DNA of 64,000 nt from a virus. The DNA lies in the IMG/VR virus record IMGVR_UViG_3300046804_000544, positions 1 through 64,000 of that record. One strand, given 5' to 3'. The position numbers were made by a program, and so were the translations under genes. This document shows, one piece after another, positions 1-64,000 of this stretch; the stretch's first letter is position 1, and every line of letters begins with the position of its first letter. The notes under the pieces are model-generated. The model was not told the origin of the DNA, made no database searches, and saw nothing but the letters and a program-made list of their open reading frames with translations.

Positions 1-1350
1 TTCTTCATCATGTTTTTCTAAGAAACCTTTGATAACATCACGTACATCCATTTCTGGATTTACTTTGCCTAATTCTTTTAATGCGCTAATTAAATCTGAA
101 TCATCAATGATACCCTTTAAACTTTGTATAGCATTGGTACCATCTACGCCTGCTGGCATTTCTTGGGCGATTAGTGTGTTAAGTTTTTGTACAGCCATAC
201 TAGCAGCTTCTTCATCTGTATCTAAAAGATCACTGTTTTCGCTGACTAGTCTGTTTAGATAACCTTCAAAATCTTGAAGTTCTTCAATCTCGTTTTCTAA
301 TACTTCAGTAGCATCAAATGTTTCTGCCTGTATTAGATCTTCAGGACCTAATTCTTTAACTGGTGCTACATTTTCACCAACTAATTTATAGATGTAAGGA
401 AATACATTTTTTAGTTCTTCATTAAAACTGCGAATAGTTAAACGATCAATCCAATCATTAACTATATCTTCAGGAATCATTTGTTCTTCAGACTTAGTAA
501 AAGACTCTGCAAAACTTTCATAATATTTTTGATTCTGTAAACTATGAATTTCTTTCTTTATACTATCGATACGCTCGTATACACGACCGTTAATAGGACC
601 CATTGCTTCGCTAACTACAGGATTGCGATCAACGTAGCCTTTAAACATACGCAATTTGTTTAATTCTTCACTAAGGCTGATAATATGTTGCCCAATATCA
701 TCATAGCTGGTTCCGCCATGCGCTACGTGCATAGCTAGAGCGCGAGCACCGTTTAAATGTTTGTAAGGATAACGGAATCTTTCTCCCTCTGCACTTTCAA
801 CATAGATGCTTTCAATATGCATTGTTCGACCTGCAGGTAAATCATAATTGACAGGTTTTGAATGTTTTACAATAAGTTTAGCCTCGCCCATTTCTTGAAA
901 ACTGGTTCTTGAGGTCCCCCATAATTTACTTTCGGTCATACCGGTAACTCCGCTATTATTTGATAATGTTTCGTAATCTCGTTTGTCTAAATTGCTCTTA
1001 GCAATATCTCTCACATTAAAATCCATCATATGCTGACTGGCAAAATCGCTTAGACTTTCTAAAAATCTAAACCATTGACGTTTTACACCTTCTGGTTGTC
1101 CTTCTACAATATCGTTACTAAAGATAACAACTAACCCGTCGTCTTCACCGTCTTCAGCAGCTTTATCACTAATGCTTATAGTAATTGTACCTAAATTTTT
1201 TCCATGTTTAATATAGTCAAACTCAAAATAACGAGCATCTTTAGGTCTATCTGTAACTTTACTGTTTTGGTCGCCCAGCTGAATCTTTGGAAACTGTGTT
1301 CGTAGCTTTCCAAATAAATTTCTGGCGATTATACTAAGATTTTTATCCAT
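1..1350 (-). CDS. Conserved hypothetical phage protein, partial (runs off window start; >=450 aa, MDKNLSIIARNLFGKLRTQFPKIQLGD...)
   Basis: Absent from the ORF track because no stop lies in the window. I translated it from the ATG at 1350 and it stays open to base 1; GATAAATA motif 5 nt upstream. Confidence 0.8.
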   Translation of the reverse strand, partial: MDKNLSIIARNLFGKLRTQFPKIQLGDQNSKVTDRPKDARYFEFDYIKHGKNLGTITISISDKAAEDGEDDGLVVIFSNDIVEGQPEGVKRQWFRFLESLSDFASQHMMDFNVRDIAKSNLDKRDYETLSNNSGVTGMTESKLWGTSRTSFQEMGEAKLIVKHSKPVNYDLPAGRTMHIESIYVESAEGERFRYPYKHLNGARALAMHVAHGGTSYDDIGQHIISLSEELNKLRMFKGYVDRNPVVSEAMGPINGRVYERIDSIKKEIHSLQNQKYYESFAESFTKSEEQMIPEDIVNDWIDRLTIRSFNEELKNVFPYIYKLVGENVAPVKELGPEDLIQAETFDATEVLENEIEELQDFEGYLNRLVSENSDLLDTDEEAASMAVQKLNTLIAQEMPAGVDGTNAIQSLKGIIDDSDLISALKELGKVNPEMDVRDVIKGFLEKHDEE

Positions 1351-1355
1351 ATTGA

Positions 1356-1363
1356 TATTTATC
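1356..1363 (-). promoter_or_regulatory. T4-type late promoter motif (GATAAATA)
   Basis: Resembles T4 late consensus TATAAATA; 5 nt before ATG at 1350, overlapping the terminase TGA. Confidence 0.6.
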
Positions 1364-2957
1364 AAAAGGTTGAACTTACAAATATAGGCATAGGAGGCTC
1401 AAAATCTTCCTCATCGTATGTCTCATTACTGCTATAAGTATCAAATACTCTACTGTCCCAATCTGCTAATACCTGACTCATGCGTACAATTAGCAAACAC
1501 GCACTGACTAGATCGTCTTGTTCTTCCATTTTACCTTTAAATGTTATGCCGCTAGCAATAAAGTTTTTTAACTCACTAATTAGTACTTTTGAGTTAATTT
1601 TCATTTTACCTGATTCTATTAAGTATTTTAAGCGAGCACAGGCAGCAATTTTAGTTTTGTGTGTAGTGTTAAATCCTTTACGGAATTTGCGTACATGTCC
1701 TTTGCGTATAGGTTCGCTAACAAATAATCCTGGAAAGTTTTCTTCTCCTATATCTTTAATACAAATTAAGCCAGCTTCACCAATATTGTTGTTTTCTATA
1801 CTCCAGTATATGTTATTAACATTGTCTTCGCCTACACATTCTTTAATGTAATTTAATATTTCACGCAGTACACGTATTTGTCCTTGTATAGGAGTTAAAT
1901 TGTGCTGCCATTCTGCAACCTGATTAAAAGTAGGTAATTCAAATACTTGTATACCTGCACTATTACCACCTGTTCCTAAACTTGGATCTAGTGCAATAGC
2001 ATATATTGCATCTTTGTTTGGTTGTTTATACCAACGTGTTTGCCCCATATTCATTATAGGCTTTGCTCCTTCCATGCCAGCTAAATGAATACTGTTAATC
2101 AGTGTTTCGTCAAATACTAAGAATTCGCAATTATATTCTCGTCGAAAACGCTCTTCACCAATTCGACCTCTTTCGGCAGTAGCCCATGCATCGTCTCTAT
2201 CAGGATGCTCATTCCAGTGACAAGTAAACGGAAAAAATCCATTTACACCAACATCTTGTTCGTTGCCGTATTCGTCAAACTTTTTATTAGCTTCTTTCCA
2301 AATTGTAGCAAATGTATCTTCATCGCTGTTTGGTGTGGATGTCATTATACATTTACCGCCAGTTGCTAATGTTGGTGATATTGATGTCCAAAACTCATCT
2401 GCAATGTTTGGAGGCACAAATGCAAACTCGTCACAGTATAGTAAGGAGATAGACATACCGCGACCTGTATTACCAGTAGTAGTTGTACTAACAATTCTTG
2501 AACCGTTGTCAAATTCTATACTCCCTTTGTTATAGTTAACCACGCCACTGCGAATATGGTCGGGGCATAGTTCATAAGCGTAACGAATACGCTGCATAAT
2601 TTCTTGAGAACCAGTATATTTGTGTGCAGAAATTAGTATGGTTTGATCTGGATGAAACATCGCATACCATAACAGATAGCCGGCCGCACAAGTAGTCTTA
2701 CCCATTTGGCGAGGTAACATATTGATATTAAATCTATGTCCGTGATATGCGTCTAATAATTTTGTTTGATAACCAAATGGCTCAAATAACAACTTGCCTT
2801 TTACAGGATGCTGTATATAAAAGAAATTACTACAAAAATGATGATATCCAGTATCTTCGTCAGAACATTTCAGCAAATCCTCAATTTGCTGTTCTGTAAA
2901 TTTTTCTTTAGTATGTGCCTTTTTGGTTAAAACACCATCTAATGATTTAGTTGCCAT
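1362..2957 (-). CDS. terL: Terminase large subunit (T4 gp17-like)
   Basis: Walker A LPRQMGKTT, Walker B LLYCDEFAF, coupling motif TSTPN, nuclease-domain IALDPSLG and DDLVSA. Confidence 0.96.
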   Translation of the reverse strand: MATKSLDGVLTKKAHTKEKFTEQQIEDLLKCSDEDTGYHHFCSNFFYIQHPVKGKLLFEPFGYQTKLLDAYHGHRFNINMLPRQMGKTTCAAGYLLWYAMFHPDQTILISAHKYTGSQEIMQRIRYAYELCPDHIRSGVVNYNKGSIEFDNGSRIVSTTTTGNTGRGMSISLLYCDEFAFVPPNIADEFWTSISPTLATGGKCIMTSTPNSDEDTFATIWKEANKKFDEYGNEQDVGVNGFFPFTCHWNEHPDRDDAWATAERGRIGEERFRREYNCEFLVFDETLINSIHLAGMEGAKPIMNMGQTRWYKQPNKDAIYAIALDPSLGTGGNSAGIQVFELPTFNQVAEWQHNLTPIQGQIRVLREILNYIKECVGEDNVNNIYWSIENNNIGEAGLICIKDIGEENFPGLFVSEPIRKGHVRKFRKGFNTTHKTKIAACARLKYLIESGKMKINSKVLISELKNFIASGITFKGKMEEQDDLVSACLLIVRMSQVLADWDSRVFDTYSSNETYDEEDFEPPMPIFVSSTF

Positions 2958-2961
2958 AATG

Positions 2962-2968
2962 TATTTAC
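2962..2968 (-). promoter_or_regulatory. Late promoter motif (GTAAATA)
   Basis: 4 nt upstream of the terL ATG, just downstream of a terminator. Confidence 0.55.
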
Positions 2969-2971
2969 AAT

Positions 2972-2995
2972 AAAAAACCGGGCTTATAGCCCGGT
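2972..2995 (-). terminator. Rho-independent terminator
   Basis: 8-bp stem ACCGGGCT/AGCCCGGT with a 3-nt loop, followed by a T tract on the minus strand, after the gene ending at 3015. Confidence 0.85.
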
Positions 2996-3014
2996 CCGAG
3001 TAGTGTTTGTTAGG

Positions 3015-3590
3015 TTATCTACCTTTAACTTCTTGATACAAAGATTCTAATCTAGCAACAAGACTTTCCATAGGAGGCGTACCTCTAGGATTGCCACCAC
3101 CGTTAACTTTAGGTGCTTCTGCACCTTTGCTTAATAAATCGTTACCTGTAGCAACCATGCGGCTCATAGGTGCTGTTTGCGGCTCAGGTTCATTTGCGAA
3201 CTCATCAACTGGCATGTCGCTGCCAATAATAGGTTCTTTGTCCATCTTTCCAATTAGACTGCCCAAGTGTCCTTCATCGTCTCCACCATCTTCTAAATTA
3301 CGTAAGATATCTAGTAAATCACGGATTCCACCTTTGCCTGATCCATTCATATTTACACTAACATTTACATTGTCTGGTTGACTGCTAGACATAGAAGGCA
3401 TCATCCCACATTCTTCTACATCATCTTCTCGTACTTTTTCCATATCGCCGTCTCCATCGAGATCAGCTTGATCTTTTCCAGCAGCACGGGCAGCAGCTAG
3501 ATTGCCAGTAAAAAGATTGCCTTCATTTGGTTCTTCAGATACGGGTCTATCTAATGCTTCAATTTTTCTGTATAGTTCTTGAAAATTCAT
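3015..3590 (-). CDS. Acidic hypothetical protein, possibly head-internal; DxDxDG loop
   Basis: 191-aa ORF with ATGA overlap with the upstream gene; contains DLDGDGDME. Confidence 0.75.
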   Translation of the reverse strand: MNFQELYRKIEALDRPVSEEPNEGNLFTGNLAAARAAGKDQADLDGDGDMEKVREDDVEECGMMPSMSSSQPDNVNVSVNMNGSGKGGIRDLLDILRNLEDGGDDEGHLGSLIGKMDKEPIIGSDMPVDEFANEPEPQTAPMSRMVATGNDLLSKGAEAPKVNGGGNPRGTPPMESLVARLESLYQEVKGR

Positions 3591-4195
3591 TTTGTTTTTC
3601 CTTTGCCGCTGATTGGGCTTTTTGATGCTGCTGTTTTAACAGTTTCAGCGGCTTTTTCTTTAGGTGCCTTTTTAGCTAGAATAGAATCGTTAACACCTTT
3701 ATATTGTGTAGGCTCAGTTTCTTTTCTAGTCTTTGCCAGTTCTTTTAAGAAGTTAGCAACGCCTTTGTCACCAACTCGATCTTGATGACTTTCTTTTTGA
3801 TAGTCTTGTGTTAGTAATGCTTTTCCGTCTTCTTTATCTACATTTTCAGCATTTAATTCTGCTTCAGCATCTTCACCTAATGTTCTAACTTTTAGGCAAC
3901 AAGCATCTAATCCAGTATGTTCAGATAGGTAACTAGATAAAACTAAACTTGTTGTAGGATAGTTTAATTCAACGTCAAATACATGTACTGGTGCATTTTC
4001 CATAGTTGGAAAATCACGTAACTTTGCCTGAATAGGTGTAGTTTTAGTTTTAGCAAATTTTGCTACACTATATTTTTGTAACGCAGTTTCCATTACGTCT
4101 TCACAATTTTCTGGAAGATCGCCTGCAATTTTAATTTTGAAAGCGTATTTTTTAGCTTCTTGGCTTTCTATTAGATATTCAACAAAAGATTTCAT
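3587..4195 (-). CDS. Hypothetical protein with capsid-targeting-like N-terminus (MKSFVEYLIE)
   Basis: 202-aa ORF; N-terminus resembles the T4 internal-protein targeting sequence; ATAAATA motif upstream at 4215-4221. Confidence 0.75.
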   Translation of the reverse strand: MKSFVEYLIESQEAKKYAFKIKIAGDLPENCEDVMETALQKYSVAKFAKTKTTPIQAKLRDFPTMENAPVHVFDVELNYPTTSLVLSSYLSEHTGLDACCLKVRTLGEDAEAELNAENVDKEDGKALLTQDYQKESHQDRVGDKGVANFLKELAKTRKETEPTQYKGVNDSILAKKAPKEKAAETVKTAASKSPISGKGKTK

Positions 4196-4213
4196 GCTTA
4201 CAGTCCTAATGTA

Positions 4214-4693
4214 TTATTTATTCATATTTTTAAGTTTTTCTATAAGGCTGTTACGATCTGAAACTATTACGCCAGTACCGCTGACATCAATACTATCATC
4301 TGAGTTAGCATCTTGATCTAATTTTTGTTTTTTAAGCTGTAGTTCTACCATTTTAAGTTTTTTGTCTATTTTAGCTGCTTTTGCATCAATAGCGTTTTTT
4401 AGCATGGCGCTAGCAACTTCAAAAACACGCCCGCTATAACGTGCTTCAACATTCATACCTAAATCCATAAGATCATCAAATGCATCTGTAGCTCGTTGAG
4501 CTAATGCATCAAACTCTGAATCGCTTACATCACCGAGACCTTTTACAGCTGGCAATGCTGCGGCAATTTTATCAAACTCTGAAATATCACGTAGAAGAGG
4601 CTGTGCAGTATTCACAGCTTGTTCCTTTTCTGCTTTTTTAATTGTTTTTTTAGTTTCAGGTAGATTAAGTATTTCTTCAAGTTTTTTTGTCAT
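4214..4693 (-). CDS. Putative terminase small subunit (gp16-like position and helical character)
   Basis: 159-aa helical, Lys-rich protein near terL and gp4; function inferred from size and context. Confidence 0.5.
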   Translation of the reverse strand: MTKKLEEILNLPETKKTIKKAEKEQAVNTAQPLLRDISEFDKIAAALPAVKGLGDVSDSEFDALAQRATDAFDDLMDLGMNVEARYSGRVFEVASAMLKNAIDAKAAKIDKKLKMVELQLKKQKLDQDANSDDSIDVSGTGVIVSDRNSLIEKLKNMNK

Positions 4694-4698
4694 ACTCT

Positions 4699-4706
4699 TA
4701 CTTATC
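4699..4706 (-). promoter_or_regulatory. Late promoter variant (GATAAGTA)
   Basis: 5 nt before the ATG at 4693; the same AAGTA variant occurs at 59904-59910. Confidence 0.4.
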
Positions 4707-5142
4707 CTGGGCGTCCATTATGGAATAAATCTTGCTCGTTAAGCACACGGAATCTTATTCCTTGTCTACTGCACCATTCGTAAGCTGCACGCCATTTAAC
4801 TTGATTTTTTGCCCACTGTAGTTGATTGTTACGATTTTTACCAACTTTTTCTAACACAGTTTGATTTTCAGGTTTAACTTCAATTAATTCTGTATTGATC
4901 TTGTTGGTTCGATCTACGTACTGTATGAAAAAATCAGGAACATATATTGTTCCTTTTCCGGTAAATGGATCTTTATAAGGAATTTTTACAGCTTCACTAG
5001 CCCACTTTAATACATTAGGATTAGTATCGCAAAAGCGCATAAAACTCCATTCCCATGAACTTCTATACGTTGGTTGTCTATTGCCTACATATTTTTCAGG
5101 GTTGGCAACTTGATATTTTCCCTGTGCAAATCTTCGAGCCAT
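4702..5142 (-). CDS. gp4: Head completion nuclease (T4 gp4-like, TnsA-N/PD-(D/E)xK fold)
   Basis: GKYQVANPEKY, YRSSWE, WASE, YVPDFFI and IEVKP motifs typical of gp4. Confidence 0.88.
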   Translation of the reverse strand: MARRFAQGKYQVANPEKYVGNRQPTYRSSWEWSFMRFCDTNPNVLKWASEAVKIPYKDPFTGKGTIYVPDFFIQYVDRTNKINTELIEVKPENQTVLEKVGKNRNNQLQWAKNQVKWRAAYEWCSRQGIRFRVLNEQDLFHNGRPG

Positions 5143-5516
5143 TATGCAATAACATTTCTATTTTCAAACGTTTCTTCTGCTGGTTCTGTTTTAAAACCTA
5201 ATACACTAGTTTTATCTCTATAGACGTTTAACACTTCTGCAACTACTTGGCTTAATTGTACATCTGAAACGCCTTTTAGTGTATCAATTAGCTGCAAAGG
5301 ATTTATATTTTCTAATCTTGCTTGATTAAGTAAAACAATAGCAGTACTGCGACTTGCCTGTTCGTCAAATCCTCTCTTAAGAAAATATCCAACTACTGCA
5401 TCAATTTGATTTGTAGGAAAAGTTATTTGATGTAAAAAATATTTGTCAAAAAAATTTCTAACTTCGTCGTCACTTGTTGGTGTTGCAGTTGGTGGTAAAT
5501 TATTTGTAATAGCCAT
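5142..5516 (-). CDS. Hypothetical protein
   Basis: 124-aa ORF with TAATG stop/start coupling at both ends. Confidence 0.75.
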   Translation of the reverse strand: MAITNNLPPTATPTSDDEVRNFFDKYFLHQITFPTNQIDAVVGYFLKRGFDEQASRSTAIVLLNQARLENINPLQLIDTLKGVSDVQLSQVVAEVLNVYRDKTSVLGFKTEPAEETFENRNVIA

Positions 5517-6589
5517 TATGGACCACCTCCGTTTATATTTCTTGGTGTGGCTACAACAATGTTAGCATTTCCTGTATCGTTAACTGGAAAATTAGTATTG
5601 TTTATACTGCCAGCACCAGTTCGTGCTACATTCTGAAGACCTTTAGTAGCTATGTTTTGTAATTCTTGATTTACACCTGACTTAGTTAATGCTTTGGCAT
5701 TTTGATATGTATTAACAGTTTTGATAGCTGTATTGAGAAAATCCAACGGGCTGTCAAATGCTCTGCCTGATGCGATTGCACCAAACACTTGTTCAGCGCC
5801 TGCAAGAACGCCACCAGGTCCAAATACTGTACGTGTTCCGCCGCCAGCAACGCTTAATGGACTGGGTGTTGTATCATAGTGTTCAACTCCAAATCCTGGA
5901 GGATTATTTGGCTCTACTTGTCCGTAGTCATAATTAACTGCTTCGTATGCTAGCGTCATAGAATTTTCACTAGGGCTACTATTACTATAATCTAGAGTAT
6001 CGTGATTCCAAGCAGTAATAACAGGATTAATTAATTTTGCACTGGTAAAAGTTCTACGGGCAAATTGATAGATAGTAATATTATTAAAAAACGGAATACT
6101 GCTGCCATTGTCTAATCCGTAAGGTGTTCTAATAAATCCAGAACCTAACATAGCGGTTCTGTTGTAGTTTCCGTAAGTTTTACTAGCATCATGATCTGCA
6201 TAATAATAACTGTAATAATTTTGCCATAATTGTCTTACTACACCAAAATTATCTTCATGAAATTTAATGTTTACTGGGCTGTAAGTTATAGAATTTTGAA
6301 CTACTTTTTTTCTATTGTACTGGTTAAGTGTTTCTGTAGACACTGAAAATTTTGGTAAGTCTGCACTTTTTACCAACATATTAATTTCATTTTGATGTTG
6401 ATATTTAAAGTTGATGCTTTTTAATGCCTGAGGATTTATACTAAAAACAACATGGTATTGAAATTTTAATTTAGGGGCTAATCTAAAATCATCGTCAACA
6501 AATGTTCTAGCTGCATGGGCAAAGTCTCCCATGTAACCTTTTGCATGTGTTAAATTATTTACAAATTGTTTTACTGATTTACTAGCCAT
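5516..6589 (-). CDS. Tail-tube-fold baseplate protein (gp54/gp48-like tube initiator or cap)
   Basis: APKLKFQYHVVF...VKSADLPK...YNRK...ITYSPVNIKFHED parallels the adjacent tube gene (PKLKYRFRVMF...YNSK...TWQTMAVSLRDD). Confidence 0.65.
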   Translation of the reverse strand: MASKSVKQFVNNLTHAKGYMGDFAHAARTFVDDDFRLAPKLKFQYHVVFSINPQALKSINFKYQHQNEINMLVKSADLPKFSVSTETLNQYNRKKVVQNSITYSPVNIKFHEDNFGVVRQLWQNYYSYYYADHDASKTYGNYNRTAMLGSGFIRTPYGLDNGSSIPFFNNITIYQFARRTFTSAKLINPVITAWNHDTLDYSNSSPSENSMTLAYEAVNYDYGQVEPNNPPGFGVEHYDTTPSPLSVAGGGTRTVFGPGGVLAGAEQVFGAIASGRAFDSPLDFLNTAIKTVNTYQNAKALTKSGVNQELQNIATKGLQNVARTGAGSINNTNFPVNDTGNANIVVATPRNINGGGP

Positions 6590-6594
6590 ACAAA

Positions 6595-6602
6595 TATTTA
6601 TC
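6595..6602 (-). promoter_or_regulatory. Late promoter motif (GATAAATA)
   Basis: 5 nt before ATG at 6589; follows the tube-gene terminator. Confidence 0.6.
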
Positions 6603-6637
6603 TAACGTTATTATATACGTAGATAATGAGCAGGCAT

Positions 6638-6664
6638 AAAAAAGCCCCAATTAAGGGGCTTTTT
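6638..6664 (-). terminator. Rho-independent terminator after tail tube gene (symmetric, possibly bidirectional)
   Basis: A6-GCCCC-AATTAA-GGGGC-T5 immediately after the TAA at 6666. Confidence 0.85.
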
Positions 6665-6665
6665 A

Positions 6666-7298
6666 TTAACCTCTTGTACCAGGGCCTGTTGCCAGTGTAC
6701 CTATTGTACGAGCGATTGCTTTTCCTATACCAGAGCCATCTGGAACTTGTAAGCAGTTATCTGGCTGGATTGTTAAATCAATCTGCATTGGTGTTTGTTC
6801 ACCGTATGCCATGTTTTGATAGTTAACTGCTTGCAGATAACAACCATAGCACTCCCATGTTTCTAAAACATTTGGTGTGCTTGCGCCGTTGCCACCGTCT
6901 AGTACTTCGATACGAGTTGTAAACTTGTAGTCGATAGCACTGGCAGCACTGGCTTGTTCCATAAAGTCAAATTGTTTCTGTAGTTGCTCACCTACTAGCT
7001 TAGAAACGTTGCCTGTTACATCGTCTCTTAAGCTAACAGCCATTGTTTGCCATGTATGCTTACCAGCATAATTGATTTTACTGTTATAAATTTCAATTGT
7101 TTGGTTTGCAAATTGTAAATTTGGTCTAACTGCTGAAATAACTTGTTTTGTTAGCTCAGTTGTTGGTGTTGATACTCCAAAGTTTTCAAACATCACTCTA
7201 AAACGATATTTTAACTTTGGCATCAACATACCCTGGGCACTAGCACTTTGGTCGCTAGCTAAGGGTACTGTGAATCTTGATAGTGTTGCGATTGCCAT
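6666..7298 (-). CDS. gp19: Tail tube protein (T4 gp19-like)
   Basis: 210 aa directly downstream of the sheath gene; gp19-type motifs; AGGAG SD. Confidence 0.88.
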   Translation of the reverse strand: MAIATLSRFTVPLASDQSASAQGMLMPKLKYRFRVMFENFGVSTPTTELTKQVISAVRPNLQFANQTIEIYNSKINYAGKHTWQTMAVSLRDDVTGNVSKLVGEQLQKQFDFMEQASAASAIDYKFTTRIEVLDGGNGASTPNVLETWECYGCYLQAVNYQNMAYGEQTPMQIDLTIQPDNCLQVPDGSGIGKAIARTIGTLATGPGTRG

Positions 7299-7312
7299 TA
7301 TATTCTCCTATT

Positions 7313-10300
7313 TTAGCCTAGCGCCTTGATTTCACCAGTGTTCTTCAAGCGTAGTGGAATGTAGATAAATTCAACTGCTTTAACTGGCTCAATAGCAATG
7401 TCAATCCACAATTCGTTACGGTCGATTCTGTTTGGTGTATTATTAGATTCGTCGCAAACTACTAGGTAGTCATAAATTGCTCGCTGACCTACTAACTCTA
7501 ACATCAATGCCTCTACCGCTGCTTTAACTTCGTCTCTAGTGATTTTATCATTAGGTTCAAAGATATAAGGTTTAGCTAGAGCATTTAATTGTCTACGTAG
7601 ATAGCAAACAAGTCTAGCTACGTTAATACGATCTAGCGCACTGGCTGCACGAGCACGAGTTTTCTGACCGTAGTTAACTAAACCTGTTCCTGTTAAGAAT
7701 GTAATTGGGTTAACTTTTTGTTCGTATAGTGTGTCACGTTGTCCAACGTTTAGCGCAACTGATTTAAATTCGCCTTCTGAACTAATATACCCAACTGCTG
7801 TTGCATTTGTAATACCACCACGACGCACACCAGCTGGTGCAAACCATGGATAACTTACTGCGTCACTTAGTGCAATTGTTCTTAAAATCATATGGCTTGG
7901 CGGAACAACAACATTGTTACCAAAGTTGTCACTTGTAAAGCCCCATGGATAGAACATGCCCATGTACTCGTCAAAGCTAACAGCGCCAATATCATTGTCT
8001 TCGTTGGCACCGTTTTCGTTGCTAGCCCATGCTAGTAAACTTGTAGCATCTGGTGTTAGACGTGCAGGTGTATCACCTACTACAAATGCTGTTAAACCAC
8101 GATCGTAGTTTAAGCTGATCATTTCGCCAATTAATTCTGGGTAACCTGGACATGCAATTAAATTAAACACTCTGCGCTCTTCGTCACGAATAGCATCATT
8201 GCTGTTAACTACTGCTTGTAGTGCTTTAACAATAACTTTACGTTGTGCTTTATGTCCAAAACTACCAGAACCGTCGTCTTGATTTGAACTTACTGTAATC
8301 CAACGGTTAACATAGTAGTCTTCCATCGCTTCGTTGTTATTACGCTCGTTATCATCAGCTGGATTAATATAACCACGCTTAAATTGTTTTACATTATAAC
8401 CGCTACGACGTAAGTTCCATAACAGCATACCACGTGGGTATAGTGCAGGATCCGGAGCATCAGGATCTAAGTAATCGCTTTCTAGCAGGTCAACAATATC
8501 ACCAGCTACATCGCTATTGGCGCCTGCTGTATTATAACGTGCGTCTGCAAATAGTACACCATCTTGTGTAGTTTGATCTGTTTTGTCAACTTCTACCCAA
8601 CGACTAGCTACAGGAACATTAGCGAGACTTGCGTTGTACTTGTAAATTGTTGGGAAATTTTCTAGGTCTGCTGTGCTAATCCATAAGTCACCAGTTACCA
8701 AATCTGTGCCGTCACTTTGTGTTTCTGGAGCAGTTGCGCTAACTTGTGGACCCATTGGATCTGTAGTTGGCAATTGATTTTTGTATCCTACCCATGTGTC
8801 ACCGTCGTGAACTAAGATATCAACTTCGTCAATAACAGAGCTGTACCAAAGTTGGCCGTCTTCAGGTATTCTAGAAGGTGCTATGCTGCTAGCCACATAT
8901 ACTAAAGGTTCCCAATTACTAACAATATAATTGTTTGCCTGTGGTGCATCAAAGAAATAACGTGTACCTGTTGCAAAGTTTGCACTAGACGGCTCATAGT
9001 CATATGGAATGAAACCATAGCTAGCCAATACTCCACTAGCGTCGCCTATTCTAATTTCACCACCAGCAGTATGTGTAATTGTAACCTTATCATTATCTAC
9101 GCTGGCTACGACATTGGTAAAACCGGCAGCATTAATTGCAGCAGCTAATGCATCAGCATCTGACGATGTGCCAGCAGCAGTCCAATTAACTGATACAGCT
9201 GAATTTAAAGCTGCTTGATTAGCAATACTTTCTTGAATTGTAATAGTCTTGGCACCGGCTGCTACAGATCCTGCGCTAATCTTTGTTCCGGTTACAGTTG
9301 TTTCGCCAGCTGCGCCACGACGCCAGGCTTTCCATTTAGCCAATGCTGGACGAACTATTGTAGTACTAGTTACATCGGTCCAGGTAGTATTTGTTTCGGA
9401 ATAGTTAGTTTGCACATAAAGTGTACCAACTGGAACGTTCTTACCTCCGCCGGCTTTATCTAAATTATAGATAGCTTGATGGCCGGTAGTGTAAAGATAT
9501 CCGTTTAAGCTGTCCCAAGATACTGTACTTGAATTCCAACGATTGAATCTGTAACGTGAACCTAAATTAGGCTCAGTTGTTTTTAACCATAGACTACCTG
9601 TAGAGTAAACATTTGTAGATGTTGATCCCCATACAGGAACATCAGTGTGTTTGCTAATGTACAATTGAGGACAGTGATATTGTAAACTTGATCCGCCAGT
9701 AATTCCTAAACTGGCTAGTATTGATCCAGTTCCTGTAATTACTAGTCCTGCATACTGAGCAGAAGCATTGGCATAAAGTTCTAATTTACCATTTACCCTT
9801 GCTGCTTTAACTCCGGTAATATTTGCACCGTTAATTGCTGTTACTAGTGCTGTTACTGATGTATTACCAGTTATAGCAGTTCCGTTAATTGTAATTGTAT
9901 CTGCACCAATTAACGATCCAGGTGCTGCTGTACCTGCAACTGTTGGAAATGCATAAGCATAATCATTAGTTCCAACTTCAACCCATTGTCCTGGGCTTTG
10001 TCCAGGTGCAGTGCCTTTGCTCTTATACCATAATTTGTTTGGATGACTAGTAGTTAAAGAAGGAGTGTTAACATCAGTATCAACTACTACCCATGCATAA
10101 TCACCAATTGCACCTACAGATGCTTTTGGTGCACCGTTTAAGGTGTTAACTTTTGTAGAATCTGTAACAACTAAAGGAACTTTATTACTAAATGTTTGTC
10201 CTCCAGTGGAAGTAATTGGTGCTGAATTCCATTGGAAAAGACCATATGCACTTGTTCCACTGTTAAACCAATGTGTTCCATTAGCAGGATTACTAGTTGG

Positions 10301-10675
10301 TTCGTCAGCTACTGGGGTTAATTGATCTAAATTAATATCAGCACGTACTACAAATGCACGATTGCTTACACCTAATAAGCTATAGGCTGCTTGTAAACCG
10401 TATTCGTTTTGTTCTCCAGCATGTACTGGATTGCCGCTAGCATCAGTTTTGAAAATTGGATCTCCAAAATTGTCTGCTAGATCTCTTTGACTTGTTAGAA
10501 GATAAACTTCTCCAGCGTTGGCCTTAAGTGTTCCCGGGGCGGTTCCGGTGCCTCCGCCGTTTGCTTTGTTTTCCGCTGACGCTACAATAATTAAAGGTAC
10601 TGTACCTGGCTCAGCTGGTGTGTAAAATGATTCGTCAATTACCTTGACTTCTACGCCTGGTGAACTTAATGCCAT
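7313..10675 (-). CDS. gp18: Tail sheath protein (T4 gp18-like), 1120 aa with large insertions
   Basis: N-terminal MALSSPGVEVKVIDES; C-terminal YPWFAPAGVRRG, VNPI, RINVARL, FEPND, IEPVKAVEFIYI. Start moved from the track's 10771 to 10675 (GGAG SD, and a promoter lies between the two). Confidence 0.95.
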   Translation of the reverse strand: MALSSPGVEVKVIDESFYTPAEPGTVPLIIVASAENKANGGGTGTAPGTLKANAGEVYLLTSQRDLADNFGDPIFKTDASGNPVHAGEQNEYGLQAAYSLLGVSNRAFVVRADINLDQLTPVADEPTSNPANGTHWFNSGTSAYGLFQWNSAPITSTGGQTFSNKVPLVVTDSTKVNTLNGAPKASVGAIGDYAWVVVDTDVNTPSLTTSHPNKLWYKSKGTAPGQSPGQWVEVGTNDYAYAFPTVAGTAAPGSLIGADTITINGTAITGNTSVTALVTAINGANITGVKAARVNGKLELYANASAQYAGLVITGTGSILASLGITGGSSLQYHCPQLYISKHTDVPVWGSTSTNVYSTGSLWLKTTEPNLGSRYRFNRWNSSTVSWDSLNGYLYTTGHQAIYNLDKAGGGKNVPVGTLYVQTNYSETNTTWTDVTSTTIVRPALAKWKAWRRGAAGETTVTGTKISAGSVAAGAKTITIQESIANQAALNSAVSVNWTAAGTSSDADALAAAINAAGFTNVVASVDNDKVTITHTAGGEIRIGDASGVLASYGFIPYDYEPSSANFATGTRYFFDAPQANNYIVSNWEPLVYVASSIAPSRIPEDGQLWYSSVIDEVDILVHDGDTWVGYKNQLPTTDPMGPQVSATAPETQSDGTDLVTGDLWISTADLENFPTIYKYNASLANVPVASRWVEVDKTDQTTQDGVLFADARYNTAGANSDVAGDIVDLLESDYLDPDAPDPALYPRGMLLWNLRRSGYNVKQFKRGYINPADDNERNNNEAMEDYYVNRWITVSSNQDDGSGSFGHKAQRKVIVKALQAVVNSNDAIRDEERRVFNLIACPGYPELIGEMISLNYDRGLTAFVVGDTPARLTPDATSLLAWASNENGANEDNDIGAVSFDEYMGMFYPWGFTSDNFGNNVVVPPSHMILRTIALSDAVSYPWFAPAGVRRGGITNATAVGYISSEGEFKSVALNVGQRDTLYEQKVNPITFLTGTGLVNYGQKTRARAASALDRINVARLVCYLRRQLNALAKPYIFEPNDKITRDEVKAAVEALMLELVGQRAIYDYLVVCDESNNTPNRIDRNELWIDIAIEPVKAVEFIYIPLRLKNTGEIKALG

Positions 10676-10707
10676 CTTGGAGTCTCCTAAGGTTTCTGTT
10701 CTAATAA

Positions 10708-10714
10708 TATTTAG
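10708..10714 (-). promoter_or_regulatory. Late promoter motif (CTAAATA) for sheath-tube operon
   Basis: 32 nt upstream of the sheath ATG. Confidence 0.55.
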
Positions 10715-10772
10715 TGCAAAAACATAAAATTGGCTAGTTACAGCCTGCCAAAAAGGGGACAAAAAGGGCAAT

Positions 10773-10780
10773 TATAAATA
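10773..10780 (+). promoter_or_regulatory. Late promoter, perfect TATAAATA
   Basis: Exact T4 late consensus, 5 nt before the HNH ATG at 10786. Confidence 0.7.
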
Positions 10781-10785
10781 GCTAT

Positions 10786-11127
10786 ATGACTAGACCTTTA
10801 TGTATTTGTGGCCAAAGACCAGCGGCTCTTAACTATTATAAGAATGGTAGGGCTTATTATAGAAAAAAATGTGAAGTTTGTTTACGCTACGGGGGCGTAG
10901 GTAAAGGATTACCTAAATGGTATCAGGATGGATACCGTATGAAAAGTCAATGTGATAAGTGTGGATACAAAAGCAAGTTTAAGGAACAATTTAATGTGTT
11001 TCACATTGACGGAAATTTAAACAACAGTAGACACACTAATCTCAAGACGGTATGTGCTAATTGTCAACGCATATTGCACAAAGAAGGTGTTACGTGGAGA
11101 CAGGGTGATCTTCGACCAGATTTTTAA
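10786..11127 (+). CDS. HNH endonuclease-like zinc-finger protein
   Basis: CxC/CxxC pairs plus VFHIDGNLNN...NLKTVCANCQRILH. Confidence 0.8.
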   Translation: MTRPLCICGQRPAALNYYKNGRAYYRKKCEVCLRYGGVGKGLPKWYQDGYRMKSQCDKCGYKSKFKEQFNVFHIDGNLNNSRHTNLKTVCANCQRILHKEGVTWRQGDLRPDF

Positions 11128-11737
11128 TCTGGCTAAACAGATCGTCAATAGTGCCGTCATTTGACACAATGTGATCAATTGCGCCGCCTACCCATGCAGT
11201 TTCGCTGGCGTGTATCTTACGCTGTTCCATACGCATTTTACTAATAGCCCAGCTCATATTTTGAGGACCAGCATTCATGTTAAGAGCATCTTGATACCAT
11301 TCAGGATCATCACCACGCTTAATACGAACAACACGACCTCCTGCATTGTGAATTGCTTTAATTTCGTTTGGAAAACGTACATCTGAGATAACAATGTTAT
11401 CTGTAGTTTTACGCATTTTGTTTTCAAGGCTTGCAATCCAAATATCATCGTGAAATCCGCTACGGCAAACTTCAGTACCCCAGTACTGTAGGATCCAACG
11501 AGGCGTTAGATTAGGTTTGCCAAGACGTTCCGCCCACCATGAGTCAACTTGTTCACGCCATTCACGAGCTTCTTTTGTACGTCCTTCCAAGAGGACGCGG
11601 TCCCAACCAAATACGGCTGCAACCGCGTCTTTAAGTGTGTTAGCAAATGAATCTCTGCGAAATCCGTGAAAGTTAACTAGGTAATCTGCGGCAGTATCTT
11701 TGCCCGAGCCAATAAATCCAACAAACCCAATGATCAT
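11090..11737 (-). CDS. gp1: Deoxynucleoside monophosphate kinase (T4 gp1-like)
   Basis: P-loop GFIGSGKDT, RWILQYWGTE, VISDVRFPNE, HASE motifs. Confidence 0.92.
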   Translation of the reverse strand: MIIGFVGFIGSGKDTAADYLVNFHGFRRDSFANTLKDAVAAVFGWDRVLLEGRTKEAREWREQVDSWWAERLGKPNLTPRWILQYWGTEVCRSGFHDDIWIASLENKMRKTTDNIVISDVRFPNEIKAIHNAGGRVVRIKRGDDPEWYQDALNMNAGPQNMSWAISKMRMEQRKIHASETAWVGGAIDHIVSNDGTIDDLFSQIKNLVEDHPVST

Positions 11738-11758
11738 AGTATCCCCTCGTGATACTAT

Positions 11759-11787
11759 ATATTACTATATTTTTATCTTGCTGTCAA
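11759..11787 (-). promoter_or_regulatory. Sigma70-type promoter for dNMP kinase
   Basis: TTGACA (11787-11782), 17 nt, TAATAT (11764-11759); GAGGGG SD downstream. Confidence 0.7.
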
Positions 11788-11793
11788 GAGTGA

Positions 11794-12198
11794 TTATACG
11801 CCATATTTGTTGCGTTTTGGTTTAGCAACAGGGCTAGTTTTGTTAACATCAGCAACTTCTTTTGAACGGTCGCCAGTCCAGTTTTCTATAGTTCCGCCAC
11901 CTACTTGGCGTGCGGCAGCTTTTACCATTTCAAATTCTTCTTTTGTATAGGGATTTAATAACGGGTCGCCGCCTAACCAGCTATCGCCGGGCATTTGTGT
12001 TGGAAAAGTTGGTGCACCTGCTAAGGCTAAACCCATCCTATATCCTAGGTAAGCAGATCCTGAACTCATATTTTGATCTGGCATGGTAATTGTTCTACGC
12101 ATACTAGCTTTTTGTTCTTTAGAAGGTTTTTGCATAGGGCCAGCAGTTTTGTTACCTTGGCCGTTCGTGTTTTCTGTTATGACTTCGTATATCTTCAT
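11794..12198 (-). CDS. Hypothetical protein (MKIYEVITE N-terminus, possible head-internal protein)
   Basis: 134-aa ORF tightly coupled to the gp13-like gene. Confidence 0.7.
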   Translation of the reverse strand: MKIYEVITENTNGQGNKTAGPMQKPSKEQKASMRRTITMPDQNMSSGSAYLGYRMGLALAGAPTFPTQMPGDSWLGGDPLLNPYTKEEFEMVKAAARQVGGGTIENWTGDRSKEVADVNKTSPVAKPKRNKYGV

Positions 12199-12200
12199 AA

Positions 12201-12962
12201 TTAACCTATAATAAACGTATAGCCAGTGCCGCCTGGAACATAAGTTTCTAATTCTTTATCTAATTTATCTAATTCTTCTTTACCGGCTGCTTTTAGATCT
12301 GTACCATTAAGTGCTCCGCCACCTTGTGGACCGGCAATGCTGGCAAATTTACTACGTGCTTCGCCTAGCATAATTTTACAAGTAGCTAGAGTATAATCTT
12401 TAACCCACTGAGCAGCATATAAATCGTTCATCAAGGCAAAATCTGGACGATAATTTTGACAGCGCAACATTATAACTTCACCTTCTGCAAAAGGACGTTG
12501 TAATATTCTTAATGTGCGACTGTAGGGAATCCATTGAAATTCAATATAGCTACCAAAAATTTTACCAACCATTTCTTGATAGCTGGCAAATAAGAAGTAA
12601 GTAGCAATGCCACCTAGCATCGTTGAATTTAACAAATATGTGTTAGTATAAGCTAGGTTAAAAGGTTCAAAGTTTGTGCCAGTTCCTCCGCCTGTTCTAG
12701 ATCCTAATGTACGTCTAAAAACACTTTGTACATTGATAATTTCTTGACTTAAAATGTAATCATTTTGATCTTTCTTAAGTTCTAAAAATGCATAACTTTC
12801 TTCTACTGCATTACTGCTACGCTGTCTAAAACGTGCTAGTGTACGATTTAGTGCTGTTTCGTAATGTACAGGATCTAATTCAACATCAATCATCCCGTCA
12901 CCTAGCATAGTGCGGCAATAATCGTAAATTTCTTGGCGTGCTTGTTGCGTGTTTTCTGACAT
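12201..12962 (-). CDS. gp13: Neck/head-tail adaptor protein (T4 gp13-like)
   Basis: LGDGMIDVEL, WVKDYTLATCKIMLGEARSKF, GPQGGGALNG motifs of gp13 homologues. Confidence 0.85.
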   Translation of the reverse strand: MSENTQQARQEIYDYCRTMLGDGMIDVELDPVHYETALNRTLARFRQRSSNAVEESYAFLELKKDQNDYILSQEIINVQSVFRRTLGSRTGGGTGTNFEPFNLAYTNTYLLNSTMLGGIATYFLFASYQEMVGKIFGSYIEFQWIPYSRTLRILQRPFAEGEVIMLRCQNYRPDFALMNDLYAAQWVKDYTLATCKIMLGEARSKFASIAGPQGGGALNGTDLKAAGKEELDKLDKELETYVPGGTGYTFIIG

Positions 12963-12977
12963 TACTATCTCCCATAG

Positions 12978-12993
12978 TATTTATCGCTAAATA
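12978..12993. promoter_or_regulatory. Back-to-back divergent late promoters
   Basis: GATAAATA on minus (12985-12978) and CTAAATA on plus (12987-12993), separated by 1 nt, serving the gp13 and gp14 units. Confidence 0.6.
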
Positions 12994-13000
12994 TTGTACT

Positions 13001-14305
13001 ATGCCACGTTTATCACTTTACCGTCCAGAAAAAGGTAATGACTACAAATTCCTAGATCGAAGCATTAGCGAAATGTTTCAAGTTGGGGGTACAGATGTTT
13101 ATTATCACAAATATTTAGGTCCAAAAGATCCTCTTCCTGGAGAGGCTACTGCGACCACTCCACAATATAATACTACCAGTGTAACAAATATACAGGATTT
13201 GCTATTTTTAGAAAATCGTGATAGAAAGTATGATACTAGCATTTACATAATCCGTGGTGTTTATAACGTAGCAGACTTAGATTTTAATTTGAGCCAATTT
13301 GGATTGTTTATTGATAATGATACTATGTTTATGACTGTACATATTAACGACACAGTAACTAGTATAGGACGTAAACCGGTAGCAGGCGACGTTATTGAAT
13401 TGCCGCATATTAAAGATGAATTTGCGTTAAATGTTGGGGATAAGTCGCTGCCCGCATTTTTCTCAATTGAAGAAGTGGGTCGTGCAGCAGAAGGATTTAG
13501 TCGCACATGGTATCCGCATTTATATAGATTAAAACTTAAAAAATTAGTAGGTGCTCAACAGTATGCAGACATTCTTAATAGACCCACTGATCAAGATGCT
13601 AATTTTGTAGGCGATTGGGACATTAACACTGTATACTTACCTGGGCAAATTGTACGCTATCAAGGTACTTTATATACTGTAACTGCACAAACAACAGCAG
13701 GTACACTGCCAACTAATACTAGTTTCTTTGCACCGTATGGTGGTACTAATTTACAAAATATATTAACAACACAGGCACGTAATTTAGAAATTAATGATGC
13801 TATCATTGCACAAGCAGAAGCCGATGCACCATTAAGCGGATACGAAACACAACAATTTTATACACTATCCGTAGATGAACAAGGAAAAGCGTCGTTAATT
13901 ACAGCAGACGATACAGTACTTCCGCCAGATGCTAGTGCTACAAACTTAGATGCCAGTAGAGAAGCTAATACTCCTATTCGTCCTGGATACAGTGGTTACT
14001 TATTAGGTGATGGTATTGCCCCTAATGGTGCAAGTTTTGGACACGGGTTATCATTTCCTTCTGGCGCTTACGAAGGAGATTTTTATTTGAGAACTGATTA
14101 TATGCCTAACAGATTGTTTAGATATGATGGCCGTCATTGGGTTCGTCATGAAGATGCTGTACGTCATACTCTTACTAACACTGACACTAGACATACTCTT
14201 AAAACTGGATTTATTAACAATACTAATACCAGTACAATTAATAATGAAACAGTTGAAGAACGTCAACCTCTTAGCAAAGCACTTAAACCTAGGGCAGATT
14301 TCTAA
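13001..14305 (+). CDS. gp14: Neck protein (T4 gp14-like), 434 aa, with CBM5/12-like insert
   Basis: MPRLSLYRPEK...GGTDVYYHKYLG, FLENRDRKYD, LSQFGLFI, GDVIELPH. Start moved from 12938 to 13001, since 12938 overlaps gp13 and lies upstream of the promoter. Confidence 0.75.
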   Translation: MPRLSLYRPEKGNDYKFLDRSISEMFQVGGTDVYYHKYLGPKDPLPGEATATTPQYNTTSVTNIQDLLFLENRDRKYDTSIYIIRGVYNVADLDFNLSQFGLFIDNDTMFMTVHINDTVTSIGRKPVAGDVIELPHIKDEFALNVGDKSLPAFFSIEEVGRAAEGFSRTWYPHLYRLKLKKLVGAQQYADILNRPTDQDANFVGDWDINTVYLPGQIVRYQGTLYTVTAQTTAGTLPTNTSFFAPYGGTNLQNILTTQARNLEINDAIIAQAEADAPLSGYETQQFYTLSVDEQGKASLITADDTVLPPDASATNLDASREANTPIRPGYSGYLLGDGIAPNGASFGHGLSFPSGAYEGDFYLRTDYMPNRLFRYDGRHWVRHEDAVRHTLTNTDTRHTLKTGFINNTNTSTINNETVEERQPLSKALKPRADF

Positions 14306-15942
14306 TGCAATATTTTTATGATGGACAAATAAGACGTTACCTTACACAGGTCGTTAGGTTATTAAGTAACTTTGTAGTGCGATACGGTGACGGTACTCTA
14401 GTTAGAGTACCAGTTATGTACGGTGATGCAGATAGGCAAGCTGCTACAATAATAAATCAAAACTCAGCAAATACGATTCAAAGTACTCCCCGTATTGCTG
14501 TTTATGTTACAGATTTAGATTTAGATCGTACTAGATTAGGTGATTCAACTCACGTTAGTAAAGTACACATTCGTGAACGTGATATTGAAGATGGTTACTA
14601 TACTGGTGCTCAAGGTGCAAACTATACTGTAGAAAGGTTAATGCCAACACCTTTTAATTTGTCTATGAAGGCAGATATTTGGTCGTCAAGCACTGAACAA
14701 AAATTACAAATATTAGAACAAATACTAGTGTTGTTTAATCCTAGTTTAGAAATACAAACAACTGATAATTTTGTAGATTGGACCAGTCTCAGTGTTGTAG
14801 AGCTAGAAGATATAGCATTTAGTTCTAGATCAGTGCCTGTGGGAACAAATACAGCAATTGATATTGCCACACTTACTCTTAAAACTCCAATTTATCTTAC
14901 ACCTCCTGCTAAGGTTAAAAAGTTAGGTATAATTACCAGCATTATTGCTAACTTATATGGAAACATAGGTAACGGTCCAGGTGATTATATTGAAGGATTA
15001 GGCACTTTTGAGTTTGCTAATGACAAAACCATTGATGAGTTGTTAGCTACTTTCACTGTTACTAATGGTGATTTTGATATTTTTGTTGAAGGCAATAATA
15101 TTACAATATCAAATAATGCAATAGGAGCAGCAGTTGAATTAAATTGGCCTAATGTATTTGCACAAATTCCAGGCAAATTAATTGCAGGTCTAAGTAAAAT
15201 TTTCTTAACACAAGCAAATGGTACAGAAGTTGTTGGTACTATCAGTGTAAATCCAATTGACGGACATATTTTAAATGCTGAATGGGATCCTGATACATTT
15301 CCAAGTAATAACTATATTGATGAAGACGGTAATATTCAACTCATAGATCCTGCATACGATAACAATACTGGTAAAAATTATTTCAACGCAGTAATTGATC
15401 CAACACAATTTAATCCCAAGCGTCCAAACAAAGAAAATGTAGATCAACCTATTACTACAGGTATTCGATACTTAATCATAGACAGTATTGGTGGAGGCAT
15501 GAAAGAGACATTTACCAGCACCAGTAAGATTTGGCGCATAAACACTGGTGCAGAATTTGATCGTGTACAAGATTGTACAGTAATAGTTGACGGTGTTACG
15601 GTTTCTTTAGACACTCCTTATAATAAAGATGGCGTATATGTTATAGTGTTATCAAATCCTATTCCGTCTGGCAGTACCGTAACTTATATCCTTAACTATA
15701 ATACTGACGGTCCAGATTGCTGGAAAAATAGTGACAACAGTGATGTCGTTGCCAATGCTAATGATATTATCATGTGGGATGGGTCTAATTGGCGCATAAT
15801 CTTTGACGGTCAAAAACGTTCAGATATTATAATTCATCAAACTAATTTATATACAACTACTCAGTATAAATGGAACGGCGTGTCCTGGGTTAAGAGTTTT
15901 GAGGGCGAATACAGGAGAGGTCAGTGGAGACTAGCCCTTTAA
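14305..15942 (+). CDS. gp15: Tail terminator / sheath stabiliser (T4 gp15-like) with long C-terminal extension
   Basis: MQYFYDGQIRRY, VPVMYG, PRIAVY, MPTPFNL, QILEQILVLFNP motifs. Confidence 0.82.
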   Translation: MQYFYDGQIRRYLTQVVRLLSNFVVRYGDGTLVRVPVMYGDADRQAATIINQNSANTIQSTPRIAVYVTDLDLDRTRLGDSTHVSKVHIRERDIEDGYYTGAQGANYTVERLMPTPFNLSMKADIWSSSTEQKLQILEQILVLFNPSLEIQTTDNFVDWTSLSVVELEDIAFSSRSVPVGTNTAIDIATLTLKTPIYLTPPAKVKKLGIITSIIANLYGNIGNGPGDYIEGLGTFEFANDKTIDELLATFTVTNGDFDIFVEGNNITISNNAIGAAVELNWPNVFAQIPGKLIAGLSKIFLTQANGTEVVGTISVNPIDGHILNAEWDPDTFPSNNYIDEDGNIQLIDPAYDNNTGKNYFNAVIDPTQFNPKRPNKENVDQPITTGIRYLIIDSIGGGMKETFTSTSKIWRINTGAEFDRVQDCTVIVDGVTVSLDTPYNKDGVYVIVLSNPIPSGSTVTYILNYNTDGPDCWKNSDNSDVVANANDIIMWDGSNWRIIFDGQKRSDIIIHQTNLYTTTQYKWNGVSWVKSFEGEYRRGQWRLAL

Positions 15943-16370
15943 AAGAAATTGATTGTAGCGGAGCACTCATATGCTCTCGTAAAACTAAAAGATTTTTGTT
16001 ATTACAAAAAACACAAGGCAAACATGCAGGTCGATGGGGTCTAGCTGGCGGCACTAACAATGCTGGCGAAAGTGCGTGGCAGGGATTGCTACGTGAAATT
16101 CAAGAAGAGTTAGGCTTATTACCTGAAATTAAAAAGACCATACCCTTAGAACGTTTTGTCAGCAACGACAGCTTATTTCACTTTCAAACTTATTTTTGCC
16201 TAGTTGAAAATGAATTTATACCGGTGCTAAGTGACGAACACACTGCATGGGGATGGTTTGACATCAATAACCTACCTAAACCTGTACATAAGGGATTGGA
16301 CCTTAGTCTGCGTAACCGCGTCATACAAACTAAGATCCAAACAGTTATTGATATAATTGACAGTCTTTAG
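15924..16370 (+). CDS. Nudix hydrolase
   Basis: Complete Nudix box G-TNNAG-E-SAWQGLL-REIQEELGL; GTG start with AGGAG SD inside the end of gp15. Confidence 0.9.
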   Translation: METSPLKEIDCSGALICSRKTKRFLLLQKTQGKHAGRWGLAGGTNNAGESAWQGLLREIQEELGLLPEIKKTIPLERFVSNDSLFHFQTYFCLVENEFIPVLSDEHTAWGWFDINNLPKPVHKGLDLSLRNRVIQTKIQTVIDIIDSL

Positions 16371-19300
16371 GCTTGAGCTTCGCCCCAACGTAGAATTAGG
16401 TTACAAAGAATTGGGGTACCTTGTGTTAGATACACATTAAAGAATAGCACGTCTGGACCGTTTGGAAAAGTACCCCTGCCACCAATTGGCGTATTGGTTA
16501 ATTCTTTCAAGTCTTCTAGGTTAAGTGCATCAGTTCCGTTAGGGCTGTTAATGAAAGAGAAAATTGTCTCTCCTGGTGTAGCATAGGTATTACGTGTAAT
16601 ACGAATGTTGTTAGTAGCACTCAACGCAGTAATTAGACCGCTGCTGACTGTAATGCTAGTGTTAGCAATAAAACTTATAATTTTTGTATTACCAGCAAAA
16701 GCGTTAGTAACTGATGTAGAGAATACGTCATCACCTACTCTAATACCGCTAGTTGAAGCTACTGGAATAGTTGTGGCGCCAACAATGGCGCCTGTTGTAG
16801 TTGTGTTTAGTGTAAACGATTGATCAAATGTAGTTGTTGAACCTAAAGCAATTTGACTAAAACTAGGCTGTCCAGAAACTGAACTAGGTTGCAAGCTAAA
16901 CCATGTAATGTTGGCCAAGTTAGTTGGATAGTTACTTGGGTTTAGAATAGCTTCAATAACGATAGCTGAGTTAACGTTTGTTGATCCGCCTGCAGAAACA
17001 GCAAGAGCTTTTAGTAGCAACTGCGCTCTGTTGATTAAGTCTCTAGTTCCTAAGTCGCCAATGATAGCGTTAGATACACTAGGTGCTAATCGAATAGCAA
17101 AGGCTGTAGTCTTTTGTGTGCTGATACTAATGTTTGTAGCTTGATAGTTAAACAAATATCCGCGGTCTTCGTCAAAACCGCCGTCTGATAAGAAAGCTGA
17201 ACCCCAGTGACTAATGCTTGGTGTTGCAGTTTGGCCAATCAAAATACAGCTAGTTCCAACTGGGTGCGCGGCGGCGGCGGCGGCTGAAAATGTTCTTGTT
17301 GATCCTGCGGCAAATGTTGTAAAATTAGCTGCTCTAGTACAACCTGTAAAGCTAGTTGCAGTTTTGCCGGTATAGGTAATAATTTCATTGTCTACATATA
17401 ATGTTCCTGCCGGAGGATAAAATGTAGTATCAACAACACTAAGAGTAGTGCCAGCTATTAGAGGATCTGCGGTTAATGTAGTTGTATTTGAAGTTTCATT
17501 TAATACTTCATAGCGTACTGGCATGTTACCAGAACGCATATAAGCTTCTCTGTTTAAGTTGTTGCCGCGTAGTCTATGTACAAATATATACTTGCCTTCT
17601 GGACCACGTAACATCCAGTCAACGAAACCAGCACCATACCATGTCCATTGCAGGCCAATCATCTGCATCATTGTAGGATTGATCAAATAGCCGCTTTGAT
17701 TAAATGGTCCGTTAGTCCCATCAAGTCTATCACCGTTCCACTGACTTTGTGGAATAATATAGTCAACGGTCTTGACCATTTTAACACCAGTTACTGTAGT
17801 AGCACCACGATAATCTGGAGTTACAAATAATTGTGTATCACTAACAACCTGACTAATAATATGTGTCATTCCTCGAATAACAACTCTATCACTTGCTTTG
17901 AGTTGTGTAGTAAATCTAGTATTAGATCCTGTAATTGAATTACTGTCTGGAATAGCTGTAACAGTTCCCGCCAACTGGAATGTCGACGATCTACGCCCAA
18001 TGGCCAGTGTTTGACCATCGTACTGCCAAAACATACCGTTTTGATCGTCAAATGTTCCAGCACGTACTGTAGCTCCGTACCAATTTCTAACTGTTATATA
18101 ACAAGGAGCCCCTAACCCGGCTACAGTGCTGCCTAAAGTAGTTGCTGCTTGTACAGTCAAACTACGTTCGTCTGTAATACCGGTAACAGTGTAAGTACCG
18201 TCATAGCCGCTGGTAGTGCAACCAATTAATTGAATTACTGCACCAACTTGACAGCCGTGGTCAATATCGTCTGTAGTAATTGTAATTGTACTACCAGGAA
18301 AGGTACCAGTTGATGTTACAGCACGTACATCATAATTTGGTGCAAATAGTGCACCGGTGTTATAATTAACAGCTTTACCTGACTGATAACGAATGTATTT
18401 TTTACTTTGTCGAACTGCCATTGCACCGTGTGATGGTCCACTAGTGCCTAAAACAACACCACCGTCAAATGGTCTATGAACATAGAAACAGTCTGGTCTT
18501 GAATATACTAGTCCAGTAATAGTTCCAGTAATAGTACCGTTTGCTCTAGCGGTAAAGGTTAATGAAGTAAGCGTAGGAACTGTTTCAACAAAGAATGGCC
18601 CTTGAGCCAGTGTATGATTGTTAACACCGTTGTCAGTACTTACTGTTGTAGTAATAGTATCCCCTGGCACGAACCCGTGAGGTCCAACAAATGTAACTGT
18701 AACGGTAGTTGGGCTAGTACCGTTATTATAACTGAACACCGGACTGCCTACACTCGAACCGGTATAATATGCAGCTTTACGTAGTTGAGTATAGGTTGTT
18801 GAAATAATGTCTCCGTTACTGATACCAACTTTGGCCTGTGCATAGTAGGTAAATGTAGTAGGTGCTCCAGTAATATCAGTAGGAGATACTGGAACTGTGT
18901 TGATAACAAATGTTCCTTCTGCACGAGCAAAACCAGTAATTGTGTTCAAATAACCAGAAATAGTAATTGGCTGGCCTGCGGTTAAGCCGTGGCCGCTTTG
19001 CGTAGTCACTGTGATTAAACTGTGTCCAGTTCCGCCTGGGTTAAGTGTTGAGGCATCTGTAGTCACTGTACTAACTAAAATATCTGTTCCAGGCACTTCA
19101 TAAACGCTAGGATAGCCGCGCATCATACTAACAGTCTGCCACTTAGTAGGTTGTAGTCCATATTCAAAGTCAGCGTCAAGCATGGATTTAGGAGCAGCAA
19201 CTCGTTGTCGTTCAAATGCATCTGTGCCCAGTTCATAAGGGCGCATTACTAGTTCGCGTTCTTCAACAAAGATTTGAATTTGATCAGTTGACAAGTTACT

Positions 19301-19561
19301 AACTGTACTTACTGCCAGTGTCAGTGTAGTAAAACCGTCTCTATGATCTAACAGTGTAGGGTAACTAGCGTTAGAAGTTCTTGAAAAACTTACTGTTGTA
19401 CCAGTATAAGTAACATCTGCAAAATTATACAGAATAGTGTTACGAGTTGTGTTAGTTATTATTAAAAATTGACTAAGATCATACTTACCCGGCATGGTAA
19501 TTGTGCCGGCAAGGGCAGCTCCCGGAGTAAAAACGTATGTGCGTACTTGACTTTTTGCCAT
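16367..19561 (-). CDS. Large virion structural protein (beta-rich, repeated TxTx..HG..GxxITI modules)
   Basis: 1064 aa, Thr/Gly/Ser-rich; HGLTAGQPITI, HGFVPGDTIT and HGCQVGAVIQL repeats; late motifs at 19590-19607. Confidence 0.7.
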   Translation of the reverse strand: MAKSQVRTYVFTPGAALAGTITMPGKYDLSQFLIITNTTRNTILYNFADVTYTGTTVSFSRTSNASYPTLLDHRDGFTTLTLAVSTVSNLSTDQIQIFVEERELVMRPYELGTDAFERQRVAAPKSMLDADFEYGLQPTKWQTVSMMRGYPSVYEVPGTDILVSTVTTDASTLNPGGTGHSLITVTTQSGHGLTAGQPITISGYLNTITGFARAEGTFVINTVPVSPTDITGAPTTFTYYAQAKVGISNGDIISTTYTQLRKAAYYTGSSVGSPVFSYNNGTSPTTVTVTFVGPHGFVPGDTITTTVSTDNGVNNHTLAQGPFFVETVPTLTSLTFTARANGTITGTITGLVYSRPDCFYVHRPFDGGVVLGTSGPSHGAMAVRQSKKYIRYQSGKAVNYNTGALFAPNYDVRAVTSTGTFPGSTITITTDDIDHGCQVGAVIQLIGCTTSGYDGTYTVTGITDERSLTVQAATTLGSTVAGLGAPCYITVRNWYGATVRAGTFDDQNGMFWQYDGQTLAIGRRSSTFQLAGTVTAIPDSNSITGSNTRFTTQLKASDRVVIRGMTHIISQVVSDTQLFVTPDYRGATTVTGVKMVKTVDYIIPQSQWNGDRLDGTNGPFNQSGYLINPTMMQMIGLQWTWYGAGFVDWMLRGPEGKYIFVHRLRGNNLNREAYMRSGNMPVRYEVLNETSNTTTLTADPLIAGTTLSVVDTTFYPPAGTLYVDNEIITYTGKTATSFTGCTRAANFTTFAAGSTRTFSAAAAAAHPVGTSCILIGQTATPSISHWGSAFLSDGGFDEDRGYLFNYQATNISISTQKTTAFAIRLAPSVSNAIIGDLGTRDLINRAQLLLKALAVSAGGSTNVNSAIVIEAILNPSNYPTNLANITWFSLQPSSVSGQPSFSQIALGSTTTFDQSFTLNTTTTGAIVGATTIPVASTSGIRVGDDVFSTSVTNAFAGNTKIISFIANTSITVSSGLITALSATNNIRITRNTYATPGETIFSFINSPNGTDALNLEDLKELTNTPIGGRGTFPNGPDVLFFNVYLTQGTPILCNLILRWGEAQA

Positions 19562-19619
19562 TTATTTGATTCCTCAAACCTTTATTGTTTATTTAGCGTA
19601 TATTTAACAGCCCTAACAT

Positions 19620-21356
19620 TTACACAATTGAGCTCATACCAAAGTACATTAAGGCTAGGCCGCTAAGTTCTGCGTAGCGTTTTGTACTGGCTTGACTTCG
19701 ATTGCTATTCCAACGTTCGTCGGACGTGGTTAAAGTTGCATTTGTAAAGCGGCCTGTTACTGCTGTTGTAGCACCAATTGTTACATTATCAATACTGCCT
19801 GTTGCTGCTGGATTGATTGTTAACACACCGCTAGTCGGACTAAAGTTAATGCTTTGATTAGTAACAGCAGTAATATTTCCTACAAAATTAGTAGTTTGCC
19901 CGTTTGTGCCAAGGGTAAGGGTTCCGTTAGGAGCAACAGTAACAGTTCCGCCAGCTATTGTTGTAGGGCCAACGCCGCCTCCACTGCCGGCTGTTCCTAC
20001 ATTTCCGTAAAAATTTGTACCTATACAATAAGGATAAGCTGGGTTTCCACTACTGTCAACCGTCATAAAATATGCATAAGTACCGTTAGGATAATCTGGA
20101 GTTACACAGTAACGTCCATTTCTGTAGTCTAGATCGCCGCCACCGGTAAACGAATAATCTTGTGTAAAAATACCTAATGGATATGTTGAATTAACTGGCT
20201 GTGCATTAAATCCAGTTCTAGTGGTATTAAGTGTATAACCAGTTAGCATTCTACGAACTGGACTATATCTGTTAGTGGCTGTTCCGTACCCAAACGGCCC
20301 GTATATAGGATATCCGTCTAGTGCATATCCTAAGATTTTACTATGTCCGTCGCTATGAGTTAAACTACCGCCTAGATAAAGTATAAAGTTAGCATCTGCA
20401 ACACCAGTAGTGGCTGTTGCACCAGTTGTATGGCCAACTCCAGAAGTCCATGCAGTAGCAAAACTGTAGTCTGTATAAATGTATTGTCCTGATACAGTTC
20501 GGCCTCCTGCTAGATCGTGATAATAATTGTATCCTAATACAGTAGCAGATCTGTAACTGGCATTATAATTCCATCCTGACAACGGAATACTATAACTTGC
20601 CGGGGCATCATTAGTGGCTGCTGCAAAAATAGCTACACCATTTAGCGCATATCCAATTATTCCTGGAGTTACTAATTGATTTGATCCTGCTACGTTAGTA
20701 CCAGCTCTAAGAATAAAATTAGTATTGTAATTTTGTACTGTTGGAAGATTCAGAGTTGCGCCATAACTGTGATATGGAAATCCTGATGCTTGCAGTGTGT
20801 AACGACCTGTAGCTGCTGTCCAAAAAGATGATTGAGATGGTCTACTACCGCCCAATTGAAAATTAGCAGCGCCTGTATTAAGGTCTACACTACTAACAGT
20901 ACCGCTAGATCCAATCAGCACAGGACCTGTTGGATTAATTCTCATCAATCCCGTAGGAACCATATCAACACTAGCTATACCATTTGATGTAAGTGTTGTA
21001 AATGTTCCCGGCTTTGGTGTAGTTGCACCTATAGCAATATTGTCAAGGGTGCCTGTTGTAGTAGGATTAATGACTGCACTGGTTCCGCCGGTTAAGCTAA
21101 AATTTCCAGTTAAGTTTACAGGACCATTAACAGTTAAACTAGTTAACGTTCCAGGTATGTTAGTAACAGTTGAAGCTAAACTAGTTGCTGTTAGTAACGG
21201 TTGTCCATTATAACTAATGTACGAATTTGCTGTTAGCTCAATACGGTTACCCATAACGGTAACCGTTTTACTCATAAGGTTGCCTTCAACGTCTACAATA
21301 AAATATGGACTGATAAATCCTGTTGACGATCGAAATAATTTAGCAGACGTTCCCAT
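19620..21356 (-). CDS. Fibre-like structural protein with degenerate YHYH domain
   Basis: GYALNGVAIF, HSKILGYALDGYPIYGPFGY, GDLDYRNGRYCVTPDYPNGTYAYF match YHYH-family motifs. Confidence 0.7.
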   Translation of the reverse strand: MGTSAKLFRSSTGFISPYFIVDVEGNLMSKTVTVMGNRIELTANSYISYNGQPLLTATSLASTVTNIPGTLTSLTVNGPVNLTGNFSLTGGTSAVINPTTTGTLDNIAIGATTPKPGTFTTLTSNGIASVDMVPTGLMRINPTGPVLIGSSGTVSSVDLNTGAANFQLGGSRPSQSSFWTAATGRYTLQASGFPYHSYGATLNLPTVQNYNTNFILRAGTNVAGSNQLVTPGIIGYALNGVAIFAAATNDAPASYSIPLSGWNYNASYRSATVLGYNYYHDLAGGRTVSGQYIYTDYSFATAWTSGVGHTTGATATTGVADANFILYLGGSLTHSDGHSKILGYALDGYPIYGPFGYGTATNRYSPVRRMLTGYTLNTTRTGFNAQPVNSTYPLGIFTQDYSFTGGGDLDYRNGRYCVTPDYPNGTYAYFMTVDSSGNPAYPYCIGTNFYGNVGTAGSGGGVGPTTIAGGTVTVAPNGTLTLGTNGQTTNFVGNITAVTNQSINFSPTSGVLTINPAATGSIDNVTIGATTAVTGRFTNATLTTSDERWNSNRSQASTKRYAELSGLALMYFGMSSIV

Positions 21357-21365
21357 ATCTTCTTA

Positions 21366-21893
21366 TTAGCTTAAAGCTACTCCGTATGCAGCAGATAGTG
21401 CAACAGCATATCCTTTAGTTATAGCACTAGAATTGTTAGTTTGTTGTAGGCTAGTAATAGTAACGTTAGTAAATCTACCAGTACTTGGTGTTGTAACGCC
21501 CACAGAAGTATTATCAATAGATCCTGTTGTATTTGGCGATATTGTTACTGTACCACTTCCGCTAGGACTTATTGTTACACTGGCATTATTTGGACTCAGT
21601 GTAACTGTAGAACTATTAGCCGTTAGTGTTGTAAATGTTCCTTGACGTGGGGTAGTTTGTCCTATTAAAGTATTATCCAATGTTCCTGGAGTAGTAGGAT
21701 TTAGTACTGCAAAATTTGTAACATTTAAATTTGCAACAGTAAAACTACTGTTGGTATTGATAGTCAATGTATTTGTAGTTGAGTTAGTTACTAAACTAAT
21801 GCCTCCAGAGCTGGTTAAATTTAGTGTATTACTATTAGAATTTAAATTAATTGTACTTTGTCCAGGTACTGCTATGTAAGTATATCCGTTCAT
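21366..21893 (-). CDS. Short fibre-like structural protein
   Basis: 175 aa, Thr/Ser/Asn-rich, two GxxDNxxIGxTTP repeats. Confidence 0.7.
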   Translation of the reverse strand: MNGYTYIAVPGQSTINLNSNSNTLNLTSSGGISLVTNSTTNTLTINTNSSFTVANLNVTNFAVLNPTTPGTLDNTLIGQTTPRQGTFTTLTANSSTVTLSPNNASVTISPSGSGTVTISPNTTGSIDNTSVGVTTPSTGRFTNVTITSLQQTNNSSAITKGYAVALSAAYGVALS

Positions 21894-22930
21894 TAAATTG
21901 CTCCTTGCAATGCTACCGCTCTGTATTCGCTTGTCCTCAGTAATTGATTATTGTTAGATGAGTTATTATCTAAAGTTAGTGAGGTAAATCTACCAGCTGC
22001 CGGTGTAGTTTGTCCTATTATTACATTGTTAATAGTTCCAGTAACAGTTGGACTTGATGTAAATGTTCCTGTGCCGGTTGGTGAAATAATTACATTTGCG
22101 TTAGTAGGGGTAAAAGTAACAACATTAAGAGCTGTTAATTGTAAAAATCTGCCGGCAGCTGGTGTAGTTTGTCCTATATTGATATTGTCAATTGTATTAC
22201 CTACAGAAGAATTAATTACAATAGAATTAGTAACTGTTAGATAGGGTGTAGCAGTTAAGGCTAGATTTACAGTTTTTGTTGTATTATTGGTAGTAACGGT
22301 AATAGAATTATCAGTGTTTTGAACATTAAGAGTATCCATAATATAGCCAGCTGCTAAATTAGTTTGGGCTGTTGCCGTGATTGTCTTAATATTTGAAACT
22401 ACTATGCCGCCGTCATCGTTAATGTTTAAAAATCCGTCGGGTAAATTTGTATTTTTTAAATTTAATAGTATGCCGTCTTCGCCGCCAGCACTAGAGCTTT
22501 CCCCGTTGACTGTAGGAATTTTAACAGGTTCTATTCTCTCAGCATAGTTTGCTCTGTAAATTAATTTTATACCAGTTAGTAATGTAACACCATCTGACTG
22601 ATATAGTGGGTTTGCAATGAGAGATACTTTTGAGTTATCTACAACTGCTGTAAATCTAACTAGATCTTTACCTAAGTTACTACGCCCGTAAATCTGTATC
22701 GACGCTTGCCCCACCCGAGCAGTTAGTAATATCTTTAAATGCTCGACGTCATTAACACCGTATTCTATAGCCACTTCATAATCTGCACTGGTAAATTCGC
22801 CAACTGGCCATGTATCTACTACAGTATTAGGTGTAATATATACAACAGTGCCGCGATAAGAAAGTCCAGCAGTACTGATAAATTTTATAGTATTGTGGAA
22901 TCCAGTTTTAAAGTAGTCAGAAAAATTCAT
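21893..22930 (-). CDS. Fibre-like structural protein
   Basis: 345 aa, two IxNxxIGQTTPAAGRF repeats; AATAAATA motif upstream at 22951-22958. Confidence 0.7.
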   Translation of the reverse strand: MNFSDYFKTGFHNTIKFISTAGLSYRGTVVYITPNTVVDTWPVGEFTSADYEVAIEYGVNDVEHLKILLTARVGQASIQIYGRSNLGKDLVRFTAVVDNSKVSLIANPLYQSDGVTLLTGIKLIYRANYAERIEPVKIPTVNGESSSAGGEDGILLNLKNTNLPDGFLNINDDGGIVVSNIKTITATAQTNLAAGYIMDTLNVQNTDNSITVTTNNTTKTVNLALTATPYLTVTNSIVINSSVGNTIDNINIGQTTPAAGRFLQLTALNVVTFTPTNANVIISPTGTGTFTSSPTVTGTINNVIIGQTTPAAGRFTSLTLDNNSSNNNQLLRTSEYRAVALQGAI

Positions 22931-22971
22931 GAGTTTTAGCCGTTATTCTTTATTTATTCTAACCAAATGTA

Positions 22972-23000
22972 TTGCTATTTTTGAAAAAAAATGCTAAATT
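22972..23000 (+). promoter_or_regulatory. Sigma70-type extended -10 promoter for the GmhB-like gene
   Basis: TTGCTA, 17 nt, TAAATT preceded by TG; predicted +1 falls at or next to the ATG at 23006. Confidence 0.45.
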
Positions 23001-23005
23001 ACAGT

Positions 23006-23635
23006 ATGAACCTACGCAAACTTTTAGACGAAGAATTAGATCTTTCAGAACTGCAAAAAATACCATTAACTGCTAGTAGCTATACAAAGCCAGTAGTTGG
23101 AATCAGCAGAGATGGTATTATAAATGTTACTAAAATAGATCATGTTAAACATCCTGACGAATTTGAGCCTATTCAGGGGGCCGCTGAAGCTGTAGCTGAA
23201 ATTAGAAAAAAAGGCTACAGAATTATTATTTTATCTAATCAATTTGGCATTAGTGAACAGCGTATGACTCCTGTGCAAGTAGACACAGTAAATCAACGAA
23301 TGTTAGACCTTTTTGGTCAAGCAGGTTGTCCTAGCATTGACGGCATGTACTATAGTACAACTAAAATGAAGGAAGATATTTACGCATTGCCCAACATTGG
23401 CATGTTTCAACGAGCAGAAAGAGAACATAATCTACGATTTAAAGAAGGCTGGTTTGTTGGTGATAAAATCAGCGACATGAAAGGCGCCGAAAACATTGGA
23501 GCAAAACCAATACTAATTAAAACTGGTGCTTGGGAGGAAACTGCTAAAAAGTTAGAAACTTTTGCCAATAGAGATTTGCGTAAAAAAACTAAGATATTTG
23601 ATACGTTGATGGATTTTGCAAAGAGTCTAGAGTAA
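23006..23635 (+). CDS. gmhB-like: GmhB/HisB-like HAD phosphatase homologue with degenerate active site
   Basis: VVGISRDGIIN, FEPIQGAAEA, ILSNQFGI, PNIGMF, FVGDKISDMKGA. Start placed at 23006, not 22991, based on promoter position. Confidence 0.8.
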   Translation: MNLRKLLDEELDLSELQKIPLTASSYTKPVVGISRDGIINVTKIDHVKHPDEFEPIQGAAEAVAEIRKKGYRIIILSNQFGISEQRMTPVQVDTVNQRMLDLFGQAGCPSIDGMYYSTTKMKEDIYALPNIGMFQRAEREHNLRFKEGWFVGDKISDMKGAENIGAKPILIKTGAWEETAKKLETFANRDLRKKTKIFDTLMDFAKSLE

Positions 23636-24431
23636 CTGCTATTTCATCAAGATCAAAATCATAATAAAAATACTCTGTACCAAATCGATTACATTTGACT
23701 TCCCAAATGCCTTTAATACAAACACCGCTTTGCGTTAATGTCGGCCCAGTATAGCTTTCATTGCCTTCCATATCTAAGCAGTTATCTACAACAAAAAAAG
23801 GTAACAATTGCCTAGAGCCTCTTCGAATCCATGATTCTACCCACATAGATTCGATTTCATCATCGGTTGAACTTTTTCCTCTAAGGGCATTAGTTGGGTG
23901 AATAAAAACTTTGGCACCAGCGTGCCAAAGTTTTTCACATAAACCCCCTTGAGAGCTGTTATGCCCATATAGGTCTGCACAAATTACACCCCCTATAGGT
24001 ATAACGTAATTGTCATATGGTAAAAGCACACCAGTTACTGTTTCCCATTCTTTAACTCCTATTTTTACGTCGTACGGAGTTAAGACACATTTATCTATAT
24101 CCCCTATAAATTTACCTTTTTTATCATAACAGCGTATTTGATTATGTATTGTACTTCTATGTTTATTATTGTTAAACCATAAGGTACCTAGGCATAATCC
24201 AACACTTTTTGATCCAGCATACTTAACTACATCTTCTAAACAATTAGATAATTTTTCAGGATCGTCTGCAAATTCTTTTGTGTATCCGCTCAATGCTGCT
24301 TCTGGTGTTACTAGATAATCTACACAATTTTCACTTGCCCAATCTATGGCTTTTTTAATTGTGTTAGTATTCTTTAGAGCATCTGTTGTTACAGGAATTT
24401 GTGCTCCGCCAAATCGTATTGTGCCACTCAT
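23589..24431 (-). CDS. Carbon-nitrogen hydrolase (nitrilase superfamily)
   Basis: Glu-Lys-Cys triad motifs LVTPEAALSGY, DIDKCVLTPYD, GVICADLY. Confidence 0.85.
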   Translation of the reverse strand: MSGTIRFGGAQIPVTTDALKNTNTIKKAIDWASENCVDYLVTPEAALSGYTKEFADDPEKLSNCLEDVVKYAGSKSVGLCLGTLWFNNNKHRSTIHNQIRCYDKKGKFIGDIDKCVLTPYDVKIGVKEWETVTGVLLPYDNYVIPIGGVICADLYGHNSSQGGLCEKLWHAGAKVFIHPTNALRGKSSTDDEIESMWVESWIRRGSRQLLPFFVVDNCLDMEGNESYTGPTLTQSGVCIKGIWEVKCNRFGTEYFYYDFDLDEIAVTLDSLQNPSTYQIS

Positions 24432-24432
24432 A

Positions 24433-26232
24433 TTAATCTTCGTTTAGTTTTCTAATTAGTTTACCGTATTCAGGAAGATACAAATATTCTATTTCACTTC
24501 TAGCTATAGTTTCTACTGCATCAGCTAGTGTTTCAACTAACGGATCTCCGCCTAAGTTAAAACTGGTATTAAACAACACTGGAACATTGGTCTGCTTGTA
24601 AAACTCTTGAATTAAATTGTAAAAATGTTTATTCTGTTCTGCTGTAACTGTTTGAATTCTGCATGTACCGTCAACATGAATAATACTAGGTATTTTTTCT
24701 GCTACACCAGATTGACAATTAACAGCATACATCATACTAGGACTTTCTTCCATGCCTCTAAGATCAAACCATTCATGCACATGCTCTTTTAGAATTGATC
24801 CTGCAAAAGGTCGGAAATATTCACGTCTTTTAACAGTATTGACAAAATCTTTACCGTCTTCGAAAGTAGGATCAAATAAAATACTACGATTGCCTAACGC
24901 TCTTGGGCCGTTTTCACTGCCGCCTTGATACATTGCTACAATATTTTTATTTCGTAATAGGTCTACAATATCTTCATAAGTAGCATCAGCATACTCAGCA
25001 TCATATAAAGCACAAACTTCTTCAATTTGTTCTAATGTGTAGGTATATGTAGGTCCTAAATATAAATTATGTTTAAAGTCAGTGACAGTTGTGTCTTGAG
25101 TTAGGGATCTATGTAGTATCATGGCTGCACCCATAGCTGTACCGGCATCATTACTAATTGGTTCTACATAAAAATTAATGCCTCTCTTGTTTAATTCAGT
25201 GAGATAATAATAATTAGCTACACAATTAAGTCCGTAACCCCCGCTCATAACTACATTGTTGCAACCTGACAATTCTACAGCTTTAATAATTAAATTAAGA
25301 ACTTGTTCTTGAGTTTGAGTTTGTACAGCATACGCTAAATCTCTTCTATTATCGAGCGAAGTTAAATCTTCTGCATTTCGATCTGCTAGATATTCATATA
25401 GCTGTTCGTTAATAACGGCACCATTGGGATATCGTGGAACAATTAAGTTTCTATTTGTTGCTGGTTCGATGCCAGTAGTGTCAAATAGTTTAGGTATACG
25501 ATCATTTGATTTTCCGTAGGGAAATAATCCCATAGTTTTTCCTGCTTCGATAGCAGGAAATCCACAATATTCAGTTACTGCCTCATATGCCTTAACGATG
25601 CCCGCTGTATCAGTAATTCTAGCTATATGAAACCCGTTTTCGCCGTACATATCACTAGGTGTTTTTTTAGCTATTCCGCCTGGCCTTGCTTCTCTAATAC
25701 CAATGTGTTTATATAGCGTTGTAAAATTATCGGGATAGCTGCATTTAAAAATTGTTTCAGTTTCCCAACCTGTTACAGACTCGCCTGCAAAGTTTAAATT
25801 TAAAAATGTACCGGCGCCGTCTACAATTACAGATACTGCTTCTTGGAAACCGCTACGATAAAATGCACAGGCAGCATGTAACTTATGATGAAAATGGCTA
25901 AAATCAATTACTTGAGGATGATTTCTTAAATCAGCTTTGTGATTAATCAACCCAAATTTTCTTGCTAGACCTGTGTAAATATCTTCGCCACTAAAATCAA
26001 CACCACCGCTGGTGTCTTTTGGAGTAGTGTGTGCTATAACAAGATAATCAATCTTTTTAGTATATTCTAAAATTTTAGCAATGCTGGCATAGGGTCCGCC
26101 GTCGTATTTTCGACGAGTAATTCGTTCTTCTTCTATACTAAAGACAATATCACCGTCTTTTAATAAACAAACACCTGCATTGTGTCCTCGGGTAATTCCT
26201 GCAATCCATCCGCTTTTCTTTACGTCAGTCAT
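24433..26232 (-). CDS. Carbamoyltransferase (NodU/CmcH/TobZ family)
   Basis: IEEERITRRKY, HHKLHAACAF, IVDGAG, AGKTMGL, GGYGLNCVAN, NDAGTAMGAA, GPRALGNRSIL, NTSFN. Confidence 0.93.
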   Translation of the reverse strand: MTDVKKSGWIAGITRGHNAGVCLLKDGDIVFSIEEERITRRKYDGGPYASIAKILEYTKKIDYLVIAHTTPKDTSGGVDFSGEDIYTGLARKFGLINHKADLRNHPQVIDFSHFHHKLHAACAFYRSGFQEAVSVIVDGAGTFLNLNFAGESVTGWETETIFKCSYPDNFTTLYKHIGIREARPGGIAKKTPSDMYGENGFHIARITDTAGIVKAYEAVTEYCGFPAIEAGKTMGLFPYGKSNDRIPKLFDTTGIEPATNRNLIVPRYPNGAVINEQLYEYLADRNAEDLTSLDNRRDLAYAVQTQTQEQVLNLIIKAVELSGCNNVVMSGGYGLNCVANYYYLTELNKRGINFYVEPISNDAGTAMGAAMILHRSLTQDTTVTDFKHNLYLGPTYTYTLEQIEEVCALYDAEYADATYEDIVDLLRNKNIVAMYQGGSENGPRALGNRSILFDPTFEDGKDFVNTVKRREYFRPFAGSILKEHVHEWFDLRGMEESPSMMYAVNCQSGVAEKIPSIIHVDGTCRIQTVTAEQNKHFYNLIQEFYKQTNVPVLFNTSFNLGGDPLVETLADAVETIARSEIEYLYLPEYGKLIRKLNED

Positions 26233-27191
26233 TTGAGATCCTTATTTTTTACAAAATTTGTATACAGTTCGGTAATTGAATCTACAATTACATTTTCTAT
26301 TTTATCATTCATGGCCATAATGCCATCATTATTCATATCTGCATATTCGTCTGGGGCTATTCTAATAGGGCTATAAATTCTTACACCTTCTCCCATATCT
26401 AAAACTTTGAAATTTTCACAGCTGGGGTAAGAAACATTAATAGGAAAGGTTGAGCCCATTACAGCTACGGTTGGTTTATTTAGAGCATAAGCAATATGTT
26501 GAGCAACACTATCACAGGTTAAAACAATGTCTACTGATTTAATCAGTCCAGCCCATTGTCTAATAGGAACATTTGGAGGTATTGCCACTGGGTCTTTACA
26601 GCCCAGTGCTTGAAAGTTTAAAGGCAATTCAGTCATAACAATAACTGCAAATTCTTTTTGCAACTTGTTAATCAAACTAATCACGTTTCCAATTTCAAAA
26701 CTACGACCAGATGGATCAGTTACAATGTCGCCTTTCATAGAAACACCACGACCAAATGGTTGAAACAGTAAAGTTTTATTTTTTCCTGTTTTAGATACAA
26801 CATCTTTAATACCAATTTTTCCGTTGGTAATTTCGTCTTGGGTTAATTTAATCGTTGGTCTAGGTAATTCTCTAACACCTTTATTATTAATTTCAATATC
26901 AAAGGCCTGACTTAATGAACATTTTTGATTATAGTATTCCCAGACTCTATACGGTTCAGGAGTGACAATATCCATGTGTACTAATCTATCATGAAATAAA
27001 TTTTTGTGCCAATTATCGTAAGTTTTGTGATGTAGTTTAGGATGTGCTTTAAAAAAATCTGTGCCGCCTTCGCAAATTATAAGAAAATTTTCATCTGGAT
27101 TTTCTTCTTGGTACAGTTCAAGGGCAGGTACTGAGCAAATAACTCTGCCAGCTCCTCCATTGATAAAAAATGCTTTTGCTCGTTTGGTCAT
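26229..27191 (-). CDS. Glycosyltransferase, GT9 (ADP-heptose:LPS heptosyltransferase)-like
   Basis: IRQWAGLIKSVDIVLTCDSVAQHIAYALNKPTVAVMGST matches the GT9 C-terminal signature; N-terminal GGAGRVICSVPAL. Confidence 0.75.
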   Translation of the reverse strand: MTKRAKAFFINGGAGRVICSVPALELYQEENPDENFLIICEGGTDFFKAHPKLHHKTYDNWHKNLFHDRLVHMDIVTPEPYRVWEYYNQKCSLSQAFDIEINNKGVRELPRPTIKLTQDEITNGKIGIKDVVSKTGKNKTLLFQPFGRGVSMKGDIVTDPSGRSFEIGNVISLINKLQKEFAVIVMTELPLNFQALGCKDPVAIPPNVPIRQWAGLIKSVDIVLTCDSVAQHIAYALNKPTVAVMGSTFPINVSYPSCENFKVLDMGEGVRIYSPIRIAPDEYADMNNDGIMAMNDKIENVIVDSITELYTNFVKNKDLK

Positions 27192-27218
27192 GAAAACGCC
27201 TCAACTAATTGTTTACGC

Positions 27219-27247
27219 ATTATATATGCGTTTTATCAATTAGTCAA
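27219..27247 (-). promoter_or_regulatory. Near-consensus sigma70 promoter for the GT9-carbamoyltransferase-hydrolase operon
   Basis: TTGACT (27247-27242), 17 nt, TATAAT (27224-27219); the -10 sits in a CGCAT-N5-ATGCG palindrome. Confidence 0.8.
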
Positions 27248-27271
27248 GGCATTTATTGAGCAAACTTGTAA

Positions 27272-28297
27272 TTAATGTGCGTGGTAGTTTTCGCTATCTG
27301 GATCGTCGTGATCTGGAATTCCGTCACCGTCTGAGTCTTCTGGGTGGCTGTATCCACATTCTTCACACCATTTAGCGTGGTGTGCATCGTGTACAGCAGG
27401 ATCATTTAGATCAACATCTGGATCTGCTTCTTTGCATTGCTCACAGTGCTCTAAATAGTGTGAAACCTTATGAGCATGTGTGCATGGGTTGATTTGCATG
27501 ACAGGCCATGGCTCTATTGCTTCAGTTTCTGCAACAGTGTTTGGGCAAACTGCTTCGATTACATCCGGATGATCAGCACATTCATGTTCAACTGCACCCC
27601 ACTTGTATGTGCGTTCTACACTTTTTGGAGGATTAGGTACACCATCTGGTAAACCAATTGGATGTGTATTATCTAACGTAACTGTATCTGGACTTGGCCA
27701 AGTTAACTTCCAAGGATGATTTTTACATACTTCGTTGTCTAATAACTCTTGAACAATCTGTATACAATACTCAATTTTTGCTTCTTCTCTAGTAGTTAAT
27801 AGATCAGTTCTTAAGCGTCTTTTTAAATCAGCAATATGTGCCTTACCACTTCTTACCAGTTGATCCCATTGACTGTCTAATTTAAACCAGGGATAAGTTA
27901 CTCGTCCAAAACGATCAATGGTAACATCTTGCATACTGTAAGTATGATCCAATGTTGGATGCTCAAATCTTTGATATACAACATTGTATTTTTCATAAAC
28001 TGTTTCAACTATAGTATCTGTTGCATGATCTTCATGATTACAAATCATAGCCATTAATGCAATATGGTTAGGATTGTGTGAGTGTAGATAAATCCATTGC
28101 ACTTCGTCGTTGCTGTTATTAGTACCGCCATGACAAGCATATCCGTCGTGATCAAATTCTACTCCACGATTTGGTTTGCGTGTCTGTCGATCTACTCCGA
28201 CTTTAATATCGTGCGGCCCTCTATATTCACTTTCAACCCATTTCCAACCACTGGTTAAATCGTTATATTCTACTGGGGCTTTATACTTAAATTTCAT
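27272..28297 (-). CDS. Putative fibre-assembly chaperone with His/Cys/Asp-rich C-terminal tail
   Basis: Central W..L....LxWPxP segment recalls tail-fibre chaperones; C-terminus has HCEQC, WCEEC, many His and DSDGDGIPDHDDPD. Confidence 0.5.
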   Translation of the reverse strand: MKFKYKAPVEYNDLTSGWKWVESEYRGPHDIKVGVDRQTRKPNRGVEFDHDGYACHGGTNNSNDEVQWIYLHSHNPNHIALMAMICNHEDHATDTIVETVYEKYNVVYQRFEHPTLDHTYSMQDVTIDRFGRVTYPWFKLDSQWDQLVRSGKAHIADLKRRLRTDLLTTREEAKIEYCIQIVQELLDNEVCKNHPWKLTWPSPDTVTLDNTHPIGLPDGVPNPPKSVERTYKWGAVEHECADHPDVIEAVCPNTVAETEAIEPWPVMQINPCTHAHKVSHYLEHCEQCKEADPDVDLNDPAVHDAHHAKWCEECGYSHPEDSDGDGIPDHDDPDSENYHAH

Positions 28298-28317
28298 TTA
28301 ATTCTCCTGAACCTTTA

Positions 28318-29355
28318 TTATGAGTAACTAATCAATACTAATCCTCTGCCGCCGCAACTACCCAAACAGCAGCCGCCTCCAAGTCCGCTACCGCCAGCAC
28401 TTTTGCCGCCACCGCCGGGTGTATTTCCATTAACACCACCGTAGTTCCAGCACATAATCATACAGTTACAGCAGTTATTACAGCTACCCTGCGCTGCAAA
28501 CATGCCGCAATCACAACACTGTGCGCCACCGCCAGCATAGGCCATGCCGCCGTTGCCAAATGCAGCATGACAGTAGGCAGCACCAGCATTTCCATAACCA
28601 TTACCTGCTGTAGTCTTGTTGTCTTTTCCGCCACCACGGGGGTGATCAACACCAAATGCTACAAATTGTGCCGGATTACTAAATCCGCAGGCGCCTTTAA
28701 CAAAGAAATTAAAGCATTGGCAACAATTATATGTGCATCCAGTGTAACTAGTACCTTGTCTGAAACAAAATGCTGTATTTCTTTCAAAATAATTTCGGCA
28801 ATCCGGTCTATCATGACACCATTGACGTTGGCAATCAAATAGACCATTGTAAAAACAATCCCAGCAGCAAGCAAAAGACAGTGGGCTGTATTGAGAATTC
28901 CAATCCCAAGGCCATACACAGGCGTTTTGGTCAAACCAGCAACAAGTACTGCCTCCGCAGGCATTATCAGTTTGCCATAGCCAACCTGTTGTACAATTAC
29001 AGACTCTTGATATTTGTCCGCCGCTGCCTGCAAACCAACCCATGCCGCCTGAATTACAGCAATCGCAACTGCAAACACAAACACACAGTATATGATTAGT
29101 GCCCGATGTTGTACACACTGCCCATCCGTAGCTGCCTCCTTGCCCTCCAAATGGCGAGCCGCTACAGCAGCAACCACCAGCACCGCCACCACCTTGTCCC
29201 CACATTTCAATTACGAAACAGGTAGCAGTAGAAGGTATACAAACACAACATGCGTTAGTACCTTGAATTGCAAAGCAGGCAGTAGCACGGTGTGTAGGTC
29301 TACACCATATTCTTGATCCACCTCCAGCAGTAAATAGATTTGTAATTAATCCCAT
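28318..29355 (-). CDS. Cys/Gly-rich adhesin-like protein A
   Basis: 345 aa, about 46 Cys by hand count; IEMWGQGGGGAGG, PGGGG and GGRGLVLISY glycine-rich motifs. Confidence 0.75.
   Translation of the reverse strand: MGLITNLFTAGGGSRIWCRPTHRATACFAIQGTNACCVCIPSTATCFVIEMWGQGGGGAGGCCCSGSPFGGQGGSYGWAVCTTSGTNHILCVCVCSCDCCNSGGMGWFAGSGGQISRVCNCTTGWLWQTDNACGGSTCCWFDQNACVWPWDWNSQYSPLSFACCWDCFYNGLFDCQRQWCHDRPDCRNYFERNTAFCFRQGTSYTGCTYNCCQCFNFFVKGACGFSNPAQFVAFGVDHPRGGGKDNKTTAGNGYGNAGAAYCHAAFGNGGMAYAGGGAQCCDCGMFAAQGSCNNCCNCMIMCWNYGGVNGNTPGGGGKSAGGSGLGGGCCLGSCGGRGLVLISYS
29168..29229. repeat. 62-nt perfect direct repeat, copy 1
   Basis: Identical to 30183-30244 by base-by-base comparison. Confidence 0.9.
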
Positions 29356-29356
29356 C

Positions 29357-30382
29357 TTAACACCAACTTATTAAAATTAATCCAGAACCACCTTGTCCTG
29401 GTTGTGTCCATGCAGTGCCGCCACCAGATGTTTTGCCACCACCGCCGGGGAAATATCCTCCAATGGCCCAACACTGAAAACAGCACCAGCCGCAGTTGTT
29501 GTACCATGATTGATCACCGCCAGCATAGGCTGCACCACCTACACCCATTCCGCCACCGCACTGACTGTTTGGTATTTGGCACATGCCGGTACTGCCTGAT
29601 ATAAAATTAAATGATCCCATAGGAGTAGCCGTTGGATCAGGATCTGACCAGCCGCAAGCGCCTAACCATACATAAGGACTTGAGAAGCAGGTACAGCAGC
29701 AACGATCAAACGGTGCATCATGCCTAATCCATTTCTTAACTGGTTCGCTGGTATTATTTCCGCCAAATATTGCTGCATTTACACAAACGCAACCACATTG
29801 TGCTAGCTGATCGCAACACAATACTGGCTGTTGATCATCAGTGGCTACTACTGAACCTTGACTTGACTGTGCTAGTTCTTTGGAGTAATCCATATAGAAT
29901 CTCCAAACATTAGAAACATATTTTCCTGCACAGCAACAGCAGCTTCCGCCCCAGAAACAGCACCACACGCCCGTTGCGCCGCCGCACACGCACCAGGTCG
30001 ATAATCCACCGCCTTGGCATTGGACTACTCTTGAAAATTGTCCGTGGTATGCCTGACAAATTGAACATTGAGAGCAGATACAGTAGCAGTTACATGCACA
30101 TAGTATATGATTAACACCTGATGTTGTACAGGTCACCCAACCATATGCGCCGCCTTGGCCGCCGTAAGGGCCGTTACCACAACAGCAACCACCAGCACCG
30201 CCACCACCTTGTCCCCACATTTCAATTACGAAACAGGTAGCAGTCGAAGGGACGCATACGCAACAGGCTCCGCCGCAGGCAATCCACATACAACAGGTAG
30301 GCTTGTGTGCAGGTCTACACCAATAGGTATTAGGCCTACCGCCGCCTGCTTTACCTCCAATATATCCAAATACTGATGCCAT
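29357..30382 (-). CDS. Cys/Gly-rich adhesin-like protein B (paralogue of A)
   Basis: 341 aa, about 45 Cys by hand count; same glycine-rich scaffold as A. Confidence 0.75.
   Translation of the reverse strand: MASVFGYIGGKAGGGRPNTYWCRPAHKPTCCMWIACGGACCVCVPSTATCFVIEMWGQGGGGAGGCCCGNGPYGGQGGAYGWVTCTTSGVNHILCACNCYCICSQCSICQAYHGQFSRVVQCQGGGLSTWCVCGGATGVWCCFWGGSCCCCAGKYVSNVWRFYMDYSKELAQSSQGSVVATDDQQPVLCCDQLAQCGCVCVNAAIFGGNNTSEPVKKWIRHDAPFDRCCCTCFSSPYVWLGACGWSDPDPTATPMGSFNFISGSTGMCQIPNSQCGGGMGVGGAAYAGGDQSWYNNCGWCCFQCWAIGGYFPGGGGKTSGGGTAWTQPGQGGSGLILISWC
30183..30244. repeat. 62-nt perfect direct repeat, copy 2
   Basis: Encodes TATCFVIEMWGQGGGGAGGCC; identical to 29168-29229. Confidence 0.9.
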
Positions 30383-30396
30383 TTATTTCTTATCCT

Positions 30397-30747
30397 TTAG
30401 GTTATCTGTGCCACTACCCAGTCATTTCGTCCAGCAGAATATTGTAATCTTATTAACGCTCTAGCTAAATTAATTGTTAAATTATCATTAAATCCGCCTA
30501 CTGTAGATCCATCACCGCTGGGATTTACAATACATAGATTACTATCAAATGTTCCAGCTACATCAAAAATGTCTACAAAATTTCCAGCAGATGGATTAGA
30601 AGGGAGAGTCAATGTTACTGCGCCACTAGTAGTGTTAACATAGTTTACGCTGTTAAAAGTCAATGTGGTATTTGAAGTGATATCTTGTACAGTACCAGCA
30701 GCGGTTGGAACGTATCTAAATTGCCCTTGACCGATAAATCTTCCCAT
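30397..30747 (-). CDS. Small tail-fibre domain protein
   Basis: VNTTSGAVTLTLPSNPSAGNFVDIFD motif of the kind seen in T4-like long-fibre proximal domains. Confidence 0.6.
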   Translation of the reverse strand: MGRFIGQGQFRYVPTAAGTVQDITSNTTLTFNSVNYVNTTSGAVTLTLPSNPSAGNFVDIFDVAGTFDSNLCIVNPSGDGSTVGGFNDNLTINLARALIRLQYSAGRNDWVVAQIT

Positions 30748-30758
30748 TTCTTTAATCC

Positions 30759-31079
30759 TTAGACTGTGCTAGTTTCAATACCATATGCAACAGCATTTAC
30801 ACCAGTTGCACTTGAATACACTACAATTAATTTTCCTGCATCTACAACAATACCTGTTCTTTCAAGAACACCTCTTCCTGGAATTGTAGTATCAAATTCT
30901 AAATAGCTGTTATCTGTAACGCCTGCACTGGTAGTAAGACCTAATCTTACTGTAACAGATGTAGCGTTTCTATTACAAATAGTAACAGATGCCACAGCAA
31001 ATGTATTAGTTGGGCAGGTATACAAGGTCGTGTTTGTTGTTGCTGCTAAATCTTGTATTCCTAATCTTCCTGTTGGCAT
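30759..31079 (-). CDS. Small beta-rich fibre-associated protein (paralogue family, copy 1)
   Basis: 106 aa; similar to 41775-42104 and 55056-55361. Confidence 0.7.
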   Translation of the reverse strand: MPTGRLGIQDLAATTNTTLYTCPTNTFAVASVTICNRNATSVTVRLGLTTSAGVTDNSYLEFDTTIPGRGVLERTGIVVDAGKLIVVYSSATGVNAVAYGIETSTV

Positions 31080-31093
31080 TCTTTAATCTCCGT

Positions 31094-34000
31094 TTATGGC
31101 TTTAAATAATAGTTTAACGCTAGCGGACTACCATCTACACCATTTTTAAAATACACTTTGTTTTTAAAATTAATCTGCGTATTGGCTGTATTGCTAATGT
31201 TAGCTCCACTAATATTTATCAATCCTGCTGTTAGACTATTTACGTTCAATGTACTAGTTCCGCCGCCAATTTGGCTATTAATATAAGTTCTAATAGCTTT
31301 TTGTGTAGGCACAATACTGTCGCTATTTGCTGCAAAAGTACCATCTGTACTAAATTGTGTAATTGTAGTATTTGAACTACCTAAGCTGATAGCACCTAGT
31401 GTCAAGCTCTGTAAGCCTGTTAAGTTAAATGCGTTAGCATTTAGTGTAGCAACACCTGTACTTTGTTGAACGCTGAACAAGTTACCAACGTTAAAGTTAC
31501 CGTCTTGGTCGGTACTGGTAAAGAATACTCGTCCACCACCAAATTCTTTAGTCTGTTTTGTAACGTCTGCCGCCTGTGTTGGCTGATTTGGATAGTTAGT
31601 TGTTGTGGTATTACCAGTACCAATACTTAAGAAATCATGACCGGTTAGACGCACTTGGCTGTAGTTGATTCTTATAGTAATGCCTGCGGCGTGTGCAGGA
31701 GCCAGTGCTATGGTCATGCTAGGACTAATTTGTAGTGTAGCTGTTAAAGCACCACTGTAGAATGTTGTATTAGCAGCAATTGTTTGGCTATTATTAATGG
31801 TCCAACTTAGTCCTGAACCTCCAGTAATTTGTGTGCCGTTAGTTACATACGTACCACTGATATACTGTCCTATAGCAATAGTACCCGATGTAACTGAAGC
31901 AACAGTTAATGTAGTTCCACTAATTGACCCTACAAATACAGCACTGGATCCAACTTGATTGCTAACAGATACCAGTTTATAAACAGTACTGTCGCCAGCA
32001 AATACTACGTTTGCACCTGCTGTAGGTGGATTAGTTAAATTATTAATATTGAGATATTGACCAGTTTGGAACTGATCCATATACCCGCCACTGGTTGTGG
32101 TAATTGTTGTTGTCGCTGAACTATAACCAGTACCTTTATTGCTAAAGTTAGGCTGTGCCAATGCACCGTTACCGGTACGCACAGTCCAGGTAGCTGCTAC
32201 TGTTACATTAGGATCAGTAATAGTCATTGTTGGGGCAACGGTATATCCTGATCCTGATTCAGTTAGTCTAAATGCTGCTACTTGGTTGCTGGCTATAACT
32301 GCTCGGGCCTGCGCTCTTTCAAAGTTAGGAACGCTAGCTGAAGTAGTAGTGCTAGTATGGAACATCCATATTGGAGTGTTACTTGGATTACCAAATTGTA
32401 CTGTGGTCCAGGTTGACGATGCTGATAAGTTAGCACTTACCCAGTTTTCACCGTCGTAACTCCATGTTACAGCCTGTGTTGTTGCACCACCAAATCCCTG
32501 TATGGCTATAAACACACCTTGACCGTAGCGCACTTCTTTCCACGAACCTGCACTTGGTAAACCCACATCACTGTAAGCTACTGCCGGACCTCTTGCTACC
32601 CAATTAATACCGTCTGTTGATAGTGCATAAGTTGCAGAACCGTTGGCTACTGCAACAAATAAATTATTACCGTAAGTTATACTGGTCCATGCTTGGCTAA
32701 CTGGTAATGTAGCAGCCGACCAAGTAGTGCCGTTATCTGTTGAGTATGCAGCAGCAGTGCCTGGTGTTCCAGCACCGGCAATGGCTACCCATTTGCCTCC
32801 GCCGTATGCTATACTTGTCCAGGTGTTACTGCTAGGCAATGCGCCGCCTGCTGCCCATGTTGATCCATTAGTACTGATCATTGTTGCGGTAGCGCCTGAT
32901 GATACTGCAATAAATCTGCTGTTTCCGTAAGCTACACCAGTCCAGTTTTGGTTTGTTGTTGTACCAGTATTCCATGTTGTACCATTACTACTCCATGCTG
33001 ATGTAGTACCGTTACCAACTGCTACATAATAAGTTGTTCCACTAATTGCACCAGCAGCGGCTGCTTGTACTGTAAATGTTGGGAAACCTGTAGCTAGTGT
33101 AGTTGTTGTTCCGTTTGTACTGTAGTTTGCTACACCACCAGTTCCTACCGTAACAAAATAACCGTTGGCGTATGCACTGGCTACGGTGTTTCCGTTATTT
33201 GTTCTAGCAGTTGCACTAAATGCGGTAGTACTAAAACTAATTCTAGGTTCAACAATATAAGCTGTTGTTCCATCTAATGCCGCAGCCCTAGTGGTGCCTG
33301 GAACTGCATGATCCCATCCAGCTGCATTTACACTCATTGGGCCGCCACCGGTGTTAGATCCCACTGTAAATGTTCCGCCGCCTTGTGCTGAACTAATACT
33401 GAATTGTGTTCCGCTGAATCCAGCTACAACATAATATATAGTACCAATAACAATGTTACTACCAGTTAATGTTGTGCCAGAAAATACAACAGGCATACCT
33501 GTATAGAATCCAGTTGTACTACTAACTGTAATTAAGTTTGATCCTGTTGCTGTTACTGATAGTGCAGTAAAACTTTCTTTAGCAACACTAGCTACTTTTA
33601 GTGTAGGATTGTATGCAGCAATGTATCCAAACTGACCGGCACCTGCACCGCTTTGAATTGTAACTCTAACACCTTGGTAACTGGCTGCTGTACCTGTAGT
33701 ATCAGAAGCAGCCAGTGTGATTTGTGTTGTATTTCCGCTTTGTGCATTGCTACCGGCAAAAACATACCCAGAGCCTGCTGTTAGCAATCTAACTTCAAAA
33801 ACTGCTTGATCTCTAGTGTCAATAATTGCATCGTGTGCTGCACCGGCGCCACCGCTAAACGTATATGTAGTGCCAGAGCCTGTGTAGTTTGTACCGGCAT
33901 TACTGTATTCTAATCTTAAAATTGCACTACCGTTGGTTAAAGTGTATCCAACTTGTGCCTGACCGGCACGATTATTCACAGCAGCATAAATTGGTGATTC

Positions 34001-36265
34001 TAAGAAACGTACACCTTCACTTACAGAACCATACAAACCATAACTGTTATTTCCGTTAGTAGCACGAATCTTACCGCCATTTTCTGCTAGGTAACCAATG
34101 TGGTTATAGTATGTAAAGATAGAAACTAATTCTGCTAGTCCCATGTTAGTGACCCATGCGCCGATACCGTCACTTAAAATATTTGTAAAGTCGTTAGCAA
34201 CAATAGATTTATTACCACCGTTGTGTATATTGCCGTCTACCTTCATTCCGACACAACCAGTGCCAAATGTAGTCACGTTTTGTATGTACGGTGATTTTGA
34301 AGTAATCCAAACAGTAGAATCAGCTGGGCCGGAGCCAGGATCTAAACTAACATACGCACCAGCACTTGGACGTAGTGTACCAAAAGGTGTTACTAAAGTA
34401 TATGTTGTAGTTGAGATAGCTGCTGTTGACAATGTAACATAAATGCCGTTAAGTGCATTAGCATAGGTGGTAGCTACTGTAAATTGAGTGGTGCTAGTAA
34501 CTAGACCAACATAATAAGTACCTGCACTAAGTCCGCCGCCGCCTGTACCAGAAACAGTAAATGTAAAACCAGTAACAAAATTAGCTGTACTAGCAACTGT
34601 TACTAATCCACCAGCACCAGTATTACCTTGTGTAGATGCGGTAGTATTTGTAATACTACCTGAAGCTACTGTAGAAGACAGTGTACCACTTAGTCCCTGC
34701 AGTGTCATATTACGAATAGTAGATGCATTTCGTACATAGAACATGTTTGCTGTTGCTACTGTAGGTTGAACGATTACTGTACGTAATTCGTCTCCGACTA
34801 AGCTAACGTTAGCAGGAACTGTTATAGGACAAACTTCAGTGTAAGTACCAGTTTTGATAAAAATAGTAGATCCGCTAATTGCCTGACCGCAGGCATATTT
34901 AATTGTAGCAAAAGGTTTATCTAATGTGTTACCGTAACCGGCAGCATCTGTACCACTAGGTGCAACATAGTAAACTTTACTGATAGCACCAAAAGTTGCC
35001 CATGCCGGTGCTGTTCCGCTGACTTTTAAAATTTGGCCGTCTGTGCCGATACCTAATCGTGTTGGTCCACCGCCGCCATAATAGAAAATATCACCTTGTG
35101 TAGTCAATACGTTTGATTCTGTACCAGCTACCAATTGATTCCAGTATGTACCTGCAACATCTGTTGCTGGATCATTAACTCCAGTTGAAGATGTATGTGC
35201 TAATATACAAACATAACTGTTACTGTTCTGTTTGACCGAATCACCTGCTACATAGGCAGTAGCGGTAGCCCAGTTACCTCTCCAACGGAATCCAGGATTT
35301 AATAAAGACCAGTAGGTTGCATTGGGAGGTGTAAAGTTTGTATGATCTAAAATGCATAGATATGTATAACCACCTAGGGTTACAACATTACCTACTTTAT
35401 AAGCAGTAGCTCCACTCCAAGCACCTTGAAAACTAAACCCGGTACTTAATAGTGCCCAGTCAGATGGGTTTGTAGTAGGAGTTTTATTAGTGTTATTTGT
35501 CTTAGCAGAATAAGCATAGCCGCCATAAGTTACTACATCGCCTAATTGATAAATTCCAACAGATGTCCATGTGCTTTCAAATTGTAAACCTTCTACAAAT
35601 GCTACCCAATAACCTGAAGTTACTTGATCAGTAATGAAACTGGCTGTTGAAACGTGTATTGTTACGCAGATCCATAAACCTGCACCATATTTTACAACAT
35701 CGTTAATTTTGTATCTAGTACCGCTGGCGGTCCATGTTCCTTTGTAGTCAAAACTTTGATTTACAATGTCCCATTTTGCCTGATCTGCTTCTAGGCCACC
35801 GCCTACCAGTGTAGCACTGGCGTTACTAGTGTGTGCTGTATTACAACGATAAACAGTTCCACCATATTTTACAACATCTGCAACTTTGTAAACTGTGCTA
35901 GTTGCCCAATTTCCCAACCAGTTAAATGCCGTAGCAAACTGATCCCATTTAGATTGATCTAATTCTAATGTGCCTTGACTAGTGTGCCCAGTATTACAAA
36001 CATAAACAGTTCCGCCATATTTTACAGTGTCACCTACTTTATAAAATGTAGTAGCTGCCCAGTTACCGAGCCAAGCCTGACCATCTGAAGCTAGATTCCA
36101 ATATGTTGCTAGATCTGTATAAAAATTTGAAGTGCTGGTATGCCCTGCTGTACATATATAAGTTTTTCCGCCGTAACGAATTACGTCGTCTTTAATATAG
36201 GTTGTTGCTGCTGCCCAGGTGCTTTTCCAGACAAATCTAATTCTACCTAGCTTAAACTCTGCCAT
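31094..36265 (-). CDS. Giant tailspike/fibre: 7 CBM5/12-like repeats, beta-helix, BNR-like propeller repeats
   Basis: 1723 aa; seven WxGxW..YxxxDVVxYGG repeats, [16 protein letters not shown] pectin-lyase-like region, WxxxxYGxxxFVAV repeats. Confidence 0.8.
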
Positions 36266-36294
36266 TCCTTACTCCAAATCTTTTGCTATTCAAG

Positions 36295-36302
36295 TATTTA
36301 TG
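36295..36302 (-). promoter_or_regulatory. Late promoter motif (CATAAATA)
   Basis: Intergenic, upstream of a GGAG SD and the ATG at 36265. Confidence 0.55.
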
Positions 36303-36317
36303 TAATTGGCAAATTAG

Positions 36318-39300
36318 TTAAATTTGACCAAAAGTTGGTGCTGCTGCTATAAAATAAGTTTGGCCGGCTAATGCTCCGTCAATGCCTCCGGTAAAATTTG
36401 ATTTATTTTGCACATTAATTTGAGTTGCACCAATATTTTCTATAGTACCTGTAGAAATTTTAATGTTTCCTGCTAGTGCAGTGTTTACAGCTGGGCTTGA
36501 ACCACCCCCACCAATTCTACTAGAAATATAAGTGGCTACAGCTCGCTGAGTGCTAATTACACTGTCGCTATTTGCACTAAAAGTACCGTCTGTACTGATA
36601 GTATTGATAATAGCACTGGTACTACCAACAATAATTGCACCTAAACTTAACTGACTCAATCCTGTCAAATTAAACAAACTAGCACTTAAGGTAACAATAC
36701 CGGTAGCTTGACTTACTCCAAATAGACTACCTACTAAGAAATTACCGTCTTGATCGGTACTTGTATAGAATACACGACCTCCACCGTTTTCTATAACTTG
36801 ATAAGTTGATAGTGCTGCCTGAGTTGGAGTACCAGGATAGTTAGTAGTTGTAGTATTTCCTGTTCCAATGCTTAAAAAGTCATGTCCTGTTAACCTGCAT
36901 TGACTGTAATTAATTCTAATTGACAAAGTGCTAGCATGAGCAGGGCTTCTAAAAGTAGTCATACTAGTATCAATTTGTAATAATGCAGAAAAGTTTCCTA
37001 CGCTGCCAGTTAAGTTTGTAATAGCTAACAGTTTATAAACAACAGTATTACCAACAAATACAATATTTGATCCAACTGTTGGTATATTTGTCATTCCAGT
37101 TACTTGAATATAGAATCCAGTTTGAAAATTATCAGCGAATCCTGATGCATCTGTGACTGTGGCGCTTTCTCTAATCCAGCCTGTTCCTCTAGAAGTAAAA
37201 TCTGGTTGTCCTAATACATTATTAGAGGTTCTTACACTGTTTTGGGCAGCACTAGAACTATTAGGATCTACAATTGTTACAGTTGGCGTGCTTGAATAAT
37301 TAGATCCAGGATCTATAATTCTATAAGATCTAATCGATCCTGATACCACAATAGGTCTAGCAAATGCAGTAGCACCGGCTGTGACTTGGCCAACTAAATT
37401 AGTACCGGTAGCAAGTAGTATAAATGATCCGGGGCTAGTAGGATTACCGTAAGCTATATCAGTATATGCCACAGCCGCAGGTAAAGTTCTAGCTGTCCAA
37501 ATTATACCGTCTTGGCTAGTTGCGCCTGTGCTTGTTCCCGCCGCTACAGCATAAAATATACCTTCACCATATCGAACAACGTTCCAGCTTGTGCTAGCGG
37601 GCAATGTAAATGCTGTCCAGGTTGTTCCGTCTAAACTATAAGCACCTTGGTTTGTAGCAGCAGCTACAGCAACGAATCTGTCATAACCATAAGTTACACT
37701 CTGCCACTGTGCGGTGGTAGGTAAAGTAGTATTGGTCCAGGTTACACCATTGACACTTACGCTAGCTATATTGCTAGTACCTGTAGATAGTGTTACAAAT
37801 TTACCTTGACCGTAAGCCCATGCTCCTCCTACTACAGACGGAGTACCCAATGTATACCATGTTACTCCATCATTGGTAATCATTAATTCGTTAGTTGAAC
37901 TGGCTGTGCTGCCGCTAGTTGGAATATATCCAGTCATACGTGTACCGGTTTCAACTTGAGCACCGTAAATATAAATTCCTGACGATCCGTTACCTGAATA
38001 AGTTTGGGCGCCACCTGAGATTACATCTATATAAGGATTATTAGTTGAATTAACAGCATTTTTAAATGCTGTAATAGACAATCTATACCAACCTTCTATA
38101 CCTATCGGAGTAATTGATGAACTAACACTGGTATAATCTGCTCCGCTAGCACTTGCAGCTGACACAACAGAACCGTTTGTTAAACTGTAAGTCACTCCAC
38201 AAGAGGAGTTAAGAAAATTACTAAATCCAATTCTTATCTGTGTTCGTTCTGCTGCTCTAGCAAATATACTTAAAGTTACATTAACATTTGTTTCAGATCT
38301 TGTTGTATAGATAACATGTTCAGCATTGGCCGTGTCTTCAACTAATTTTGTTGCACTTGTTGATCTAGCAGGATCTAAAACTGCTGTTGTAAGTGACCTT
38401 GAATTAATATTGCTTGCTGTCCAAAAAACATTAGTAAAATCTGTAGAGAATGAAACTGCATTAGTTCTACTTGTACCTGCGCTGGTAATTAAACCAATAT
38501 TATCTCTAGGTAATTGTAAAAATCTAGAATTTGTAGCAGTTGCTCCAGGTCTGTTTGACGTGCTCCAGTTGACTCCGTTATTTGTGCTGGTACTTAATAG
38601 TGTGCCAGTTCCACCTATAGCTACAAATCGCCCTGGCACAAATCCAACACTGGTATTAGATCCTAAATTACTAAATCCTGTCCCAGCACCCCATGTAATG
38701 CCATCTGTACTATAAACTGCAATAGTGGCTACACCATCAACAGCAACAAAATAGCCGTTACCATAAGTTACACTGTTCCAGTTTGCAGACACTGGCATAT
38801 TACGCAGGTTACTTACGTATGCTGGTGCTGATACAGTAACTCTAGGTTCAACAATATATTGACTAGTAGGATCCGGATCAATTAAAGTAGTTCCTGGAAT
38901 CAAATGATCCCACCCTGGCGTGCCTGTTGATTCTTTATTGAGGTTTGCTATTTTTGTAGTGTTATTATAAGCACTAATTACACCATATTGTCCGGCACCT
39001 TTGCCGTCAAATATTAAAACTCTGAGTCCAATATATTGAGAACTGGTGTTTGTGTCAGATCCTGCAAAAGTTATAGTACCGCTGCTAGCACTACCACCTT
39101 GAGCAAAGTTAGTAGTTGATAAGTAAGAGGTTCCTCCAGGAAACCCGGTATTTGTAGGATCGGTTGATCTAATCTGAAATACTGCGGCAGTTCTACGCTC
39201 ATAATTGTCAATTACAATACCTGTTCCAGTTCCAGTAATTGATATTGTAGGACTAGAACTATAATTTTGGCCAGCATTATCGTATTCTAAACGTAATATT

Positions 39301-41384
39301 CTTACATTATCATCAGAAATGTAACCAACGGTTGCTTGATTGGCTCTGTTATTAACTGTTGCGGTAATAGGTGATTCTGTTGTGTCGACACCTTCACTAA
39401 CTGATCCAAACTTACCGTAGCTGTTATTACCGTTAGTAGCACGTAGTCTTCCACCGTCTTCAGTTAGATAACCAATATGACAGAAATATGTAAACACTGA
39501 CACGCACTCAGATCGAGCAACACCTTTAATCCAAACACCAATACCGTCACTTAATATCTGTGTAAAGTCGTTGGCAACAATTGACTTGTTTCCGCCATTG
39601 TGTAAACTGGCGTCTACTTTTAATCCTACACATCCAGTACCAAATGTAGTTACGTTTTGTATATACGGTGATTTTGAAGTGATCCAAACAGTAGAATCTG
39701 CGGCGCCAGCACCTGGGTCCAAACTAACATAAGCACCGGCGGTAGGACGCTGTGTTCCATAAGCATTAGCAGTGCCTAATGTTCCAGTTAATCCTTGTAA
39801 AGTTACGTTTCGTATGTTAGATCCGTTTCTAACATAAAACATATTTGATGCTTCAAAACCGGTAGCTGGCTGAATTATAACTGTACGTAGTTCGTCTCCA
39901 ACTAAGCTAACGTTAGCAGGAATGCTAATAGGTAGCTGTTCTGAATATACTCCGCTTTTAACAAAAATAACAGCAGGGCCAGTTATCTGTGAGCAAGCGT
40001 ATTTAATTGTAAGCCAGGGATTATTAAGTGTAGTTCCACTACCTGCTGTATCTGCCCCGTTTGGTGCTACATAGTAAACTTTAGTAACAATACCAAAACT
40101 TGCCCATGTTAAGTTGGTGCCGCTTACTTTTAACACCTGTCCATCAGTACCTATTGGAAGCCTTGCCTTAGCGGCACTATTATACCATACAATATCACCT
40201 TGAGTAGTTAATACGTTATTAGTATTACCTTCAATATAGACCATCCAATTTGTGCCGGCACCGGCTACATCTGTATCTGGCCTATTTCCTACGTTGGAAG
40301 TATGTGCTAATTTAGCTTCATAACTAGTAGCTTTGTAAGTTACAATATCTCCTAACTTATAATTTGTAGATGTTTGCCAGGCAGCACGCCATTGTCGTCC
40401 GCTGTTTACTACAGACCAATAGGTAGCATTAGGTGGCTCTATATTTGTTACGTCTAAAATACAAACATAAACATATCCGTTTACTCTTACAGTATCGCCA
40501 ACAAGATAACTAGTTGCAGAACTATAGTTGCCTAAGAATCTATAATTTGTAGTAACAATTTCCCAGTAGCTAGTTGCAGTACTAGGAGTTTGGCTTTGGT
40601 TATTTTGAATGGCTCTATATGCGTAACCACCGTAGGTAACTATATCGCCCTGTTTATAAGCTACACCTGTTTGGTATGCAGTATAGGTAAATTCTAAACC
40701 ATCTAGGTATATTGTCCAATAAGAACTTAAATCTGCCAATACACTAGCAGTAGAAGTGTGCCCTGCTGTGCAGCGCCACAAACTACCGTCAATTCTAACT
40801 ACATCATTTACTTTATATCTTGTTGAACTGCCATTCCACACACCTTTAAAATCTGCTTGTTGTAACTCAATATCCCATTTAGCTTGATCAGCTTCTAAGC
40901 CTAAAGATGTTGTTCCTGCACTTATATGACTGGTATTACAACGATAGACTGTTGCTCCGTATCTAACAACATCATTAACTTTATATCTAGTTGAGAGAGC
41001 CCAATCTGCTTTCCAGTCTTCTGTTCTAGCAACAGATGTCCAATATGCTGAATCATTTTCTTGGCCGAGAAATAAAGGTGATGTATAGGTAGAACTGGTA
41101 TGACTGGTTATGCAACGGAAAATAATTGCGCCCCACTTAACTGTATCTCCTACATTGTACAGTGTAGAAGCGGTCCATGTTCCTCTCCAAACATATCCAT
41201 CAAACATCAACACCCAATTAGCGGCTGCTAAATCAGTAGCAAATGCTGTAGTTGAGGTATGTGTTATTAAACATACATAAGTTTTACCACCGTAGCTGAC
41301 TACGTCATCTTTAATAAAGCTGGTAGTCTGTGCCCATGCACCTTTCCATGTATATCTAATTTTGGAGATTTTAAAATTTGCCAT
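36318..41384 (-). CDS. Giant tailspike/fibre, paralogue of 31094-36265
   Basis: 1688 aa with the same domain order and long near-identical stretches ([44 protein letters not shown]). Confidence 0.8.
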   Translation of the reverse strand: MANFKISKIRYTWKGAWAQTTSFIKDDVVSYGGKTYVCLITHTSTTAFATDLAAANWVLMFDGYVWRGTWTASTLYNVGDTVKWGAIIFRCITSHTSSTYTSPLFLGQENDSAYWTSVARTEDWKADWALSTRYKVNDVVRYGATVYRCNTSHISAGTTSLGLEADQAKWDIELQQADFKGVWNGSSTRYKVNDVVRIDGSLWRCTAGHTSTASVLADLSSYWTIYLDGLEFTYTAYQTGVAYKQGDIVTYGGYAYRAIQNNQSQTPSTATSYWEIVTTNYRFLGNYSSATSYLVGDTVRVNGYVYVCILDVTNIEPPNATYWSVVNSGRQWRAAWQTSTNYKLGDIVTYKATSYEAKLAHTSNVGNRPDTDVAGAGTNWMVYIEGNTNNVLTTQGDIVWYNSAAKARLPIGTDGQVLKVSGTNLTWASFGIVTKVYYVAPNGADTAGSGTTLNNPWLTIKYACSQITGPAVIFVKSGVYSEQLPISIPANVSLVGDELRTVIIQPATGFEASNMFYVRNGSNIRNVTLQGLTGTLGTANAYGTQRPTAGAYVSLDPGAGAADSTVWITSKSPYIQNVTTFGTGCVGLKVDASLHNGGNKSIVANDFTQILSDGIGVWIKGVARSECVSVFTYFCHIGYLTEDGGRLRATNGNNSYGKFGSVSEGVDTTESPITATVNNRANQATVGYISDDNVRILRLEYDNAGQNYSSSPTISITGTGTGIVIDNYERRTAAVFQIRSTDPTNTGFPGGTSYLSTTNFAQGGSASSGTITFAGSDTNTSSQYIGLRVLIFDGKGAGQYGVISAYNNTTKIANLNKESTGTPGWDHLIPGTTLIDPDPTSQYIVEPRVTVSAPAYVSNLRNMPVSANWNSVTYGNGYFVAVDGVATIAVYSTDGITWGAGTGFSNLGSNTSVGFVPGRFVAIGGTGTLLSTSTNNGVNWSTSNRPGATATNSRFLQLPRDNIGLITSAGTSRTNAVSFSTDFTNVFWTASNINSRSLTTAVLDPARSTSATKLVEDTANAEHVIYTTRSETNVNVTLSIFARAAERTQIRIGFSNFLNSSCGVTYSLTNGSVVSAASASGADYTSVSSSITPIGIEGWYRLSITAFKNAVNSTNNPYIDVISGGAQTYSGNGSSGIYIYGAQVETGTRMTGYIPTSGSTASSTNELMITNDGVTWYTLGTPSVVGGAWAYGQGKFVTLSTGTSNIASVSVNGVTWTNTTLPTTAQWQSVTYGYDRFVAVAAATNQGAYSLDGTTWTAFTLPASTSWNVVRYGEGIFYAVAAGTSTGATSQDGIIWTARTLPAAVAYTDIAYGNPTSPGSFILLATGTNLVGQVTAGATAFARPIVVSGSIRSYRIIDPGSNYSSTPTVTIVDPNSSSAAQNSVRTSNNVLGQPDFTSRGTGWIRESATVTDASGFADNFQTGFYIQVTGMTNIPTVGSNIVFVGNTVVYKLLAITNLTGSVGNFSALLQIDTSMTTFRSPAHASTLSIRINYSQCRLTGHDFLSIGTGNTTTTNYPGTPTQAALSTYQVIENGGGRVFYTSTDQDGNFLVGSLFGVSQATGIVTLSASLFNLTGLSQLSLGAIIVGSTSAIINTISTDGTFSANSDSVISTQRAVATYISSRIGGGGSSPAVNTALAGNIKISTGTIENIGATQINVQNKSNFTGGIDGALAGQTYFIAAAPTFGQI

Positions 41385-41399
41385 ATTTTGCTCTTATTT

Positions 41400-41765
41400 T
41401 TACGAACTAATTCCAGTAGGATAAGTGTATTTTGTATTTATTCTGGCTACTAATTGCCCATCTGTGTCAACATAATAGTAGATACTGCGATCGTCCCAAT
41501 GATACTGTTCGTATAATAAATTAGCATAGACAATATTGTGATAAACATCACGCCCTTCAAAGAAGTCTACATCAATTTCAAATTGATCATAGTTATTGTT
41601 AATATCACCAACGTCATTAATATTAATTGCATCTGTACGACTAAGCTGATTTACACGAGTAAAAGTCAACTCTCCGTTGTCATTTCTTTTAAGTCCGTAA
41701 AAATACTTTGATTGATTTCCTATTAGATCTTGTTGTTCTCTACCAAATAAGTAATTTGTTGCCAT
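41400..41765 (-). CDS. Hypothetical virion-associated protein
   Basis: 121 aa; start placed at ATG 41765 using the GGAG SD. Confidence 0.7.
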   Translation of the reverse strand: MATNYLFGREQQDLIGNQSKYFYGLKRNDNGELTFTRVNQLSRTDAININDVGDINNNYDQFEIDVDFFEGRDVYHNIVYANLLYEQYHWDDRSIYYYVDTDGQLVARINTKYTYPTGISS

Positions 41766-41774
41766 AATCACTCC

Positions 41775-42104
41775 TTAAATAATTTCAGCATAACTGATTA
41801 CAGCATCTATACTGCTGTCTGTATCAGCAGTTATGCGAATTCCGCAATTTTCTGCTAGAATAATTTTTTCACCGTTGGTTACAACTTTAGCACTGTTGTA
41901 AGGTGGAATAATTAAACCTTTAATATAGTAAACTACTGTACTGTCAGATCCGTATACCTGTATATCAATGCTGACGTCATTGTCAGTGGTATTTGCTAAA
42001 TTCATACCAATGATAGTAAATCTATTATTGTCTACTGTTTGCAGAACATCTGCAGGTGTAGTTCCTATGTTTTTACGTACTCTTGTTCTAAAATAGGTTG
42101 CCAT
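41775..42104 (-). CDS. Small beta-rich fibre-associated protein (copy 2)
   Basis: 109 aa; IIGMNLANTT...IPP...EKIIL pattern shared with the other copies. Confidence 0.72.
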   Translation of the reverse strand: MATYFRTRVRKNIGTTPADVLQTVDNNRFTIIGMNLANTTDNDVSIDIQVYGSDSTVVYYIKGLIIPPYNSAKVVTNGEKIILAENCGIRITADTDSSIDAVISYAEII

Positions 42105-42107
42105 TTT

Positions 42108-45100
42108 TTATCCAAATATTAGTGAGAATGTAGCAGCAATTTCTTCAGCTTGTGCTTGATTAATACCGCTGCTTGCACCAGCTACACTTACCCAGGTAGT
42201 TCCGTCCCAAACTTCACTAATTCCTAGTTCTGTATTGTAACGAATCATACCGGTAGCTACTACTGCTGGTCTAGAACTGCTAGGTCCACTAGGAATAACA
42301 ACACCGTTAGTTCCGGGGAATTTCCAATAACCGGTTCCAGTAGCATAAAGTTCAGTAACGCTACCACTTACACTATTAGTTATCGTATTATTAATAAATC
42401 TAAAGTTATCAACAACTACTGCACCTGTTCCGTTTGGATTCAGTGTTAAATCTGCATTTGTAGCAGTAGTACTAATAGTATTATTGTCAATTCTAATGTC
42501 ATCAACTTGCAGTGCGTTTACATTAAAAGATGTACTAGTTAATGTAGCAGCAGGATAATTGTTAGTTACAAATCTAATAGTGTTATCGTTTGTACCTGGT
42601 GTTGCTTCTGGTGTAATATAAGTTTTACGATCAACGCTGACAACACCACCTAACTGTATCCAATAGCTACCGTTGTATCCTTCATATACACTGGCTGTAG
42701 TATTGTATCGAATCATACCTGCTGACGGTGTAGCAGGACGTTGTGCATCTGTACCAGCTGGTAATACTACACTTTGGTCAGTGTTAAATCTAACAACACC
42801 TGTGCCGGTTGGTGTTAATGTAATATCTTGATTAGGTTGTGTTGAGCTGATTACGTTTTGATTGATCAACAAATCTTCAACTAAAATACCACCAGTGCCG
42901 TTTGCTCGCAATTCTAAGTTGGCATTTGAAACCGTTGTGGTAATATAATTGTCATTGATTTCTAAGCTGTCTAAGAAAATTCTACCAGCATATAGATCTC
43001 TCCATGCTAGACTAGAACTACCTAAGTCATATGTATAGGCACTAGCAGGTAGTATATTACTCTGTACCTGTGCTGCAAAATTAACAGTGTCGACCGTTTG
43101 ATCACCAATTGTAATATTGCCGCCTAAGATAAAGTTACCTGTAACAGTTAAGTTGCCTGTAATGTCTGTATCTTTTAATAATTGGATCTTACCTAGTCCG
43201 TTAGGTGTTATTTGTATATCAGTATTTGTTGCGTTGCTAATAATACTGTTTGTTTTAAAACTTAATTGATCAATGACTACGCTGCCGGTGCCGTTACTAC
43301 GTAATTCTAAATTACTATTAGATACAGTGGTACGAACATAGTTGTCATTGACTTCAATGTTATCTGTTAAGAATTGTCCTGCATAGACATTACGCCAGTA
43401 ACTGGTGCTTGAACCAATATCAAAATTGTTATTAAGGTTAGGTATCAAACTGCCGTTTATACTGGCATTGATATTTAAAGTGCTGTTTAATACTACAGGG
43501 CCGTTGAATGTTGTTGTTCCACTTACTGATAAGTTACCAGTAATTGCTGTATTTTTTAGTAGCTGGATAGTGCCAGTACCGTTAGGATTAATCTGTATAT
43601 CAGTGTTGGTAGTGTTGCTGCTAATTAAATTAGATTTAAAACTTAATTGATCAACAGTTACAGATCCAGTTCCATTAGCACGTAGATCTAAATTAGCGTT
43701 TGAAACAGTTGATGTAATGTAATTGTCATTTAGCTCTAAACTGTCTAAAACAATTCTACCTATGTACAAATTATTCCACGCTAAACTAGCACTGCCTAAA
43801 TTGTAAGCATAACTAGTAGCAGGCAATACGTTGCTGACAATTGGGGCTACAAAATTAACAGTATCTGTGGTTTGATCACCAAAAGTTAAATTACCAGCAA
43901 TAACCATATTACCAGTGACATTTAAGTTACCGGTTACTACTGTATCTTTTAATAATTGTACTTTTCCAGTTCCGTTAGGATTGATTTGTATATCGGTATT
44001 TGTTGCATTACTGATAATTGTATTAGATTTAAAATTCAATTGGTCAACAACTACTGATCCTGTTCCATTTGATCTTAGTTCTAAATTACTATTTGATACG
44101 GTAGTGCGAATATAGTTGTCATTGATTTCAATGTTGTCAGTTAGATACTGTCCAGCATAAATGTTACGCCAATAGTTGGTACTTGAACCAATGTCGTAAC
44201 TATTATTATAAAAAGGTATTAAACTACTATTAATGCCGGCGTTAAACACTGGCGTATTATTAAATGTAAAGTTGCCGCCAACAGTTACATTACCTGACAC
44301 ATCTAAATTGCCAGTAACTACAGTGTCTTTTAACAGTTGAATTTTTCCAGTACCGTTAGGGTTAATCTGTATATCGGTATTGGTAGTATTTGAAGTTATT
44401 GTATTGGACTTGAAATTCAACTGATCAACTACAACTGAACCTGTGCCATTTGAACGTAACTCTAAATTAGCATTAGATACTGTAGTGCGAATATAGTTGT
44501 CATTAATTTCCATTGAATCAAGTAGTACTTGACCTGCATAGATATTGCGCCAGTAATTAGTGCTTGACCCTAGATCGTAGCTGTTATTATAGAACGGAAC
44601 AATGTTGCTGTTAATTGTACTGACAAATGCAGCAATATTATTGAAACTAAAATTGCCGCCAACAGTCATGTTACCACTGATATCTAAATTACCAGTGACC
44701 GCAGTATCTTTTAGTAGCTGTACTTTGCCTGTTCCATTAGGATTAATCTGTATATCAGTGTTGGTGGTATTGCTAATAATTGAGTTTGATTTAAAATTCA
44801 ACTGATCGACAACCACTGATCCTGTACCATTTGATCTTAGTTCTAGGCTAGCATTTGAAACTGTAGTACGGATATAGTTGTCATTAATTTCCATTGTGTC
44901 AGTTAAAAACTGACCTGCATACACATTACGCCAATAACTGGTACTAGAACCTAAATCATAACTGTTATTAAATGTTGGAAGAAAGTTACCAGTAACAGTA
45001 GAATTTAATGTGGTTATGCCTGCAACTGTAGTATTACCATTAACTGTAACATTGCCAGTAACGTCTAAATTACCTGTAACTACAGTATCTTTTAGTAACT

Positions 45101-48100
45101 GTATTTTACCTGTGCCGTTAGGATTAATCTGTATATCAGTATTGGTAGTATTGCTAGTTACGCTGTTATTTTTAAAATTAAGTTGATCAACTACAACAGA
45201 CCCTGTTCCACTGGCACGTAGTTCTAAATTTGAATTTGATACTGTGGTACGAATATAGTTGTCATTAATTTCAATATTGTCTGTTAAGAACTGTCCAGCG
45301 TAGACGTTACGCCAGTAGTTGGCAGTTGATCCTAAATCATTGCTGTTGTTATTAGTAGGTACTACGTTGCCGGTAATAGTAGAATTTAATGTAGTAACAC
45401 CGTTGACTGTTAAGTTGCTAGACAGCGTAGTATTTCCTGTAACAGCTAGTGTTCCAGAGACGTTAGTATTGGCATTTAAGTTTAAGTTAGTGCTAGCAGG
45501 TGTTATGTTAATGTCACCTGACAGGCTAATTATGTCATTGCCGCTAATTCTAATCTTACCAGTTTCTACTCTAGTAGCATCAATAATTGTAGTATTGGTG
45601 CCGTCTGTAAAAGTAATGCCTGTTAAGCTGGTAATGTTAAATGATTGAGCACTAAATTCAATTGCACCAGTTTTTTGACTTACATAAAAAAGTTCACCAA
45701 CTCTAAAATCACCTTGGTGGTCGACGCTGGTGTAATAAATTTTAGCACCGCTAGTGGCGTCAATTTCGTTGGCCTGAATAACTGCGGTAGGGTCATTGTT
45801 AGATTCTTTACCTGAACCAATATAGCCAAAGTTTTGACTGATTAGATATAGTGTATTACCGACACCTGTAGCTACTGCACCATAGTTACCGTAAACGCAA
45901 GCAGAAGCAATTGAACGCATTTCTGCGCCAAAGTCTGAATAGTCTGCAAAGTTAATAACTGATGCTGTGCCGCCTGCACTGGTTCTAATGTCTTGGAATG
46001 TTAATCCGTTGTCGGTGAATATTGTAGAACCGTTGGTGCCGTTAAAGTTTAATAATAGAACGGTGTCAACATCGCCTTTTAATTGTGCAGCTGGCGCTGT
46101 AAATGATGCAGTATATTTTGCAACACCTTTGCTAATTCTTAAATCATCGATGTAACCATTGAAGCCGTTTGTTCCGGTCGATGTTGCACCGATATAAACT
46201 CCAGCTTGTCCATAATTATTAGTGTCAGCGTAAGTAGTTGCGGTTACTGTGCCGTTTACAAACAATCTAGTAGTACCACTGGCTCTAGTTAATGCAATAT
46301 GTGTCCAGGTTGTAGCTGCTAATGTAGCACCTGTGATTTGTGTAACACCAGATACACTAAATCGAATTGGGTTCGTTGTTCCTAATGTGAGTTGAAAATA
46401 AGCACCTGATGAAGGTCTAATATCTATAAGAGTTTGAATAACCCCTGTGCCAACTCTGTATGCCCAAAATTCAATTGTAAAATCACCGGTACCAAAATTA
46501 AAATCAGGTTGGCTATCTACTCTAGCATAGTCGCCTGTTCCGTCTAACGCTAAACTAGCAGTACCGTATTTAAAAACAGATGTTGATAATTTTGCATCAC
46601 CGAGCGCATAAACAGTTTTGCCTGCACGATCTGTTAGGCTTTCAAAGCCTAAAACTTTTCCGTTGATATTGTAAAAACTGCCGTCAATGCTGGCAATAAC
46701 TCCAGATGCTAGAACTGTAACACCATCTGTGTCATAATACGTAAGTGTATTGCCTACATTAAATGTACCAGTAACACTACTAATTTTTAATCTAGTTTGG
46801 CCTGCGCCTGCAAATCCTGTGGTACCCTGGTAAGCATAGATACCCCTGTTGGCAAAATAAGTAAATGAGTTTAGCCACTCACAACGAACGCCGTTGGTTA
46901 GTGTAATAGCATCTACACCCGGTGTAATAAATGTTACACTGTGGAAAAGAATAGTAGCTTCTTTACTGGCAGCGTTGACTACGCTACCGTCTAGTAGCGC
47001 ACCTTTACCTGCATTACCTGCGGCAAAACCTCTTGGGTCTGTGCCGCTAGTTGGTGTACCTGTTGTGATAACAGAAACGTTTCTAACATAAGGACTGCGT
47101 GTAGTAACTGTAAAGTTGTTGGCAAAACGGAATGCGTAACCTCTGTTGTTTACTGAATCAAAACTGTGTCCGCTAACAGTAAGGTCTTCAACTGTAGTTT
47201 CGCCGTTGAGTAAAAATACGTCATAGCCTGTAGCACTGTCTGGTCTAATAGTAACCGAACGAATGCCTGCTCCACGAACAGTAACACCTGTTGGCACTGT
47301 TAGTGGAATTGTTTCGCTGTATGTACCTGGATAGATATAAATCATATCTCCAGATGTAGCACGTATCAGTGCTTGACCTAAGCTAGACAGCGGATCGTTT
47401 TGATGTGTACCGCTGGCTCCGTCATTACCATTTGTGGCTACATAATAAATTTTACCTTGACGTTTAGTAAGATCAATACCATTAATAATGGCACTGCCTG
47501 TACTGACCGTGCCAGCAGTTACAGTATTAGCCCATAAGTTTGACCAACGCTGACTAGCAGTACCTATATTGTAAACTTGATCTAAGTCTGGAGTAATATT
47601 ACTGTTGATATCAGCAGCAAAAACAATATTATCGGTATTAGCATCGCCTAGTTGTAAGTTTCCATCTGCGGTAATCGTACCAGTTGCATGTAAATTACCC
47701 GTTACTCTAGTATTGCCGTTAAGATTAATTACGCCAGTTCCGTTAGGAGTAAAGTTAATATCTGTGTTTGCAGATATTGTTCTAATAACATTGCCTTCTA
47801 ATTCTAAACTAGTACCAATGTCAACACGAGCATTATAAACTGTAGCATTTATTCCGCTAGGCAGTAAATTAATTGTAGAGCTGCTAGAACTAATTGTATT
47901 ACCGTTAATGGTAAAATTACCAATGTTAGCAGTAGTTGGTACTTCTAAATTAGTCGATCGTGTAGTTCCATTAACATCTAATGTATATGCAGGGGTGTTG
48001 GTATTAATACCAACCCTAGTATTTGTAACGTCTAAATAGACTAAGTTTGTTTCAAAAGCTAGATCTACACCTGATCTTGTCAGGTTGTTTTCCAGCATTT

Positions 48101-48125
48101 GTCCAGATATTTTTCCTACAGGCAT
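42108..48125 (-). CDS. Giant tail fibre: beta-helix, LamG/ConA-like lectin domain, 7 tandem 127-131-aa repeats
   Basis: 2005 aa; DFTIEFW...WTHIALTR...LFVNG...FNGYIDDLRISKG (LamG_3-like); C-terminal LPAGTDAQRP...GMIRYN motifs. Confidence 0.82.
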   Translation of the reverse strand: MPVGKISGQMLENNLTRSGVDLAFETNLVYLDVTNTRVGINTNTPAYTLDVNGTTRSTNLEVPTTANIGNFTINGNTISSSSSTINLLPSGINATVYNARVDIGTSLELEGNVIRTISANTDINFTPNGTGVINLNGNTRVTGNLHATGTITADGNLQLGDANTDNIVFAADINSNITPDLDQVYNIGTASQRWSNLWANTVTAGTVSTGSAIINGIDLTKRQGKIYYVATNGNDGASGTHQNDPLSSLGQALIRATSGDMIYIYPGTYSETIPLTVPTGVTVRGAGIRSVTIRPDSATGYDVFLLNGETTVEDLTVSGHSFDSVNNRGYAFRFANNFTVTTRSPYVRNVSVITTGTPTSGTDPRGFAAGNAGKGALLDGSVVNAASKEATILFHSVTFITPGVDAITLTNGVRCEWLNSFTYFANRGIYAYQGTTGFAGAGQTRLKISSVTGTFNVGNTLTYYDTDGVTVLASGVIASIDGSFYNINGKVLGFESLTDRAGKTVYALGDAKLSTSVFKYGTASLALDGTGDYARVDSQPDFNFGTGDFTIEFWAYRVGTGVIQTLIDIRPSSGAYFQLTLGTTNPIRFSVSGVTQITGATLAATTWTHIALTRASGTTRLFVNGTVTATTYADTNNYGQAGVYIGATSTGTNGFNGYIDDLRISKGVAKYTASFTAPAAQLKGDVDTVLLLNFNGTNGSTIFTDNGLTFQDIRTSAGGTASVINFADYSDFGAEMRSIASACVYGNYGAVATGVGNTLYLISQNFGYIGSGKESNNDPTAVIQANEIDATSGAKIYYTSVDHQGDFRVGELFYVSQKTGAIEFSAQSFNITSLTGITFTDGTNTTIIDATRVETGKIRISGNDIISLSGDINITPASTNLNLNANTNVSGTLAVTGNTTLSSNLTVNGVTTLNSTITGNVVPTNNNSNDLGSTANYWRNVYAGQFLTDNIEINDNYIRTTVSNSNLELRASGTGSVVVDQLNFKNNSVTSNTTNTDIQINPNGTGKIQLLKDTVVTGNLDVTGNVTVNGNTTVAGITTLNSTVTGNFLPTFNNSYDLGSSTSYWRNVYAGQFLTDTMEINDNYIRTTVSNASLELRSNGTGSVVVDQLNFKSNSIISNTTNTDIQINPNGTGKVQLLKDTAVTGNLDISGNMTVGGNFSFNNIAAFVSTINSNIVPFYNNSYDLGSSTNYWRNIYAGQVLLDSMEINDNYIRTTVSNANLELRSNGTGSVVVDQLNFKSNTITSNTTNTDIQINPNGTGKIQLLKDTVVTGNLDVSGNVTVGGNFTFNNTPVFNAGINSSLIPFYNNSYDIGSSTNYWRNIYAGQYLTDNIEINDNYIRTTVSNSNLELRSNGTGSVVVDQLNFKSNTIISNATNTDIQINPNGTGKVQLLKDTVVTGNLNVTGNMVIAGNLTFGDQTTDTVNFVAPIVSNVLPATSYAYNLGSASLAWNNLYIGRIVLDSLELNDNYITSTVSNANLDLRANGTGSVTVDQLSFKSNLISSNTTNTDIQINPNGTGTIQLLKNTAITGNLSVSGTTTFNGPVVLNSTLNINASINGSLIPNLNNNFDIGSSTSYWRNVYAGQFLTDNIEVNDNYVRTTVSNSNLELRSNGTGSVVIDQLSFKTNSIISNATNTDIQITPNGLGKIQLLKDTDITGNLTVTGNFILGGNITIGDQTVDTVNFAAQVQSNILPASAYTYDLGSSSLAWRDLYAGRIFLDSLEINDNYITTTVSNANLELRANGTGGILVEDLLINQNVISSTQPNQDITLTPTGTGVVRFNTDQSVVLPAGTDAQRPATPSAGMIRYNTTASVYEGYNGSYWIQLGGVVSVDRKTYITPEATPGTNDNTIRFVTNNYPAATLTSTSFNVNALQVDDIRIDNNTISTTATNADLTLNPNGTGAVVVDNFRFINNTITNSVSGSVTELYATGTGYWKFPGTNGVVIPSGPSSSRPAVVATGMIRYNTELGISEVWDGTTWVSVAGASSGINQAQAEEIAATFSLIFG
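42850..45366 (-). repeat. Intragenic tandem array of about 7 units of 381-393 nt
   Basis: The YWRN codons recur at 44164, 44545, 44926 and 45307 (381-nt period). Confidence 0.88.
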
Positions 48126-48144
48126 AGTTTTCGCTCGGTTTTAA

Positions 48145-48152
48145 TATTTATC
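48145..48152 (-). promoter_or_regulatory. Late promoter motif (GATAAATA)
   Basis: Intergenic, 19 nt before the ATG at 48125. Confidence 0.55.
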
Positions 48153-48153
48153 G

Positions 48154-51100
48154 TTAGCCAAATATCAGAGCAAACACGTCAGTAATATCTCCCATTAGAT
48201 CAGCACTAACACCACTAGCGGTTCCAATCGCACTAACCCAGTTAGTGCCGTCGTATACTTCCAATCTTGCTAGGTCTGTGTTCCAACGATGCATGCCTAA
48301 TTCTGCCGCGGCTCCTGTAGGCTGTTGTGCCGTTGTACCCGAAGGAATAGCAACTGCTCCTTGACCCATAAAGCGTACATAACCAGTGCCTGTACTGGTA
48401 ATAGTTCTTGCACCAGAGCTATTTGTATCGGTCATTCTGTTTGATCTAACTGCTAGATCTTTTAAATTAACACTACCTGTTCCATTTGGATCAAACGTTA
48501 GATCGGCATTAGAATTAACTGTTGCTATTTCTCTTAAACTTAATCGAATATCGTCTACAACTACAGGGCTTGTAGTTACTTGGCTGCTGTTAATAGTAAC
48601 TTTTTGTGTACCATTAATGTACATTCTAATAGTACCATCACTTGCTCCTATGGTGTTTTCTGGAGTAATTGTAGTATTTTGATCAATGTCACTTAGGCCG
48701 TAAAGATTGCGTAAATTTGTACCATTAGTTACGTTTACAGGCTGACCAATACCAAAATACGCAACACTTACTATGTCGTTGGTTAATGCCCAAGTATTGC
48801 TAGGTATTCCCACTTTACTGTTATATGTAACAGTATAAATGTAGCCAGTTCCAACATTAAATGCGCCTGTAACATCGTACACAGCATAATCAGTTAAATT
48901 GCTATACTGTCCTTTAAATAACACAATCTTAAAACCTGTTGTAATAAGAGAAAGGAAAGACGATGAGTTTTGACCAGAATATGTAATGTTATGAAATTCT
49001 AACTGTGACACACTAGATACTGTAGATGTATCTGGAGACCATGTGCCAGTTGGATTAGGAGAAGCAGCACTTGACCAGTAGCCTATTGTTGCTGCGTTTC
49101 CTCCAGGTAACAGTCCTTCAAACTGATTCGTGCTGTTATTGAATCGAACTTCACCTGTATTCAATAAACGTGTGGCATTAGATCCCAAAGGAAGAACCGC
49201 AGCATTAGTACCTGTTATTCTAGTTTGATTATTAAACTGTATATCTGTATTTGTAGTTTTTGGGGTTACAGTAGCGGAATTTACTCGTAAGGTTTCTAAT
49301 TCTACTGCGCCTGTACCGTTGGCACGTAGTTCTAAGTTGGCGTTTGATATTGTAGTACGGATATAATTGTCATTAATTTCAATACCGTCAACAACCGCAC
49401 GTCCTATGTAAATGTCGTTCCATTGTAGTGTACTTGAACCTAAATCATATGTATGATTAGCGGCAGGTATTAAGTTACTGTTTACACGACCAACAAAGTT
49501 TACTGTGTCAACTACTGTGTCACCTAAAATTAAATTACTGTTAATTTGAGTATTACCTGAAACAAATAGGTTACCAGTAATAACAGTATCTTTGTTTAAT
49601 TTTACCTTGCCTGTGCCATTAGGATTAATTTGTATATCTGTATTTGTGCTGTTAGAAACAATTGTGTTAGATTTAAAATTTAATTGATCTACAACTACTG
49701 ACCCTGTTCCATTAGCACGTAATTCTAAATCGCTGTTTGAAACTGTTGTACGAACATAATTGTCGTTTATTTCTATATTGTCGGTGAGGTATTGTCCAGC
49801 ATAAATGTTGCGCCAGTAATTATACGGTGATTGTATTACAACTTCTGAATAAGTAATTGGGTCTGAAAGTATAACTGGTATGATAACATTTATAATCCAA
49901 TCATATCCAGATGCTGTAAGGGTAGCGTCAAATGTTGGAGTGGCTGCTTTTAGTATGGCTAATCCATCGTTAGCAGTAACATTTCCGTCATTATTAACAT
50001 CACCGTATCGGTAAATACTACCCGGTACTGTAGAATTTAGTAATACTTTTGTTGGAGTATCTACGGTTCCAACAGCTACCGCAAGATCAGCCTGGGCCAA
50101 TGCAGTAAAATCAATATTATATGTCACGCCAACGGGCGATCCTATATCAGCAAAATTATTTGTCGTTGGTATTAAGCTGCCGTTGACTGTTGTCAAATAC
50201 AGTCTATCACCGTTTGTATCTCCGAATGTTGTAAGACTGTTATTTGTAGTACTACCAGAGACTGAAATTCTTCCAGTGACCGCTGTATTTTTTAATAATT
50301 GTATTGTGCCTGTGCCATTAGGGTTAATCTGTAAATCAGTATTGGCAGCAATTGTTGAAATTAAATTTGATTTAAATCCTAACTGGTCAACTGAAACAAC
50401 ACCAGTACCGTTAGCACGCAAATCTAAGTTGGCATTTGATACTGTTGTTCTAATATAGTTGTCGTTAATTTCTAAACTGTCTAGTAATATTTGTCCTAAG
50501 TAAGTGTCATTCCATACTTGAGTAGTACTACCTAGATCATATGTATAACTAGCTGCCGGTGATAAATCGCTGGCAATTTTTCCAACGACATTGATACTGT
50601 CAATTATTTGATCGCCTAATTGTACGTTGCCAGTTACTAGCGTGTTCCCAGACACATCTAGATTGCCTGTAACTACAGTATCTTTTAGTAGTTGTACTTT
50701 TCCAGTTCCGTTGGGATTGATCTGTATATCAGTGTTGGTACTTGTTGAGCTAACAGTGTTAGATTTTAAACCTAATTGATCTATATTAATCAGTCCCGTA
50801 CCATTAGCACGCAGTTCTAAATTGCTATTTGAAACAGTAGTACGAACATAGTTGTCATTGACTTCTATGTTGTCAGTTAAAAACTGCCCGGCATAAACAT
50901 TGCGCCAATAATTAGTAGTAATACCAACGTCATAACTGTTATTGTAAAGAGGTATTAAATTTGAATTAATGGCATTGTTAAAGGTAACACTGTCTGTAAT
51001 TGCATCACCAAATGTCATGGTACCAGTGACATTAAATGCACTAGAAATATCAAGGTTACCGGTAACTGCTGTATTTTTTAATAATTGAACTTTACCTGTG

Positions 51101-54100
51101 CCATTAGGATTGATCTGTATATCTGTATTTGTAGCTGTGCTGGTAATAGCGTTAGATTTAATTCCCAGTTGATCAATAGAGACTACGCCAGTACCATTAG
51201 GACGTAGTTCTAAATTAGAGTTGGATACGGTAGTTCTAACATAGTTGTCATTAAGTTCTATGTTGTCAGTTAATACTTGACCAGCGTAGATATTACGCCA
51301 ATAATTTGTACTTAATCCTAAATCATAACTGTTATTATTTGTAGGAATTAAACTGCTGTTTACAGAAAAATTAAAAGTAACACTGTCACTAAGTGCATCG
51401 CCAAATGTCACTGTTCCAATAACGGCAACAGAACCGCTAACATCTAAATTTCCTGTAACTGCTGTATTTTTTAATAATTGAACTTTACCGGTACCATTAG
51501 GATTGATTTGTAAATCAGTATTGGTAGCAGTTGTACTAATTACATTTGATTTTATTCCTAATTGATCAATAGCTACTATTCCGGTGCCATTTGGTCTTAG
51601 TTCTAAATTACTGTTAGAAGCAGTAGTTCTAATATAATTGTCATTAATTTCTAAACTGTCTAATAGTAATTGTCCGGCATAAACATTCTGCCAGTAATTT
51701 GTAGTTGAACCTATGTCGGCACTGTTGTTAAAAGTAGGAACTAGATTATTTGATAGAGTAGAATTAAAATTAACAACATCTGTTGCGTCACTACCAATTG
51801 TTATTGTTGGAGCTGTTAAATTGCCTGATGTAGATAAGTTAGTGTTTGCTACTGTATTTTTTTGTAGCTGTATTTTGCCAGTACCGTTAGGCGTAATTTG
51901 TAAGTCGCTGTTGGTTGTAATTGTGCTTATAGTATTTGACTTAATACCAATTTGATCAACATTAACTACACCAGTACCGTTGGCACGTAGTTCTAAATTA
52001 CTATTTGAAACTGTAGTTCTAATATAGTTGTCATTAATTTCAATATTGTCTAGTAAGTACTGCCCTGCGTAGATATTATTCCAGTAGTTGGTGCTCGATC
52101 CTATGTCAAATCCATTATTATTTGTAGGAACTAGGCTAGCAGATATTGTAGAATTAATAGTAAATGTATCTGTATTTTGATCACCAATTGTAACTGTACT
52201 GAAGGTTGCACTTTGAGTTACTGCTAAATCTGTTGAGTTTGCTATATTAGCATTTAGATTTAATATTCCAGATACAGGTGTAAAATTAATTGCACCGCTA
52301 ATGCTCAAGATAGATCTATCTTGAATTAAAATATTATTCTGTCTAGTAGACGCAGCATTAATAATAGTGGTATTGCTACCAGAAGTAAATTCAAACCCGG
52401 TTAATCCAGTTACATTAAAACTAGTTGGGCTAAAAGCTATTTTACCGGTATCGCCGTCGACGCTAAAAACGCTACCAACTTCAAACAGTCCCTTGTGATC
52501 TAAATTTTGATAATAAATTTTACCAGTGTTGGCCTGAATAACTTGATTGGCCTGAATGCTAGCAGTCTTATCATTATTAGTATCTTTGCCTACTCCAATG
52601 TAGGCAAAATTATGACCAATCAAATACATTAAGGTACCGGGGCCGTCGGCCCATGCACCGTAGTTTCCATAAACATTAGCCGATGCAATAGATCGAATTT
52701 CTGCACCAAAGTCACTATAGTCAACATTGACTAGATAACTGGCAGTTTGTCCTCCGGGAGCAAAATTAATACGCTGTTGATTAGCAGTTTCTACTGGAAA
52801 AGATTTTGAAGTTTCCCATCCAGTAACTTTACCTGCAATAGTAATATAAGCATAACCGCCTGAATAAGTTATGCTTTGTATTGTAGCTGTGGTATAGGTA
52901 TTGGCCTGACTGACATTTTCTACGCTGATAGTATTACCTGCTACAACGGTGTTAGCACTCATGCCGTATACTTTTAGTCTAGTCTTACCTGCGCTGGCTA
53001 GACCAGTAGTGCCGCTTTGGGCATAAAGCCCTCGGTTGGCATAATAGATAAAACTGTTGAGCCATTCTACTCTGGCTCCGTTTTTCATTATGATACAGTC
53101 AACGCCTGGGGTGATAAATGTTGCACTGTGAAATAACATTGATGCACTTGTGGTAGCTACGTTTGCTACACTGCCATCAATTAAGGCGCCACGGCCAGCG
53201 TCGCCGGTGTTAAATCCTCTAGGATCTGTACCAGACGTTACGCTACCTTGAGTTATCACTGTAACGTTTCTAATGTAAGGGCTGCGTGAAGTTGTATTAA
53301 AATTATTGGCAAAACGGAAAGCATAACCAGTATCTGCTATTGAATTGTAATAAAAATTTCTAATAGTTACATCTTCAATTGTACACTGTCCGTTAACTAA
53401 AAATACGTCTTTGTTTGTAGAACTGGTATCAGGCTGAATTATTACACTGCGCAGACTATGGCCTTTAACAGTTACTCCTGCTGGAACTGTTAACGGTAGC
53501 AGTTCTGTATATGTACCAGGATAGATAAAAACAGTGTCCCCGTTGGTTGCATTAGCTAAGGCACGTTCAATAGTGTCAAAAGGTGCATTTTGATGATTAC
53601 CAACATAGTTGTAACTACCGAGGGTAGCTACATACCAAATTTTTCCCTGTCTTTTAGTAAGATCAACTCCTCCTGCACTAAATCCAGAAGTTGAAATATC
53701 AACACCGTTTAAATTTCTTGTATAAACAGTTCCCCAACGTTTAGTATTTGATCCTAAACTGTAGGTATTATCAATGTTTGGGATTATATCACTAGAAACA
53801 TCAGCACCAAAACTTACATTGTCTGTATCAGCGTTACCAAAAGTTATGCTGCCGTCAAAGGTTACATTGCCAGTAACACGTAAATCACCGTATAGCTCAG
53901 TGTTGGCGTTGAGTTTAATTAATCCAGTGCCCGTAGCATTGATATCAATGTTTTCATTTGACCTTGTGGTAGTGATATAATTGCTGTATAATTTAAGGCC
54001 GTCAGTAGTCAACTGTGGCATTGTTACTGTAGCAGTTGGACCGGTTGGTGTGAATACAATACTACCGTTAGTGTTTTGAATTTGAGTGCCAGTAATGTCT

Positions 54101-54321
54101 AGGGCACTGCTAGAAAATCTAGTAGGAACAATAAGACTGTTGCCAGCTGTTACTCTAGTAGTTCCACTAACTGTTAAGTCTCTAAAAGGTGTTGATGTGT
54201 TGATACCAACATATTTGCTGGCTACATTTAGATATATTTTACTAGTGTCAAACGCTAGGTCTACATTGTTACGCAGGAGATTATTCTCCAGCATTTCACC
54301 TTTTATTTTACCAACTGGCAT
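48154..54321 (-). CDS. Giant tail fibre, paralogue of 42108-48125, with dockerin-like insert
   Basis: 2055 aa; shared MPVGKI.G.MLENNL start, beta-helix, seven repeats and ...LIFG end. Confidence 0.82.
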   Translation of the reverse strand: MPVGKIKGEMLENNLLRNNVDLAFDTSKIYLNVASKYVGINTSTPFRDLTVSGTTRVTAGNSLIVPTRFSSSALDITGTQIQNTNGSIVFTPTGPTATVTMPQLTTDGLKLYSNYITTTRSNENIDINATGTGLIKLNANTELYGDLRVTGNVTFDGSITFGNADTDNVSFGADVSSDIIPNIDNTYSLGSNTKRWGTVYTRNLNGVDISTSGFSAGGVDLTKRQGKIWYVATLGSYNYVGNHQNAPFDTIERALANATNGDTVFIYPGTYTELLPLTVPAGVTVKGHSLRSVIIQPDTSSTNKDVFLVNGQCTIEDVTIRNFYYNSIADTGYAFRFANNFNTTSRSPYIRNVTVITQGSVTSGTDPRGFNTGDAGRGALIDGSVANVATTSASMLFHSATFITPGVDCIIMKNGARVEWLNSFIYYANRGLYAQSGTTGLASAGKTRLKVYGMSANTVVAGNTISVENVSQANTYTTATIQSITYSGGYAYITIAGKVTGWETSKSFPVETANQQRINFAPGGQTASYLVNVDYSDFGAEIRSIASANVYGNYGAWADGPGTLMYLIGHNFAYIGVGKDTNNDKTASIQANQVIQANTGKIYYQNLDHKGLFEVGSVFSVDGDTGKIAFSPTSFNVTGLTGFEFTSGSNTTIINAASTRQNNILIQDRSILSISGAINFTPVSGILNLNANIANSTDLAVTQSATFSTVTIGDQNTDTFTINSTISASLVPTNNNGFDIGSSTNYWNNIYAGQYLLDNIEINDNYIRTTVSNSNLELRANGTGVVNVDQIGIKSNTISTITTNSDLQITPNGTGKIQLQKNTVANTNLSTSGNLTAPTITIGSDATDVVNFNSTLSNNLVPTFNNSADIGSTTNYWQNVYAGQLLLDSLEINDNYIRTTASNSNLELRPNGTGIVAIDQLGIKSNVISTTATNTDLQINPNGTGKVQLLKNTAVTGNLDVSGSVAVIGTVTFGDALSDSVTFNFSVNSSLIPTNNNSYDLGLSTNYWRNIYAGQVLTDNIELNDNYVRTTVSNSNLELRPNGTGVVSIDQLGIKSNAITSTATNTDIQINPNGTGKVQLLKNTAVTGNLDISSAFNVTGTMTFGDAITDSVTFNNAINSNLIPLYNNSYDVGITTNYWRNVYAGQFLTDNIEVNDNYVRTTVSNSNLELRANGTGLINIDQLGLKSNTVSSTSTNTDIQINPNGTGKVQLLKDTVVTGNLDVSGNTLVTGNVQLGDQIIDSINVVGKIASDLSPAASYTYDLGSTTQVWNDTYLGQILLDSLEINDNYIRTTVSNANLDLRANGTGVVSVDQLGFKSNLISTIAANTDLQINPNGTGTIQLLKNTAVTGRISVSGSTTNNSLTTFGDTNGDRLYLTTVNGSLIPTTNNFADIGSPVGVTYNIDFTALAQADLAVAVGTVDTPTKVLLNSTVPGSIYRYGDVNNDGNVTANDGLAILKAATPTFDATLTASGYDWIINVIIPVILSDPITYSEVVIQSPYNYWRNIYAGQYLTDNIEINDNYVRTTVSNSDLELRANGTGSVVVDQLNFKSNTIVSNSTNTDIQINPNGTGKVKLNKDTVITGNLFVSGNTQINSNLILGDTVVDTVNFVGRVNSNLIPAANHTYDLGSSTLQWNDIYIGRAVVDGIEINDNYIRTTISNANLELRANGTGAVELETLRVNSATVTPKTTNTDIQFNNQTRITGTNAAVLPLGSNATRLLNTGEVRFNNSTNQFEGLLPGGNAATIGYWSSAASPNPTGTWSPDTSTVSSVSQLEFHNITYSGQNSSSFLSLITTGFKIVLFKGQYSNLTDYAVYDVTGAFNVGTGYIYTVTYNSKVGIPSNTWALTNDIVSVAYFGIGQPVNVTNGTNLRNLYGLSDIDQNTTITPENTIGASDGTIRMYINGTQKVTINSSQVTTSPVVVDDIRLSLREIATVNSNADLTFDPNGTGSVNLKDLAVRSNRMTDTNSSGARTITSTGTGYVRFMGQGAVAIPSGTTAQQPTGAAAELGMHRWNTDLARLEVYDGTNWVSAIGTASGVSADLMGDITDVFALIFG
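49240..52137 (-). repeat. Intragenic tandem array of about 7 units (~130 aa each), same family as 42850-45366
   Basis: Repeated YDxGxxTNYWxNxYAGQ..DxxExNDNYxRTTxSNxNLELRxNGTG; unit 6 is interrupted. Confidence 0.85.
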
Positions 54322-54341
54322 ATTGTATTGCTCCGATACAA

Positions 54342-54349
54342 TATTTATC
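54342..54349 (-). promoter_or_regulatory. Late promoter motif (GATAAATA)
   Basis: Intergenic, upstream of a GGAG SD and the ATG at 54321. Confidence 0.55.
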
Positions 54350-54357
54350 GGTAACTA

Positions 54358-55056
54358 TTATTGGTCGTATCCTTGGTAAACGTAAACTACTTGTGCGTTA
54401 GGTACAGGAGTTGTAAATGACAAATAAGTTCCTACTAGACGAACTTGGCCTGTACCTGTAGGTGTGCCGCCTGATTTAGTAAACACTGTACCTACTGTGT
54501 TTGCAGCAGCTCCAAAACTGGTAAATGTTGTAGTACCAACAAATGTAATAACATATTGTGTACCGTTATTACCAGAACTTAGGCTAGTTGCTGCAATTTC
54601 TGCGCCTATTCCTGTGGCGCTAGGATTCTGTACAATAGTAAAATTAACAGTTCCGACTTGTGGAACTTGTCCTGCAATAACTACTAAATTTTTTGCTATC
54701 TGTGTAGCATCCCATGTTACACCACTTTGATAAGTCAATGTAAATGGATCCGGACTTAATGGACCAAATATTGTATATGTGGCATTGCCTGTGCCTGCGT
54801 TTTGTAAACTTACTCCGGCTGCTTCTTTAAATCTAAAAGCACGCCAGGCACCACTTTGATAACCTTCAAATTGATTTGTAGTACTGTTGTAACGTATCAT
54901 TCCTGTTACAGGACTACCTGGTTGTTGTGCTGTTGTACCTTTTGGAATCAATAAGTTATTAGTTGTAACCATACTGACTTGGTCGCTAGAATCTAGTTGG
55001 AGACGTTCGTCTGGAAACTGTCTACGATTTAAATGTATAGTTTTTAAAAATCTCAT
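54358..55056 (-). CDS. Tail-fibre-related structural protein
   Basis: 232 aa; IPKGTTAQQP...GMIRYNSTTNQFEGY motif shared with the C-termini of the giant fibres. Confidence 0.7.
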   Translation of the reverse strand: MRFLKTIHLNRRQFPDERLQLDSSDQVSMVTTNNLLIPKGTTAQQPGSPVTGMIRYNSTTNQFEGYQSGAWRAFRFKEAAGVSLQNAGTGNATYTIFGPLSPDPFTLTYQSGVTWDATQIAKNLVVIAGQVPQVGTVNFTIVQNPSATGIGAEIAATSLSSGNNGTQYVITFVGTTTFTSFGAAANTVGTVFTKSGGTPTGTGQVRLVGTYLSFTTPVPNAQVVYVYQGYDQ

Positions 55057-55361
55057 TATACGCTCAATATACTAACTGTTGCTGTTAATCCAGTACTAGA
55101 TCCAACTGCTACCACTGTGTCTCCAGTGGTTAATACTAATTTTTCTGTATCAAAATTAAAAGTGTCTCCTGCTGGCACGCTAACAGCATTAACAATCATA
55201 GTTCCTGTTCCAGCACTGTTACCATTAGCTACTGCATACAGCGTACATGTAAGAGCACCAGCAGTTGTATTGCAAACAATCAAAGAAGTAATGGCACGAT
55301 CACCTGATCCAGTTGCTAGTGTTGTATTTGTTGCCAATATCGCTGTGTTATAAATTGCCAT
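55056..55361 (-). CDS. Small beta-rich fibre-associated protein (copy 3)
   Basis: 101 aa; ITSLIVCNTT...VPAG...EKLVL. Confidence 0.72.
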   Translation of the reverse strand: MAIYNTAILATNTTLATGSGDRAITSLIVCNTTAGALTCTLYAVANGNSAGTGTMIVNAVSVPAGDTFNFDTEKLVLTTGDTVVAVGSSTGLTATVSILSV

Positions 55362-55370
55362 TCTTTTTCC

Positions 55371-56438
55371 TTAAAATAATACGCTAAACAATAACGCTCT
55401 ATTTTTTGCTACTAATTCGTCTGAAGTTAAGCTATTTACAAAATATATTCCGCTCTTTCCAGGTGTTCCGGCTCCAGTACCCGGTGCTTTAGGATATATT
55501 TTACTATAACTGGCTGTGCTAGTAGGATTGCTAGCTTGTTCAATCATTTGTATAATACCTTCAACTTGTATAACGCCTGTTCCATTTGGATCTAAAACTA
55601 AATTAGCATTAGATACATTAGTACTAATTGTATTGTCGTTAATTCTTACGCTATCTACAGTTAACGTAGAAGCAGTAAGTCCGTCATAATTAAATAATCC
55701 TTGTTGAACGCCGTCTACTTTAAAAACTATTCTACTAGGTGCGTTTCCAGCAGATGTATCATAGGTATAAACTGATGTGTCGCCTTCTGCAATATGATTT
55801 TGATTAAACCATATAAATGCTGAATTTACATAATCATATATAGATTGTGTATTTGGTATAGCGTTAGGATCACTGGTTAGTGTAATTGGGCCTGTGCCTA
55901 GATCATAATTTGTATAATTAAAAACATGACGCTCATAATTATTTGTTTGAGCAACGGTTACCCAACCTTGAGAACCGTTACTTAATAAAAACAAATTATT
56001 ATTACCGCTTGTTCTTACAGCACTAGTTTGGATGCCTACTAAAGAACCAGATGTAGTTGAAAAGGTAAATGTACCGTATTTGTTAGTTGCCTGTCCTGTT
56101 GAACTTAATACACTTTCGTCAAATAATATTTGTGCATCACCAGTTAACCAGTTGCCGCCAGCAGCACCTCTAGAAATTGAAATTCCAGATTGCCCTCCTA
56201 GTGAAGCACTTATACCTTGACCGTTTACTGTTCCAACTTCGCCGTAGTTTAAGTAAATGGTGTTGTCTTTAATAGTTACAACGGTAGATTCTACTGTAGT
56301 AGTAGTACCTTTAACATCAAGGTTACCAGTTATGTATACTGTACCTTGAAGGACACCTGTGTCTAACCAAATTTCTCCGTTAGACTTGGTAATTATTTTA
56401 TAGTCGCCGTTGACTACATTGACAACTTTTGTACCCAT
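55371..56438 (-). CDS. Fibre-like structural protein
   Basis: 355 aa; VDSVRINDNTISTNVSNANLVLDPNGTGVI matches the giant-fibre repeat element. Confidence 0.72.
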   Translation of the reverse strand: MGTKVVNVVNGDYKIITKSNGEIWLDTGVLQGTVYITGNLDVKGTTTTVESTVVTIKDNTIYLNYGEVGTVNGQGISASLGGQSGISISRGAAGGNWLTGDAQILFDESVLSSTGQATNKYGTFTFSTTSGSLVGIQTSAVRTSGNNNLFLLSNGSQGWVTVAQTNNYERHVFNYTNYDLGTGPITLTSDPNAIPNTQSIYDYVNSAFIWFNQNHIAEGDTSVYTYDTSAGNAPSRIVFKVDGVQQGLFNYDGLTASTLTVDSVRINDNTISTNVSNANLVLDPNGTGVIQVEGIIQMIEQASNPTSTASYSKIYPKAPGTGAGTPGKSGIYFVNSLTSDELVAKNRALLFSVLF

Positions 56439-56448
56439 TTACTATCTC

Positions 56449-56835
56449 TTAGATTTCTGTTAATTGCATGTAGTTAGAAGAACTATCGTCAACAATAGTC
56501 CACTTATAACGCTTACCGTTAAACCCGTGGGCAGTTCTGTTGTACAATCTTTTGATAAAAACAACTTGTCCTGCACCGTTGAAACCAGGAATGCTCATTT
56601 CATTGTCAGACAATGCCGCTGGTGCTTTGTTTACTAGTGTGCAAATACCTTCTGAGCCAGTACCGTCTCTAGCAGTGTCAATTTTAAATTTAACACTACT
56701 ACGCTGGCGTAGAATAATTGCTACTTGCGATACTGCTACTGAAGGAAGTTTTGCATTAACTGTGATGTTGTTGCCTTCAATGCCTGTGCTACCTTGTGTA
56801 ACACCAAAATATTTTTTATTAACTGGACGTCCCAT
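56449..56835 (-). CDS. Putative virion structural protein downstream of the major capsid gene
   Basis: 128 aa (MGRPVNKKYFG...) with its own late promoter and AAGGAG SD. Confidence 0.7.
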   Translation of the reverse strand: MGRPVNKKYFGVTQGSTGIEGNNITVNAKLPSVAVSQVAIILRQRSSVKFKIDTARDGTGSEGICTLVNKAPAALSDNEMSIPGFNGAGQVVFIKRLYNRTAHGFNGKRYKWTIVDDSSSNYMQLTEI

Positions 56836-56904
56836 TTGTTTTCTCCTTAAATTTGACGTTTTAGGTCTACGCAGAGGGATTCTGCATAAATCATTTAGAC
56901 TAAT

Positions 56905-56912
56905 TATTTATC
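56905..56912 (-). promoter_or_regulatory. Late promoter motif (GATAAATA)
   Basis: Directly after the capsid-gene terminator; about 70-nt leader to the ATG. Confidence 0.6.
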
Positions 56913-56914
56913 CG

Positions 56915-56944
56915 CAAAAGAAAAAGGGCTCCGAAGAGCCCTTT
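56915..56944 (-). terminator. Rho-independent terminator with C(UUCG)G tetraloop after the major capsid gene
   Basis: Minus strand AAAGGGCTC-TTCG-GAGCCCTTT followed by TTCTTTT. Confidence 0.92.
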
Positions 56945-56962
56945 AACCACGGTGAGTTGTGA

Positions 56963-58138
56963 TTACTTGAAGCTTACGCCAGTAATAGATACTGTGCCCA
57001 AGTAGTCAGCAGCGTTACCTAGAGAACTTGCTGCGTTGCTTAGTTCAACATAACCATAACGTGTCATGAATGATACGACTGGTTCGAATGTTGATGGATC
57101 TAGAACAACACCAGAGCTCATTAGAGGAATGTATGGGCAGTAGAATGCTGCTGCATCGCTCTCTGAAGAACCCTTATAACCAACAAGTACTACTGTACCG
57201 TCTGCGCTATATGTGTTAACATAGATCTTCATAGCACTGTTCAATGTACCAACAAACTTAGTGTTTGTAGGTGCTTCGAATGTACCTTCTGTTGTACGTG
57301 CAAATGCACTTGTTGTTGCGCTCTGTAGAATTGTTAGAGCTTCTGGACTTACAACAGCCCAGTTACCAGCGCCACGACGTGTGCGCTGAGCGATTGTGTT
57401 AGCAACACGGTTGATTAGAACAGCAAGAGCTGCGTGCTCGTCACCAACAAATGTAGCTGTACCAGAAACTTGAGTTTGGTCATATGCCTGTGTATTACCG
57501 TTGTTTGTAGCTAGAGTTGTCAAGCTACCGATAATTTCTTGGTCAATTTCTGCTGTGATTTCTTGTGCTAGAGCAGCCATGATTTCTGCTTCAACGTCAA
57601 TACCTTGTTGGGCTTGTGCGTCTTGAGCAGCTTCAAATGTCCAACGAGCTGACAACTTACGTGTCTTAGCTTCGACGGTTTGCTTTAGAATCTGGATGCT
57701 TAAACGCTTACCAGCAGCACCTTCTAGAGTTGCTGTAGAAGTAGCAGTTCTAGCAGATCCGTTGTTTGCAGAATAACCTTCTGCAATCTTGAACGGACTT
57801 AGAGCTTCTTCACCAGCGGTAGCACCATATGTACCACTTACGGTGTCGCTATAACGAACACGTAGCGTATGGATTTGACCAACTGGGCCAGTCATTGGTT
57901 GTACACCGACCAACTCGTTAGCGATAACTGTTGGCATAACACGACGGATTACTGGAAGAATCACGCGGTTTAATGTTGCGACGTTGCCGGCAGAAGTAGC
58001 ACCAGTAGTAGCACTCTCAGCTAGATACTTACGTGTGTTCTCTAGTGTGGATGCCATTACAGTTTTCTTGGTGCCTTGAAGGCCTTCAAGAAGAGCGTCT
58101 TTTGTTTCTGCCCAACGGCTTGTTAGTAGTTCTGACAT
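56963..58138 (-). CDS. gp23: Major capsid protein (T4 gp23-like)
   Basis: ILPVIRRVMP, VGVQPMTGPVGQI, VEAKTRKLSARWT, FYCPYIPL, FMTRYG. Confidence 0.97.
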   Translation of the reverse strand: MSELLTSRWAETKDALLEGLQGTKKTVMASTLENTRKYLAESATTGATSAGNVATLNRVILPVIRRVMPTVIANELVGVQPMTGPVGQIHTLRVRYSDTVSGTYGATAGEEALSPFKIAEGYSANNGSARTATSTATLEGAAGKRLSIQILKQTVEAKTRKLSARWTFEAAQDAQAQQGIDVEAEIMAALAQEITAEIDQEIIGSLTTLATNNGNTQAYDQTQVSGTATFVGDEHAALAVLINRVANTIAQRTRRGAGNWAVVSPEALTILQSATTSAFARTTEGTFEAPTNTKFVGTLNSAMKIYVNTYSADGTVVLVGYKGSSESDAAAFYCPYIPLMSSGVVLDPSTFEPVVSFMTRYGYVELSNAASSLGNAADYLGTVSITGVSFK

Positions 58139-58158
58139 TATTTTTCTCCTGATTAATG

Positions 58159-59244
58159 TTAAATTCCAGCTAGACGTCTGATATCAACGATGTTATGGTC
58201 TGCTGGGCTACTTACGCTGTTGGTTTCTTTATTGCCTGTTACTTCTTTTGCCTCTACTAATGCCTGTTTCTTCTTTGGAGCTTCGCCAGCAATTACAGCT
58301 GGTAGGTACTTGTCAAAGCTAGAACGTAGCTTTGTTGTCTGTACACTTTCAAGCAATTCTGACATAATTTTCTTTTGACCGCCATTTAAAGGTGCTGTCA
58401 ATTCTGTCATAATTTCTTGACGTTCTTTGCTCTCCATAAGAGCTTTAACTTCTGCTTCTTTGCTTTCTGCGACTAGTCTTGCTTCTGCTACAGCGTTTTT
58501 AGCGGCTGCAAGTTCTAATTCTTTCACGTCTATGACTTTGAGCAATTTAGCTGTTTCTGATTTTTCGCTAAGATAGCTAGATTGATACTCTGTAGCAAAT
58601 GCTTCAAATAGTTTACGACCAAAGTCGTTACGGCGAGCACTTTCAATATCTTCTTTTAGTTGGCCAATTTCTTTGGTAAGAGTTTTTTCAACTGTAGATT
58701 CTACTAACTGTGCGGCACGCTTGATAAACTTTTCTTTCATTTGTGCTAGAGCTTCGCGACCTTCGCGTACTAGCTTAACCTTAGTTTGTGCAAGGTCTTG
58801 CTTGTCTGTATGGAACTCTGCGATTTCTTGAGCTAGAGCCTCAACTACGAACTTCTCAAGTGTTTTAAACTTAGAAGCCATTTGAACTTGATCTTCGTGT
58901 AATTCTTTTACTTCTGTTGCTAATTGACGAGTAATAAATTCATGCATTAGGCGAGCTGTACGCTTACCTTCTACAACTACTCGTGCCTTAGCTTCAGCTA
59001 GTTGATTACGATCTTCAATAAATTGAGCAATTTCCTCTTTTAATTGATCGCCTAACATGCGATCAATTGCTTCTACCATAACTTGTTTGTCATGCTCGTA
59101 GCGTTGAGCAAATTCTTCACGTAGTTGTTGAGTTACTTGGTTACGATTCTCGACGATGCGAGCTTCCCAAGCTGTCTCAATTGACTGCTTGATCTCTTCA
59201 GAAATCACGTTGTTTTCAAACAGAGTTTTTAATGCGTCCAACAT
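58159..59244 (-). CDS. gp22: Prohead scaffolding/core protein (T4 gp22-like)
   Basis: 361-aa Glu/Lys-rich coiled coil between protease and capsid genes; GRKLFEAFATEY. Confidence 0.82.
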   Translation of the reverse strand: MLDALKTLFENNVISEEIKQSIETAWEARIVENRNQVTQQLREEFAQRYEHDKQVMVEAIDRMLGDQLKEEIAQFIEDRNQLAEAKARVVVEGKRTARLMHEFITRQLATEVKELHEDQVQMASKFKTLEKFVVEALAQEIAEFHTDKQDLAQTKVKLVREGREALAQMKEKFIKRAAQLVESTVEKTLTKEIGQLKEDIESARRNDFGRKLFEAFATEYQSSYLSEKSETAKLLKVIDVKELELAAAKNAVAEARLVAESKEAEVKALMESKERQEIMTELTAPLNGGQKKIMSELLESVQTTKLRSSFDKYLPAVIAGEAPKKKQALVEAKEVTGNKETNSVSSPADHNIVDIRRLAGI

Positions 59245-59259
59245 GTGATTCTCCTTTTG

Positions 59260-59892
59260 TTATCGGAGCCTGCTTATTATACCTAATAAGCTCTCTTTGA
59301 GATATTTTTGTGCCTTGGGATCGCCCTTAACCTCTTGCGCTATACGCAATGCGCTATAACCACCACGATTGTTCATCAGGTGTTCATAAATCGGTGTAGG
59401 ATACGCTCCAGGAGCACTGGGTTGAGCTACCACATCTACAGTGATAATCTCAAAATCAGACACTTCACCGGTACCGTCATCTCTAACGTTACCGGATCCG
59501 CGCGAACTAACACCTAGCTTAACTCCGTTTTGCAACATTGTCTTAACTAGTTCCCCCATCGGTGTAGGGATAATTTTTAATTTACCAAAACCGTCTGCGC
59601 CATCCATCCACATTTCTGTGATCATATGGCTCACACGGTCAAGGTTGATTCTTAGGTCGTCTGGATGATCTACTTCGCCTAAAACTGAATAGCCACCTGC
59701 GATTTGATCGTTCAGGGTTTTGACAGCCCTGGCAATCTCTCTTGCAGGATAAACACGCTGATTCTGATTCCTTTTATCGCCTTGGATGAAAATTCCCTTC
59801 ATGTAAAGGTTTTTTCCACCCGTAGCTTCATCGGACTCAACGACCACTTTCGCTTGGTCGAAACTCAGGTTTTCGCGTAGATAGTTCATCAA
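59260..59892 (-). CDS. gp21: Prohead protease (T4 gp21-like)
   Basis: NQNQRVYP, GEVDHP (catalytic His), RVSHMI, GVSSRGSG (catalytic Ser), DVVAQPSAPGAY. Confidence 0.95.
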   Translation of the reverse strand: MMNYLRENLSFDQAKVVVESDEATGGKNLYMKGIFIQGDKRNQNQRVYPAREIARAVKTLNDQIAGGYSVLGEVDHPDDLRINLDRVSHMITEMWMDGADGFGKLKIIPTPMGELVKTMLQNGVKLGVSSRGSGNVRDDGTGEVSDFEIITVDVVAQPSAPGAYPTPIYEHLMNNRGGYSALRIAQEVKGDPKAQKYLKESLLGIISRLR

Positions 59893-59902
59893 TTAAACCT
59901 GC

Positions 59903-60802
59903 TTACTTAGCACGGCTTTTTACGCCGTTAATTGGGCTATCTGCACCTTTGTCATCCTGGGGTGCTGCGCCTTTCTTCTCGGCACCGTGTCCTGGCTCTT
60001 TCTTCTTGAATGCTGTCTTACCAGCATTGCCGCCTGGAACGTTTACATTACCAAAGTTTTCTTCTTTGGTTGTTGGGTTCAGCAAACCGCCTTTTGTACC
60101 GCCAGTTGTGCTTTCACCGCCTTTTACAATATTTGCGGTTGTACCGCCCATATCATTCTTACCAGCAACTACGCTTTTTGCGTTAGCGCCATTGTCGCCA
60201 CCTTTTGGAGCAGAAACTTTTTCTACATACTCACGCATGAAGTTATCCATGCTGGCTTCAAGTTCCATACCTGCGTCCATAGGCATTTCTCCGTCCTCAC
60301 TTTCGTCGTCGCCCATGTCCATATCCATGTCGTCGCCGTGGCCTTCACCTTCTTCACCGGCCATTAGTTGTTCAAATTCTGCTTTGAGTTCGTCTAGTGC
60401 ATCTTCTAGGTCAACTACGCGATCTTCTAGATCACCTTCGCCGCCCATGTCATCACCGCCTTCTTCATCGTCTCCAGCTTCGATGTCGTCGATCATGTCG
60501 TCTGATGGATCACCGCCAATTTCATCTTCGCCTTCGGCAAAACCAAAACTCTCGTCCATTTCATCTTCTTCGTCTTCCTCAGAAGCTTCATCGACTTGTT
60601 CTTCATCGTCTTCTTCTGCGGCTTCGTCCATTTCATCTTCTTCATCTTCTTCTTTGGCTTCATTGAAGTCATCAGCTAAGATGTTTTCGTAGATTTCACG
60701 GGATTTTTCAACTACTAGTTGATGGAAAAGCTCTTTGGCTTTGTCACTCTCGTCATTAATGAGATGTTCGAGCATCTGCTCGAATTTATTTCGATCAGTC
60801 AT
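59903..60802 (-). CDS. Highly acidic prohead core protein (gp67/gp68-like role)
   Basis: 299 aa from MTDRNKFEQML (AGGAG SD; the track start at 60835 is upstream of the SD); D/E-rich with repeated xDE(A/S) sites. Confidence 0.72.
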   Translation of the reverse strand: MTDRNKFEQMLEHLINDESDKAKELFHQLVVEKSREIYENILADDFNEAKEEDEEDEMDEAAEEDDEEQVDEASEEDEEDEMDESFGFAEGEDEIGGDPSDDMIDDIEAGDDEEGGDDMGGEGDLEDRVVDLEDALDELKAEFEQLMAGEEGEGHGDDMDMDMGDDESEDGEMPMDAGMELEASMDNFMREYVEKVSAPKGGDNGANAKSVVAGKNDMGGTTANIVKGGESTTGGTKGGLLNPTTKEENFGNVNVPGGNAGKTAFKKKEPGHGAEKKGAAPQDDKGADSPINGVKSRAK

Positions 60803-60838
60803 GTTTTTGTCTCCTATAGGTTGCAAGGCTGTCAAATA

Positions 60839-60845
60839 TATTTAC
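60839..60845 (-). promoter_or_regulatory. Late promoter motif (GTAAATA) for core-protease-scaffold-capsid unit
   Basis: Intergenic, upstream of the SD and ATG at 60802. Confidence 0.55.
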
Positions 60846-60881
60846 AATATTGTCAAAAAATAGTGCTTAAATGGTAGTTTT

Positions 60882-61472
60882 TTAGTCAGTTTTAGACCAG
60901 GTTTCTATAATTTTGCGGAAATTTTCATAACTCAAGTGTCTAAAGTTAAAATAATTCCAATTGGGGTCGTAAAAACTTTCTTCAACTACTCGGTAAAATT
61001 TTATATGAGGATTATCAATAATAACCTGCTCTGTTTGTTTTTCCCAATTTCCATGGTAAGTAGCTAGGTCCTGGCTTTGTCTATAGTTTTGTGTATCAGC
61101 ATACACATTGTTTAATAATCCGTTAATACCGGTAAAATCAAAACCTAAGATGTAAATTTCATTTGTAGGCGGTTTGTGTTTAGCAGCTAGATGTAAAGCA
61201 GTAGGTCCACTGCTCCAACCTAGTACAGGATTAAAATAGTTAAAACCTTTAAACTTTTTGTATCTATCATTATCATTAGTCCATACAGAATGTGTCAATT
61301 GATAACCATTGGCTTCAATTTCAAAGATCATTTTAGGATCTACAGCCACAAGATAATCCGGCTCAAACTCTCTGTAGAGAGCATTACAGCCGTAAATTTT
61401 TCCGTATCCTACTAGTTCTTTGGGGTTTATTGCGAGCCGGCTTTTACCGTTTCCTAGCACAAAACTACGCAT
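60882..61472 (-). CDS. DUF115/Maf/GT42-like Rossmann-fold transferase homologue
   Basis: FVLGNGKSR, IYGCNALY, LVAVD, SSGPTAL, EIYILGFDF resemble the Maf/CstII-type motif series. Confidence 0.55.
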   Translation of the reverse strand: MRSFVLGNGKSRLAINPKELVGYGKIYGCNALYREFEPDYLVAVDPKMIFEIEANGYQLTHSVWTNDNDRYKKFKGFNYFNPVLGWSSGPTALHLAAKHKPPTNEIYILGFDFTGINGLLNNVYADTQNYRQSQDLATYHGNWEKQTEQVIIDNPHIKFYRVVEESFYDPNWNYFNFRHLSYENFRKIIETWSKTD

Positions 61473-61493
61473 AGATTATCCTTTTAAGAATAA

Positions 61494-61733
61494 TTATGCA
61501 GCAGGTGCTGGTGGTGCCTTGTACATTTGAGTAACAAATTCTAAATCTTTTTCTTGTTCTAGAATATGTTGTTCACTAGCTTTACGCAGTTCATTTACTT
61601 GACGCAGAGTTAACCTAGTTTTACGTGTATCATCTCTTTTTAACTGTGTGAAATCACGGCTAGGCGAATAACGCATGTCGTTTGACATACTAGACAAATC
61701 TTTATCTGCGTAAAATAATTCTCGAAGTATCAT
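61494..61733 (-). CDS. Small hypothetical head-module protein
   Basis: 79 aa, immediately downstream of the portal gene with a perfect late promoter. Confidence 0.72.
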   Translation of the reverse strand: MILRELFYADKDLSSMSNDMRYSPSRDFTQLKRDDTRKTRLTLRQVNELRKASEQHILEQEKDLEFVTQMYKAPPAPAA

Positions 61734-61738
61734 GTTAA

Positions 61739-61746
61739 TATTTATA
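61739..61746 (-). promoter_or_regulatory. Late promoter, perfect TATAAATA
   Basis: Overlaps the portal stop codon; 5 nt before the ATG at 61733. Confidence 0.7.
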
Positions 61747-63472
61747 CTGCGGTCGGTGTTGTTGCTGGTGCAGCCTGCGCTCCAGGAGCAGCGCCAGGTA
61801 CAGGTGCTGCACCAGGTTGGCCAGCAACTTCTGGCGGTGCTTCTTCGTCAGCAAGGTCACCTAAATCACTTTCAATACCAGCTTGACTAATACCAGCGCC
61901 GCGCATTTCTCCACTACTGTCTGTAGGTATAGCTTCAGCTTTGCCGTTTTCTTCTGCCCATAAGCGTTCGTTTTCTGCAATTTCTTCATCACTCAAACCT
62001 AAGTAACGTTTAAGAGCAAAACGTTTTGATACATAAGGTTGCTGTACAATTTGAGCAAATGTATTAATACGTTGACCATCAACTTCACTTTGACGATAAG
62101 CAGCAAAGTTTAACGGAGGCTGTAACTGTACTTCAAATAAACTACTATCAATGTTGATACCTCTATCATAAAGATAAAGTTTAAATTCTTGATCAAAAGT
62201 TTCTTGTAATAGACTTTGTAGTCGTTCGCAATACTTGTTAAAACGCAATTCTTGAATATATGCTGTGCCAACTCGCCCGTCGTTATACTGCGCTTGACTG
62301 TCATCTGCACCAGTTGGCAGATAGCTACTTGGAATTCTCAAACCACGGAATAGTTTGTTAGTAAAGTACTTTAAATCGTCAATCTCACCAAGATTCGTTC
62401 CTCCTGGTAAAGTTTCAACTTTGGATCCACGTCCTTCAGCAGTTTGTGGGAAGAAGTAATCTTCGTTGATAGATAGCGGGTTGTATGCTGAATCAATAAC
62501 GTTAGTGCCACCGCCAGTAGCACTTGGTATTCTTCTTTGATGAATTTCATTTTTAACCCTTTCAACAAAGCTCATAGCTAGGTGACTTGGCATATTACCT
62601 ACGTCAACATAGAACACACGTCGTTCTGGAGCACGTTGTACACGATAGATAATAATAGCATCTTCTAACAATTCTTTCTGCTTATAAACTTTAAAAACTT
62701 GCTCTAATAAGCTGTTACCAAAAGGATAATTGTTGTCTAAACCTTCACTTAGACTTAGATGAATCATGTGTTTTGCTTCAATAGAAACTTCATTTTGATT
62801 ATTGCTAAAACGTGTTCCTGGACTGACTGGATATGCACTAGCTTGTCCTCTTGCTGCGGCACCTCCTGCAATATAAGCAGTGCCGCGATTGTTAGTGTTT
62901 ATAGTGTTAGGATTAATTGTTGTAACAACTAAATCTTGAAAGTTTGGATTCAAATCTCTAATTACATACTGTTCAGGAAGTTTGCCTTCACTTTCATTTA
63001 CAATAATTTTAGTAATCTTGCCTGGATCAATGTAAAACCATTTTTTAGTTTCAGGATCACGAATAAAAAATGCATCGCCATACTTAAAAGCGTTGCGTAC
63101 AATTCTAAAAATACGTGTACCAAACTTTTGCATTTTGCACCATTGTTGCAGGTACTCACGTAGAATAGCAATTTCACTGTTAGTGGCCTTACTTCTAAAT
63201 TTTAAATGGAATGGTGTGTTGTTTTCTTCGTTTGGTTGACTGCAAAATTCTGCTAGGATATCTAGTGCAGCATTAACTTCACTGTCGTTATCCATAGTAT
63301 CATACTGCAAATAACGTTCGATACGATTAGGTGCACCTGTATAAACATCGGGCAAATAGCTAGAGTAGTTGGCTCGGGCTGGCCCAGGTCGTGATGACCC
63401 GTTACCTACAGGACTATATGTCCCTGGTTGTGTACCTGTTGAAACAGGATTGAAATATTTTTTCCAGCTCAT
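61742..63472 (-). CDS. gp20: Portal protein (T4 gp20-like)
   Basis: LLEDAIIIYRVQRAPERRVFYVDVGNMP, EDYFFP, GRGSKVETLPGG, DDLKYF, ELRFNKYCERLQ. Confidence 0.97.
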   Translation of the reverse strand: MSWKKYFNPVSTGTQPGTYSPVGNGSSRPGPARANYSSYLPDVYTGAPNRIERYLQYDTMDNDSEVNAALDILAEFCSQPNEENNTPFHLKFRSKATNSEIAILREYLQQWCKMQKFGTRIFRIVRNAFKYGDAFFIRDPETKKWFYIDPGKITKIIVNESEGKLPEQYVIRDLNPNFQDLVVTTINPNTINTNNRGTAYIAGGAAARGQASAYPVSPGTRFSNNQNEVSIEAKHMIHLSLSEGLDNNYPFGNSLLEQVFKVYKQKELLEDAIIIYRVQRAPERRVFYVDVGNMPSHLAMSFVERVKNEIHQRRIPSATGGGTNVIDSAYNPLSINEDYFFPQTAEGRGSKVETLPGGTNLGEIDDLKYFTNKLFRGLRIPSSYLPTGADDSQAQYNDGRVGTAYIQELRFNKYCERLQSLLQETFDQEFKLYLYDRGINIDSSLFEVQLQPPLNFAAYRQSEVDGQRINTFAQIVQQPYVSKRFALKRYLGLSDEEIAENERLWAEENGKAEAIPTDSSGEMRGAGISQAGIESDLGDLADEEAPPEVAGQPGAAPVPGAAPGAQAAPATTPTAV

Positions 63473-64000
63473 TAACTTGCCTTATATAAATTTGAACTAT
63501 TGCTCTTAGTTGCACTAATTTGTTTATTGAATAAATCTTCAGTTTTGGTAATTAGCTGACCCATCTTAGTATTTAATTGATTTAAACTGGTTACTACGTC
63601 AGATAAGGTAGCTTCTTTAGCGCCGGCGGCGCTTGGCTTGCTATCAGACTTCTTATCGTCTCCTGTCTTTTTAGCAGCATCTCCTTTTTTTGCAGCAGCT
63701 TCATCAACTGGTGTATATTCTTCCCCAGTCTCTGGATTGATTTTTTTACCAGGGCTTGGTGTTTTTTCAGGAATAGTAGCAGCAGCAGCCTTAGTTTGTT
63801 TCATTATAGGCATGCCATTTGGTCCAAGAGAGAAACTATCTAAATTTAGTTTTCCTTCATTGAACACTGGACTAGTACCTGCTGCAAGATCTGCCATTGC
63901 TTGTGCTTTTTTACTCAATTTTCCTGCAGGCTCAGCTGATGCACGTTTCATTGCACCTTCTAAATCACCAAACTCAGTGTCAACATATTGTTGTTCAGGA
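63472..64000 (-). CDS. C-terminal part of a large protein (possibly tape-measure/hub-type), partial
   Basis: The frame stays open past the track's ATG at 63951 to the window edge (...PEQQYVDTEFGDLEGAM...); stop/start coupled to the portal gene. Confidence 0.65.
   Translation of the reverse strand, partial: PEQQYVDTEFGDLEGAMKRASAEPAGKLSKKAQAMADLAAGTSPVFNEGKLNLDSFSLGPNGMPIMKQTKAAAATIPEKTPSPGKKINPETGEEYTPVDEAAAKKGDAAKKTGDDKKSDSKPSAAGAKEATLSDVVTSLNQLNTKMGQLITKTEDLFNKQISATKSNSSNLYKAS

Follow-up and report, generated by a model that had tools for sequence, protein, structure and literature searches.

What is the target of a GT9-like protein and a carbamoyltransferase encoded at the end of a phage fibre cluster? 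In the window, that is, the whole 64,000-nucleotide stretch analysed, the genes named in the initial annotation are all open frames within 22,991-30,382: a pair of Cys-rich paralogues, their His/Asp-rich partner, an operon for a GT9-like protein, a carbamoyltransferase and a C-N hydrolase, and a converging GmhB-like gene. The gene set, coupling, promoter match and fibre-gene flanks reported there were confirmed, the genes on either side of the region being fibre or virion genes. The module lies in a hypervariable fibre island, with neck/sheath genes on one side and head genes on the other. Its source is an uncultured, giant, T4-like aquatic phage. We tentatively regard the region as a small glycan-tailoring unit fused to the fibre-tip end of a host-recognition cluster. 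The long fibre, two small fibre proteins, two tips and the partner form a tight, late-type gene string:

31094..36265, minus strand: long tail-fibre protein of 1723 aa, opening the module (phrog_9851 tail fiber protein, E 7e-203)
30759..31079, minus strand: small fibre-associated protein, 106 aa (phrog_11338 tail fiber protein, E 1e-9)
30397..30747, minus strand: small fibre-associated protein, 116 aa (phrog_31104 and phrog_9648, tail)
29357..30382, minus strand: Cys/Gly-rich fibre-tip paralogue 1, 341 aa (13.2% Cys, 18.8% Gly)
28318..29355, minus strand: Cys/Gly-rich fibre-tip paralogue 2, 345 aa (13.3% Cys, 19.1% Gly)
27272..28297, minus strand: fibre-tip partner, its N-terminal ~200 aa belonging to an acidic-partner (assembly-chaperone-like) family

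The 1723-aa protein is 37% identical to the fibre genes heading the same module in S-CAM1 and P-SSM2, the 106-aa protein shares 40-45% identity with its positional counterparts in these two phages, and the position of the 116-aa protein is kept in relatives. The Cys-rich paralogues are 39% identical and form one family with an invariant CxCxCxCxC strand. The AF2 model of paralogue 2 (pLDDT 75-96 for core residues 20-140 and the C-terminus; overall mean 64) matches the Pam3 fibre gp24 with Z 17.4 (rmsd 2.9 Å, 185 aligned residues, 20% identity), with further matches to the Bxb1 tail tip (Z 12.3) and the ALK/LTK glycine-rich domain (Z ~7). In this predicted model the tips have a TNF-like plus glycine-rich fold, as in the Pam3 receptor-binding fibre, which agrees with their first description as “adhesin-like”. 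The Atlas lead for paralogue 2 was PF21722; the tip family comprises 84 metagenome clusters and has no Pfam family except for one HAD hit on a weak match.

The partner contains 7.6% His, 17.9% Asp+Glu and 3.2% Cys, and its C-terminal ~140 aa form a His/Asp/Cys-rich tail with the final motif DGDGIPD, which is thrombospondin-type-3-like; its Atlas leads were weak TSP_3 matches only. The label “chaperone-like” stands at the level of the family, as hhalign pairs the protein with the partner family of S-CAM1-type modules (probability 99.2%, E 1e-19), four of whose nine members match PF16778 Phage_tail_APC (best E 3e-10), but a Pfam search with the partner itself gave no direct match.

After the tip string, the GT9-like, carbamoyltransferase and nitrilase-superfamily genes form a separate transcription unit, on which the GmhB-like gene converges:

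26229..27191, minus strand: GT9-fold glycosyltransferase-like protein, 320 aa (PF01075, phrog_8954)
24433..26232, minus strand: TobZ/NodU-type O-carbamoyltransferase, 599 aa (PF16861 E 1e-56, PF02543 E 2e-27, phrog_1601 E 2e-170)
23589..24431, minus strand: nitrilase-superfamily (C-N hydrolase) enzyme, 280 aa (PF00795, phrog_36475)
22991..23635 (probable start 23006), plus strand: GmhB-derived HAD protein (NF006506 E 2e-32)

The first two genes overlap by 4 nt and 1 nt separates the second from the third; Pfam, phrog and structure matches support the identities originally given to all three. In 49 of 49 related viral loci (GT9-like loci flanked by 6 kb or more on both sides), a tip, an acidic partner and a carbamoyltransferase lie within 9 kb of the GT9-like gene, so that the co-occurrence check suggested in the initial annotation, once run, placed the enzymes beside Cys-rich tips in every scorable relative. 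The linkage spans identities from 83% down to 35%, is present in AG-345-O18 and AG-345-P14, relatives only 35-37% identical, outlasts inversion of one half of the module against the other (for example in L021, L044, L057 and L074) and also holds in a reverse search from the tips. Among 185,579 species genomes, close GT9-like relatives occurred in only six contigs, all in MAGs of scattered taxonomy; five are long enough and all of these carry module genes, and three have the whole module. No close relative turned up in a cellular LPS locus; all were found within the phage fibre module. N4-like vibriophages, which are unrelated, carry a GT9-like homologue (25-29% identity) immediately ahead of a Cys-rich tail protein (7-9 Cys per 100 residues), though these phages lack the carbamoyltransferase. 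Across all sampled relatives, comparison of the sequences points to tip, partner, GT9-like gene and carbamoyltransferase as the invariant core.

Because every sampled relative has the enzymes beside receptor-binding tips, these tips are their probable target, and the most likely reading, at a probability of roughly 0.45, is in our view that the phage glycosylates and carbamoylates its own fibre tips. The complete linkage, the inversions, the reverse search, the distant relatives, the vibriophage neighbours and the Pam3-like receptor-binding fold (PMC9608196) all favor it, although genes linked within a hypervariable island give correlative evidence. During infection, the GT9-like enzyme would use a nucleotide sugar to place a heptose-type residue on the fibre-tip proteins inside the cell, as TibC and AAH do on autotransporter adhesins; the host would supply the donor, since the contig lacks a heptose pathway. 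With carbamoyl phosphate and ATP, the carbamoyltransferase would next O-carbamoylate this sugar; the C-N hydrolase would carry out some amide-editing step, and the dead GmhB may serve to bind, but not hydrolyse, a sugar phosphate. If true, such decoration would tune how the receptor-binding tips bind, how stable they are or how well they are shielded. Glycoproteomic results were not found in the literature on the carrier phages.

The main rival, which we hold to be rather unlikely, is that the enzymes act on the host envelope and remodel one of its glycans (the LPS core, the O-chain or some other surface polysaccharide), blocking superinfection or preventing re-adsorption of progeny; they would then sit beside the tips because a receptor-binding protein and receptor-masking chemistry must match. 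It has the literature on its side and tip decoration against it: glycosyltransferases of host-recognition clusters in pelagi- and cyanomyophages have been published as modifying the host surface, specifically the O-chain (PMC7029224), and the “LPS clusters” of P-SSM2 and S-SSM7 have been read in the same way (PMC3037559). HepII in the Pseudomonas LPS core bears an O-carbamoyl group for which the putative carbamoyltransferase WapO is held responsible (PMC8005017). This serves both readings, as a chemical precedent for the second step on the tips and as evidence that carbamoyl-heptose is an LPS-core feature. The invariant neighbours, however, are tips and partner rather than sugar-pathway or export genes, and the confinement of close GT9-like relatives to the fibre module likewise speaks against a host glycan.

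The GT9-like protein matches PF01075 with 30.4 bits against a cut-off of 22, within residues 200-252 only. At Z 19-25 its AF2 model (pLDDT 96.7) matches only GT9 structures, among them 3tov (Z 24.6), WaaF (22.3), TibC (20.7) and WaaC (19.8), whereas other GT-B folds reach Z <=12.3. The fit to the protein heptosyltransferase TibC is roughly as good as that to WaaF and WaaC, both LPS enzymes, which suits decoration of the tips. Most GT9 enzymes whose function is known are LPS-core heptosyltransferases, a point for a host target, but this protein is only 9-15% identical to WaaC/WaaF and falls far under every cut-off of the NCBIfam heptosyltransferase equivalogs (22 vs 185 bits). The D227-x4-H232 donor motif aligns with that of WaaC and WaaF, and the donor-binding Asp-x4-His is invariant across 60 family members. 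The N-terminal loop of the family reads GGAGR at the presumed site of the catalytic Asp in GT9 enzymes such as WaaC. Chloroplast PnsB1, which the model matches at Z 19.6, has a GT9 fold without catalysis.

Loop and PnsB1 together weigh against glycosylation of the tips and fit a third reading, which we judge improbable, in which the GT9-fold protein is a non-catalytic, purely structural assembly factor or, together with the carbamoyltransferase, acts on the Cys-rich tips by non-glycan chemistry, such as S-carbamoylation of cysteine thiols (as by HypF on HypE) or an S-linked modification. The vibriophage pairing without a carbamoyltransferase is consistent with this, as is a weak match of the carbamoyltransferase to the HypF Kae1-like subdomain (PF22521 E 6e-4; TIGR00143 E 3e-5). 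The invariant donor motif argues otherwise, as do the many relatives with a heptose-nucleotide pathway beside the GT9-like/carbamoyltransferase pair and the closest solved carbamoyltransferases (7xb6, E 7e-57, plus NovN, GdmN and TobZ), all of which target hydroxyls on sugars or small molecules.

The C-N hydrolase matches PF00795 with 30 bits (cut-off 23.2), and its Glu-Lys-Cys triad is intact, Glu44 (TPE), Lys114 and Cys151 (ICAD) being invariant in 10 paralogues from four relatives. The HAD gene converges on it with a 47-nt overlap and scores 112 bits against the NF006506 cut-off of 178. The HAD protein reads ISRDG in place of the GmhB LDRDG and ALPNIGM in place of RKPxPGM, and is a predicted pseudo-phosphatase that lacks the nucleophile Asp and the motif-III Lys; the substitutions, fixed in seven clade members and absent from two outgroups, uphold its first description as degenerate. 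With dN/dS of 0.04-0.23, this catalytically disabled GmhB-like gene is under purifying selection. No GmhA, kinase or adenylyltransferase was found in the 133-kb contig, which counts against tip glycosylation here, and, with the nucleophile of the GmhB-like protein missing as well, the heptose donor first proposed has less support in this phage than in its relatives. Heptose-pathway genes occur in just 32 of the 49 loci, unlike the tips, which favors the tips as target and suggests that heptose synthesis is an optional part of the module.

Promoter signals of two kinds are present as candidates:

36295..36301, minus strand: putative late-type promoter motif ATAAATA, in the 52-nt gap before the long fibre gene
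27219..27247, minus strand: sigma70-type promoter candidate TTGACT-17-TATAAT, 11/12 consensus match, in the 80-nt gap before the GT9-like gene

The minus strand carries 12 copies of ATAAATA and the plus strand one, most of them in gaps preceding structural genes. An 11/12 sigma70-type match alone is not rare, with three matches of at least 11/12 in the window against 3.5 in shuffles. In the related contigs L084, L085 and L087, GCCTTGACT-N12-GCATATATAATG lies at the same distance from the ATG while the surrounding intergenic DNA has diverged; the site is kept in the window's clade and is a candidate promoter. As a presumably early signal it counts against tip decoration and fits remodelling of the host. 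The claim that the unit is sigma70-driven and hence an early LPS remodeller does not generalise: among relatives, 38 of 58 distinct regions upstream of the GT9-like gene carry the late-type [CA]TAAATA, which suits co-expression with virion genes; expression that late would leave little time for rebuilding a glycan of the outer membrane.

The least probable reading is that there is no functional link, these being auxiliary or “stuffer” genes in the fibre island or enzymes that modify something else, such as DNA, which phage GT-B enzymes can glycosylate. “Stuffer DNA” was raised as a possibility by the authors of one study (PMC3037559), and the island is a known hot spot of gene gain (PMC7029224). 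Perfect linkage in 49 of 49 loci across this range of identities and across inversions, conserved catalytic motifs and promoter signals, and a disabled HAD gene that is nevertheless under purifying selection all argue against it.

Decoration of the phage's own tips remains our preferred reading. Among the closest known systems are the host recognition cluster of pelagimyophages and cyanomyophages and the “LPS gene” cassette T4-GC 297-308 of P-SSM2, S-SSM7 and S-CAM1, at the same genome position (PMC7029224, PMC3037559). That glycosyltransferases and LPS-type genes occur among fibre genes in marine T4-like phages was already described there, and the designation “novel system” cannot be kept. 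The gene order is the same, with fibre, two small genes, Cys-rich genes, acidic gene, GC302 (the GT9-like gene, 62% identical between S-CAM1 and this phage) and GC303 (the carbamoyltransferase, 62% identical to that of S-SSM7). Here GC304-308 (adenylyltransferase, kinase, GmhA, cupin, epimerase) are absent and replaced by the C-N hydrolase and the nucleophile-less GmhB, and the enzyme unit has a sigma70-type rather than a late-type promoter. In that literature the GT9-like and Cys-rich genes are annotated as hypothetical, and the four-gene core is not singled out (PMC7029224, PMC3037559).

Cyanophage Pam3 gp24 with its chaperone gp25 (PDB 7ypx, 7yfw; PMC9608196) shares the receptor-binding fold and a putative assembly-partner gene after the tip gene; unlike Pam3, the tips here contain 13% Cys with the invariant strand and are separate proteins, two paralogues downstream of the 1723-aa fibre, followed by tailoring enzymes. 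Pseudomonas WaaC/WaaF with WapO likewise pair GT9 enzymes (Z 19.8-22.3, donor motif aligned) with a NodU-family carbamoyltransferase in one locus (PMC8005017), but in a core-oligosaccharide locus rather than a phage fibre module. TibC and AAH (PDB 4rap, 4rb4) share the GT9 fold (Z 20.7) and are the precedent for a GT9 enzyme heptosylating an adhesin protein in the cytoplasm. The GT9-like protein is ~10% identical to TibC, lacks its N-terminal extension and aligns to residues 91-395 only. In mycobacteriophages, a phage-encoded glycosyltransferase beside structural genes modifies the phage's own virion proteins, with a glycosyltransferase of another family, capsid and tail-tube targets, and no carbamoylation.

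The elements that the initial annotation listed for this region are all present in the window, and the identity of the module they form is secure; its target is not. The genes concerned are the following.

22991-23635, plus strand, GmhB-like HAD gene
23589-24431, minus strand, C-N hydrolase
24433-26232, minus strand, carbamoyltransferase
26229-27191, minus strand, GT9-like glycosyltransferase
27272-28297, minus strand, His/Asp-rich partner protein
28318-29355, minus strand, Cys-rich fibre tip
29357-30382, minus strand, Cys-rich fibre tip, paralogue of the former

Relatives of the GT9-like protein are encoded in 441 IMG/VR contigs. The co-occurrence of the enzymes with Cys-rich tips across phages, which the initial annotation had proposed as a check, was found without exception. 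All 49 of the 49 fetched loci that had flanks of 6 kb or more on both sides contain a Cys/Gly-rich tip, an acidic partner and a carbamoyltransferase no further than 9 kb from the GT9-like gene; this count overstates the independent events because many of these loci are close relatives. Genes of the heptose pathway are found in only 32 of the 49. The linkage is kept after a rearrangement in which the tip string and the enzyme pair come to lie on different strands, is recovered in a reverse search starting from the tips, and is seen down to 35-37% identity. Roles in DNA glycosylation or as “stuffer DNA” are rated low because of these linkage data, beside which the reading that enzymes and tips share no functional link at all appears very improbable. 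A locus search with the distant GT9-like member P0219 returned no locus.

Among 185,579 species genomes, close GT9-like relatives occur in six contigs only, all from metagenome-assembled genomes (MAGs) of scattered taxonomy; genes of the module are present in all five that are long enough, and the whole module in three. MAG contigs with the fibre-tip module include:

L100, PBPT01000016.1, 335 kb, labelled Neomarinimicrobiota
L103, PBPT01000082.1, 153 kb, labelled Neomarinimicrobiota
L101, labelled Methanobacteriota
L099, labelled Chitinophagales

Because they carry a phage fibre-tip module, these four contigs are probably mis-binned phage DNA, and the one of 335 kb may represent an almost complete genome of a giant phage. 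In N4-like vibriophages, here the Vibrio schitoviruses SBP1 and D505, the GT9-like homologue is shorter (244-245 aa, 25-29% identity), has no carbamoyltransferase nearby and directly precedes a large tail protein whose residues 100-400 contain 7-9 Cys per 100 aa.

L095:6989-10510, vibriophage GT9-like locus
L107:7001-13017, vibriophage GT9-like locus

The two Cys-rich proteins of the window (Cys 13.3% and 13.2%, Gly about 19%) are members of a family comprising 84 metagenome clusters, in which the sole Pfam hit, to HAD, is on a weakly matching cluster. An invariant CxCxCxCxC strand and conserved GGGG motifs run through the family alignment. An AlphaFold2 model built from 53 sequences is confident in its beta core and C-terminus, while the variable stretches at residues 141-210, 228-264 and 285-302 have pLDDT below 50. 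The model matches the fibre gp24 of cyanophage Pam3 with Z-scores of 17.4 (7ypx; rmsd 2.9 Å over 185 residues) and 16.8 (7yfw), the Bxb1 tail tip with 12.3, and the glycine-rich domain of ALK/LTK with about 7. PF21722 is matched by six of the 53 tip-family members (best E 3e-4), the window's own tip having no match, and is present in 23 of 30 Atlas neighbours of the tip. In Pam3 the receptor-binding tip consists of the TNF-like plus glycine-rich unit, and its gene is followed by one for a chaperone (PMC9608196); the modelled match to this fold and to the Bxb1 tail tip therefore supports, at fold level, the earlier description of the Cys-rich pair as adhesin-like. A tblastn search with the Cys-rich protein against 50,697 phage records gave no match, for which the low-complexity filter is probably responsible.

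The partner protein is rich in His (7.6%) and acidic residues (18%). Its 200 N-terminal residues are homologous (hhalign 99.2%, E 1e-19) to the acidic proteins found at the corresponding place of S-CAM1-type modules, and four of nine members of that S-CAM1-type family match Phage_tail_APC (PF16778; best E 3e-10); in the window's partner and its clade PF16778 gave no direct match, and an Atlas search with the partner gave no score above 0.76. Its designation as chaperone-like is thus supported only indirectly, through homology to a family with PF16778 matches; it may just as well be a protein that remains part of the virion. C-terminal extensions vary within the clade: those of relatives are cadherin-like, Big_9 or collagen, that of the window is rich in His, Asp and Cys, and this variation suggests that the end is surface-exposed and exchangeable. 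Homologues whose extensions differ (cadherin-like, Big_9 and collagen-repeat matches) are:

L085:11025-12257, partner homologue in a related contig
L086:11005-12312, partner homologue in a related contig
L084:11044-12120, partner homologue in a related contig

The three enzyme genes are coupled, and each product exceeds its Pfam cut-off (Glyco_transf_9, Carbam_trans_N plus Carbam_trans_C, CN_hydrolase). The predicted structure of the GT9-like protein (pLDDT 96.7) has a GT-B fold nearest to the solved members of CAZy family GT9 (PF01075), with Z-scores of 24.6 for 3tov, 22.3 for WaaF, 20.7 for TibC and 19.8 for WaaC, against 12.3 at most for other GT-B families; Foldseek gave E 3e-10. The protein shares 9-15% identity with any solved GT9; its PF01075 score of 30.4 bits, for a cut-off of 22, covers 53 residues only, and all NCBIfam heptosyltransferase equivalogs stay at 15-22 bits where 135-569 are required. 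The donor-binding motif D-(S/T)-G-x-x-H is represented by CDSVAQH, aligned to NDSGLMH in WaaF and VDTGLSH in WaaC, and its D227 and H232 (Asp-x4-His) are invariant in 60 sequences. The first N-terminal loop of the family reads GGAGR, at the position where the catalytic Asp of WaaC presumably lies. Eleven GT9-fold entries at Z 19-25 include the Veillonella GT9, WaaF, TibC and WaaC as well as the non-enzymatic PnsB1; a non-catalytic role, or some non-glycan chemistry on the tips, is considered improbable. The modelled GT9 fold does not discriminate between a lipid-linked and a protein acceptor.

The carbamoyltransferase combines a Kae1-like N-terminal domain (PF02543, 96.8 bits against 24) and a YrdC-like C-terminal domain (PF16861, 191.6 against 27), both over cut-off, and matches 7xb6 (E 7e-57) and TobZ (E 2e-39) in the PDB; by these matches it is clearly classed as a TobZ/NovN/GdmN-type O-carbamoyltransferase. 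It is not NodU itself, scoring 136.5 bits on the NodU equivalog NF041651 against a cut-off of 1000, and is a member of the family nonetheless. The C-N hydrolase scores 30 bits on PF00795 (cut-off 23.2) and is a divergent member of the nitrilase superfamily; Glu44, Lys114 and Cys151, invariant in 10 paralogues, would form the Glu-Lys-Cys triad judging by the motifs TPE, NK and ICAD. Two or three tandem copies are found in the closest relatives. Its family profile gave weak nitrilase and NAD-synthetase matches in the PDB, and matches to GH97, restricted to a short N-terminal stretch, were taken as spurious.

The GmhB-like gene converges on the enzyme operon from the opposite strand. The earlier view of it as degenerate is borne out: alignments to 4pnh and 2gmw place ISRDG at LDRDG and ALPNIGM at RKPxPGM, so that the nucleophile Asp is replaced by Ser and the motif III Lys by Leu. 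Assignment to GmhB (D,D-heptose 1,7-bisphosphate phosphatase) was rejected on these two residues and on the Zn-binding Cys/His insert, the protein having one Cys in total; NF006506 reaches 112 bits where 178 are required. Throughout the window's clade Ser, Thr or Ala occupies the nucleophile site and Leu or Phe the Lys site, and two outgroup phages retain both Asp and Lys. With pairwise dN/dS of 0.04-0.23, the gene is a maintained pseudo-phosphatase and not one in decay.

ATAAATA, a relaxed form of the T4-type late-promoter motif, is found at 12 places on the minus (coding) strand of the window and at one on the plus strand; most copies lie in short gaps 5' of structural genes, the long fibre gene included. 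Examples are:

36295-36301, minus strand, ATAAATA
48145-48151, minus strand, ATAAATA
54342-54348, minus strand, ATAAATA
22951-22957, minus strand, ATAAATA
6595-6601, minus strand, ATAAATA

Matches to the strict T4 late consensus TATAAATA are fewer than expected (2 observed, 9.6 expected), and by its placement the relaxed motif, not the strict one, appears to mark gene starts. The 80-nt gap 5' of the GT9-like gene instead holds the sigma70-type site TTGACT-17-TATAAT; about 3.5 matches of this quality are expected by chance per 64 kb. The arrangement GCCTTGACT-N12-GCATATATAATG is conserved in three relatives, and a similar sigma70-type site also precedes the dNMP-kinase gene. Across 58 distinct upstream regions from relatives, a late-type [CA]TAAATA motif is present in 38, often 3' of a terminator hairpin, and a sigma70 match of at least 10/12 in 16, with both signals in six. 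Throughout, the enzyme unit forms a transcription unit of its own, with timing that is not conserved, and the argument from a sigma70 promoter to early LPS remodelling is therefore weakened. Remodelling of host glycans by the enzyme unit is the published reading (PMC7029224, PMC3037559) and agrees with the sigma70-type promoter of this phage; we hold it to be the main rival reading, somewhat less probable than modification of the phage's own tips.

We prefer to think that the enzymes modify the phage's own tips, with a probability of roughly 0.45. This reading is favored because what invariably neighbors the enzymes is the tips with their partner, because the GT9 branch is found only in the context of the tip module, because TibC, a GT9 protein heptosyltransferase, is a structural neighbor, and because late-type promoters are common. 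The more specific proposal, that this phage-only branch puts a carbamoylated heptose-type sugar on the Cys-rich receptor-binding tips, is held more tentatively. The donor sugar for this phage is uncertain because the contig lacks a heptose pathway; neither SIS_2, CTP_transf_like nor PfkB was found in its 132.9 kb (about 38% of the genome).

The window covers the first 64 kb of this IMG/VR viral contig, which is linear, with a CheckV completeness of 38%, and whose T4-like gene content brackets the fibre block (16-56 kb) with sheath and neck genes at 7-13 kb on one side and head and portal genes on the other.

1-13 kb, terminase, tail tube, sheath and gp13-like adaptor
40-kb block between the two structural regions, fibre and baseplate-wedge-like genes
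57-63 kb, major head protein and portal
21366-22930 and 19620-21356, minus strand, three ORFs that resemble fibre genes, located downstream from the cassette, with common IGQTTPxxGRF-type repeated motifs
G000:C1 (the whole contig):82,694-97,081, plus strand, single 4795-aa ORF downstream, beyond the window
G000:C1 about 108,800-122,300, plus strand, operon-like radical-SAM run beyond the window (loci L097 and L098)

The three fibre-like ORFs are nearly free of Cys and charged residues. The radical-SAM run encodes at least six radical-SAM enzymes, a weak Fer4_12 match perhaps representing a seventh, with SPASM-domain matches in two, together with an Asp/Asn beta-hydroxylase-like protein, a methyltransferase and several unknown ORFs; a tie to the Cys-rich tips, for example via thioether cross-links, is conceivable. 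The closest isolate matches of the window's genes are marine cyanomyoviruses, and megablast of the region against the 50,697 phage records found no nucleotide match. No psbA (Photo_RC) was found in the 132.9-kb contig (about 38% of the genome), so the host is not called a cyanobacterium and the label of cyanophage was dropped.

The cells that a phage can infect are determined by its tail-fibre tips. If abundant aquatic T4-like phages modify these tips enzymatically, host range would rest on more than fibre sequence, and host predictions from sequence alone would overlook one layer. The heptose reading, if true, would be the first phage case of tail-fibre heptosylation, and a virus-made glycan would govern host recognition in many aquatic T4-like phages. 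The phage-only GT9 branch and the conserved, catalytically disabled GmhB are both of interest for enzyme evolution, and the invariant core of tip, partner, GT9-like enzyme and carbamoyltransferase is a small, directly testable unit. No function is known to have been assigned to the “LPS genes” of cyanophages since 2005.

Marine T4-like phages are already described as having genes for glycosyltransferases and of LPS type amid their fibre genes (PMC7029224, PMC3037559), and the carbamoyltransferase is already annotated in isolates. The literature searched did not contain the invariant core of four parts, a fold for the Cys-rich genes, the assignment to GT9 of T4-GC 302 (the GT9-like gene in the “LPS gene” cassette of P-SSM2, S-SSM7 and S-CAM1), or the variants with C-N hydrolase, dead GmhB and sigma70-type promoter. 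As in the host recognition cluster described for marine myophages of the T4 type (PMC7029224), a hypervariable fibre island with glycosyltransferase or LPS-type genes lies within the structural region of the window; VrlC was not identified in it. Its tip, as modelled, likewise has the TNF-like plus glycine-rich fold of the Pam3 gp24-type fibre tip.
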